Of a stretch of DNA of 64,000 bases, positions 1 to 64,000 are shown piece by piece. Location of the stretch: the NCBI GenBank assembly GCA_964016885.1, contig OZ024742.1, positions 274,846,001 through 274,910,000 on the forward strand, written 5' to 3'. The notes under the pieces are model-generated. The model searched no databases, was not told the origin of the DNA, and saw only the letters and a program-made list of their open reading frames with translations. This DNA is from Eledone cirrhosa (Eukaryota). The position numbers and the translations under genes were made by a program. Position 1 is the first letter of the stretch. Each line of letters starts with the position of its first letter.

Positions 1-3
1 GGC

Positions 4-420
4 TTGGACGTTGCAGGCTTCCCTTCCCAGCTCGAGCCGGTGGGGCTGGACAGAGGGGAAGGTAAAAGGCCTGATGGCATGACCATCTTCCCGTTCCGCG
101 GTGGCAAACCCCTCGTCTGGGATGCCACTTGCACCGATACTTTCTGCAGCCGCAGCCTGGTGCAGTCTGCGACTAACCGAGGTTCTGCTGCTTGTCGGGT
201 TGAGGAGGCCAAACTCCTCAAATATCGGTCGGTCTCCGACAGGTTTGTGGTTGTATCTATGACAGTGGAGACTTCTGGTGTCCTCGGCCCTAGGGCTACC
301 TCCCTACTCACCACCATAGGCGCTGAGCTGGCCAGCCGCAGGTGTGAGCCCCGCGAGTTGGAGTGGCTTTTCTTGCGCGTCTCTCCTTGCCGTCCTCCGG
401 GAATACGCCTTCTCCATTCC
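4..420 (+). mobile_element. C-terminal restriction-like endonuclease fragment of a CRE-like non-LTR retrotransposon
   Basis: ORF 4-513 has RPDG...F.GGKPLVWDATCTDT...K..KY...VETSGVLG, typical of RLE domains in CRE-type LINEs. A related copy lies at ~6250-6510. Confidence 0.7.
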
Positions 421-999
421 GTCCGCCGGGGCTGTGGGGAGACAAGCCGATCATATTACGAATTCCGTCGAATAGTCTTAAATACGATTGTTAGAAGTGA
501 TGAATTAAAATAAAAATGTCTTTTTTTCACCTATCAGATGAAAAAGTTGTTAAATTCTTAATGCTTACAAAATATACTAGATAATTTGCTAAGATATTTT
601 TTATTAATATGACTATTAAATTAAAAACAGCATATTTGTTGATAAAAAAAAACATACCATGTTCCTTTAGAAATATGAAATCCCAGTAGATACACACACA
701 TATACATATATGTGTCTACTGTGGCGATTCACTGCTAATTGATTTAACAGATGGTGCCAAAATTTCTTTGGCCACTATAAAATCCTTTAGTTTCCTCTAA
801 AATATATGAGCGTATGTATATATGAAATTCATATTATGAATGTCTATAAGTATTTGATTGTGAATATGAACCTGTATTTTTTTGTCATTATATTAAATGT
901 ATATTTCTAAAAATAGTTTTTCAAAGAATCCCAGTAATTTAGAATTCCTCAGCCAATGACTTGTGTCCATCCTTAAAAGCGCAACCTTCACCAATCACC

Positions 1000-3400
1000 A
1001 GGTAATATTCAAATACCACCGTATAAACACGCAAGTCGATCTACCTGATAATTTCTTTCGAAACAGTTCTAGTATTTTAGAAGCAATTTCAAATTTTACA
1101 TTTTGTGTATGCACTCTATTATTGCTTTGAGTACTTTACTGTGGTTAGCCCCGATATATCCTTAAAAACCTAGCATATAATATCTCACTCAGAATCTCTA
1201 ACCTTTCATCTAACAAGGATGTATTCGATAAAAATGCGCCCTTTTATAACGAAGCTTTAGCTAGAAGCGGCCACAAAAACAAATTAGTCTATATACCTTG
1301 CAGCAATAATTGTTTCTACTTTAGGCACAAGGCCAGCAATTATCCAGTGCATTACTGGTACTTTATTTTATCGACCCCGTAAGGATGAAAGGCAAAGTTA
1401 ACCTCCAATAATACTTCAAACATACAACCCAATATTACCAACAAACACCAAATGGAAAACCCACACCTAAATGCCACTCACACTACACCCCAAAATACCA
1501 ACCTAAAACTTAATTTTTCTACCTCTTCTCACATAAAATATAATAACTTTCAAAAAACCATTCATCCTAATACTCCAGTATATGTTAACAACATTACTAA
1601 CATAATTCCTAATAATCAGACTAAAACACCTAAATCAGTTAATCTAACTAAACCTATATATAATAAATTCACTAATAGTAACTCTCTTAGTAAACATTCT
1701 GATACATCGTATAAATATAAAAAACAATATCGAAACCGTAAAAGACGGGTTACTTGGTATAATGCTCCATTTAATCTACAAATTAAAGATAATATCCCTA
1801 AAAAATGTTTACTATCCTAGAGAAAAACTTCCCGCCAAACCATAAATACCATCAAATTTTAAATAGATCAACTGTCAAATTTTCCTTCTCCACTGCCAAA
1901 AGTATTCAACAAAATATAAGTGCGTACAACGCATATAAATGTAAGAAAAAACACGAATATACCACCAACACATCAAACCAACCATAATACTAAAATAAAC
2001 CGCAACAAACCACCATCTCCTTCACATATAACAAGTCGAGTAAATTCCACACCAAATTTGACTAACTCCCCTGATATAATATTCACGAATGTTTGTAACT
2101 GTAGAAACAAATGAAATTGCCCATTAAAGGGAAATTGTCTTATTAATAACATAGTCTATAAATGTAAAATTAGCACTAAGGACTCCACTTATTCATATAT
2201 AGGAGCTACGTCTAACCAATTTAAAGTAAAATTTAATACCCACAAACATAGTTTTTAAAATGTCGCATTAGCTAATACAACATCCTTGGCTGAAACACTT
2301 AATAATTATAGAAAAAAGAATATCGATTACAACCCTTATCAAAATAACAGATATGAGTGTAGATTATGCTCCCAGGGACTTTTTGAAATAATGAAATCTA
2401 AGGATATCCTATTAAATAAGCGACAAGAATTAATTATATCTTGAAATCATAGAATTAGAAGAACCTTCAAATATTATAAACCTAATTAATATAGATAGAC
2501 CTTACACTTATATTTTACATATTATTATAATTAGTTTTTTTAAATTTAGTTAACCTATAATTAGTACTTTACTACAGAGAACTTCTTAATTTTATTTCCC
2601 TCTTACATCTCTCTTTTCCTAAAATTAATACCTAAAAGTATACATATAAATTAATTTAATTTCTTGTTATGAATCTAGATTCCATGTAGTTTATATAAGA
2701 TTGGTATTTCTCACTACTACCCCTATCCCCAAATTTTATTTTCCTTCGTTTTTACCAACATTCTTTAATAACATATAATTCTTATTTATCACATCCATAT
2801 GAATTAATATAAATTTATCCCTATAAGTATACCTATCATTTAATTTCATTTCTTGTTATAGATCTAGATTCCTTGTGGTTTAAATAAGATTGGTATTTCT
2901 CACTAATACCCTTACCCTAAAATTTTACTTTCCTTCGTTTTTAACATTATTCTTTAATAACATCAAATTTTCGAGTACCCTTCACCGGCTTGACCTCTTT
3001 TCATCCCCAAAGTATTCTTTTCATTCAAAGTATTCTTTCCATTCAAAACATAAGTCTGCACTCCTCTACCCCTAAATTAAATTTCTACTACTACTATTCT
3101 ATCAACTTGACCTCTTACTACTTTTCTATTGGTCAATTCAAAACCTGTTCCCAAACATACCTATTATATTGAATCTTTGTTGTTTTTTTTCAATAAACAA
3201 ATCTCATCATTTCTGAAGACAGCATATATATGTGAAGGTATGTATATTTCCTCTGGTAGTTTGTAATATGTTTACATAGATCTATATGATATACATACCA
3301 ACACACATATATATCCTAGAAACTATCGTAAAATGATGAATGTTTTAATATAAGGAACTTGTTCTTTGTTTTTATTCATTGTTTTTATTAATTTATCTTG
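1000..3400 (+). mobile_element. Decayed PLE (WYNAPF / CNC..CP...C linker type), late RT to GIY-YIG plus AT-rich 3' region
   Basis: RKRRVTWYNAPFN (ORF 1452), FPPNHKYHQILNRSTVKFSFS (ORF 1805), CNCRNK then IVYKC..YIG at ~2090-2210. Many stops and frameshifts. Confidence 0.8.
1305..1405 (-). mobile_element. Truncated SINE (3' part) inserted in the PLE
   Basis: Near-identical to the 3' half of the SINEs at 15070-15459. Confidence 0.8.
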
Positions 3401-3526
3401 ACTCCGTTTTCCTATGATATTCATCGAAATTTTTTGAATTTATCTTCTCTTTTCATTATATTTGGATTACATTGAGTTCTTCATACGTATTGGACACTAC
3501 CGTATATTTTGGTACATTTATCTACA

Positions 3527-3529
3527 CAC

Positions 3530-3612
<83 letters not shown>
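3527..3612. repeat. (TA)n microsatellite
   Basis: Direct reading; one of more than 25 (TA)n tracts in the window. Confidence 0.95.
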
Positions 3613-3617
<5 letters not shown>

Positions 3618-4388
3618 ATTTACATATACATAAAGTCATATATGTGGCAACCGGTCACGTTGTGGCTCAATGAAGAATTAATAAATTAAATAATCAGAGC
3701 AATATATCATAAATCATGTCCTTAGAATTATTAGATAAAATATATACCATTTCCTCTCCCAATTAGCATAATTAACCATATAAAAATCAATTAGACCAGG
3801 CTATAAGAATAAAGGCTCATATGAAGAAATTTTCGACAAATAACCGAAAGCGGCCTCTTAGCGGTGGCCCCAATAGATTATTTATCCAACATTTCAACAG
3901 CATGTAGAAACTGACTAAAGATACCGTCAACCATACACAATTAGGTGTAAATTCAAACTTAGAAGAAATGTGTACATACCGTAATTATATCTCTACCATG
4001 GTTTCGTCCGTATTTTTAGACATCCTATTATCAGGATATATCCAGAGTAACAGACTCATCAGGAGAAAACTCAAGATTGGACAGTTAATTTTCCAAAGTG
4101 ATCGCGCCAGAAATAGATTAAAAAATGGCTAAGAATCGTGACGTGGCAGTGGTCAAGTTAGAAAGAATGTGATTAGTTGCTTACAGCGGGTAGGCTTGTT
4201 GCTAGAAAGCGCAGCCCAGTATCGCACAATTGTATCTCAACCTAACGGGAGATTATTAAATATAAAGATTTACATATACATAAAGTCATAGATATATATG
4301 TGGCAACCGGTCACGCTGTGGCTCAATGAAGAATTAATAAATGAAATAATCAGAGCAATATATCATAAATCATGTCCTTAGAATTATA
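3611..4388 (-). mobile_element. Retrozyme-like element: 650-bp non-coding monomer x1.2, (TA)n-flanked, HHR on minus strand
   Basis: tataaagatttacatatacataaagtc occurs at 3611 and 4261. The ORF track lists no ORF starting in the unit. HHR at 3990-4066. Confidence 0.75.
3990..4066 (-). ncRNA. Type I hammerhead ribozyme, canonical core
   Basis: Minus strand: TCTC CTGATGA GTCTGT...ACGGAC GAA ACCATGGT A GAGA. Stem I TCTC/GAGA, stem II GTCTGT/ACGGAC with an inner hairpin, palindromic stem III, GUA site. Confidence 0.85.
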
Positions 4389-4701
4389 TATATATATATA
4401 TACAGGGAGAGACAGAGGATGATAGGTAGATAGATAGATGCATACAAGCATACGTGCAGAGGTAGTTTCGTACGTAGCTCTCTCAATAGTTTTCTCACCC
4501 TACTGAGAGATGGGGAGGGCAAGAGAGATGGAGGGGATGGAAGTGGGAGTTCGGCTGTTCTTTCCTATTCACTTAGGTTACTATTTCCTTTTCTGTGAAA
4601 AAGTTATATACCTCCATTTTTGCATTCCATTGGATGTCATTGTTAACGACCACTTCCACTTTCTTTTCTACATCATCTTCAATGTCGTTATCTTTGTGAT
4701 C

Positions 4702-4707
4702 ACAACA

Positions 4708-4760
<53 letters not shown>

Positions 4761-4762
4761 AA
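4702..4762. repeat. (ACT)n trinucleotide microsatellite
   Basis: Direct reading; source of the poly-T and poly-S pseudo-ORFs. Confidence 0.95.
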
Positions 4763-4959
4763 CCCCCTTTAAGGAGTGTGTTTTTAATACTCTTTAGTGA
4801 TATTGGTATTGTAAATGACTTTGTATGTAGGATTATATTTACTTTCATCTTTAGGCAAATTTATAAGAATACACATGCACGTGTGCGCGCACGCGCGCAC
4901 ACATGCACATACACAGACTCACACACGCACACACACATACGAATATATATATATATATA

Positions 4960-5648
4960 TACATTTAAAGTATATGATAAACACGAAATGTGTTTACATT
5001 GCAACAGACAAAGTTAGCTATTAACTGCTCGGAAGAGCCCCTTCCTGGAGCTTAATTATTGTAAACGACTGAGAGTTTATTCTCAAAATATAATATAATG
5101 TATAGCTCCTTTATTGTAAGAGCTGATCCTTAATCCTGCATAAGCGGCTGTTATTTCTAGCACCGTGAATGTGGGATAGCTAGTTTTGGCCTGCCTACCC
5201 ACGTGTAGTCAGACCTGCAAAATTTTTGATGTGAGATAGACTAATCTTACTGGATTCCTGTTGATAAGCACAGAAGATTTGTACATTTCACTCTTATATT
5301 TCTATTCCATTTCGATTCTCTTTATTTTTCAATTCACATTCCACCGTTGCGAAACTTATTTGGGTTTCGAGGTTCAAATTCGTCTACAGAACAGGTTTGA
5401 ATTTTGAAATTTAAATATGTCCAGGAATCATGGCCGTTGCCAATATAATCTTGTCTTTATTGACTTGTATCGAGACAGACAAATTGTATTCACTTTTATT
5501 AGTTTATTTCATTAATAGCTAACTTTGTCTGTTGCAATGTAAACACATTTCGTGTTTATCATATACTTTAAATGTATTAACTGCTCGGAAGAGCCCCTTC
5601 CTGGAGCTTAATTATTGTAAACGACTGAGAGTTTATTCTCAAAATATA

Positions 5649-5656
<8 letters not shown>
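4960..5656 (+). mobile_element. Retrozyme-like element family A: 556-bp monomer x1.14 plus a 65-bp 5' inversion, in (TA)n
   Basis: ttaactgctcggaagagcc occurs at 5021 and 5577. 4960-5024 is the reverse complement of 5512-5576. Variant HHR at 5253-5429. Confidence 0.75.
5253..5429 (+). ncRNA. Extended type I hammerhead with U3-A8 core
   Basis: GATTCCTG TTGATAA GCA...TGC GAAA C[~27-bp hairpin 5355-5419]GTC CAGGAATC. Stem I is 8 bp perfect; cleavage predicted after C5421. Confidence 0.8.
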
Positions 5657-5732
<76 letters not shown>

Positions 5733-6249
5733 AAGGTTAACAAAGGGGGTTAACAAAGCAAAGATTTGGGTTTCAATTTATACAATTCTGCTCTGCTTCT
5801 GAACAATTTGCATTGCCTTGCTAAACGCTGTGCTTGCGACGTCACTATTTGATTAGGAAAGGGATTTCCACATTTCCACGGTAACCGTACTTCCCCTAAA
5901 CCAGGGCTTCGGATCTGCGGTCAACACAAATGCCATTGCAGATAAATGATGCATTATTCTTTCGATATTAATGAACGGTAATGAGCCCCGCAATTTGGTA
6001 TGACATTTTAGTATATGTTTCTGTCTAGTTCCCAGGTAATGCTTTCTCTATTCTCCCCACAGACACCATGAGGCTGCACACGTATGCGATTCTGCAGAGT
6101 GAAATAAAGGAGAGTTGTATGAAACATAACATTATTTGGTTCTTGTTGTTACAATTGGCCAATAAATATACATGCATACACACATACACTTATTAATACA
6201 TCACTTGAATTCATTTCTCATTAAAAAATAACTAACCATCAACCTGTTG

Positions 6250-6510
6250 CGCTTCGGGCTGAAGATGGTAATCTCTCCAAATATTTGTCACACTCCGATA
6301 GGTTTGCGGTCAACCCATTGGCAGTGGAGACTTCTAGTGTCCTTGGCTTTAGGGCAACCTTCTTACTCATCACCATCGGCTCAGAGTTGGCTACCCGCAG
6401 GTGTGACTCTGGCGAGCTGGAATGCTCTTCCAATGCTCTCCCATGCCATCATCAAGGGAAATACCCTTCTTTGTTCTATCCACCAGGGCCGCGGGGCTAC
6501 CAGCCCGTGG
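6250..6510 (+). mobile_element. Second CRE-like RLE fragment
   Basis: DRFAVNPLAVETSSVLGFRATFLLITIGSELATRRCD is homologous to ORF 4-513. Confidence 0.65.
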
Positions 6511-7490
6511 TCCCCCATTTGCTCATAATAATGAGAGATGGGAAAGTGGGAGAGGCGGAGGCAGTGACACTAGGAGTTTGTTTCAATTGTGTTCGGTCCT
6601 GTATAAGTATATATTTCTTTACCGCACCACATCCTAGTGTTATCTAGGTATTTCTCATTTATCTTCTTATAAAACATTATAGAAATGAAATACGGAAATC
6701 AAACACAACTGTGTGGTCAGAAATTGATTAGTGAGGTAATTGTTTGAAATAAATTATACATATGCTCACTATATTTCTGAAATGTCGGCTTCGAAACGGG
6801 AATATGACTAAGAGCATGAAATTCAGAAATGAAAATGACACGAGGCGGTATCTCATGCGCGCTACATAATCCAATGTGGGAATAGATATAGAAAAGCAAA
6901 CTTAAGAAAGTGTAAACTTGTAGTGGAAGCTTTGAGGAGAAATAAAGTAGTACAATACATAGTGCCATAAATAAGACCAAAATCAAAGAGCGAGACAGGA
7001 TCACTGCTGATCTTGTTATCAAGGAATTGCACATTTTCTGGCGTGGTTTACAAAAATGAGAAGAACTTCTCAAGAAAGAGATTTGCATAACTTTCCAAAT
7101 AAAAAACGTGTATATTCTAAAGGTAAAATCGATAAAGTATAATTATTATTGAAAAAAGCAAAAACTATAATTTAAAAGCAATTCCGGGTGCAATGATGCG
7201 GACTATAAAGTAGAAAATAAAAGAAACGTTTGCTGAAAATTTGCTGTGTGGTGAATAAAAAGTAACTGCCACAAAAGGGTTTCCTATTATCTAAACATAT
7301 ATCAACAAAATAAGAAAAACAACAACAATCTACCATACATGAAACAAATCGAACTGCTTCAGTAAGGTAATTTTGCTGCACACACACACACATAGACACA
7401 CACACAAACACACACCTATATATATATACGTACATATGTGTGTGTATATGTGTGTGTATGTATGTATATATATATATATATGTATATATT

Positions 7491-8396
7491 TACCAAGGCC
7501 TTTTGCCCGTATGTGTTTGTGAGTATTGATTTATTATTTTTTAGATCGGTACAGGCAGACTATATGTATTTGAATTAAGATATTTCATTCTAACTATTTA
7601 TTGTCAATTGCAACAAAAACATGTAAATGTTTATCATATATTAATTTATACTGCTCAGAAGCGATTCTTAGAGCTAAAATAATTGTAAATGACCCCATTG
7701 CGTGTAAACTCTAAGTTATATTATATCACTGCTTCCTCAGTTGAACTGAATTTGTAATCCCATATAAACGGCTGTTATTTCTAGCACTATGAGTGTGGCA
7801 GGCTAGAGGATTGGAATAAGTCGTGTGCAAAACCTCGTGTATTTTCGCTACGTTAACCAGACCTTAGATTTTTTCCGAGGTGAAGTTACTTAATTTATCT
7901 GGTTACCTATTGATAAACACAGAAAATTAATTAACGCACTACTAATTAATTGATTATTTCACTACTATACGATCCTTTGTGAAACACGTTTAAATTTTGA
8001 GGTTCGGACTGATCTGCGGAAAAGTTTGTATTTTGAAGTTTAAACGTGTCTAGGTACCAAGGCCTTTTGCCCGTATGTGTTTGTGAGTATTGATTTATTA
8101 TTTTTTAGATCGGTACAGGCAGACTATATGTATTTGAATTAAGATATTTCATTCTAGCTATTTATTGTCAATTGCAACAAAAACATGTAAATGTTTATCA
8201 TATATTAATTTATACTGCTCAGAAGCGATTCTTAGAGCTAAAATAATTGTAAATGACCCCATTGAGTGTAAACTCTAAGTTATATTATATTACTGCTCCC
8301 TCAGTTGAGCTGAATTTGTAATCCCATATAAACGGCTGTTATTTCTAGCACTATGAGTGTGGGAGGCTAGAGGATTGGAATAAGTCGTGTGCAAAA
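7491..8396 (+). mobile_element. Retrozyme-like element family A relative: 564-bp monomer x1.6
   Basis: taccaaggccttttgcccg occurs at 7491 and 8055. Shares blocks (actgctc.gaag, ggctgttatttctagcac, ttgataa.cacagaa) with 5021-5576. Confidence 0.75.
7900..8059 (+). ncRNA. Extended type I hammerhead with U3-A8 core
   Basis: TGGTTACCTA TTGATAA ACA...TGT GAAA CACGTTTAAA...TTTAAACGTG TC TAGGTACCA. Cleavage predicted after C8050; helices covary with 5253-5429. Confidence 0.8.
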
Positions 8397-8779
8397 TACA
8401 TTATTCTTTTCTCTCTATCATCAAACTTTTTAATCTCAATACATATTAACTCCCTCTCCTTCTTCGTACATATTTTTCCCTTCGTTAATTTTCAAATTCT
8501 TTTAATTTATACATTATCTTCCAACGGTTTTCAACCTCTCTATGTAAAACAATATATCTTTTCTCAGTTATAAAAACTATCTCTTTCTCTCTATCACCCA
8601 TCTCTCCCTCTCCACCTTCACTCTCATCTCCTCCCCTTTTTTTTCATCCTTTTCACCCCCCCCCCTCTCTAAACAAAATATTTTCCCAATATCACACATC
8701 AATCTAAAATTACTTTTCATATGTTGATTTAAAACTGCACTATCCACAAGTGTTTTTTAGCCTTCATATCATGTCCTCC

Positions 8780-8850
8780 TGTTTTATCTGATGAAAACAC
8801 AAATATTATTGCATGATGATGTTTGTTTTTGAAATGCGCATAACAAAATA
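8780..8850 (+). ncRNA. Type I hammerhead (PLE pLTR type)
   Basis: GTTTTAT CTGATGA [~15-bp stem II] GAA ATGCGCAT A ACAAAAT. Palindromic stem III; one mismatch in stem I. Confidence 0.75.
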
Positions 8851-8994
8851 CATGGAACTCCTTTAACCATCTTTTGATCTTATATATTATGTATACTCCA
8901 GTCCTACAAACTGTAGAGTGCTTCTTATCCGATATCTGCATTGCTTTATTGTACTACAATAAAACTCACCTCCTACATTATATATATATATATA

Positions 8995-9973
<979 letters not shown>

Positions 9974-10494
9974 AACCGAAGGAGAACAGGAAGACAATAC
10001 TTTGGTTCGCGAAGACGTTCCCTGGCAATGAACTTGAAAAAGCGAAGATAATACATCAGCAATGAGAACAATATTTTCTCTAGCGTTCTAGAGCAAATAT
10101 ATAAATGACATATATTTATCCTTTTCGAGCCCTCTTTGGAATTTTGTCTTCACATTTATTATTATTACTAATTATATTATATATATATATAATTAATTAT
10201 TGAGAGGGCGTGCGGTATCTTTGCACTGAATTAATTAAAAGTTGGTTAGAAGCGAAGTCAATGCAGACAGGCAGCCAGAGAGATAGATATTATAAGCATG
10301 CGACGTTATAGCTATGTATATAATGCAGACAGCCAGAAATACAGAGTCATATTAAAAGGGTGCGACGTTATAGCTATGTATTATAACAGATGGCCTTGTG
10401 CCAAAAGTAGAAACGATTATAACGGAGTTATTAAATTTTTTTCAACAAGAAAACTACACAGCCATATAAACATATTTATACACACACACGAATA

Positions 10495-10581
<87 letters not shown>

Positions 10582-10598
10582 GTATGAATTCATTTTAT

Positions 10599-10645
10599 TG
10601 CTGACAATCGTTTCTTCCAAACTATCATTTGGATCCATCGGAGCA
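10599..10645 (-). ncRNA. Hammerhead-like motif with CCGA core; homologous copy at 15642-15685 (-)
   Basis: TGCT CCGATGG ATCCAAA..TTTGGAA GAAA CGATTG TC AGCA, and GCT CCGATGA TCCCAAA..TTTGGAA GAAA AATTG TC AGC. Confidence 0.6.
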
Positions 10646-11092
10646 GTAGCAATGTTTGTATATATAATTAACCTCCTATTCAACTGAACAATCTTATAGA
10701 TACATGGATATTAATGTTGTCAACAGTTTCGTATTTACAGAGTGGAATGGATGCGAGTAACTTTCTACCTTAATGCCTTTTAATTGTTATACTATTCCTC
10801 TGTCGTATGCTTTCCACTCTGTGCCTTTTTAATTTTTAATATTCAATTTTTAAGATTTTATTTTTAATTTTAATTATTGTACAATTCTCTTGAAATCTAT
10901 GTCGCAATAAAATGATTTGATTATTGTGTAATTTATATTCCGGCTCTGTAAAACATCTCATGTATTTACATTGAGATATTTTTCTTACTGGTAATAAGGT
11001 AGTAATAAATTACTGACCTTTCCTGTTTATAGTTCTATACATAACTATAAATAATATTATTTTTTATTATTATCTATATATGTGTATATGTG

Positions 11093-11133
<41 letters not shown>

Positions 11134-11135
<2 letters not shown>

Positions 11136-11860
11136 CTCTAATAGGTTTCGGCCAGTATTGTCCCATGCCATGTCTAACTTAATAGCACCACCTGGCGAAG
11201 TCTTTCAAATTAGGATTTGGACACCATGGCTCACTCAAGTAGAGAGTTATTGTTTACGAAGGCATATCCGGGTGTAGGAGGTTTATCCGGGATTTATTGA
11301 AGGAATTTGTCCAAAGACTTCTTGAACTTGATGGGGTCTGTTTCTGTTTTAATGTGTTTTGATGTAATGTTAAAGACAGCTGGGTCAATTTATGTGAAAT
11401 AATTGTGCCGTATTGTTGTTATGAGATGCGAGTGAGATTTTTGTTGTGGTCGGATAGCACGAGGCCCGAACCTTGGGTGTACCTTAAAAGTGATGCCAAC
11501 ATCATTTGGCTAAATCTGATGGAATATTTTCCACATCATGCAGATAATGTAGCGCTCACGGCGATGTTGTGTTGGTGGGAATAAAGGTTGAGCTTTTCTA
11601 ATCGACTCCAATAGTCAAAGCCTGTCTATCTTTTTTGTAATTGATACTTTGGTTCCTGTGGGGTGACCAAAGTGAACCACAGTATTCAAGGTGGGGTTCG
11701 GGAAAAAGTGGAGAAGACACGGTTAACATGTGGATATCTCTCGACTGGAAGGATCTGAGAATCCAGGAACACATCCTGCGGGCCATGTCAACTTTGCTGT
11801 TTATATGAGTGGCCCAGTTTATGTTGTTGTTCACAATTACACCCAGATCTCTGATGAAAG
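11134..11860 (-). mobile_element. 3' fragment of a CR1/L2-group LINE
   Basis: RDLGVIVNNNINWATHINSKV...PHLEYCGSLWSPH...RRERYII; ends in a (TA)n tract. Second copy at ~56510-57205. Confidence 0.8.
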
Positions 11861-12269
11861 TTTCACCTGAACGTTTCTTTCGAGAAAGTGGGTTATTCGT
11901 GATCTCAACACGCTCTCTAATACCTTGATGATATGATAGGTGAGTGAGATTGGACGGTAGTTCACGCAAGGGACTTATTTGCATTTTTGAAAACTGGGAC
12001 AACGGACTGGGACAGAAAGTTTTCAGGAATATAGCCAGTATCCAGTGAGTTCCTCCTCAGATTAGCAAGAGGAGATGCAAGTTGGTGTCGACACACCTCC
12101 AAGACACAAGCAGGGCATCTGTCGATGCCTACTGCTGAATCGTGTTTAATTTCGCTTATTGCCGCTAAGACATCAGGGGCGCCAAACGTTATGTCCGATA
12201 TAGTGTGTTATATAGTATATATATATATGGGTGTGTATATGTATGAATGTGGTGGTGTGCGTGTGTGTG

Positions 12270-12609
12270 TATCATTATTTAACTTGTTTTGCTAGATTTC
12301 TCATCTGAAAAATAGTTCTGAATGAAATACCTTTATACTTTGGGATGGTCATGCTGCCAATAAAAAGAAACGCACCTGTTGGTTTTCATTTCAATTTATT
12401 ATAAATTTCCAGTTGGTTGGTTGATTCTTTAACCGGATGGTTGTTTATATTTAGTCAAATCTCTTTCACTACACGTTCTGTGACCTCCTCAGTGACTGGA
12501 TTTTTAATTTGTGTCCCTCCTTTGTTCTATCCTAAGCCAGCTTCTTTTTGTGTGCTGTGTGCTGTGTGTTTGGTTTGCGTATACGTTACATTCGGACGTG
12601 TGTGTGTAT

Positions 12610-12640
<31 letters not shown>

Positions 12641-14480
12641 TATGTTTATTTAATCGTCACGAGTTGGTTGTTTGTTCTATCTGTGTGTGCCTGGTTTGTT
12701 TTATTAGTTTTGTTTTTTGTATGTCTCAGTATGTCTTCATTTTGACCTTAGTTACAAGTTGTGATGTTGCTATTCCACTCCTATCGTTTGTCTGATTTTG
12801 GTTGGAGTTCGTTTATGTTTGTCGTCTCTGTAATTTGTATGACCATTCCATCTTTGCTGAGAGTGGATGTAATTTCTATCTCTATATTCTCTAATTTGCA
12901 CCTATTTCCTATTTTGGCACGTTGGTGGAGTACTGAGGAGTTTTTACCATCTTGGAGTCCTCGCCGCTATGCTACGGGCTGTTTCACCTATGTATGTTGT
13001 GTTCTAATCCCTGCACTGTCCCTCATTATATATTATGCTATATACTGTTTCCAGTTTTGCTGTTAGTTTGCGGGCTTAGTTTGCAGACTATGCATTTCCT
13101 ATCAGTGCAGCGAGTTCTTTGAAACGGATATATTTTACTAATTAGGGTTATTATGGGAATCCCTAGTCTTTCAACTATCTTAATATTGAATTGTTTTTTT
13201 AATAGAGCACTTCTAAATCTGTCACCTAGTTCGCATTGATGTAAATTACACTGGTATTTATTGCTATCATACTATGAGTTGATTTTATTTGTCTTTTTCT
13301 TAATCATTTCTATTTTATTCCAAAATTTGCTCCTAGTCATTGGGCACGTCCCATTTGCATCATTTTCTACAATATTTGCCCATTTGATCCTGGCTCCTTT
13401 ATATACTCCGATCTTGTCTCTCTGTTTGTTGACAGAGTACTATATGCAGTGGATGAAATGCTCTATGTGTCTCTATAATTATTTAGGATTGCACATGCAG
13501 GACACCTTCCGCATTACTCTTACAATACTTGCAAATAATATGTTGATATTCATGTTATCCGAAACGGCTGAGATTTGGAGGATCAAGTATTTGGAGGTCA
13601 TGGTTTTGGCATAATTCAAATGGAGGATTGTGTTCTATTATCACGTATTTCTAATCTACCCACAGTGCTGTATCTAGAACATGTAATATATGGTTGGGGT
13701 GTTTAGTTGGATAATCTATGGTACATTTAATACACTGGTGGATGGAGTTAGCTATTTGCTGGATGGTGTTCTTCTCTTATTAATTTGGGAGTGTTTTCAA
13801 GGCGGTGTTTATATAATCTACATAGTGTGAGTACATAGTCAGGGTTATAAAATTATCGCGTAAGCGTTCCTTAAGTCTTATAGCATAAGGTGCACTGAGG
13901 AACAGTATAGTAATAAGAACACAACATACATAGGCGAAACAGCACGTAGCATAGGAGAAAAGATAAGGGAAGACTGGTGAGAACTCCAAGATGGGATAAA
14001 CTCATCAGTACTCCACCAACATGCCAAAATAAAACATAGGGGCAAATTAGAGAACATACAGAAAAGATGCAACGTTCAGACAAATTATAGAGGCGACAAA
14101 CATAAACGAACACCAACCAAAATTAAACAGAAAATATGAGTGGAACAGCAACATTACAACTAGTAATTAAGGGCAAAATGATGACATACAGACACACACA
14201 GACCAAAATAATAAAACAAACCATACACGCACGGATAGAAGAAAACAACCAACTAGTGACAAGTTAAAAAACACATAAGTAAATAAATGAAAACACACAA
14301 TGTAACGCATGCGCTACACAAACACATAGCACACAACACACAAAAATAAAATGTTGTAGGACAAAGCAAAGTTGAGGAGGTCACAGAATGTGTGACGAAA
14401 TATTTATGACAATATATAAATAACTATCCCGGATATTTATAATGAATTGAAGTGAAAACTAACAGCTGCATTTGTTTTCA
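12270..14480 (-). mobile_element. Decayed PLE (same family as 16.1-20.9 kb): minus-strand body with an inverted pLTR at ~13880-14480
   Basis: Reverse-complement homology to 19530-20920. HHR motifs at 12453-12497 (-) and 14372-14410 (+, damaged). Confidence 0.8.
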
Positions 14481-14561
14481 TAGGCGGCATATCCTCCCAA
14501 TATATATATATATATATGTATATTTGTGTGTGTACCGGGTTATCTCAAAAGTATGTTTTCG

Positions 14562-14610
<49 letters not shown>

Positions 14611-14889
14611 CATGTAAAAAGAGGATTAACACGGATAAGCGATATAATGGTGTTCCTTCGAAGAATTAACCTATGTTCCATCACCTGTTTAGTAATTGAT
14701 TCTTCTCTTGAAACCGCTATCATTAATATTCGATTGACAATTGTGAAATTAAATTTTAATTACATGAAATAATACACCAGTGAATTTCTGCTGGACCGGC
14801 AATCGCTCTGTATAATCAGCTTCTGATTATTAGTGGAATTCTATAAGAATTCAGCTTTTATAATTTTCACCGGAAGCAGGCGAGTACGT

Positions 14890-14931
14890 GGCTCTGATGA
14901 ACGCCAACCAGCGTGAAACAGACTGTCAGCT
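14890..14931 (+). ncRNA. Type I hammerhead, fully canonical core
   Basis: GGCT CTGATGA ACGC CAACCA GCGT GAAA CAG A CTG TC AGCT. Cleavage predicted after C14927; lies in a (TA)-flanked block at ~14610-15060. Confidence 0.85.
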
Positions 14932-15069
14932 TCTCTCCCTTCTTTCGCCGAAAATAAGTAAGTGACATAGTCGCTACATTAAAACTGATAGCGTATAGTT
15001 TTCTAAATATTTATAATTAAACATACGGTATATTGGCAAATATACTATACATACATTTATATATATATA

Positions 15070-15459
15070 ACAATAATTGTTTCTACTTTTGGCACAAGGC
15101 CAGCAATTACCCAGTGTATTGCTGGTATTTTATTATATCAACCCTGTAAGGATGAAAGGCAAAGTTAACCTCGTGGGATTTGAACTCAGATCATAAAGGG
15201 ACGTAACTCTACGCTCCAAAGCATGGTGTCCGACTCTCTACCGATACTGCCAATACACCGCCCTTAATAATAATTGTTTCTACTTTAGGCACAAGGCCAG
15301 CAATTACCCAGTGCATTACTGGTACTTTATTTTATCGACCCCGTAAGGATGAAAGGCAAAGTCAACCTCGGCGGGATTTGAACTCAGATCGTAAAGGGAC
15401 GTAACTATGCTGGAAAGCATGGCATCTGACCCTCTACCGATACTGCCAATCCACCGCCC
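15070..15459 (-). mobile_element. Two tandem tRNA-derived SINEs
   Basis: A-box-like TGGCAGTATCGG, B-box GAGTTCAAATCC, central GCCTTTCATCCTTACGGGGTCGATAAAATAAAGTACC (Meta-domain-like) and (ATT)n tail. Confidence 0.85.
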
Positions 15460-16109
15460 TTCCGATACTGCCAATCCAATAATAATGATAGTTATGTATA
15501 TACTATACTATAAACAACTATAAACAGGAAAGGTCAGTAATTTATTACTACCTTATTACCAGTAAGAGAAAAAGCTCAATGTTTTACAGAGCAGGAATAT
15601 AAATTACACAAATATCAAAGCTATGTTCAAATTACTTAATCGCTGACAATTTTTCTTCCAAATTTTAGTTTGGGATCATCGGAGCATTATCAATGTTCGT
15701 ACATATAATTAACCTCCTATTCAATTGAACAATCATATAGATAGATATATATTGATGTCGTGAACAATAGTTTCGTATTTACATGGTGTAGTGGATGCGA
15801 CATATATTATACGAGAATCGTACAATAATTCAAATTAAAATTAAAAGCACAGAGTGGAATACATGCAACAGATAATACAAGAGAATAGTCTAATAATTAA
15901 AGAGGTATTGAGAAAGAAGTACATATTCAAGCGTGTAGAGATTGCGCATGCGTTAGTCATATATATGAGAAGGAAACAAGCAAAGGTAAAAGGCATTGCA
16001 AGGTATTACATAAATTATTAGGTATTAGGTATGGCAAGGTAATACATAAAATACAAGCACTTTAAGCGAATATGTTAATGTATTATGGAGGATGTAATGC
16101 GATGATAGT

Positions 16110-19100
16110 TTCTGTAGAGTATAAATTTGTATGTAAGATAAGAAATGCATAATCTGTAAACTAAGCCCCCCTATTAACTGTAAAACTAGAAATGTAGTAT
16201 ATAGCATAAGACGTAGTGAAGGACAATGTAAAGATAAGAATATAGTGTACATAGGTGAGACAGCTCGTAGTATAGGAGAACGGTTAAATGAACACTGGCG
16301 AGAGCTTCAAGATAAAAGAGAATCATCGATACTCCACCAACATGCTAAAATAGAACATAATGGCAAATTAGAGAACATAGAATTAAAAATAGAATCTACA
16401 CACAGAAAAGACGCAATGTTTAGACAAATCACAGAGGCAATAAACATAGATGAACTCCAACCAAAATTAAATAGAAAACATGAATGGAATAGCAACATCA
16501 CAACTTACAATTAAGGACAAAATGAAAACACACACACATATAGAACAAACAACCAACCAGTAACATGTAAATAAACAAATAAATAAACAAATAAAACACA
16601 CACAGACACCCGGATGTAACACATGAGCAAACTAAGCACACAACTCACACAAAAACAAGATGGCGGAGGACAGAACAAAGGAGAGGCACAGAACAAAGAA
16701 AAGAATCCCCAGTCACTGAAGAGAACACAGAATGTGTGGCGAAAGAACTTTGACAATACATGAACAACTGTCCGGTTGTGGAACCAACCAACCAACCGGA
16801 AATTTATGAATTTATAAATTTAATTTATAATAAATTGAAGTGAAAGAAACTGGTGCGTGTGATTCTTATTGGCAACATGATCCTCCCAAAGTATAACAAT
16901 ATCGGTTTCAACAGACGTTTTCAGATAAAGAATCTTGCTAAACAAATTCAGAAACAAAATAGCTTAAGCCTTAGCCAGGCTAACAAGATACTGAAAACCA
17001 CCATGTTCTGTTGTCTACGAAAAACAATAACATCTCGACAACTACACTTCATAAAAGAATGTGCCTCATCTCGAGTTTACACCAACACCATCAACACCGA
17101 TGTAAGAAGATTACAACTTACCAAAAAGCAAGCAGATGGGCTAAAACTAACACTAATTCTAAACATAATAAAGAAGAGTTACATCAAGAAAAACATAAGC
17201 GTAACCTAATACAAGAAATAACTAAGATCACCACACCAAGAGAAAAATTAATATATATAACGTGACGAAGAAAAGTACATCATCCGGCAGTGCAACAAGC
17301 ACTTTAACAAGAAATTAAAGTGGCTCAAACAGATGAAACTAAACCAAGTTACTTCAGAGAATAGAGATAAATATCCAGACAAGATTGGTGGTATAAACAT
17401 GGCCGACATCTCATTAACGGATGAATTCAACAACAACAACACAAATATATACGGCAACACCACAATCGAGTCTGATGAATTATCGATATTACAGCTACCA
17501 CCTAAATATGCCACATATAATAAGGTAAATATGATAAGATGCTTGTCAGAAATAGAAAAATCATTTACAAAATTACGTTCAGCCTTAAAAACAACAACAA
17601 CAAAAACAAAATCAAAAGTAACAACATACGCACACACACACACACATACAACACACATCCCAACAACAACAGACACACAAACACAAACAACGATAACAAC
17701 AACAACACACACATCAACAATAATAACATACTCAGAGACAACAACAGACACACAGACACAGACAACAATAACAACAACAACACACAACAATAATAACATA
17801 CATGGAGACAACAACAACACACATCAACAACAGCACACATCAACAACAACAACAACAACAACAACACACACACATTCAATGCCTCTCACCACCACTACAA
17901 TCTTAACAAACACACAGACACAGAAAACAGGTAATGACAGTAGCACAGAAATAAGGGAAGGTAATGGGATTGAAAGGAGATGGGAGACTATGGACAGAGA
18001 AAATAACTAGGAATACACGCAGACACACAAAATAGAGTAGATAATAACAATGAGCCAGGGGAAAGAGACAGGAGTAATAATGAGAGACATAGAAACAACC
18101 ACGAGGCTGTTGGTGGAAATAGAAATAGAAACAACACAACTAACAATAACAATAGCATTAGTACACATAAAGCAGCAACCTGGAACTCTACTTTTTATAA
18201 TCCTTCCGATAAATCGTTCGACCTGCGACGAGTCCGCGCCACGGCTTTAGCTTTTAACAAACGCACGCAATTGCCGTCGCAGGTCGATGAACAAACAGAA
18301 GCACAATTTAGTATAGCTAGATCTACACTTAGAAATATTATAGGACAGTATAGCAAGAAGCATAATAGAATGGAGGCCCAGCAACTGGGAGAAAAATCTG
18401 CAAATGACTTGCGTAAGCTCATGCAGCGCTCGCGTAATGGAGAGATTGCATGCTTTCCAACAGACAAGTCTGACAGAATGTCGGTTGAAAGTCTTTCAAA
18501 CTACATCCAGGCAATGCAATCCCACATCACTAACACAAGAGAAGTAACACCACAAAGCATGAGGATAGGGAGAAAACCCTCAATGCCCATATGATGATGT
18601 GGACAAACATAATGCAGCCCAATAAAAGGACTGCCAACAACTTCCAGGCCTGGAACAATGACGTGCCAGCGTTGTATGGGCTTCGAAAAGACCATAAGAC
18701 GAACAGTGACCCTGTCACAGGACCACCAACACGGCCAGTCTGTGGAGCTAACAATGCTAGTAACTACAGACTTTCCTACTTCCTCTCCCTGATCATACGC
18801 CCCATCATATTAATGTCCCCAGATATATGTGATAGCACGAGGACCTTCTCAGCAGAATCAGCGAAAATAACCGATCTAGAGACCTAACAGACTGTATAAT
18901 AGGTAGTATGGATGTTGTGTCCCTATATCCATCCATTGACGTGGATTTTGCTGTGGGGAAATGCGTAGAAATGATCAGTGAGAACAATGTTGAATTCCGT
19001 GGGATTGATACCAGTGAGCTGGGACTCCTACTTAAACTTACCTATCGTAATGATTATAAGGATACGTATGACCTTAGTAACCTGTGCCCTACAAGACCAG

Positions 19101-20920
19101 CACGAGGCAGACCACCTATCATTAACTCAATTGCCTAGAAAACCAACACAGAAAGATGGAACGGGTGGACCAGAGCCATATGGACCCCCGAAAACCACGA
19201 TGAACTAAAGAAAATGATTGCACATGCGGTGGGGGCCAGTATAAACTAACCCTTAAGGAACATATGTTCAAATTTAATGGAAAAACATATGCCCAAGAGG
19301 AGGGAGCAGCCATTGTAGTTAGCATTGCAGGTGACATAGCTAGCCTATTCATGGTATGGTGGGACAATAAACTTAAACTTAAACTTAAAGAAAAATTAGA
19401 AGACAGCAACCTCTTAACCCTGATTATGTACTCCCGCTACGTTGATGATATAAATATCGTAGTAAAAACACCCCCACTAGAGAACAGTCAGGAATTAGAG
19501 AAAAACACCATGGAAAGCATCCAGCAAATAGCTAACTCCATCCACCAGAGTATTAGAGTTACTATAGACTACCAAGCAAACACCCCAACCTGTACTAGAC
19601 ACAGAGCTCTGGTTAGAAACCATTAATAACAAAAAACAAATCCTCCATTCCCATTATGCCAAACCCATGTCATCCAAATATCCGATCCACCGAAACTCAG
19701 CTGTTTCGGATCACACCAAAATCAACATACTGATTGCGGGTTTGGTACGGGTAATGAGAAACGTATCCCGCATGTGCAACCCCAAAGAACTAAAGAGACA
19801 CATACACCACTTCATCCACCGTATGCAGTTCTCTGGTTACAATCAGAGAGATAAAATCGGAGTATAGGAGCAAATTTTGGAATAGAATAGAAAGAACTAG
19901 GAATAAGGTTAATAGAATAAACTGATGGTATGATAGCAATAAATACCAGAGTGTAATGTTCATCAATACAACCTCTCGGGGTGAATTAGCTTACAAATTT
20001 AGAAGGGCCCTAGATATACTTAAACTTAATATTAAGATAGTAGAAAGACCAAGTACCTCCATAAAAACACTTATTAGTTATACATACCCTTTTCAAAGAC
20101 CTCCCTGTATAGATGAGAAATGCATAATCTGTAAATTAAGCCCCCATATTAACTGTAAAACTAGAAATAACATAAGATGTACTGAAGGACAATGTAAAGA
20201 TAATGATATAGTGCACATAGGTGAGGCAGCTCGTAGTATAGGAGAACGGTTAAATGAACACTGGCGAGAGCTTCAAGATAAAAAAGAATCATCAATACTC
20301 CACCAACATGCTAAAATAGAACATAAGGGCAAATTAGAGAACATAGAAATAAAAATAGAATCTACACACAGAAAAGACGCAATGTTTAGACAAATCACAG
20401 AGGCAATAAACATAGATGAACTCCAACCAAAATTAAATAGAAAACATGAATGGAATAGCAACATCACAACTTACAATTAAGGACAACATGAAAACACACA
20501 CACATAGAACAAACAACCAACCAGTAACATGTAAATAAACAAATAAATAAACAAATAAAAACACACACAGACACACGGATGTAACACATGCGTAAACTAA
20601 GCACACAACTCACACAAAAACAAGATGGCGTAGGACAGAACAAAGGAGAGGCACAAAACAAAGTAAAGAATCTACAGTCACTGAAGAGGTCACAGAATGT
20701 GTGACAAAAGAACTTTGACAATATATGAACAACCGTCCGGTTGTGGAACCAACCAACCAACCGGAAATTTATAAGTTTATAAATTTAATTTATAATAAAT
20801 TGGAGTGAAAACAACTGGTGCGTGTGTATCTTATTGGCAACATGACGCTCCAAAAGTATAACAATATCAGTTTCAACACACGTTTTCAGATAAAGAATCT
20901 TGCTAAACAAATTCAGAAAC
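16110..20920 (+). mobile_element. Near full-length frameshifted PLE with direct pseudo-LTRs (~16110-16955 and ~20090-20920)
   Basis: LYGLRKDHK..TRPVCG, MDVVSLYP, QEEGAAI, YSRYVDD, and GIY-YIG (YIGETARSIGERLNEH...EAINI...LN). The pLTR includes the ORF 3' end and an HHR (16712-16754, 20677-20719); the element ends at (TA)n. Confidence 0.92.
16712..16754 (+). ncRNA. pLTR hammerhead (four related copies in the window)
   Basis: Consensus GTCA CTGARGA G GTCACA GAATG TGTGAC GAAA GAACT T TGAC; each copy carries some decay. Confidence 0.65.
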
Positions 20921-20921
20921 G

Positions 20922-20967
<46 letters not shown>

Positions 20968-20975
<8 letters not shown>

Positions 20976-21367
20976 AGGTTTGTCCTCATCAGTGGCCTTC
21001 CAACCGTCGTAGGCATTTCGTCGCATTAAAGGCCATATACCTCAGGTTGGTGCAAGCAACGGCTAAAAAAAGTCGTTGGGACACGTAAATAAGGGGGACG
21101 CTAGGGTAAACAAACAAAATGGTTTAAGCAACAGAAAGTGTGGGACTTGTTTCTTCTTCATCACTTTCTGTTGCTTAAACCATTTTGTTTGTTTACCCTA
21201 GCGTCCCCCTTATTTACGTGTCCCAACGTCTTTTTTTAGCCGTTGCTCGCACCAATCTGAGGTATATGGCCTTTAATGCGACGAAATGCCTACGACGGTT
21301 GGAAGGCCACTGATGAGGACAAACTTTTTCATATGTAACCCATTTGCAGCGCCGCAGCTCCATTATT

Positions 21368-21370
<3 letters not shown>
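20968..21370. repeat. Inverted duplication (~20968-21140 / ~21162-21335) between (TA)n tracts
   Basis: The arms are reverse complements, which also gives mirrored ORFs 20900 (+) and 21214 (-). Confidence 0.85.
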
Positions 21371-21450
<80 letters not shown>

Positions 21451-21693
21451 GTATATATTCTTTTCAATATGGTCTACCCTTTGTGGTAGGATCCGTACCA
21501 TGGATAGAACTCAATGAAATCTGATAGCGAGTAATCCAGTGAAATTCATACAAATGTTTCCGTGTTCCGCTGAGTTAATTACATAGATACAGTGTCTGAT
21601 AATAGATATTAATTTAACAAGGGAAATAATAACAATTTCATGTTATTTTACCTATTCATGTCGATCAGACCTTTTTCTTCGGAAACACACACT

Positions 21694-21734
<41 letters not shown>

Positions 21735-22043
21735 GGCCTTGCAATCGAAAGGTTGTGATTTCAATTCTCAGACCGGGTGATGTGTTGTTTCCTTGAGCAA
21801 GACACTTTATTTCACATTGCTCCAGTTTACTCAGCTGTAGAAATTAGATGATAGGGACTGGGGTCCCTATCATTCCACTGCAAAGTGGTCGTGTAGGTGC
21901 CACGGCAAAAAAGCACCCAGCACTCACTGTAAATGAGGTTGGTGTTAGGAAGGGCATCCAGCTGTAGAAATCAAGCCAAAATCAGTTCCCGTCCCACCAT
22001 TGCAAGCAGGGAAAAGCGGACGTAAAATGAAATGATGATGATG

Positions 22044-22045
<2 letters not shown>
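21735..22045 (+). mobile_element. Degenerate SINE with CORE-like and V-like blocks
   Basis: ccttgagcaagacacttta, gttggtgttaggaagggcatccagctgtagaaa and a (GAT)n tail. Confidence 0.65.
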
Positions 22046-22075
<30 letters not shown>

Positions 22076-22256
22076 GTGAGGTTTTTTTTACAAAATGAAA
22101 AATAACCGAGGTGGCCTACACGAGTGAAAGTATAAAGAAAAAGAGATGAAATCGAAAATGCAACTGGAGTCTTATTTTTTTTTAAATATATATATTTATT
22201 TGGTTCCTATATTTTTTTTTTAAATAAGACTCCAGTTGCATTTTCGATTTCATCTC

Positions 22257-22303
<47 letters not shown>

Positions 22304-22539
22304 AAGTAGTACTATATGCTAACGAAGTCTTGAAAAAGAAGCAACACCAAAGTTCAGCAGTAAGTTTAATTCGATCTTTATGATTTCTTCTATATTTCTT
22401 TTCAGATTCTATCTGACTGATGTGTGCATAGCTGTTGCAGAACGGCTATCACTGATATACATATATAACAGTGACTATGAATAAACGAAGTTAGACTTAA
22501 TCTATTGAATTATACTTCTTCCATATGTATATATATGTG

Positions 22540-22605
<66 letters not shown>

Positions 22606-22619
22606 AAGAGTTAAACAAA

Positions 22620-24890
22620 ATTCAATGAGTATATCAAAGAATGAGTTTTACAGTAGATTGGATGCCCCCCCCCCCCTTGCTTCTGTCGCAGTTAAAACAC
22701 CAATCGCAAAATTATTCTTTAAAGCTCTTGACACCTCTTTCCCTACTCAACATAAATACCATTCCATTTTTAATAGATATACCATTAAATTCTCGTATTC
22801 TACAACCAGTAACATGGCCTAAAACATCGCCAAATTAAACACTAAAATCCTAAAACAAAACCAGCATAATGATATTAATAATAGAGTTAACATAGATGAT
22901 ACTAAACCTAAATGTAATTGTCGAAATAAAACTGATTGCCCTTTGAAAAATAATTTTCTAGATAGTAATTTGGTTTATAAATGCACCGTCAAAACTGATC
23001 ACAACACATACAACTACATAGGATCGACTTCTTCCACTTTTAAAGCCAGATTTGCGAACCATAAATGCTCATTCTCGAACTCGAAAAGGAAATCATCCAC
23101 GTCTTTATCACAGCTCATATGGTCATTAAAAGAGAAGAATTTAAAATACTCCATTCTTTGGACAAAACGTTGGAACTGTGGAGTTTACCACAACTCTAGT
23201 ATATCAAATAACTGCTCACTCTGTACAATGGAAACCCTGTTGATTATTAATAACTACGAGACCCTAATTAACAAAAAAAGTAAATTATTCTCTAGTTGCC
23301 TCCATAAAACTACGTCCACATTCTTAGCCTCCCACAAAACGAGAAAAAGAAAAGAGAGAGAAACATTAAACCATTAAAAACTTGGTTTTCAGACGTATAA
23401 AATCAACAGGGAAAACCTTTAGTGGCCTTTAATATTGCACTATCTTATAACTATCTATAGAAGAAATAACGCTCGCATGAAAGACACTTGTTCAATAGCA
23501 TGCCGGAACATTGATACACATAACATTATTCTGTTAACTTTGATCCATACCATTATTTCTTTATTTCTCTATCCTCATCTTCCTATTTAAGTTTTAAATC
23601 TGAGTTTTATATCCAACCCTTACATCTTTACTGAACTTATTTATAACTGTGAATTTTTCATGCGTTTCTGATCTCTTATTTATAATATGTATGTAATTAT
23701 ATTTTCTATGTTTTTAAATATACCTACCGCATTCTTATATCCATGATTCAAATATAGAGCAAATATCCAAATTACAAATTATTATAAACATTATTTTGAA
23801 CTATGAATTATCCATGCATTTATTATTGTTTTTCTTATATATATATATGTAATTAACTTTAACACGTAGAACTTTATTATATAAAATTATATCCGTTATC
23901 ATTTACCTAAAGTATACTGTATAACTAATACCTAATATAAGATATATCCATATATAACTCCCTGTATCTTTCTATACATAATTTTCAGTTAACTTCGAAA
24001 TTTTTTGATTGTTTTTAATTTGAGCTAGGAATAATTAATACATTTACACACGGTCATATATGGGTATATATTTAACTCTAACATGCCTCAATCTATTATT
24101 TTATTTTTATTTTTATTTTCATTATCATTTAGCTAAAATATACTGACTCATTAATTAATATATATCTATATACATAACCGTTATTTGAATATTTCTAACA
24201 ATAAGTACTTCAAAAGCTTTATATACCTAATACGTTGACAATGATTAACTTCATTAAAGATTACATTTAGGAAAATATTCAACAGTGTAAACTTTGCTAT
24301 TAATGGCCAGCTAAATCCTTTAACTGTTATCCTCAAAAAATTCAGAAGCTTAGAAATGTTAACACACTTATAAAATTTACAAAACTAATATATAAATAAC
24401 CACCAATTTAAAAAAACAACTAAAATCTTGATTCTTCACCCTAAGATAACATAAATTAAATATTTTCAAACTTAACTGTTTAACTTTCGCAAAAAAATCT
24501 CCTTCTGCATACATTACCCCCCCCCCCCCCCCTCATCTTTTCCTCTCTCTCACTGACTGTTATAATTCATGAATTGCTTTCGTAGATAAATTATATATCA
24601 TACATATTAAAATCTCGATAACTGGTATATTAAGCAACGTTTTTCTTACTCACACATTCTCTATTGAATTTATTACGTTTTCGCATTTTCTCATTATTAG
24701 GGTATAAATGTTAAATTTTCTCTTAGGTTAATCACTACCTTGATTAAATCTTAACCATTTAACATATCAGGGTATGTCATGTATCATTATATTTTGTCTG
24801 ATAAGGACGTACTGTTGTACATTCGAAATATGTATAATAAAATGTAATTGATCAAAAGAACATCTATTTTATTAATATTTATATTCTAAT
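22620..24890 (+). mobile_element. PLE 3' portion (GIY-YIG) with a long AT-rich 3' region and a terminal HHR (24791-24843, G8A)
   Basis: CNCRNKTDCP, LVYKC..YIGST...FKARFANH...CSLC...CLH. HHR reads ATTTTGT CTGATAA GGACGTAC TGTT GTACATTC GAA ATATGTAT A ATAAAAT. Confidence 0.82.
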
Positions 24891-24904
24891 ATATATATAT
24901 ATAT

Positions 24905-25990
24905 ATTAGAATGTGAGGTTTTTTTTTACAAAATGAAAAATAACTGAGGTGTCCTACACGAGTGAAAGTATAAGGAAAAAAGATGAAATCTAAAATACAA
25001 CTCGAGTCTTTTTTTTTAATTTATTTGTTTCCTTTACCGGTTTCGCAGTTCTTCTGCTTTTCAAAAGTAGAATTGAGATGGCGGGTCTGTAGTTTTATAT
25101 ATATATACACATGGTAAAAAAACCGGTCGGTTATATCTGTACCCGAATTTGGTAGAGTACTCAGGGCCAAGAATTTCATCGGTATAGTAAATTCAACAAC
25201 AAATTATCAAAACATAGTTTAGAACACTTGTTTCTCCCAAATTAATCAACTTTTACTTCGGCTCTCGTTTTAAGGAAAGTAGTTTCGTAACCTTTGCAAG
25301 ATATGTTTTTACTCTGTCATCGATGCACAACTCACAGGAAATCAAATATCTCCTTATGACCTGGATTTGGTGTGACATTTCCATTGAAAATTCTGCATTC
25401 TTGAGTGGCAATACGTTGCTTGAATTGTCAGGTTCCTGAGCGATAGCTTATCAGAGTTCGTTAATTCGACTGATGGTAAAGGAAGAGTTCTTGAAACAGA
25501 CCCTCCGACATTTGCACAAATGTTTTGAACTTCTGTTATTGATTCACTCGACTGGGTGTAATTCAGGTTCGCAGACAACTGCGGTTGCGTTACACTGTTC
25601 TTTTTGGGGCAATGAATCCTGCTTTCTACATGTGGTGGAGAGCTCTTGAAGTTGGTGGTAATGTGGTTCTTTATTCTTTTAGCATAGGAATATCCGAGTT
25701 TCAACCCGTGTCTATTAAAAATAGATCTGTATTTATGCCCTATAGGGTCATGCTTCTCTAGGAGTGCTAAGAATATCTTACCTAAATACTTTCTAGCTCC
25801 AAGTGAAAGGGGTTGGTAGAACCACATTTTTCGGGGGGTTTTTTGGTTTTTTCTACTAGTAGTGTGATTAGGAAGGGAGTTTGTGTTTCAGGCTGATTGC
25901 TCTCCCAACTTCGGATATAAACTCCCTGTTTTTTGTAGAAAACTCTACAACGGAGTAGCAGATTCTTTAAACCTGCACCATGTGGAAGAT
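24905..25990 (-). mobile_element. Decayed PLE with a U3-A8 minimal HHR at 25032-25067
   Basis: WFYQP...HKYRSIFNRHGLKLGYS (ORF 25354). HHR reads CTT TTGAAAA GCAG AAGAA CTGC GAA ACCGGT A AAG. The terminal piece recurs at ~22068-22260. Confidence 0.75.
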
Positions 25991-26038
25991 TAGCATACTA
26001 CCCTGTGATCACTATTTCTATCATTGTGTCCTATATCT

Positions 26039-28295
26039 TCAGCATAATACCAACCTAACAGAATCAAAGGCCTTCCTAAAGTCAATGAAAATGTTGGCAG
26101 CAAGAAGGCTCTTTGCTCTAGCTTCCTCTAATATCCTCCTCAGTATCAGGATGTGACTGGTGATTGATCTTCCCTCTCTGAAGCCGTTCTTATTGTCCCT
26201 GAGCTTTTTTTCCATCTCGGGGTGGATCCTGTTGAGAATCATCCCGTTGATGGTCTTTGCAACAGGTGACATCAGTGATATGGCCCTGTAGCTGTGATAT
26301 CTCCATTCTTTGGCACTGAGAGGATGTTACTGATCATTCACTGATTCGAGGCAACACCTTTCTCCAGTGCCTGGTTAGAGAACTCCAGTATGATATCATC
26401 ATAATCACAACACTTCATCACCTCTGATGCCACTCCATCTTCTCCATGGGCCTTGCCCTGATTGATCGTCCTCTTGACTCGCTGAGGCTCCTCTCTGGCA
26501 AAGGGTCCTGTCTCAATATCCAGTTCCTCAAAGAGCTGTCTGATCTCCCCAGTGTTCTGAGCTGTGTAGGGCGAATCTCCTAGTAGGGTCCCAAAATGTT
26601 GAGCTATTTTCTCTCTCTATCCTCTGGCTCTGTTCCCTGGATCTGACTCGAAACCCCTCTCTTTGATCTCGTTGATGATCGTCCAGCTCTCTTTTCACCT
26701 AGACCTGTCAACCGCTCTCTCCACACTTTTGATCTTCTCTATCAGCGCCTCCTTTCTGGCCTCAGTGTAAGCGGTACAAAGTTCTCCCCTCATCACCTCC
26801 GTATTTTCCTTCCTTTCGTCCGTAGGATCAGTATTGAATTGGTCCTTTGCAGCTTTCAGTTGTTCTCTGTCTGCACACACTTTTGGGTCTGCAGATCTGA
26901 CGTGCTTCGTCTTGTTCTTTCTGCTCAGGCACCAGGGTCTCATTTGCTTCTACCACTGCATTGGTGAAGTACTCGTACCTCCTCGTCATACTCTCCTCAG
27001 TCCCTCCAATCTCTCTATCATTTGCCTCTCCATAAAGAGCACCGAACCTGTTCCTCACTTCTACTATATACCTCTCCTGTAGCTTATCATATTCCTTGAA
27101 AGCATTTCAATCATAGATTGCTCTCCGGGGCTGAGCCTTACTCTTTCTTAAGCTCACCAGGACCTCACTCATAAGAAGCCGATGGTCACTGCCCAGTGTA
27201 CTGAAATAATTGTATGGTTCTGTGTTCAGAACACTATTCCGCCACTTTTTCCTCATCGGAATGAAATCAATCTAGGACTTGGACAGGTGCATATCAGAGA
27301 TGTAGTCCACATCTTCCCAGGATTCTTCCAAAACGTTAGATTGGTTGCCATCAAGTTCGCCTCCAGTTGGGTGTCCGTCAGTAGTCTTCCATTTCGGTTG
27401 GGGTTGTTATGGAAGTACCAGCAAGGATCTTCATTGCTCTCCTTACTCAGATGTGCATTGAAGTCCCCCAGAACAAGCAGGGTAGTATGAGCTGGTGTGG
27501 ATTTCACAGCTCTACACACTTTTTCATGGAACTCATCTGCATTCACATCACTGTCTCTCTCGGTTGGACTATAGGCTGAGATGACTGTTGGTCTAGGGTT
27601 TCCATTGAAGGTGACCCTCAACACTCGCGGGGAGACAGGTATGATTTCTCCCACCATTAGACTGATTTTTGCACTGAACACAAAAATCCACTCCTCCTAA
27701 TCCAGCATTCGTTGTGTACCTCACTGCTGATGTGGTGGTCAGCTGGCTCCCCTTCCCAATCATCACTGTCTACACGGGCTCATCATATAGGATCCTGTGT
27801 TCTTGGATAGCAAGTATCTGCATACTACTCTCCTCAAAGAAGTAACTTAACACCTCTCTCTTTTCTAGCGTCCGAACTGTCCCCACATTCAGAGTGCCCA
27901 TTTTAATGGTTCTTCTGCAGGACAGAACTGTATTCTTTACATTTGTCTCAAAGACAGCTGATCCATCATCAACTGGCCCTCCCTGTGGCTCTAAACCAGC
28001 AGAGTGTTAACGACCAGACTGCTCTTTGACAGTGTAGTTAGGGGCTCAAACCTTAGTGCTGTTAAATACACTCTCCATGGGCCTTTTAAATAGCTGATAA
28101 TACCTTACCGGCACCATTCGAATAGGGTAATTATGTAACTCATAAATGGGGCCCTAACAGGTACTACTACTCAGGGCCAGAGCTGTCCTGGGAGTGATAA
28201 CAACTAAGGGGTTACTCCACATTCCCCACAGCTCCTGAACTCCCGAACTGGAACCTTGCCACTGGATGTAGTTTAATGTCATACCCAGGACACGT
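26039..28295 (-). mobile_element. APE-type (RTE-like) LINE: 5' leader, APE endonuclease and RT N-terminus; 3' part missing
   Basis: GTLNV near 27890, TVISAYSPT, LGDFNAH, NRNG (ORF 27253); NGFREGRS and FIDFRKAFDSV (ORF 26039). Confidence 0.85.
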
Positions 28296-28459
28296 TATAC
28301 TTTATATACTTCATATACATTATAAAACTCTTTTTTTAAATAATTGTGCCTCTCATTTTTTCAATAATGTCACTTTGGCGAATCAAAGAAAGGAAAAAAA
28401 AAGAAAAACAGACCCTTAAATATATTTTCCGTGATATTTCTAGTTCAACACTCTCTCTC

Positions 28460-28512
<53 letters not shown>

Positions 28513-29064
28513 AAATAATACAGCCAATTTTCCACGCAATACTTTTAGTTAGCACCCCGAACACATAATTGGGAATATAATCACTTATTTCCTAATGTTT
28601 GTTGAGTGAGTTGGAATTTGGCCGGAGTATCGCTAAAAAGCTTTCTCCGATATTGTATTTATTTACTTACTCTTGGCGCAGCAGATTTGAAAAAAATTCC
28701 CGGTATAAGGTTAGCATTTATTTGTTTATTTTTTATATATGAATATTGATTGTTCCTTATATCTCATTCTGTTATTTTGCCCGAGAAAATATCTGTGGGT
28801 GTCATCAAATGTTGTACACACATAGATATTTTTTCAATTTCCAATTGAGTTCTTAGCACGTGGCCTGAATTCCTTTCAGAGTTCATTTTCACGCGCATGT
28901 ATTGTTTTTTTTGGCGGTAATTCACTTTCTCATTTTTTGAATCAGTTCGAGCACTTCTTTCAGAACTGTTGGACTGGCTACCTGACAGATACCTCAGGCA
29001 CAGAAAGTGATTATCGCTAAATGCTGATGTTGGTTAGATTATCAATATTAGTATTATTAGGGCA

Positions 29065-29191
29065 CCCACTGATGAATTATAGGAGCCCACTTGAATATAT
29101 ATCTATTGATGGTATACAAGCTCCTACATAAATTGGCATAGTTTCACCCAAATTGTAGGAGTCCTATAATGAAACGAAACGTCCGTCTGAG
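29065..29191 (+). ncRNA. Type I hammerhead with a large branched stem II (unit 1)
   Basis: CCCA CTGATGA ATTATAGGA[77 nt, two hairpins]TCCTATAAT GAAA CG AAACGTC CG TC TGAG. Cleavage predicted after C29187. Confidence 0.85.
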
Positions 29192-29772
29192 AAGAGATAT
29201 ATTAGATATGTCTCATTTGAAATAATACAGCCAATTTTCTACGCAATAATTTTAGTTAGCACCCCGAACACATAATTGGGAATATAATCACTTATTTCCT
29301 AATGTTTGTTGAGTGAGTTGGAATTTGGCCGGCGTATCGCTAAAAAGCTTTCTCCGATATTGTATTTATTTACTTACTCTTGGCGTAGCAGATTTGAAAA
29401 AGATTCCCGGTATAAGGTTAGCATTTCTTTGTTTATTTTTTATATATGAATATTGATTGTTCCTTATATCTCATTCTGTTATTTTGCCCGAGAAAATATC
29501 TGTGGGTGTCATCAAATGTTGTACACACATAGATATTTTTTCAATTTCCAATTAAATTCTTAGCACGTGGCCTGAATTCTATTCAGAGTTCATTGTCACG
29601 CGCATGTATTGTTTTTTTGGGGCGGTAATTCACTTCCTCATTTTTTGAATCAGTTCGAGCACTTCTTTCAGAACTGCTGGACTGGCTACCTGACAGATAC
29701 CTCAGGCACAGAAAGTGATTATCGCTAAATGCTGATGTTGGTTAGATTATCAATATTAGTATTATTGGGGCA

Positions 29773-29899
29773 CCCACTGATGAATTATAGGAGCCCACTT
29801 GAATATATATCTATTGATGGTATACAAGCTTCTACATAAATTGGTATAATTTCACCCAAATTGTAGGAGTCCTATAATGAAATGAGACGTCCGTCTGGG
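29773..29899 (+). ncRNA. Type I hammerhead with a large branched stem II (unit 2)
   Basis: Same fold with stem I CCCA/TGGG perfect. Cleavage predicted after C29895, 708 nt from the first site. Confidence 0.85.
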
Positions 29900-30099
29900 A
29901 AGAGATATATTAGATATGTCTCATTTGAAATAATACAGCCAATTTTCCACGCAATACTTTTAGTTAGCACCCCGAACATATAATTGGGAATATAATCACT
30001 TATTTCCTAATGTTTGTTGAGTGAGTTGGAATTTAGCCGGAGTATCGCTAAAAAGCTTTCTCCGATATTGTATTTATTATATATATATATATATATATA

Positions 30100-32160
30100 T
30101 ATGAGGGTGTTAAAGTTTGCTTGAAGCATTGTGACATGTGTAAAATACGTAGTTAAGAAAGCCACAACAATGCAGAGGGAAATCTCGAGGTAGGAAGTGG
30201 ATGATAGATAGGAGAAACAGGTGAAAGTGAAAATTGAGAGAGACAAAGATGAAAACAAAACAAAGGTAGAAGGGTTACCGTAGTGGAGATTTAATCCCAA
30301 TATTTCGGGCTCACGCCCATCAACGGGGGAAAGTTCCAAAAGGGGAGGAACAGGCCAAGCGGAGAAAGTTGTGATGTCGTTAAGACAGGAATGCCGTTAT
30401 GGGGGAGAAAATTATTTAAAATTTAAATGAGGGAGAGAATACGCGTGCGCGTGATAGGCTGTGGCAAAAGCTACTGACCAAATGGGTTAAATCAAGAGGG
30501 TGCGCTAGCGTGTGAAAGCCGTAAGATATGTGTGTGTAACTGTGTGTGTATAAGTGTAAGTGTGTATATGTGTGAGTGTGTGTGTGTGTGAAAGATAGTG
30601 GGCTGTAGAAGCTGGAAATCAAAGGGTGTGAAAGGTGGTAGGTTGTAAAACATGTGTGCGTGTATAAATATAGATGTGTGTGTGTAAGCGTATGGGTATA
30701 CATGTGTGTGTAACTGTGTGTGTATATGTGTGAGTGCGTGTGTGTGTGAAAGATAGTGGGCTGTAGAAGCTGGAAATCAAAGGGTGTGAAAGGTGGTAGG
30801 TTGTAAAAACATGTGTGCGTGTATGAATATAGATGTGTGTGTGTATGCGTATGGGTATGCATATACGTGCGTGTGTGTGAAGATAGCAGGCCGTAGGCTG
30901 TGAATGGTCACTATGGTTAAGTTAGCCATGTCAGCTCATTTCTCTCAGCCCGGTTGTTAAGTGGGGGTCTGAGGTTCTTAATAACAAGTGCTTCCTTTAT
31001 CCTTAAGGATCCGATGCTGCGTTCAGTCGCTAGGACTGTGACCAAGGGTCTACCCTGTGGGTTTCCGCATTTAAGGATGTGTTTACGGAAGGAAGATGCG
31101 TTGGTGTTGATATGTTCCTTGATACGAACATGTAGGGGTCGGATGGTGCTACCTATGTAAAACTTGTTACATTTATCGCATTGAATCTTATATACGACAT
31201 AGGTGCGTAGGCAATCTGCCCTCCGTATCGGGCAGTTGCTGGGGGAACACGTCCCATCTGACTCGTCGGGTTTGTTGGAGAGGCATCTTCGCAGCGAAGG
31301 TCCTGTGTGGGCCAAATGTATGTCAAGTCCCTCCGTCCGTATGGCCCTGCGGATGGCGTTCGTGGTATATTCACTCAGGTGGGGGATTTTAAAGAAGCAC
31401 CTGCTTTTATTTAAGTTTCTAGTGGGTGTCTGTCTATTGGGTCTGGGGTCTCTAATTCCGTTAATCAGTCGCTTGGGATAACCATTAGATCTGAGTAGAT
31501 TACGGAATTGCGTGGTATGGGTGAGACCACCCATCGCGTCGCTGCATCTGTTAGTGATCCGTGTCAGTGCATTTAGGACATAGCCTCTCTTAGCGTTGTT
31601 GGGGAGGGCTGAGTTATAATGCACAAATAAGTCCTTGCACGCTGCTTTGCGGTAGAAGGTGGTGTTTATGTCTCCTTCTTCCGAGATGTTGATACGGAAG
31701 TCGAGGAGGGCGAGTGACCCGTCTTCTCCTGGGTGTTCGATGGTGAAATCGACGTGATGGTCAGTATCGTTGAAGATTTGGTGAATTTCATTCGCCATCT
31801 CCCGGGAAGAAGTAAGTATCAGGATGTCATCAACGTATCTGGTGTAGAAGGCGACGGCGTTGGGTTGGCAGGTATTGAGTGCCTTGCGTTCCAGGTGGTC
31901 CATGTACGAGATCGCAAGTATGCCGGACAGACTAGAGCCCATAGGTAGCCCAGAGATTTGTTTGTACGTGTGGCCGAGGAAATTGAAGAGTGCATTATCC
32001 ACAACGAAGGAGAGGAGTTGGTGGATGTCCGTGTGTGTGAGTCCGAAGCAGTGTAAGTTAGATGCTCGGACTCGTTCGGTCAACAGGTCGACAGCTGGGG
32101 ATGCTGGTACGGAGGTATAAAGGGCGACCACATCAAGACTGAAGGCATAACCGTTGTCCT
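30100..32160 (-). mobile_element. 5'-truncated Penelope/Poseidon-like PLE with a 3' UTR tandem repeat and a degenerate HHR (30295-30330)
   Basis: Contains ORF 30917-32131. The motif reads TCCC CCGTTGA T GGGC GTGA GCCC GAAA TATT GGGA; ~170-bp units repeat at ~30530-30890. Confidence 0.88.
30917..32131 (-). CDS. PLE reverse transcriptase plus GIY-YIG endonuclease (N-truncated, uninterrupted 404 aa)
   Basis: (FSLD)VVALY, QISGLPMGS, YTRYVDD, YRK, NGYP, VVYKIQCDKCNKFYIGSTIRPLHVRIKEH, KEA, LN. Confidence 0.9.
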   Translation of the reverse strand: MVALYTSVPASPAVDLLTERVRASNLHCFGLTHTDIHQLLSFVVDNALFNFLGHTYKQISGLPMGSSLSGILAISYMDHLERKALNTCQPNAVAFYTRYVDDILILTSSREMANEIHQIFNDTDHHVDFTIEHPGEDGSLALLDFRINISEEGDINTTFYRKAACKDLFVHYNSALPNNAKRGYVLNALTRITNRCSDAMGGLTHTTQFRNLLRSNGYPKRLINGIRDPRPNRQTPTRNLNKSRCFFKIPHLSEYTTNAIRRAIRTEGLDIHLAHTGPSLRRCLSNKPDESDGTCSPSNCPIRRADCLRTYVVYKIQCDKCNKFYIGSTIRPLHVRIKEHINTNASSFRKHILKCGNPQGRPLVTVLATERSIGSLRIKEALVIKNLRPPLNNRAERNELTWLT

Positions 32161-32555
32161 TTCTGGTACCCTATTCACGCCACTGGGACGAAGCTGGCGT
32201 GATGTGTGTATTTGTATTAAATGCAAAACGTGCTAATAGTTAGTCACAGATTTGAATTTGATGTGTAAATACAGATAGTTAAGTCTTATTCCTTGTAGAA
32301 AATCCACGATTTGGCAACTATCGTTTACCAATCGATTAATTGGTGAAATATATTTCTTTAATGAAATATATACAAGGAAGATTAATCTGTTTATAAGGTA
32401 TCTATTTTTGAAGTTCTAGTTAAACTTTAATTAGTTACCCACATAGCTGTGTGTGCTTACACAATATTACAGATTATCCCCTTTGATTGTTTCATATGTT
32501 TATTTTAGATATATATATATGTCAATCAATTTCTAGTTGATATATATATATATAT

Positions 32556-32747
32556 AACGAAGGAGTTGTGGTAAGGAACCAGATGGACCATAACGCACCA
32601 GAGTCCTCAATACTTAGTGTAGTAGAGTGGGTAACAGGAAAATGTATGACCCCGACGGCAGAGCTCAGGCCGTTTCGACGGCTATTTCTGGACTCCAGAA
32701 ATAGCCGTCGAAACGGCTTGAGTTCTGAGTTCGGGGTCATACATTTT

Positions 32748-32750
<3 letters not shown>
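32556..32750. repeat. Fold-back element (palindrome 32636-32750) holding the 3' half of a hammerhead; homolog at 38486-38680
   Basis: Near-perfect palindrome centred at 32693; contains GCCGTC GAAA CGGC..GAGCTC.GCCG TC GGGGTC. Confidence 0.8.
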
Positions 32751-32843
<93 letters not shown>

Positions 32844-32850
32844 TATATAT

Positions 32851-34410
32851 ATCACCTTGATCACCTTGACCGACCAGTCTGTCGGGCGTCCATTCAGCGC
32901 CGCTGGTCACAGCACGCCGTCCATTCCTCTCTGGATCGTGCTTTCCTCATACATGTAGTCCCTATCGGATTCTTAAAATCGTAACTCCACCTGCCGGGAA
33001 TGTACAGCCGTTGCCGTCACTCCAACACGAAGAAAATGTGCCACCCATCCTTGTCAGTGAGGTCGAAAGAGCCGTCGGCTTGATGAAAAACGGAAAGGCG
33101 CCAGGGAAATACGGCATAACATTGGAGGTATTGAAGTCAGGCGGAGAGCAGCTCTTGAAAATCCTTGCCGAGCGATTCACACACTATCTGGACGAGGGAA
33201 GAATATCCTCGCAGTGGAAAGAGTCGAGCACCCTCCTGCTATACAAGAAAGGCGAAGAACTAGCGACCCATATGCCTGCTGTCTCACGTGTACAAGCTGT
33301 TTACGAAGATAATCCTGAACAGGTTATCACGTCATCTGGACGAACAGCAACCGAGAGAGCAAGCCGGCTTCCGGAAAAACTACAGAACGATGGACCACAT
33401 ATTTACTCTGACACAACTGCTTGAGCGAGAAAAAGAGTACAAGATGCCTCTTTGCGTCGCGTTCGTAGACTACGAGAAGGCCTTCGACAGCGTCGAAATC
33501 AACGCAGTGCTGATCTCGCTGCAGAGGCAAGGAGTCGAGACGCAATACGTTCAACTGCTCAGGGAGGCGAGTTCCAGATGCACCACCGACATAGCTCTGC
33601 TGTCATCACCCGTACGAGTGCCGGTCGAGAAGGGAATGAAGCAAGGAGATACGATCTCTCCAAAACTTTTCACCGCGTGTCTCGAGCAGATCATCAGAGG
33701 CATTGGCTGTCAAGGCGGTGTCAACATCAACGACGAGATACTTACCCACCTCCGTTTCGTTGACGACATCGTACTCATCGCTGAAACCACGGATCAGCTT
33801 CAGACCATGTTGACGGAGCTCGACATCAAAAGCACTGCAGTAGGCCTCAAGATGAACCGCATGAAAACGAAGTTCATGCGGTCCGACAACGTACCAACAG
33901 GTCGAATGGTGGTTGGCGGTGATGAAATAGAGGAGGTGGAGGAATACGTCTATCTGGGACAAGAAGTGAACATGCTCCGAGACATTGAGAGGGAAATCTC
34001 GCGGAGAGTAAGGGCCGGTTGGAAGGCGTTCAACGGTATAAAGGATGTGCTCAAGGGGAGGTTGGACAAGACCACCCGCGCCAACCTCTTCAATAGCACA
34101 GTTTTACCTCCAATGTTATATGGCAGTGAAACTTGGGCTACAACGAAGAGAGTAGAGCAGAGGCTGGTAACGGCTCAAAGAGCCATGTAGAGAACAATGC
34201 TAGGAATATCGTGGAGAGAGCACAACAGGAGCTAAGTCATCAGACAGACGTCCGGCGTGAGAGACGTCATCACGGAATATATGCGCAGCAAGTTCAGATG
34301 GGCTGGACGCGTCGCTCGGTTCACCGATAATCGGTGGACCCGAGCAGTTGCCGAGTGGTACCCGCGCGAGCGGAAACCACCACTCGGAAGGCCTCCACGA
34401 GGGTGAAGTT
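32851..34410 (+). mobile_element. RTE-clade LINE with an inversion: RT body on + (32960-34410), 3' end and (caaggtgat)n tail on - (32851-32960)
   Basis: QPREQAGFR, FVDYEKAFDSV, KQGDTISPKLF, HLRFVDD, YVYLGQ, LYGSETW, WAGRVAR, GRPP. Minus-strand 32960-32851 encodes ARSREEW..* followed by a tandem tail. Confidence 0.9.
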
Positions 34411-34411
34411 G

Positions 34412-34490
<79 letters not shown>

Positions 34491-34497
<7 letters not shown>

Positions 34498-35421
34498 AAT
34501 TAATATCTAGTAACATATATATACATACAGATGCATATCAATGCTAGCAAATATATAGGTTTTGTCTTAGTAACTTTGTGGTTCAATGCATGGGGTTGCA
34601 GAACAATAATATGAGAGACGTAAAATAAGAAAATTATAAAATTAACTTACTTACTAAAATATCACTTCCAACTAATTAGTTTCTGGAATGGAATAAATAT
34701 ATTTTCCGAAGAAGATACAGAGAAGCATTCCGTCGTCAGGGAGGTCTATTATCATCTAAGTATCCAAGCAAAGCGTGGACACTGGAAACTTATTAAAAAA
34801 AATAATTCAGTGGATAGGAAATAGCAAAGCGTGGACTGAATTCCTAGCCATTGAGAAAATCACTGCCTCTGCGTCGGTGGCAAATTCAAAAAGAATCAAT
34901 CACGTGACATCGAGGTCAATCAGTGGAAAGTGGTTTGCTAATAAGACAGCGGCCTGCTACCATAGCAGCAGTCATGGCTAATATTGCTCGACAAATAATT
35001 TGGAGATAATTATAAAGAATTAATATCTAGTAACATATATATACATACAGATGCATATCAATGCTAGCAAATATATAGGTTTTGTCTTAGTAACTTTGTG
35101 GTTCAATGCATGGGGTTGCAGAACAATAATATGAGAGACGTAAAATAACAAAAATTATAAAATTAACTTACTTACTAAAATATCACTTCCAACTAATTAG
35201 TTTCTGGAATGGAATAAATATATTTTCCGAAGAAGATACAGAGAAGCATTCCGTCGTCAGGGAGGTCTTTGCCTGGATACTTAGATGAGAATAGACCTCC
35301 CTGACGACGGAATGCTTCTCTGTATCTTCTTCGGAAAATATATTTATTCCATTCCAGAAACTAATTAGTTGGAAGTGATATTTTAGTAAGTAAGTTAATT
35401 TTATAATTTTCTTATTTTACG

Positions 35422-35430
<9 letters not shown>
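34491..35430 (-). mobile_element. Retrozyme-like element: 520-bp monomer x1.5 plus an inverted fragment; three HHR copies (34664-34745 -, 35185-35266 -, 35295-35376 +)
   Basis: tataaagaattaatatctag occurs at 34491 and 35011. HHR reads ACCTCC CTGACGA CGGAATG...CATTCCA GAA ACTAATTAGT T GGAAGT. Confidence 0.75.
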
Positions 35431-35513
<83 letters not shown>

Positions 35514-35576
35514 TGGTAGAACACTGGAAGGTAATATCCGTAGTGGTAGAGCACTCAGTCCATGGGAAGAGTTAGG

Positions 35577-36512
35577 TAGAAGTGGTTACACAACAGTTAG
35601 TTCACCATACCGAGAACAATTGTTTCAGCTTAGCGGATCCTCAGCTCGTAATAGACATGGTTATACGGAACAGGAAGGACAACCGTACGAACGCGCATGG
35701 GCAGAAACGATCGCTTCGAGGGGTGTAAGGGAGATAACTGCGAAAGTTCGAAAGTTTCTAGTTGATAAGAAAATTAGGATGCTGTTGTAATTCAATCCGG
35801 AGCTTTGTAGTTATGTAAGAGGTGTTTCCAGACGTCTGGAAAACGTGTTAAGAATTCAGTTCTCGTGTTTAGGCAAACACTATTGTGTAATCTCTTTAGA
35901 ATATTTATTCTTTCATCAATACATAGTCCACACGACGGATTGCCCCTTGCGTATGGCTTGGAGTTAGTGATGGCTTTCTATTGAATGGAGTAGTCTATAC
36001 TTGAGTCCTTGAGGGACCATATGTGGCTCGCAAGTTTCGTGGATGAACGGCTGTCCGGGTACCTAAAGGTCGACTGGTGGTTCAGGACGCGTTCCTTAAA
36101 TCGGCCCTCCGCCATACCCACATAGGATTTGACCTCCTGTGATTGATTTGGTCGGTTGGAAGTGACCAGAGCTTCATAAACTACAACGGGTTGAAGGCAA
36201 TAGCACCCTGGTGGGGTGTTGCTCTTAGGGCTGTTGGTGATGTGGGCCTTCGTGTTCTTAGCGCAGGAGTATCCTAGTTTTATTTGTGTCGGTTAAAGAT
36301 GGAGGGGTATTTCGGACTTTCGCAGTTATCTCCCTTACAGCTCTCGCACGCAATTTAGTATTGCCTGTGTGAAGTGATCGTTTCTACCCATGCGCGTTCG
36401 TACGGTTGTCCTTTTCCTGTTCCGTATAACCATGTCCATTACGAGCTGAGGATCCGCTAAGGTGAAACAATTGTTCTCAGTATGGTGAACTAACTGTTGT
36501 GTAACCACTTCT
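35577..36512 (-). mobile_element. Compact PLE GIY-YIG remnant with inverted pLTRs, each with an HHR (35611-35648 -, 36443-36478 +)
   Basis: Minus strand VVYEA..YVGMAEGRFKERVLNHQSTF...LASHIWSLKD...CGLC. HHR reads GAG CTGAGGA T CC GCTAA GG T GAA ACAATTGT T CTC. Confidence 0.8.
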
Positions 36513-37639
36513 ATATATATATGTACACATATATACTAGTTCTTAACTAATTCTACACAGTAGCCATACTACTATTATCACTATTACCACTATTACTACC
36601 ATAGCACAGTAGCCAACTGCCACTCCTAACTAACTAAGGTATCATCGACCATGGTTGCTACAGGAAACAATTCTATCAGACACAGCAACATATCTACAAA
36701 GTCAAACACTGACTGACCTGATTCCTGTCCAAGTTGAAGTCAAATCTCAGAGAATGCCACTACTAAGGAATTCAAATGACTTGATGATGTTGCGACTAAA
36801 TGTGACCAATAGATAGTGGCCCTTTTGCTAATGCTGTGAGGATTTTTATTCTATGATATATGTTACCTGTGCTTTGAGAGAGGACACCACATATCAGCAT
36901 ATAAATGGTTCGAGACAACAGGTGTAAGTATTTCATATTTATATTTTTCTGGGAGCGGGGTTAATTTCAACTTCTTGTTGTCTGATGAAATCATACCTGT
37001 TGTATAACGGTTATCATCGAAATATATATAAAAGGGAACATGAATAAACGTAGTGAATTATAACATGTTGATTTAAACTTTATAATTATAAATATACTCC
37101 GGAGTAAACAGACCCATTTGTGTACATCGTCGAATGCTCTACCCTGCTTAATAAAGTGTCAGCGTTAAGCTAATACATACTCTAATTATAATTTCACTAC
37201 ATATCTGTTGAACGATTCATACTGTAGTAGACTAAAGTAGCAATGGATAAACTTACCACACTAGCCTATTTAAAGGATAACCCATTACGAGACAAATCGG
37301 AGTACACCTAGCTTCTTGTTGACTCCCTCACCCCAAAGGCTGCTTTGGAGTGTTTTCTACTTTGGCCGGGGAAAACCCAAGGATACCAACAAACACAATT
37401 TGGAGTACATGTTTAAATCAATATCTCCTCCTCATTTAGAGGAATTTTAAAATAAGATAATTAACATCAAAATAAGATAATTAACATCAAACCTTAAATT
37501 CTCTTGTAGCTCTTTCCTTGGTCGGGAGTACCTGAGAAGCTTAAATAATGGGATCATCAAACTAAAAGAATTGGCCAGATGAATTGTCCATGCTGAAACC
37601 AAAAATAAACTAATATTGGAAATATCTTTACAGACACAC

Positions 37640-38045
<406 letters not shown>

Positions 38046-38254
38046 ACAATATATTAACAAATGGAAACTATATTTATAAAACCATATTTATTTTATTATA
38101 CATATTTCAAGGGCCACCAAGGAAAATTATGGTGCGCTTTCATTAGATAAAATACAATACAGATTAGTTTATAAATAAATATTGAAGCTCCAACCGTTAA
38201 GGTTGTCTTTTTTCAGGGTATGTCAATATTTATTTATAAAACTAATCTGTATTG

Positions 38255-38320
38255 TATTTTATCTGATGAAAGCGCACCATAATTTGCTTTGGTGGCCCTT
38301 GAAATATGTATAATAAAATA
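38255..38320 (+). ncRNA. Type I hammerhead with intact core; inverted twin at 38089-38154 (-) carries G5A
   Basis: TATTTTAT CTGATGA AAGCGCACCA..TGGTGGCCCTT GAA ATATGTAT A ATAAAATA, within inverted arms ~38042-38184 / ~38222-38366. Confidence 0.8.
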
Positions 38321-38450
38321 AATATGATTTATAAATATAGTTTCCATTTGTTAATATATTGTATATTTACTCCACTAAACTGTTGAGCGCTTTATATCAG
38401 TTATAAAAATGTTTAAGCTTGTTGAATCCCAACAAATTAAATATAACCCC

Positions 38451-38490
<40 letters not shown>

Positions 38491-38678
38491 AACGAGTAGG
38501 ACCCAGACGGCTGAGCTCAAGCCGTTTCGACGGCTAATTCTGGACTGAATTAGCCGTCGAAACGGCTTGAGCTCAGCCGTCGGGGTCCTACTCGTTCCTA
38601 TTACCCACTCTACTACCCTAAGTATTGAGTACTTTGGTGCGTTATGGTCCACCTGGTTCCTTACCACATTTCCTTCGT

Positions 38679-38709
<31 letters not shown>

Positions 38710-39259
38710 ATATATATAGATATATATATTTATAAAAATACATTCACCCAAATACGCACATATATATAAATATACATTCATATAAACATATATAGAGCTG
38801 TGATAGCTAAGTACGGTGCAATTTATTATAATGGTGATGGTGGAAGCTCTGATATGTGAATGGTTGTGGGTTGGGATTGGTGTTCAATAAATGTGTTAAA
38901 TATATGAGGTTTGAATATAGAAGATTATGCGTATAGAAAATGAGCTACAATGAAGATTATGGAAATACAATTAATATGGAATTATATTTGATGTCGGTTG
39001 TGATCAAGGCAATGACGGGTAGAGGCAATGATAGAGGAGCATCCTAGTTCTCTCTGTTTTGCCGGTGCGTTTGAGCCTATTGTTAATTATCTTCTAAATA
39101 AAACCCATTGATTAATGCACATTTGTAGTAGGGTTAGATTCGTCAAACATCTGTCTATTTGAAGATAAGCCGGATATCTGCCTGCCCACGTTCTTCAGTA
39201 TAACAATCCTTACAATCGCACTGCATGTACCGACATAGCAAAATATTTTATTTTACCCT

Positions 39260-39810
39260 TATAAAAAAAAATGCATTTTCCCACCACGTTCTGCTACGAT
39301 AAGATCTTCAACAAGAATATGGTTAAGGTAAGCTAAAACTGCATCTACAATATAGGATTACAAATCCTGAACATGAATACCAAACCAAATAACAACGCCT
39401 CAGACATCCCGAGAATCAAATTGTAAAGACCAAACTCGCTGCCAACTGGAAATTAAGTTCTTGTCCTGGAAGCTGGTCTATAAAGTAGAAATACAGGGTA
39501 AAATTTACATTGGCCTGATGAAAATTGCATTAAATCATGCTTCTATCAAGACATGTATACGTTCAATAACATACGATTTCAGTACTCAACCTCGCTGTCA
39601 AAATATATTCGGCAATTTAAAGACAGTGGGTTGAAAATTACTTTAAACAAATTGAATATTCTAGCAAAGGGGAATGCCTACAACGGACGAGGTAAGAGAT
39701 GCCCTCTATGTACCACTGAAAAACTACATATCAATTAAGATTTTGTAGGATTTTGTAATCCTCTTTACTCACAAAAATGTTCAGCTCATATCACTTCAAA
39801 CAGATCTACT
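39260..39810 (+). mobile_element. Highly decayed PLE GIY-YIG fragment
   Basis: KIFNKNMVKVS, STSLSKYI, YNGRGKRCPLCTTEK. Confidence 0.65.
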
Positions 39811-40852
39811 CATTAGACTGTACACCCGATATCCCAGTGCCCAACAGATTATCTACCAGATAACAATATTTACTGGATTGTGTAAATATCGGATGAGACC
39901 CTCTATCCCCAGCCGTTTAGACGCTATATCTCGGAAACAACTGCCTCCCTCTATATCTCACTGACTCTTGGTAACCCATTGCACCACACCTATGTGTTAT
40001 ATGTCATACGACATACATTATCTTTCATAATACCATATTTCCTGACATCCACCATCTTTAAATTCTCCTAAACATTATATTTTAATCTATTTTATTTTAC
40101 TTAATATTATGTTCTTATCATTATTACGAATTTTTATTTTTTTATATTTTAGTTTTTAATTTTTATTTTTGTCATCTTTCCTACATTTATTTTCCAATTT
40201 TTCAGTTTTTAACTTTTTCATTCTTAATTTGATTTCATTGTTTTTTTTTTTATTTGTTCATTCATTTTTCTTACTTACATTTTTCTTTAATCTTCATACA
40301 TTATAACTTACTTTGCCTGAAATCACTCTGTCAAAACTTACTCACCCACTCGTTATAGCCTCCACCGTTACACCCATAATTTATTTCACATATTTTGTTA
40401 ACACCAATAACATCCTATTACCACTCACTCATTCACCCATCATAGTTTCTAGCATCACCATTATTATACAACATACCACCCTTAGGTATACAGTTTTATA
40501 TTTTCCAACATCACCATTATTATATATAATACCACACTAAGGTACTACAGCTCATTAGTTTTTAACCACATATTTTATAATTTTACTTTTCCATAACTTT
40601 TATCGTACATCAATTTTTTAAATTTAGACTTCATCACTTTACATTCTTTACTCATTCCCGCCACACCAACACCACCACAATCCCACCCCACAAAGTCCAT
40701 GATACATTTTAATGCATGCATTGGGACTTACAAATTCATATTCAGATTAATGTAAGCATTTATTTATATATGTGCACAATGCTTATATGTGTATGAAAGT
40801 ATATATATGAATGTCTATACATACATACGTATATATATATATATTAATAAAA

Positions 40853-41213
40853 GTAATTCCAACTTTATCTGATTTACTCGTTTTATTTACAATCCTTTAA
40901 AATTATAATGGTATTAGAATGAAATAGTATGGTAGAATATTAAATGTTAAGTGTTAATTGAACAAGTACTTTCATGCTTTCGCAATTTTCAGGTTCATAT
41001 TCTGTGGTGACAGTCAAGTTTGCAATTTTCAACTGTTGAACATTGCAAACTTGACTGTCACCACAGAATGTGGACCTGAAAATTGCGAAAGCATGAAAGT
41101 ACTTGTTCAATTAACACTTAACATTTAATATTCTACCGTACTATTTCATTCTAATACCATTATAATTTTAAAGGATTTTAAATAAAACGATTAAATCAGA
41201 CAAAGTTGGAATT
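40853..41213. repeat. Palindrome centred near 41034 with an HHR-like motif in each arm (40959-40997 -, 41071-41109 +)
   Basis: TGAAC CTGAAAA T TGC GAAA GCA T GAA AGTACT T GTTCA. Confidence 0.75.
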
Positions 41214-42377
41214 CCTTTGGATACTGCCAATCCACCACCTAGTAATAATAATAATAATCGTTTCTACCCTTTAGCACAAGGCCAGCAATAATCCCAGTGC
41301 ATAATAATAATTAGTCACAACATTAGTAGTCAGTCGTAATTATAGTGGTATTAATAATAACGACGACAACAACAATGCCCGGTCAAAAAGCATCACCAGA
41401 TTGTGGATGCGAGTTGTAGGCAACGAAAAATGGAACAAAACACATTTATAGTGGTATATAGATAAAAGTGCAGTTATACATACGAAGAACAAGAAACAAA
41501 ATAATATAAAACACGGACGCTCATGTCACTAGTATACAATCATATACGTGCATAACAGAATGGTGGTAGTGTGATTAGGGGCGGATGCACAAGATTTCGG
41601 GGTCAGTGTGCGGCCACTCCCGGCTCCCATGGTCAAGCTTTGTACTAAACCATAGCCAGTACATCTACAATGAGAGCCCGTGTTTTATATCCTTTGGTTC
41701 CTTGTTCTTCATATGTATATCTGCACGTTTATCTATCTACCTACAACTCGCATCCACAGTCTAGCAGTTCTTTTTATGCGGGCATTTTTCTTGTTGTTTT
41801 TATCAATACCAATGTTATTACGACTGACTACTAACAGGAGGACTTGGTCTTGGACATACCTCCTAGCATTTCGGATTAACTTTTTTCCTTCCTCTTTTCT
41901 CCATTTATGTCTCTCTCTTTCTCTTTCTCCCACTCACTTATCCTCTTTCTCTCCTACTATATATCGCCTTTCTTCCCCTCTCTCTCTGTTCCCTTACCAC
42001 TCCCCCTTCCCCTCGCACTTCTGTTTTCGTTTGTACCTCCCTTTTTGTACCTGTTCTCGCTAAGATGAGATATGTTTCTCTTCGCTCTCTCTCGTGCTGT
42101 TAACAAGGTCTCAGAGCTTACACTGCGTCTCCTTTTGACTTCTCCCTCTCTCCCATTGGTTACTGCGACTTACATTTACTACTGTCTCGCTTTTCCACCT
42201 CTCTGTCGATATGTTCTTTTTCTTCTGTTTATATATGAATGTATGTATGTGTGTATGTATGTATATATACATTTATATATGGTTTACAAGAAATAATTTT
42301 CGAATAAGAAAACAGATAATGTAGGTGAAGCTATTTAATATAATTAAACGTCTTTGATCTTCTTTATAAATGTTATA

Positions 42378-42431
<54 letters not shown>

Positions 42432-42434
<3 letters not shown>

Positions 42435-45400
42435 GATAACACGTTTTCGTTATAGGTAATCCAGTTAGAGGTTGTGAGTACATTGCGTCGTAGATAGTTA
42501 TAACGTACGGCTTTGTTTGACTCAACAAGATATTTCCATAGTTAGACAGCGAGTTCGAGGGAATTCATATGTAGGTTATATTTGGAGTAATAATAGTGAA
42601 AGCATGAAGAGTAACATGGTTGGCTGTACAACAAGGAGCTTTATTTCAGGTATTAACAATTGTTTCATTGATCAGCTGAGTCTAGAGGTCGCTAATCGCT
42701 CCAAGTTGCGTCACTCGATCTCCATTACATTATTTAACTTTGATCAAATCTTCAGAATACAAAAATAATTCATACATGGCAACATATATATAGAGAAATA
42801 GCGTATAATCAAAACAGCAACATCAATAATAAAATATATATGATAAATAGGTAAAGAAGTTACAGATGTAAAAAGTAAAAGATACAGTAAAAAAGTAAGA
42901 AAATATAAAAATAATGAAAATATAAAGAAGTATGGATAAGTGAGAGCATATAAGTACAGAATATGATAGTGGTGGTGGTGAGTAAGTGTCCGTCTAGGAT
43001 TCTGTGATGGATTTAGTGCTAACATGAAAAGTCATATTCGAAACATCCATAGATACGTGTAGAGAGTCTGAGGTAGTGGCAGACAAAAGAAAAAGCAATA
43101 AATTGGGCGATACTAGTATGAAACCCAAGGGCTAAGGGTGGATGGTGAAGGGAGGTTTGACAAATGTGTGTGGTAAATGTTTTGCTGATTTCTTGTTTTA
43201 ATGGAGTTGGTGCGGTTTCAGGTCGCTCGAATCACGGTGGTTTGAAATTTTGAACTTGGTAGCTATTTTATGGCTACAGAAAATTGACCTTACTATTTTG
43301 CTATTAAGCAGCATCTTACCGTACCTTAAAATATGTAATAGCTCCATATTGCAAAGTCTGCAGTGGGACATTACATTGTTGTAGGCCCTTGATCCTGATA
43401 ATTTTGACCAGCTATCCTATATTCCTGGTTTGTGTTTTTAAGCTGCCAGATATTATTGGCGTGCGTTGTTGAGTTCTCCAGTCTACTGTTCTTCATGGAG
43501 TGTCTGTGAACGTACCACCCTTTTTTAAACGCCCCAGCCGTGGAACCTATGTAGAGCCAAATAAAGTTGCCTGAATTTACAGTACACAGGTACACTGTAC
43601 TCGAATCCAGGCATCTATTTGGTAGTGGGCACTTATCAGGTAGGTGTAGTTACAGTTGGAGGCTTTTCTGTATGCAGGATACGTTGCGGTTTTGTATGTT
43701 GTTGTGGGTGGGATGAGATGAGGCCTATTAGTGTTTTGTTGTGATGCGCCCTGATGTGTTTGTGGTTGCGATGTTGTTATGTGTTTGCGTTTTGTATTTG
43801 GTGCTATGGTGTATGTTGGTAGGTTATTTTCTTTAGAGATATTTTTGTGGTTGATTTTATTTATGTGTGATTCTATGTTGGCTGCAGTAGAGTAAAATAG
43901 TTTGATAGTCCTTCTATTAAATATTCTATGGTATTTGTGTAGTTTAGGGAATGATTATCGATTAGCTTAAAGAATGTAGAAGGTAGTTTGGTTTTTATAG
44001 AGGAGTTGAATATTGGATGGAACCATAAGTAATTCCTATCTCTGGATCTTCTATAGTTGTAAGGGATCTTTATATTAGTATTCGGTTCAGTTATCTTTGG
44101 TGCTCGTTGTCTAATTCTATGCTTAGTCCTATGCTTGTTACTTCTATATGATCGGGTAGTGTTGTTGTCGTTAGGTTTGTTGCTGCTGTCTCTACCTGGT
44201 ATGTATTCGAGCCCCTCTTTATGTCCTGCCTCATGTAAAGCTATTTTATAATAGTTTGCGTGTTCGTTAAAAATCTCTCAGTTAGAAGATAGGTGGAATA
44301 TACTGAGGGATATACTATGTGCTATGGAGTTAATTATGGATCGGGTGTGGTTTGAGTTATAACTAATGTAGGCTAGATTCTCGTTATTCCTATGGAAGGG
44401 CTCTATTAATCCTGTGTTTAGGTTGAGTGTTACATCTAAGAAATTTGCTCTATTAGAGTTAAGTTCGAAAGTGATACCTAGGCTTAGTTTGTTGAAGAAC
44501 ACTGATGCTTTTCCCTACTTTTTCCATGTTTTGATTATTTAAGTTTTTGGCTAAAAAGAGTGTGTCGTCTCTATAAATTCCTCGCTGGAGGTTATTGAAT
44601 TCCTCATGTACGTTGTGCGCTAAGTATATTCCCACTAAGTCCGCTACCTGTGCTGAGTCGTTAGATCCCATTGTGATATCGAAGCTATTCTGTCTGTTTT
44701 TTCGTTCCCAGTAACTATTTTTGAATCTAATGATAGTTCTCCTAGCAGCTAGCATTACTTTAATTTCGTTCGAGTTAAGGTCCGAATCTTTCTGGGCAAA
44801 TGTTAGCGCTTTATCTAGTGTGACTGTGTATATGGATGAGTAGTAGTCATTAATGTTGAACTGTACGAAGTCGGATGCTTCTCTACTGTCTATTTTTCTG
44901 AACCATCTATTGCTTCGTTAGTGTTGCCCCATAGCTTAATTACTAGTTTGTCCTAGATTTGTGCGATTACTCTATCTAGTATATACTTTCTAATTCTACC
45001 TATATCCGATTTCGATGGGCATATTAATCTAATTGCGGGGTTTGTTTCGAAATTATTTTTTGTGATCCTTTAGGTTAAATGTGGGGTTTCAAGGGGTTAG
45101 AGGCTCAGTTCTATTATATATTTTCAGTTGTTTTACTATGCTAAGTCCTTCCTTATTAATGCTAGTGTGTGCAGATTCTGTTGTTTTCGTGTATTTTTTG
45201 TGCAGTTCACGGCGTATAAAGGTATTGTATGTACTGAGGCTCAGGGTGTATACTTTTGATGTTTTGTACGCTTTTACTATAATACCGTTGGTGCTGCGTG
45301 GTTTTTTTTAGTAGTGCATTGATGTCGTTTTGCAGTTTGGTGTGATGTGTCCGTTTTATTTTTATTTGGTTCCACTTATCATGTTCATGGGGTCGAGTTC

Positions 45401-46447
45401 GAAGGCATCGAGCTGGGGGTTATTTGGTAGATTTTTGCAGGATTTGAATCCGTATTTTTCCATAGTAAATTCCTTCGTGTTATTAGCATGTTTATTATCA
45501 TAATGATAGGCCTTCTATCGGATTCGACGGATGAAGTCATTAGTACGCTGTATCATGCCGAGTGTATAGTCCTTGTTTGTAGGTAAGTTATGTTTTTCAA
45601 GGACATGCCTATCTGGTGCTTTTCCATGTTAGTGCCGTGTGTTAAGATTGTTGCTCAACCTAGTGGGAGATGGGTATATGGGATTACAAGTTATCGTTAT
45701 AGGTAACCCAGTTAGAGGTTGTGAGTACTCTGCGTCGTGGATAATTTTAACGTACGGCTTTGTTTGACTCAACAAGATGTTTCCATAGTTAGACAGCGAG
45801 TTCGCGGGAATTCAACCCCATTAAGACAAGACAATCAGCAAAATATTAACCACACACATTTGTCAAACCCCCCTTCACCATCCACCCTTAGCCTTTAAAT
45901 CTCATACTAGTATCTCCCAATTAATCTCTAATTTATTGTTTTTTCCTCTATCTGCCACTACCTCAGACTCTCTACACGTGTCTATGTATGTTTCGAATAT
46001 GACTTTTCATGTTAGCACTAAACCCACCACGGAATGCTTATACGTACACTTACTCACCACCAACACTATCATATTCTGTACTTATATGCTCTCACTTATC
46101 CTTATTTCTTCATATTTCTATTATTTTTCCATTTTCTTACTTTTTTACTGTATCTTTGTTCTTATCTTTTACTTTTTACATCTGTAACTCCTTACCTATT
46201 TATCATATATATTTTATTATTGATGTTAATGTTTTGATTATACGCTATTTCTCTATTTTTTGTATGAATGAATTATTTTTGTATTTGAAGATTTAGATCA
46301 GAAGTAAATAATGTAATGGAAATCGAGTGACGCAACTTGGAGCGATTAGCGGCCTCTAGACTCAGCTGATCAATGAAACAATTGTTAATACCTGAAATAA
46401 AGCCCCTTGTTGTACAGCCAACCATGTTACTCTTCATGCTTTCACTA
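42432..46447 (-). mobile_element. Near full-length frameshifted PLE (FDITMGS type) with a 3' pLTR and an inverted pLTR at ~45830-46447; HHRs at 42650-42760 (-) and 46281-46391 (+, C3 lost)
   Basis: SFDITMGSNDSAQVADLVG, GIYRDD, NFLDVTLNL, YIGSTAGAFK. HHR reads GTATT CTGAAGA T TTGATCA...TGATCAA T GAA ACAATTGT T AATAC. Confidence 0.9.
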
Positions 46448-46649
46448 TATATATATATAAATCTGAGGATGTGTGTGTTAAGGTTTGTAACGGATTCAAG
46501 TCCACAATTTCCAACGGATTCTATTCAAGGTCGGGAAAATTATTGCTTTTGGTCAGGAAAATGTCATGAAGCAAAACGATTTCAAATCCATCAACAATAA
46601 GGACAAAAATCGATCATGATCATTCCCCCTCTCTATAATTTAACTGCAT

Positions 46650-46731
<82 letters not shown>

Positions 46732-48287
46732 TCACTCCCTATATGACAACACTGCAGAGAGAGAAACAATGTTTATGATCAAATGGAGCGTTCCGTATAT
46801 TCCCTCTCTCTATAATTTAACTGCTTTACTCTCTCTGTAGCTCTTCACTCCCTATATGACAACACTGCAGTGGAGCGTTCCGTATTGACATACGGCTTAT
46901 CTGGGGTATTTTCAATCGGCTTATTGCAAATAACAACCCGCAAAATAACACTTCATTTAACAGAATAATGCTATAGACATATGAATCTGAATGTAACCCG
47001 CGAACGTTTTCCTGAGCAAAATTATTCGAACAGACATGACCTCATTGCCAGAGTGTGCAGACTGAAACTGGCTAAACTCATGGCTTTAATCAAAAAGGGT
47101 CAGGTATTTGGGACTGTAAAATGTGACATGTTCACCGTCGAATGGCCAAAACGAGGGCTGCCACATGCTCACATTTTGATTTGGTTAGCTGATAAAATCA
47201 ATTCAAATGCCATAGACATCTTCATTTCGGCTGAAATCCCTAACCCAGCAACTGACCAGGAATTACATGACATCGTCAAAGCTAACATGGTCCGTGTGCG
47301 TGGGGTCCTAATAAGCATCACACGTGTCTGAAAGGGGGGGGGGTCATGCAGTAAGGGATACCCCAAAAAAATTGTTGACCAGACTCAGACTGGTGGCGAC
47401 GGGTACCCCCTGTACAGGCGGAGACGGCCCGAGAACGGTGGCTTCACCACAACAGTAAAGAGAGTTCAGGTCGACAATAGATGGGTGGTCTCTTTCTGCC
47501 CACTTCTCTTGAAGATGTTCAACGCCCACATCAACGTTGAGTTTTGCAACTCCGTCAAGTCGATAACATACATATGCAAATATGTAAATAAGGGCTCTGA
47601 TGCCGCAATGTTCGCATTTCAAGCTGAAAATAACAGGGACGAGGTCACAGAATCCCTGGCGGGGTGGTACATCAGTAGCAATGAAGATCTTTGGCGCCTA
47701 TTTAGTTTAAAGTTGGCGACGTATGGCTTGCCGTCAACCGTCAGAGAGGAAGCTTAACGTTGGCCCCGGATTTGTTGCGGGAAACATCATATGACATCGA
47801 ATCTCTTTCCCAATACTTAGAGGAAAATGAGCCCAAACTTCTGTCGGAACCTTTTCCACTCGGCGTCAGATATCCCGTTCGATTTCTGGCGATCACAATT
47901 CCCGGTGAGACTATGTTTTGCCATGTCCATTAACAAGCCACAAAAGCAAACATTGTCGGTGGCGGGCATCCATTTGGGGGAGCCATGCTTCTCCCATGGC
48001 CAACGTTATGTTGCCTGTTCCCGCGTAGCGAGCAGGAATGGACATTTTGCTTACACTCCTCAAGGGATGACACGCGATATCGTCTACAAAGAGGTGCTAT
48101 AGATGTTGGTGCGGGCGTTGGAGGTGTTGGAGCTATGCCGTCTGGAAAACTATTTCCTGGTAGGGTCACCTATGGCGGACAGATCTGACACCCAGCGGCA
48201 TCAGGGTCACCATCTTGCAACTTTGGTCTACTAAATAACTTCCATAGCAAATGAACAAACCCGAGCAACGCCGGGTTAAACTGCTAG
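46446..48287 (+). mobile_element. Internally deleted Helitron (Rep and Pif1 helicase remnants)
   Basis: RHDLIARV, EWPKRGLPHAHILIW (HUH), YICKYVNKG, QFPVRLCFAMSINK..QTL..FSHGQ.YVACSRV; 3' hairpin plus CTAG ending at 48287. Confidence 0.92.
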
Positions 48288-48547
48288 TATATATATATAT
48301 ATAGTTTTCCCCAAATTGACGGTTAAGTACTTTTTCTTGATTTTATTTTGAGTTAAGATTGTATTGCTTTCTTTCTCCAACTTACACAAAATCTGAGGAT
48401 AAAGTTTTTCTTCTTGACTTGTTTTTAATTAGGATGAATTATTTCTCCCACATCTTACGTTAAACATTTTTCATCTTGATGTTATAGTCACTTATATGTC
48501 TGAATTATTGTTGGCTTTTTGCTTACATTAATTTCTCCATTTTCATT

Positions 48548-48664
<117 letters not shown>

Positions 48665-51600
48665 CAGGAAGAAGCGATCGTGCATCAGGTTTATCGATCT
48701 TATATGGAGACATAAAGAATCGTAATATGGGTTCAGGTTGCACTGGAGTTTGGTCAAACACGCAACACCTCAAACTTTGGCCCAGAGAAAGTGCCGCCTT
48801 TGTATTGCCGAAGCCCTAGAGATTATCAAATTTAAAAACCCAGTGAACCGGAATTCTGAAATATTGCTAAGATGCTGACACGCCAGAAACACAAAATTCT
48901 CGGCCCTATCCTTCAAGCATACCAATCAAACATACGTTAACTACCAATAACTGGCTACCACAAGCAAGTAATATTGGCCCACTTTTTCAATCCATTTAAA
49001 TTCATATATTCACCTTATTCATATATTCATTAATTCATCAATGTATTTCACTTAACTCCCAACTTACATATATTAATTCACCCCAACTATTTTCCTCATT
49101 ACATTCGAATTAAACTTACTTCATTTCATTTTATTCCATTCCATTTCACTTAATACAAGACAGCTCTATTCCAAAACACCACAGTTTAGATACTAGTTCT
49201 TCCCCGTACTCCATCATTTTCATCATCAACATCATCTCCATGTTGATCATCTCATTCGTCTTAGCATGCATCTTCAACATCACCTTCTACTTTACCATCA
49301 CCTTCAACATAATCATAACCATCTTAAACATGACAATCGTCTTTACCATCAACATCACAACCACTACCACCTCCCCATCCTTCTCCTCATCCTCATCCTT
49401 CTTTTTCTCCTTCTATTTCTTTTTATTCTTCTTCTCATGTTCTTCTTTTTCTCCTCCTCTTCCTCCTGCTCCTCCTCCTTCATTTTCTTCTCATTCCTTC
49501 TTCTTCTTCTTCTTCTTCTTCTTCTTCTTCTTCTTCTTCTTCTTCTTCTTCTTCTACTACTACTTCTTATTATTATTATTATTATTCTCTTCCTTTATGT
49601 GCGTACCCTTATTCCAATGGCCCCTAACTGTCATTTTTGTCGTTATTATACCGGCTGACCATCGAATTCCTGCTAACTACTTACCCCCACCCACCCATCA
49701 CACACACAGACACACGTTCTCATTTTCCCCCCTTTCACTCTTTCCGTTTTTGCTATTCATACTTTCATCTAAAGACATTCTATACCAATCCCAGCGACCA
49801 GCTTTACAATTGTTACCATTCTTTACAATTCATCACTTCTGTAATATTGAAACATACCGTTCTCCATCTACCCACTCCCGTCTCCCAACTACCTAATAAC
49901 ATGTATATAAAATGAACACGGGACATATGTCAACAGTTTGGATGGGTCCAACCATGTAATCTCTCATATCTGAAGAATTGTCGATGAAGAGTCTGATCCG
50001 ATCACATGATCAAATCTGAACTGATCGATATTGAAACAATTATAATATTAAATAGAGTTTCACAAAACAATTATAATATTAAATGCATATATTTTGGCTC
50101 CCGGAGTGTCGAACCAAATCGACATCTTGCCATTGCACTATGGAGAAACATTACCTATGCATACCTGATAAAAAACATACCTTACCTTCGTAATAGCGAA
50201 CACGTCAAGGACCTAATCTAGAAAGTAAATGATTTCATCCAAACCTTTCCACTTTGAAATTCGGAGAAACCACCCCAATGTATTTAATACCTTTGGGTTC
50301 AACTCCTACAAAAATTGAACGCAGAACCAGCATTTTAGAGGCCTTGGTGATCAACCTAATGGATTTAATTAGCAACGTTAGATTTAAAAAAACACCGATA
50401 CCGCCATAGTTTCCAGCGGAACATCCGATCCAACATGGATTGACTGAAAAAAACCAAAGGCATACTCGTCCGCGTTTGTAATACCGGCAATATATATTCC
50501 TTAGACATTGACACATATAAGAATTTTATACTTAAGTAGCAGAAGTGCCCGGCGTTGCTCGGAGTTTAGTTGCTTTAAAGTACTCTTAATGATTCCACTC
50601 AATTATGATTATTGAAGCAAAGAAAGTAAATACGGGTAAGCAAAGAAGGGGGGTTGCGAAAATTTTCAGTTGAACAGTGAATAAGTGGAAAGTGAGTACT
50701 AAGTAAGTTGTATGAAAAATACGTCAAATAGTAGGTCAAACCTGTAAGCCAAGCCCGTCTGAGTTATAGCACAAAAGAGCGTAAACCGGGGCGATAATTT
50801 GGAGCACACTGGAAAAAATCTGACGCTCCTGAAAAAACGTTTTCTCATTATTTTTTTGTCTCATATTGCTAAAAAAAAAGAAAAAAAAATTACAAAACGG
50901 ACAACAATAAAATATAATGTCTTTGTTGAGATTCAAGTAAATAAATGCTTAAGCGTCGTTATGACTACGTTTGTTGTTGTATAAATCCATCTGTTGCTTT
51001 TGAATATTTGTTATTTGATGTAAAATATAATGGTGTAAAATGTAATGGTGAGCGTCGTTATGACTATGTTTGTTGTTGTATAAATTGATGTGTTTCGTAG
51101 TTTTCAAGTTTATGTCGCATTCCTGAACGAAGTTTTGTCGCTGTTAGAGTTGAGAGGAGATTGAGAGGGGAGTAGAGGGAGAGATGAACCTTTTAAAGAG
51201 AGTTGCAGAGGAGATTAAGAGGGGAGTAGAGGGAGGGATGAATCTTTTAAAGAGAGTTGAAACATGTATGTAATTTCATAGATTGTTGAGGGTAGTAAAG
51301 AGAGGAATTAGGCGTGTAACAGAGAGGGTTGCAGCATGCATTTAGTTTTATCGTTTTTTTTTCATAGAAGCAGGAAATTGTTGGCAAAGTTTATTACGCG
51401 TTGACTATCGTTGGTAAATTTGGAATACATTGGGAAAAAAATCATCAAAATCGGTAGAGAAATGTGAAAATGCATAAAAATCATACACACACACAGACAG
51501 ACATCTTCCGTTTTATATATAAAGAGAAATGAACTGCATAAGAAATACCGTCAGTCAAATAAATCTACTATTTATGATATTAATAAAGAAGAATGAACCA

Positions 51601-52870
51601 TAGTTAATAAAGTAGGTTTAGCTGGCCTAACTGAACCGTTTGTACCTCATCAACCGACCTTCAATTTGGAACACAATAAAAATAATTTTGAATCTATTCC
51701 ATGACCTAGATTAATTTGCCCTTCTAATTCTGACGTAGGACGTATTAGTAAAAATGCTTTGGATACAGTAATATTACAAATAGGAAACAGGTCATCTATC
51801 AAACTTTGGGAAAATACAAGTGAAGTAACATACTAGTTCACTCAAATAGAGGACAAGGCATCGTCAAAATTTATCCAATTTGATATTGATGATTACTATT
51901 CCTCTATATCACCTGCCGTTCTTAATAAGACCCAAATAGTTGCTATGCGCAAATCTAACATGACTAGGGACAAAATAGATATAGTTCTAGTCGCCAGACG
52001 CTCTGTAACAGCGTTTAATAACGAATACTGGACACGCAGGGATAGATGCCATGATGTTCACATAACTATGGGCTCTAGTGACTCAGCCCAGGCTACTGAC
52101 CTTGTTGGAATCTATCTGATGCACAATGTTCACCAATAAATTGTTGAACATCAGGGCGTATTATAGAGACCATGTTCTACTAATCGTAAAAAAATGTAAC
52201 GGTCAGCATCTTGAGGGACGAATGAGAGCTATAAGATCCGTCTTTAGGCGCCAATACCTTAAAATTACTTTCGATCACAATTTTTGATTAGCTAACTTTC
52301 TAGATGTGACATTAGACCTTAACTCCGGTCTATACGAACCGCTTTGCAAGTTCAATGACAACCTAAACTATATTAACAGATACTCGAACCACCATAGTTC
52401 TATCATTAACTCTATAGTTGGGATGTGTCTCGTAGAATCTCCAAGCTGTCCCCCTCCGAATCCACCATTAACGCACATTCGGATTACTATAATGCAGCCC
52501 TCCACAGGGCTGACTATAACGAAAAAATTAATTCTAACTTAGACAAACCAGGCAAACGACGAAAGTTCTGTCCCACGAGAAATTGGCAGCAATGTGGACA
52601 TACAAACGCTAGGAATAGAAGCAACCGTAAAAAAATCCTGCATAACTGATAAATCAGAAACCGTATCGCCGGACTTGATAACACCTTAGCATTCTGAACT
52701 CTAAAACCTATCTGTGGTTTAATCCCCCACATAATGAATTAGTTGCCACACGGTGACATTTCTTTAGAATACTAGATGAAAGCTTTCCTCTAGCACACAG
52801 GTATAATAATATCTTAAATAGAAAAACAGTTCGGCTGTCCTACGCTACCATGGCTAAATTTGCAGCTTCA
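48665..52870 (+). mobile_element. Partial-tandem PLE: GIY-YIG end and pLTR (HHR 49966-50048), then a decayed ORF of the next unit interrupted by a Helitron
   Basis: KCRLCIAEALEII near 48790; ATAT CTGAAGA ATTGTCGAT...ATCGATATT GAAA CAATTA TA ATAT; FGFNS near 50290; FIQFDI, ITMGSSDSAQATDLVG, NFLDVTLDL, WFNPP. Confidence 0.75.
50536..51525 (-). mobile_element. Non-autonomous Helitron
   Basis: Minus strand starts TCTTTATATATAAAA and ends CCGAGCAACGCCGGGCACTTCTGCTAC (CTAG-like). Confidence 0.78.
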
Positions 52871-53730
52871 TAACAAACTAACCAAAATCCAATCTCTAAT
52901 TTTGCTATCGGAACAACCACACGCGTACGTTCTTGTGGATAAGCCACTCCAATAGATCCAATAGCATTTCACACCAGTAGTTTATCCCAGCTAAGTGTTT
53001 GTGATTAGGAGTGACGGAGTATTCATTTATCAAATAAGAGTAGTTAAGATGGGATTATTTCACCAGAATTGCTTTATTGCATGATATATATTTCTGTCAC
53101 ATGGTTATGCATCAGGTTCTGTTGCTATCATAGTTGTAATTATGCAATCATTGAGATATGTCACTGGTCATGTATTACCATCCTGCTGTGATACCAGTAA
53201 ATATATGAGCCTCGTTACTTATTAAGTCATATTAGTAGATGTATCAGCCTTCTGATAGGTTGAGTTTATGGTCTCTCGGTAAAGTTCCCATACTTAATTG
53301 TTGACAGATTTAGCGCAGCATCTCAGCTTGTGGTCTATTACTTCGCCCTTTGTCCATAGTTCTCGCTATCATCATATCTCCTTTGCAGTTGGTCAGAGTG
53401 ACACTTGCACCAGCAAATCTAGGGAAGGGGACAGGATTTACGGCTTGCTTTGATGTTAGCGGTATCATCGCTGCTTTTGTAAACACCAACAACTACCATG
53501 ACAACAACAACAACAATAACAACACGATTTACATTAATGAAGACTGATGGTGATGCTAGAAATAATACTACTACAATTACCTACATTATAAACATTAAAT
53601 AAATATAAATATGTATATAATGTAAAATACAATATATTACGTATAATAACAGTGATATTAAATGTACTGTTACAATTGGTAAACTATAGATGTAAACAAC
53701 GATAATGATTATTCCAATAATTAGAAAAAC

Positions 53731-54220
53731 ATTTGATTGGTCGGTAGAGGTCACGTGAATGTTAAAAATTGATTTTAGCGCGAACTGGTTTGGCGCCAAA
53801 TATAGGTTTGTCGAAGAGTGTCCTTTTTCGCTTGATTGAGTTGCAGTCATGTTGAGAAGTCACTGAAAAACATGTCTATTAAGACAAATATGTGTGTGTA
53901 TGTGTGTATGTGTGTATGTGTGTGTGTGTGTGTGTGTAGTAAAGAGGTTCATTGTTGTGATAATGGTCAGTAGGGATGTGTGTGAGAGTTGCAGTCATGT
54001 TGAAAGGTCAACAGTTCAGGTGTCTATTAAGACAAATATGTGTGTGTGTGTGGGTGTGTGTGTAGCAGAGTGGTTCGTGGTAGAGGGAATGAATCGGTCA
54101 GTAGGAATGTGTGTGTACGTGTGTGGGGGGTACTTTAACATGTTGAAACATATTTTTCAGCTCTTGTCTTATACGGAGAAGTGTGTGTGTGTGTGTATGT
54201 CTGTTTGTATGTTAGTGTAC

Positions 54221-54288
<68 letters not shown>

Positions 54289-54351
54289 ATGGATGGACCT
54301 ATCGAATAATGTACACCATTTTTACCAATATCACAAAAATACTGGTCCATC

Positions 54352-54383
<32 letters not shown>

Positions 54384-54720
54384 CACACACACACACATAC
54401 ACACATACATACACACACACATACACACGCGTACACTAACATACAAACAGACACACACACACACACACACTCACACACACACACATACACACACACACAC
54501 ACACACACTTCTCCGTATAAGACAAGACCTGAAAAATATGTTTCAACATGTTAAAACACGTTCACACACATTCCTACTAACCGATTCATTCCCTCTACCA
54601 CGAACCACTCTGCTACACATATTTGTCTTAATAGACACCTGAACTGTTGACCTTTCAACATCACTGCAACTCACACACACACATCCCTACTGACCATTAT
54701 CACAACAATGAACCTCTTTA

Positions 54721-54784
<64 letters not shown>

Positions 54785-54942
54785 TTGTTTTAATAGACAT
54801 GTTTTTCAGTGACTTCTCAACATGACTGCAACTCAATCAAGCGAAAAAGGACACTCTTCGACAAACCTACATTTGGCGCAAAACCAGTTCGCGCTAAAAT
54901 TAATTTTTAACATTCACGTGACCTCTACCGACCAATCAAAAT
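53731..54942. repeat. Large inverted repeat (arms ~53731-54296 / ~54345-54942, ~50-bp spacer)
   Basis: The arms are reverse complements and differ mainly in (CA)n lengths and a few substitutions. Confidence 0.9.
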
Positions 54943-55308
54943 TGTTTTGACTACAAGAATTTTTGCAACACGAATTGACGCTAAATTTATAATACTTATT
55001 CACGTGACATTCAACAACCAACCAAATCTTAATACCTCTGGAGCCACTTTTTTCACATAAAACAAGAAGAATTTGCAAAACTGATCAGATTAGAGCAAAC
55101 ATCACGAGCGCTCTATCTCAAAATTATTTTTGAAAAGCATTAGAAATGCGCAACCGGTAAAAACTTAAAACTAAAACTAAATACTAACCAATAGTTATTA
55201 CTAATTTTTACTTATTCCTAATTCAAATATTTTTCACTGGGAAACATTTTTCAGCATTTTCTATTCCTTTTTACTAATATATCACAATTCGTGTGTAACA
55301 CCTCTATT

Positions 55309-55367
<59 letters not shown>

Positions 55368-55374
<7 letters not shown>

Positions 55375-56442
55375 TAAAAGAGAAAACACAGGTAAGCATT
55401 AAGAGAAGGATTTTATCCAGGTATTTACGACCGTTTCATTGGTAAGTGCAACCTTATATTGCTATACTGCAAATAGCAGCCACTCAATTATAATTGTTGT
55501 TCACAGTCCAAATTTTCAAAATAGTAAGTTACTCTTGAAATAATTCTTAATATATAGAGAAAAACATTTATTTGGAATTGTATTTACTAGTATAGAGAGA
55601 GAGGAATCAGGAGGTGAGGGGACAGACGGAATAGTATAGAGAGAGAGGAAGGGGGAAGAGGTAGGAAGTAGAATGACAAACTGTGATGGAGGGAGGGGTA
55701 GAGGTGGAAGGATTCTTTGGTCAGTTTTGATAGCAGACTTCATGTCGTGGAGTGTAGTGAGTTAAAGAGAATTAAATTGATCATAGTGGGAGGGGTGGAT
55801 AGAGAGGGAGAGAGAGAGGGGGGGGAGATATAAAGAGATAAATATATATATATAAAAATAAAGATAAAGATAATAATGACAAAAACAAAAGCAAAGGGGG
55901 TGAGAAAGAAGAAAAGAAAAGATAGCCAAGAAGTGGAGGGAAGGAAGGAGGAAAACGAAGAAATAGAAGAGGAATGAGGGAGAAGAGGGGGATATATGTA
56001 TTGGTTTTGTGGGTAATTAAAGGGTTTAGATACAAGAGGGTATAAAGTCTAAGTATATGCAGTTTATCAGTTGGTAGTAAGAGGTTAAGGGTTCGATTTG
56101 TAGTGCGAAAACTTCTCTTTGAGTCTATGGTTACAATAAATTGATCTCTCGATTTTATTGTTGAGTAACTTATTCTTCGAACTTAAGATATGGAACAGCT
56201 CAAGGTCGCATAATCGACAGCTTCTCATACCACTCCGATATGGGGGCGCGTTCGATAACTTTTTCCACTTCAGGGTGTATTGATGGTTACTTTCCCTTTG
56301 AAAATTTGGACTGTGAACAACAATTATAATTGAGTGGTTGCTATTTGCAGTATAGCAATATAAGGTTACACTTACCAATGAAACGGTCGAAAATACCTGG
56401 ATAAAATCCTTCTCTTAATGCTTACCTGTGTTTTCTCTTTTA

Positions 56443-56448
<6 letters not shown>
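55368..56448 (-). mobile_element. PLE 3' remnant with inverted pLTRs; U3-A8 HHR at 55422-55523 (-) and a damaged copy at 56298-56395 (+)
   Basis: KWK..PYRSGMRSCRLCDLE...LLN...CNH. HHR reads TATT TTGAAAA T TTGG...CCAA T GAAA CGGTCG TA AATA. Confidence 0.78.
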
Positions 56449-56490
<42 letters not shown>

Positions 56491-56509
56491 GCACATACTT
56501 CCACATATA

Positions 56510-57205
56510 TAACTTTGATAACTTTCGGCCAGTATTGGACCAGGCCATGTCTAACTTAATGACATCACATGGTGAAGTCTTTCAATTCAGGATTCGGACA
56601 CCATAGCCCACTCATATAGAGAGTTACTGTACTGTTTACGGAGACATATCTGGGTGTAAGAGGTTTATCCAATATTTCTTGAAAGAATTTGTCGAAATAC
56701 TTCTTCAATAATATGGGGTCCGTCTCTGTTTTAATGTCTTTTGATGTAATGTTAAAGAGGTGAAATAATTGTGCCCTATTATTGAGATGTGAGTGTGGTT
56801 ATTGTTGTAGGCGTATAACTTGGGGCCCAATCCTTAGGTGTACCTTGAAAATGATGCCAACACGATTTGGGCAACGCTGATGGAATATTTTCCACATCAG
56901 GCAGATAATGTAGCAATGACGGTGACGCTGAGGAGCATAAAGCTTGAGCTTCTCTATTCGATACCAATAGTCAAAGCCTATCAAGCCATCTATCGTTTGT
57001 GTAATTGACTTTTGAGGTCTTTCAACTTTCTTTATACTTTGTTTCGTGTGAGGACTCCACAGTGGACATCAAATCTCTCGACTGGAAAGTTCTGAGAATC
57101 CGGGAACACATTCTGCGGGCTATGTCAACTTTGCTGTTTATAGGAGTGGCCCAGCTTAAATTGTTCTCCACAAATACTCTCAAGTCACTGTTATTGTTGG
57201 ATTCC
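56510..57205 (-). mobile_element. 3' fragment of a CR1/L2-group LINE (second copy)
   Basis: DLRVFVENNLSWATPINSKVDIARRMC; homologous to 11134-11860. Confidence 0.78.
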
Positions 57206-57230
57206 ATGAGGGTGTAGCGAATAATCCAGT

Positions 57231-60200
57231 TGTAACGAATAAGTGGATAGATGGAATTGTTGGTATGATGGTTTCAATGCAAAGAATAATACTAGGATTG
57301 TGTTGTTACAAAGTTTATTTTATCATAACAATATTCAATTTGAATACTGAATGATAAAATCTATAACATGAAATATTCGTACACTAATTTGGTGGCTCTT
57401 CGAGCCACGTAAATACAAGTATCACAGAATACGATTATAATATAATTTGTATTGTATCTGAAAATTTACAATGTGACAAACAGAAATGGTGCGTGTGAAA
57501 TTAAAATAGTGTGAACTTACTATGTGTGCGTGTTTGCGTATTAGTATATTTTCTTGTTTTAGCAGTAGTAGTAATCACTCAGCCAGGCGTGTGAGAAATT
57601 AGTGGACAGACGTTTTTCGTGAAGCGAGATTTGACTGAGTAGGTGAAATGTCCGTTCTTGTCTGTGGTATCACTTTTTCTGCCCGGGGCGTAAACAACCC
57701 CTGTATTTATAACGGTTGAAGTTAGAAGGATAGATATATCCTCTGACCTTTGGTTAGAATCTCCCAAGGGGTTGGTCTGCCAGGCGTAAAACAACTTAAA
57801 ACGATGGATATATTTGTCCTCTTTTTTTTGCCAGGTGTAAACAACATCTGACCTGTGTTTAGCATCTCCCAAGGAGTTGGTCTGTCGGTCGTAAACAACT
57901 AACCACGGCTTGTCCCAGAGGCGGGAAAGCTCAGATTCGGTTTCGAATCTTCGCTGCCGTTATAGTACCCCCCTTCCAGTGAGAACGCTAAAGATTGAAC
58001 GATCTAGGTGTATTTGAAATTAAGATAGGTATGACTAAGTGTGTTGTTGAAGAAAAACAGAAAAAAAAATACATTAAAGTCATTTACAAATAGGCGAAAT
58101 GAAAGAAAACAAGCAAAGCAAAACAAATTTACATGTTACATAATATTGAAAATGTTAATTCATTTCATAGAAATGGAAAAATGTTCTTTTGTCTGTTCTT
58201 TTGATGTGTATGATGCACAGAGTCAATTGATTTGTGTGTAGCAATAGTTCCTGACCGCAGAAATTGGCCGATTCGTTGAAATGTACAAATTAGCCGAAAT
58301 GTTGACCAGGTGCATAATTTGTACTTACCCGATAAACTTGTAGGCATCACGTGGGCCATCGAACTGTTCTTCCAGATTTGGTGTATCTGGGTTGTGCAGA
58401 ATTTGTCGTGTTTGTGTCGGGAAAAGTTGTTGGTGAGTTTGCTCGAGAAACGGTGGGTACTGGTGCCAAATCCTGTTCTATGAAAGCTTTTTTTAAACGG
58501 TTAATGGAGACGGTATTTCGTTTCCCGTTCAAGTCGAGAATCAAATACTTAGGGCGTTTCTGTATCACCTTATAGGGCCCAGAATACGGCGGACGAAGTT
58601 GTGATGGAATACCGTCATTTGTAACGAAAACATGCGTCCATGTATCGATGTCTTTTGGTATGTGTGACGTAACGTGCTGTGGTTTAGAGGCTGAAGGAGA
58701 CAGATGCGACATCGATGACCGTAAACGGTGCACATATTTTGTTGGGTCTGGAAGCTCATGTGGCGAAACAGGAGCGATCATTTGCCCGCGTAAAGCGAGT
58801 ACGGTGCCATAACCCATTTCAGCCGGAGAATGTCCGACTCCCTTCTTAACAGTGGAACGAATACCAAGAAGAATAAGTGGGAGGTATTCGAACGAGTTAG
58901 TGGTGTCTGCGTAAGCCTTGATGGCTGCTTTTAGCTGGCAGTGGAAACGTTCTACCATGTCGTTAGCTGCAGGGCGATTCCTCGTTGTACGGATGTGTTT
59001 ACACCCGAGGAGACGAGTCAGCTCGGAAAATAGGTGCGAATCGAACTGACGTCCTCTATCCGTAGTGATGGTCGCGGGTGTGCCCAAACGCGAAACCCAG
59101 TGAAACACTAGCGCTTCAGCGACAGTTTTCGCACTAATATCCGTCAGGGGAAAAAGCATCTGGCCAGCGTGAAAATCTGTCGACACAAGTGAGAAGATGA
59201 GTGTAGTTGTAAGAAGGAGGCAAAGGTCCAAAGATGTCTATGTGCACATGTTGGAACCGTGCATCAGGTGTTGCGAAAGAACCGATCGGGGCTTTGATGT
59301 GCCGGTGAATTTTCGCCTTCTGGCACACGATACAGTTCCTAGCCCATTCGCGGGTGTCCTTGTTGATGTTGGGCCACACAAAGCGGGCAACCATCAGTTT
59401 CTTCGTGGCACGGACGCCAGGATGTGCCAGAGAATGCAGTGCTGTAAAAACGTCGCGTCGATGTTTCCGGGGCACGTATAAGCGCTCGTGGCCTGTGGAG
59501 ATGTTGCACCAAATATAACCTGAAGAAGAGGGCAGCGGGCATTCCTGCAATTTCAAGGTTGATTTCCGTAGCTACAGTAGTTCCTGTTGATCCGCTGCAA
59601 TCTTCTGGAGATCGATAGTGACAGTGGTGTGGATTGCGTTAAGCTCCATGCGCGATAGGGCATCAGCTGCTGAGTTGGTGGCACCCTTAATGTACCGAAT
59701 GTCAGTAGTGTACTGAGAAATGAAGTCCAGATGTCGGACCTCCCTGGATGAGTGTCGGTCAGCCTTGGCGTTGAACGTGTACAGGAGAGGTTTGTGGTCA
59801 GTATATATGGAGAATACTCGTCCTTCTAGCATATGTCGAAAAATGCTTGACAGCAAGGTATGCTGCCAATAATTCACGACTGAATGTGCTGTACCTAGTT
59901 TCGGCGGGTTTTAATCGCTTAGAGAAAAAAGATACAGGTCGCCAAATATCGCCAGAGAGTTGTTTAAGCACACCTCCAACTACGAAATCGGATGCATCAG
60001 TCAATAAGTGGATAGATGGAATTGTTAGTATGATGGTTTCAATGCAAAGAATAATACCAGGATTGTGTTGTTACAGTGTTTATATTATTATAACAATATT
60101 CAATTTGAATATTGAATGATAAAATCTATAACATGAAATATTCGTACACTAATTTGGTGGATCTTCGAGCCACGTAAATACAAGTATCACAGAATACGAT

Positions 60201-60707
60201 TATAATATAATTTGTATTGTATCTGAAAGATACAATGTGACAGACAGAAATGGTGCGTGTGAAATGAAAATAGTGTGAACTTACTATGTGTGCGTGTGTG
60301 CGTATTAGTATACTTTCTTGTTTTAGCAGTAGTAGTAATCACTCAGCCAGGCGTGTGTGAAATTAGTGGACATGCGTTTTTCGTGAAGGGAGATTTGACT
60401 GAGTAGGTGAAATGTGCGTTCTTGTCTGTGGTATCACTTTTTCTGTATTTATAACGGTTGAAGTTAGAAGGATAGATATATCCTCTGACTTTTGGTTAGA
60501 ATCTCCCAAGGGGTTGGTCTGCCAGGTGTAAACAACTTAGAAGGATGGATATATCTGACACCTCTTTTTTTTGCCAGGCGTAAACAACATGTGACCTGTG
60601 TTTAGCATCTCCCAAGGGGTTGGTCTGCCGGGCCTAAACAATTAACCACGGCTTGTCCCAGAGGCGGGAAAGCTCAGATTCAGTTTCGAATTTTCGCCGC
60701 CGTTATA
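57231..60707 (-). mobile_element. Gypsy/Ty3 LTR retrotransposon with gag-PR-RT deleted; LTRs ~57231-57964 and ~60003-60707
   Basis: RNase H TDASD..FFSKRL..RYSTFSRELLA..TDHKPL..ADALSR; integrase H-H-C-C, TDRGRQF, ERFH, PYSGPY; PPT GGAAGGGGGG at 57968-57977. Confidence 0.92.
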
Positions 60708-60709
60708 AG

Positions 60710-61620
60710 AGTTTCACCCGAAGAAAGGTAGTATGGGAATTTCAGTGCCTCCTCTTTTCCAAAGTGTCCATGTGGGTCCCAACGACCACTCTCTCTCTCT
60801 GTCCAGCATGCCTTTCGCTGCACCTCCTCCAAACTTGTCTACAGACACCACTGGACGGAGTGCGGCGCGATCTATGTCGGACAGACCGGACTTCACCTGG
60901 AGGCTCGGTTCATTGAGCACCTCCGAGACAGTCGTCTCGTTGAAAGTTTGCCCATCGCCCACCACTTTGGCTCCGCCGGACAATTCGTTCGCAACCGGAC
61001 CGTCTGTGGGCTGATTGAGTGCCATGGGAGCCCGACGCCAGACTTAGTGCCGAAGAACGCACCATCATCACATTACAGACCTGCAGCCCGTCCCGGTTTG
61101 AACTCCCCACCTCTCTTCCTTTACCCTTCGACCGTTGCCCCTCCCATTACCCCTCCCTACCCCCATACTAACACCACTAAAACACTACCAACATTAATAG
61201 TCCTCTCAACTTCCAGCCGCACCCACACCCGCAGTGGTCCACCCCACCACTAATAATATTAACATCAACCCCACACACTCACTCAAACTTATGTACACAC
61301 CCTACAACCACCACTAACCCCCACGCACACATCCACATTAGACCACCCCACCACTAGTAATACTGTCCCCCAACCCTCTTTCCACTTTACAACACACACG
61401 CACATACACCAGCATATATACACTCACTCACACCAACCGGAAAACCATTCAGGAACATAAACATTTACACCATTGTCGCACACACACAACCATACATTCC
61501 CACGTATCCACACCACACAAAATTTACCCAGTAATACAGTATATTGAGAAGCTATGTTTTCAATTACCCCTAGAGTGAAGATCATAAAGTCAACGAAAAT
61601 TGTGTAAAAATCATATTAAT
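60710..61620 (+). mobile_element. Neptune-like PLE GIY-YIG 3' end with a pyrimidine/CA-rich 3' region
   Basis: Manual translation of ~60810-61105: FRCTSSKLVY...CGAIYVGQTGLHLEARFIEHLRD...PIAHHF...GLN. Confidence 0.7.
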
Positions 61621-62254
61621 TAAAAAAGGTATATCAAAATGTACAGACCCACCTTTATAACTATAAAACACCCCGAAGAAGAGAATGTTTTTTCCATAAT
61701 CAGTGTCGGTGCCATTACAGCGCTCGGTGACAGGTGTCAGGGTGATACGGTCAACACTTCTAATGAGATTTTAGACAACTCAAATATCGCACATGGTGAG
61801 AGTAACGAAAGTATGCGTACCAGAGAATACATAGTGGCTGGAATGGATCAAGAAACCGCTAGAAATGGCAGACTATAACCATTCAACTTAAAAAGCCGAT
61901 TAACATAAATAAATTAGGAGCCAAAGTATCAAATGAAAAAAACGGAGTTAAAGACTCATGTTATATATATATATATACGGAGTACTTTAACATTAAGTCA
62001 TGCAAATACCCACCAAGTGTTAAAGTTATGGCCCTTCGCATTAGACTTAGTTAATATGATCAACCAACTAAAATTTCCGTAAATACAATAATAATTTTCA
62101 AACAAAATTTCTAACGATATTTCTAATATAAAATCTTATAATAATATGTTTGTATCAAAAATTATATGAAGTTAACAATCAATTTTATACCCATCTTTTA
62201 ACATAAGTAAAACTACTAAATTTCAAAAGGCCACCTTTAATAAATAACAAATAC

Positions 62255-62466
62255 GATAATGATTTCTAGTATAGCCACAAGGCCAGTAATTTGGGTAGAG
62301 GGGAAAGGCGATTAAATCGACCCCAGCATGCTTTATTTTATTGACCACGTAAGGATGAAATGCAAAGTTAACCTTGGCGGGAGTTGAACTCAGAACGTAA
62401 AGGGCCATAACTCTTTACTGCAAATCATGTTGTCTGACGCTCTTCAATACTGCTAATCCACCGCCT
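62255..62466 (-). mobile_element. tRNA-derived SINE (same family as 15070-15459)
   Basis: B-box GAGTTCAACTCC and the same central domain. Confidence 0.8.
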
Positions 62467-62519
62467 TATAATACAAATAATGAAGCTAATTATACAATAA
62501 GAAAGTTAAGGTTATATAA

Positions 62520-63830
62520 TAGAACTGAAAGCCTAGGAAAATGAAGTGCTTATATTCAACTGAAAGACCATAAAATAGATTTCAATAGCCGACCTTGTTG
62601 TAGACTTATTAACCCTGCTAAAACAGAATTTTGGTCTTGCTAGTAAAAAGAAATCTTAAGAAATATCACTAAACAAATAAGAAGTAAGACAGAATTGTTC
62701 CAATGGTTAAATACGTCCTCAGTTATATCATGGTTTAATAATATGCAAGAGAAAAGTAAATCTAGATTTACCCAATTTGATATAATTTGGTATAATTCTG
62801 CCCTTATATCACTCACTCACTCTTAACAGATTTTGTTAGGAAATATACTGATATATCAGAACTAAAAAGAATGACATTTTTAATGCCACGAAAATATTAC
62901 TTTTTGCCAGAGACGAAACCTTGTTAAAAAAATCAAACCCAGAAAATCCTCAATGGGTTCATTTGATAGTGCTGATATATACGATTTAGTTAAGCCATAT
63001 CATAAACCAAATGAGAAATTAAGATATATATAAAGGGTCATGCCATCCCCTCATAGTATTTAAATACATCATCTCAAATATTAGTCATAACATATCTAAC
63101 CTCTCTTCCTACGAAGAAATAAATATTCAATAAAGAAGACCCTTATTATAATGAGCTTTTAAAAATAGTGGTTTTAATGAAAAATACATATATACCTAAT
63201 TCTAATAATACGAATACTCAGAAAAATGGAAAAAGGAAAATAATTCGGTTTATACAACAGTAAACAGAAATATAGGCGGAAAGTTCCTCACTCTCTTAGA
63301 CAAACATTTCGCCAAACAACATAGGTACAATAACATATTTAACAGAAATTCATTCAAGATTACCTATGCATGCAGTCCATCAATGAAAACCAAAATTACC
63401 AATAGGAAAACACCCAGAGAAAATACGGGATGTTCATGCATAAATGCAGGAAAATGTCCTCTACGGGACAAGTGTAATATGAGATCAATTGTATATGAAG
63501 CAACAGTGACATCTTTAAACACAATTCAATATGTTATCAGTGAGCAATATGTAGGAATGTCACAGGATAAATTTAAACAGCATCATTACGCATATGTCAC
63601 TTCTTTCAGACATCGGGATAAAAAGAAACCATGGTACTGGCAAAGGTAGTGAGGTAGATTAAAGAGCGTAGTATTCCATTGTAAATGGGTCAATTTTAGA
63701 CAAATCTAAAGAATATACAAAAGTTACAAGAAAATGTACTTTATGCATAAATGAAAAATATAGAACCTGAAATTTCAAAATAATTGCCTCAACTCAAAAT
63801 CAGAATTTTTTCTGTGTCTGAGTATAGGCA
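62520..63830 (+). mobile_element. Decayed, internally deleted PLE (FDITMGS type)
   Basis: RLINPAKTE, FTQFDI, MGSFDSAD, CSCINAGKCPLRDKC..IVYEA..YVG, KCTLC. Confidence 0.78.
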
Positions 63831-64000
63831 CGTGTGCCTATGTATATCTGTCTTAGTGATATGTGTAAAAGATAATGTCCACATATTTTTATATGCATCT
63901 TTATACCGAGTGCAGGTATGTATGCTAGTATATTGCTCTTGCGTACACCTACACACCAACACTCATGTAGGAACTATACATGCACAGACATATACTCCAC

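Follow-up and report, generated by a model that had tools for sequence, protein, structure and literature searches.

Two insertions in the window (the whole analysed stretch of 64,000 nucleotides) belong to a family of structured non-coding repeats, and the explanation that we favour, with slightly more confidence than doubt, is a PLE-dependent non-autonomous non-LTR retrozyme with an oversized, probably switchable U3-A8 hammerhead that is likely still selected to cut. The anatomy of the family, its copy number, the signature at its ends, the covariation of its helices, the reduced change in its core and its junctions with PLE sequence were established directly; we infer which element mobilises the family, as well as its cleavage, its circularisation and its switch of fold.

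Organization of the insertions in the window

Insertion A was composed of an inverted 65-nt piece, a full unit and an 84-nt tail, with TA runs on both sides, and insertion B ran from a TA run on one side into PLE sequence on the other (Table 1). The first-pass annotation had described two collinear non-coding monomers of 556 and 564 nt, each present as more than one tandem unit. Both monomers were found as described, with ORFs of at most 34 aa, and they were collinear and about 66% alike. The tandem arrangement stood with respect to length, as insertion A comprised 1.15 units and insertion B 1.6 units, but not with respect to the ribozyme, because each of the two insertions held one hammerhead. 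The arrangement of the inverted 3' piece of insertion A was found again at many family loci.

The LTR, PBS and PPT were absent from the units, as judged from the sequence and the insertion maps, and non-coding, head-to-tail repeated units are the arrangement that defines non-LTR retrozymes. The GCTC..GAGC hairpins that had been noticed outside the ribozyme were present in both units, and that of unit A is a candidate recognition element for a reverse transcriptase.

Table 1. Features of the two insertions and the adjoining PLE sequence (positions in the window)
Feature	Position	Strand	Remark
Insertion A, inverted 3' piece (unit positions 492-556)	4960..5024	-	First fixed 3' end, adjoins (TA)n
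Unit A, 556 nt, non-coding	5021..5576	+	Longest ATG ORF 32 aa
GCTC..GAGC hairpin, unit A	5027..5051	+	Just 3' of first fixed end
Hammerhead A	5253..5429	+	Stem I 5253-5260/5422-5429
Hammerhead A, core UUGAUAA	5261-5267	+	Sequence, folding
Hammerhead A, stem II	5268-5270/5348-5350	+	3 bp
Hammerhead A, GAAA	5351-5354	+	Sequence
Hammerhead A, stem III	about 5354-5379/5395-5420	+	Folding, covariation
Hammerhead A, predicted cut	after C5421 (C17)	+	Sequence-based prediction
Insertion A, tail (unit positions 1-84)	5577..5660	+	Second fixed 3' end, then (TA)n
Partial unit B, 5'-truncated (positions 410-564)	7491..7645	+	(TA)n directly before
Unit B, 564 nt, non-coding	7646..8209	+	Longest ATG ORF 34 aa
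GCTC..GAGC hairpin, unit B	7653..7674	+	Sequence
Hammerhead B	7902..8058	+	Core 7910-7916
Hammerhead B, stem II	7917-7919/7978-7980	+	Folding
Hammerhead B, GAAA	7981-7984	+	Sequence
Hammerhead B, predicted cut	after C8050 (C17)	+	Sequence-based prediction
Partial unit B (positions 1-187)	8210..8396	+	Abuts PLE sequence without TA run
Hydra-type autonomous PLE, 3' UTR/pseudo-LTR	8397..8978	+	Fused to copy B, ends in (TA)n

Family size and subfamilies

The source genome is 3.0 Gb in size and rich in microsatellites, and its repeats appear cephalopod-like. It was searched with A, B and a third variant, and the best 40 regions each of 1,832, 1,557 and 2,551 first-look candidates were taken. A pattern that covered stem I and the core and extended through stem II had 1,287 genomic matches at ≤1 mismatch, against 0 for the control. 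The C3 version of the same pattern gave 6 matches (control, 1), five of which were family copies (3 of A type and 2 of D type) and one of which was unrelated; a canonical C3 subfamily was rejected on this count, and the family is characterised by U3. A count of 1,214 obtained with an 18-mer was likewise rejected as a copy number, given that 12 of 30 loci belonged to another repeat.

The 97 distinct monomers fell into five subfamilies, A to E, which were 63-89% alike and measured 483-558 nt between anchors (about 480-565 nt as units). According to the unrooted tree of 30 thinned monomers, the clades were B+E, A+C and D. The motif had 0 matches in the metagenome contigs. No description of this family was found in the literature, although supplements, Dfam or Repbase may hold it as an unnamed repeat.

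Insertion ends and tandem copying

Among the 62 A 3' ends that preceded a TA run, 28 lay at position 556 and 27 at position 84 (55/62), and among the 44 such ends of B, 21 lay at 564 and 20 at 81 (41/44). The family had two fixed 3' ends spaced 81-84 nt apart, with scattered 5' ends; inverted 5'-truncated arms were common, and often one arm ended at each fixed site. The two fixed ends match the PLE "tail" that, in the account of PMC11167929, stems from two internal initiation sites. The copies thus carried the signature of PLEs: they sat in (TA)n targets, were frequently truncated at the 5' end or inverted, included partial tandems and ended at two fixed 3' positions. Together with the PLE junctions described below, this signature supports the earlier proposal that this structured non-coding repeat family depends on PLEs.

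The units stood head to tail, up to 3.3 of them in L176, without any ORF. The tandem arrangement expected of a non-LTR retrozyme was observed at the level of the family (L005, L018 and L176), and the window insertions, with one hammerhead each, fall short of it. Within a locus, tandem units of A differed by 0.63% and inverted arms by 0.69%, against a between-locus mean of 4.5%; the corresponding values for B were 1.7%, 2.2% and 6.1%. Tandem units that are no more different from each other than inverted arms fit repeated copying of one template, for example a circle. A multimer of identical units would give the same within-locus pattern. The tandem units of D differed slightly more than its inverted arms (3.0% vs 2.3%), and some D tandems mixed unlike units, with differences at 21/465 (L107), 18/244 (L135) and 19/295 (L115).

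Structure of the hammerhead

In both window units the layout was that of a type I hammerhead whose core holds U3-A8, and the TTGATAA, GAAA and C17 elements reported by the first-pass annotation were all recovered (Table 1), as were the pairing of stem I in both units, the base swap in stem II and the long, G-U-rich stem III. The hammerhead measured 165-185 nt, with 26 bp in stem III and a stem II of 3 bp enclosing a 35-77-nt insert (loop II). The bulge in stem I of window B is a private change at 7903, and 35 of 36 B pieces paired without it. The consensus core of type I hammerheads (Y3 U4 G5 A6 N7 R8 A9, G12 A13 A14, A15.1-U16.1, H17 and the 3-8 pair) was present with U3-A8 in A, B, C and E, and was not found in much of subfamily D; PMC7151607 also treats the consensus core. 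The core was intact in 35/36 B pieces and 25/39 A pieces and degenerate in D. The U3-A8 pair had been presented as unusual; it is real in these four subfamilies, but such pairs have already been published (PMC4209133, PMC3088659). No tertiary contact between loop I and loop II and no pseudoknot were evident by inspection.

The + strand, which had been proposed as the folding strand, formed the more stable circle in both units (A, -132.7 vs -113.3 kcal/mol; B, -129.9 vs -93.8 kcal/mol), an advantage of 19 and 36 kcal/mol, respectively. Folding z-scores of the monomers were -3.9 (A) and -3.4 (B), and 0/100 shuffles folded as well. When the hammerhead structure was laid over 11 representatives, 94% of the cells were paired, compared with 12-51% in slid controls. 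Changes on both sides were observed in 6 of the 37 pairs (three in stem I, one in stem II and two in stem III), including the core-flanking pair and the base of stem II, which bore out the covariation claimed for the helices. The covariation score was reached by 0/500 shuffles and the count of pairs by 30/500, in a control that ignores relatedness and with each covarying pair representing one or two events. RNAalifold, unaided, recovered stems I and II and most of stem III, with 16/110 pairs doubly changed across the unit. Stems I and III are well supported; stem II is weak, with a predicted probability of about 0 in both window copies and one covarying pair.

The hammerhead fold lay 3.9 and 5.0 kcal/mol above the minimum in the window copies. 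It cost 3.5-6.6 kcal/mol in seven of the eight sequences folded and was the minimum only in C1. In the rival consensus fold, the core GAUA pairs with UGUC at the predicted cut site, and the core GAAA is able to sit in a small GNRA-capped hairpin, so that the conservation of the core can for the most part be explained in another way as well.

Core conservation and the state of the ribozyme

The core was read in 86 non-D copies that had been picked without the core pattern. On shared lineages, 2 core changes were observed vs 9.2 expected (12 positions; P about 0.01), and 70 of the 86 cores were intact. In subfamily D, G8, a mismatched 10.1-11.1 pair and, in 11/36 copies, U4C were found, and positions 3-4 varied among UU, CC, AU, CU and CA. 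Subfamily D nevertheless multiplied despite its decayed core.

These observations bear on a second reading, which we regard as possible and rather less than probable: the same PLE-dependent element would carry the hammerhead as a non-cutting relic, its bases kept by the rival fold (stem I extended by GAUA/UGUC, with the small GNRA hairpin), and would spread from linear read-through transcripts by internal priming. The greater predicted stability of the rival fold agrees with it, as do the mixed D tandems noted above and subfamily D itself, in which only the hammerhead-specific bases (3, 4 and 10.1) drift and which was amplified all the same. So does the spread within A of A9U, which was present in 13/39 complete A cores, lengthens the rival helix and occurred only opposite a facing base A (16/16). 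The rival fold leaves unexplained, however, why U3 and U4, which are unpaired in it, are kept in 86/86 non-D copies and drift in D, and why the 10.1-11.1 pair of stem II was swapped from G-C to A-U in subfamily B. Moreover, U3-A8 is kept in two of the three clades of the unrooted tree, which makes the state of D look derived by loss. At about even or somewhat better chances, then, subfamilies A, B, C and E have retained a switchable hammerhead that D has lost, with cleavage as its predicted activity. The more stable rival fold and the amplification of a core-decayed subfamily call for caution about an active hammerhead.

That the hammerhead-like letters are a coincidence in a structured, SINE-like repeat appears very unlikely. 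The background conservation is high (268/473 columns invariant among five representatives), a relaxed hammerhead scan of the window gave one likely chance match, and Rfam gave no hammerhead match on the motif (window 1-20000; L031, L085, L095), the last as had been expected of a standard search. Yet the three helices meet exactly at the boundaries of the core, the core-flanking pair covaries, 11 of the 12 core positions are invariant among the same five representatives, and, judging from PMC4209133 and PMC7229834, a tandem unit mobilised by PLEs has a high prior chance of containing a hammerhead.

Junctions with a Hydra-type PLE

The sequence fused to copy B was identified as the 3' end of an autonomous PLE through longer copies. 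It had two 3' ends, near 8895 and 8978 and 83-86 nt apart, and a canonical C3-G8 hammerhead core at 8788-8794 with a short stem III. Its first 3' end was followed by a hairpin shaped like that of the unit, with a 4-bp outer stem, an inner stem and a 2-nt bulge. The protein of this PLE carried the CxCx5C and DKT motifs, which are given in PMC8557442 as the diagnosis of the (TA)n-targeting Hydra clade; Pfam gave no match on its endonuclease part.

TA-free fusions to a Hydra-type PLE were found in 3 of about 127 distinct insertions (163 loci), namely window B, L070 and L036. L070 was a single insertion, with an inverted PLE end on one side and the tail of the unit on the other, each against a TA run, and in L036 unit B was joined to the 5'-truncated ORF of another CxCx5C family. 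Nested insertion was rejected as the origin of the junctions: a remainder of a unit was looked for in the window, over 1.1 kb of L070 and over about 13 kb on the far side of L036, and none was seen, although a later deletion may have removed it. The junctions are most simply read as template switching by one enzyme, and the Hydra-type PLE is likely to be the mobiliser.

The first-pass annotation had named a constant link to an autonomous ORF as evidence against its own proposal. A search of the 163 loci (about 127 insertions) with 10 PLE protein sequences did not find any unit placed immediately downstream of an RT/GIY-YIG ORF. The alignment of the unit with the pseudo-LTR of the B-fused PLE (the only one compared) was not significant, as 15-103 of 200 shuffles scored as high, and the two shared only the length of the tail and the shape of the hairpin; an alignment that does not beat shuffles may count against common descent from this pseudo-LTR. 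About as improbable as a SINE-like coincidence is the reading that the unit is a pseudo-LTR left behind by an autonomous PLE, the copies of which with an ORF escaped sampling. In its favour, the end signature is that of autonomous PLEs, retrozymes are proposed to derive from pseudo-LTRs (bioRxiv 10.64898/2026.07.22.740005), and the sample covers about 127 insertions of >1,000 motif matches. Against it, ORF-less units stand head to tail, and of the 15 PLE protein matches in the 163 loci, 14 had a TA run between them and the unit and the other was a downstream, 5'-truncated ORF.

Proposed mechanism and significance

In the PLE-dependent retrozyme that we favour, the RNA of the element would fold in units of 480-565 nt into a conserved structure, and a Hydra-type PLE reverse transcriptase/GIY-YIG protein would nick (TA)n. 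The cDNA would start at one of two internal sites 81-84 nt apart, more than one unit would be copied, and insertion would frequently involve 5' truncation and inversion. Each unit would bear an oversized type I hammerhead with a U3-A8 core, and in subfamilies A, B, C and E selection most likely still maintains its ability to cleave multimeric transcripts into circularisable units. The hammerhead probably switches between the active fold and the more stable inactive one, and it may need help from a protein.

We offer more tentatively, and with greater doubt than confidence, a stronger version, in which an active hammerhead of 2-3 times the usual size, with U3-A8 and a built-in off-fold, would drive a circular-RNA parasite of Hydra-type PLEs. 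What is recognised in the parasite would be the shape of its RNA, with one hairpin next to each of the two priming sites that lie about 84 nt from each other, rather than any sequence homology, and D would be a natural knock-out that reveals the contribution of the ribozyme to transposition.

The new parts are the size of the hammerhead with its two-state design, the contrast between intact and decayed subfamilies and the evidence from junctions that points to a Hydra-type helper. So far, animal retrozymes have been connected with PLEs through co-occurrence and pseudo-LTR homology; here, a specific helper clade is indicated by the fixed ends, the common tail length and the three chimeric insertions, and a parasite-helper model becomes testable in vitro. 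The presence of intact and decayed subfamilies in one genome allows a direct test of the role of the hammerhead in transposition, a question that PLEs raise. Should the motif prove to cut, there would be a class of large hammerheads that existing descriptors and Rfam models overlook, and animal retrozymes would be undercounted.

Comparison with known systems

The closest published parallels to the two fixed 3' ends, the AT-rich targets and the inverted 5'-truncated arms are found in the tail of the anole Poseidon PLE as described in PMC11167929. The tail there is 30-40 nt, vs 81-84 nt here, where it belongs to a non-autonomous element and its length is common to the local Hydra-type PLEs. The same source describes an anole PLE insertion that did not need hammerhead cleavage and a PLE hammerhead that needed its protein. 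With the Hydra clade, as characterised in PMC8557442, the family shares the targeting of (TA)n, and the B-fused element has the motifs of that clade; this PLE is the candidate helper and not the element itself, from which its canonical hammerhead sets it apart.

The U3-A8 covariation of the core recalls the hammerheads of the Schistosoma Cercyon PLEs, for which PMC4209133 gives about 1,300 U3-A8 matches and a tie to PLE transposition. The Cercyon-type motifs, as presented there, are minimal, work as dimers and have little or no helix III, whereas the helix III found here is very long and the unit that contains it has no ORF; for fungal and protist PLEs, the same source describes variants with a long helix III. 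U3-A8 is treated in PMC3088659 as natural covariation that is active in vitro, along with natural stems II of 1-2 bp.

Metazoan non-LTR retrozyme units are given as 170-400 nt by Cervera and De la Pena (2020; PMC7229834), and animal units of 51-972 bp with a PLE origin are reported by Li et al. (2026; bioRxiv 10.64898/2026.07.22.740005), where 8 of 9 predicted Xenopus retrozymes failed to cleave in vitro. The units studied here exceed the first range and fall within the second, so the suggestion that described animal retrozymes are mostly smaller was overstated. The squid genome paper (PMC6962438), in the part that concerns hammerheads, only counts Rfam hits. The family differs from the metazoan retrozymes of these accounts, which have short stems, in its hammerhead of 165-185 nt, in which stem III reaches 26 bp, the loop II insert measures 35-77 nt and the core has U3-A8, in the lack of homology to the one pseudo-LTR compared, and in being known from genomic copies. 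It resembles them in that its units are non-coding, AT-rich and arranged head to tail and each hold one type I hammerhead, in its dispersed monomers and short multimers and in its co-occurrence with PLEs. By the features compared, the element qualifies as a metazoan non-LTR retrozyme, for which self-cleavage and RNA circles are predicted.

PLE Ends and Other Repeats around the Retrozyme Units

The coordinates of the features discussed are listed in the table. The Hydra-type Penelope-like element (PLE) 3′ end next to copy B of the retrozyme was analyzed by contig depth, and the depth at its tip was ∼1e5 times that of unique DNA in the contigs. In its canonical hammerhead, the loop II region spans 36 nt. 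At the locus where a Hydra-type PLE is joined to unit B, the 3′ region of the PLE was found to be long and AT-rich, with more than one hammerhead-like core. The tail of the inverted PLE-type end is of similar length, and its relatives often adjoin retrozyme copies, with a TA run in between.

The PLEs of other types are decayed and include a partial tandem, whose repeats carry cores resembling minimal hammerheads, as well as an ORF with RT and GIY-YIG; when PLE protein queries were used on 163 loci, no direct join of these types to a retrozyme unit was found. The non-coding tandem repeat comprises ∼2.3 units with (TA)n at its end, and is possibly another PLE-borne element; a relaxed hammerhead scan of it gave no match.

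Locations of PLE-related features, hammerhead matches and loci
Feature	Location	Detail
Hydra-type PLE 3′ end	8397-8978	very high copy; contig depth and hammerhead scan
Hydra-type PLE joined to unit B	L207 (G000:C1:175469000-175474300)	
PLE-type 3′ end, inverted	38060-38460	canonical type I hammerhead, core at 38263
Decayed PLEs, other types	16137-20923; 30917-32170	
Non-coding tandem repeat	28496-30210	- strand; period 707/708 nt
Hammerhead_HH9 (Rfam)	14876-14958	below gathering score
Hammerhead_HH9 (Rfam)	L095, 2554-2625; 2942-3013	below gathering score
Subfamily D, 37-nt deletion	L088, L104, L105, L110, L118	
2-kb element with 18-mer	L063, L064, L066, L067, L069, L072, L075, L076, L079, L080, L083, L084	

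Variation and Shared Motifs of the Retrozyme Units

All three Hammerhead_HH9 matches lie outside the retrozyme units. In some copies of retrozyme subfamily D, a deletion between direct repeats shortens stem III, and long and short units were both found within one insertion at two loci (L105 and L111). The 18-mer that is best conserved in the unit (5146-5163) recurs exactly, at 12 of 30 loci, inside an unrelated non-coding element with terminal direct repeats of ∼340 bp; its presence in both may reflect a shared motif, capture or chance.
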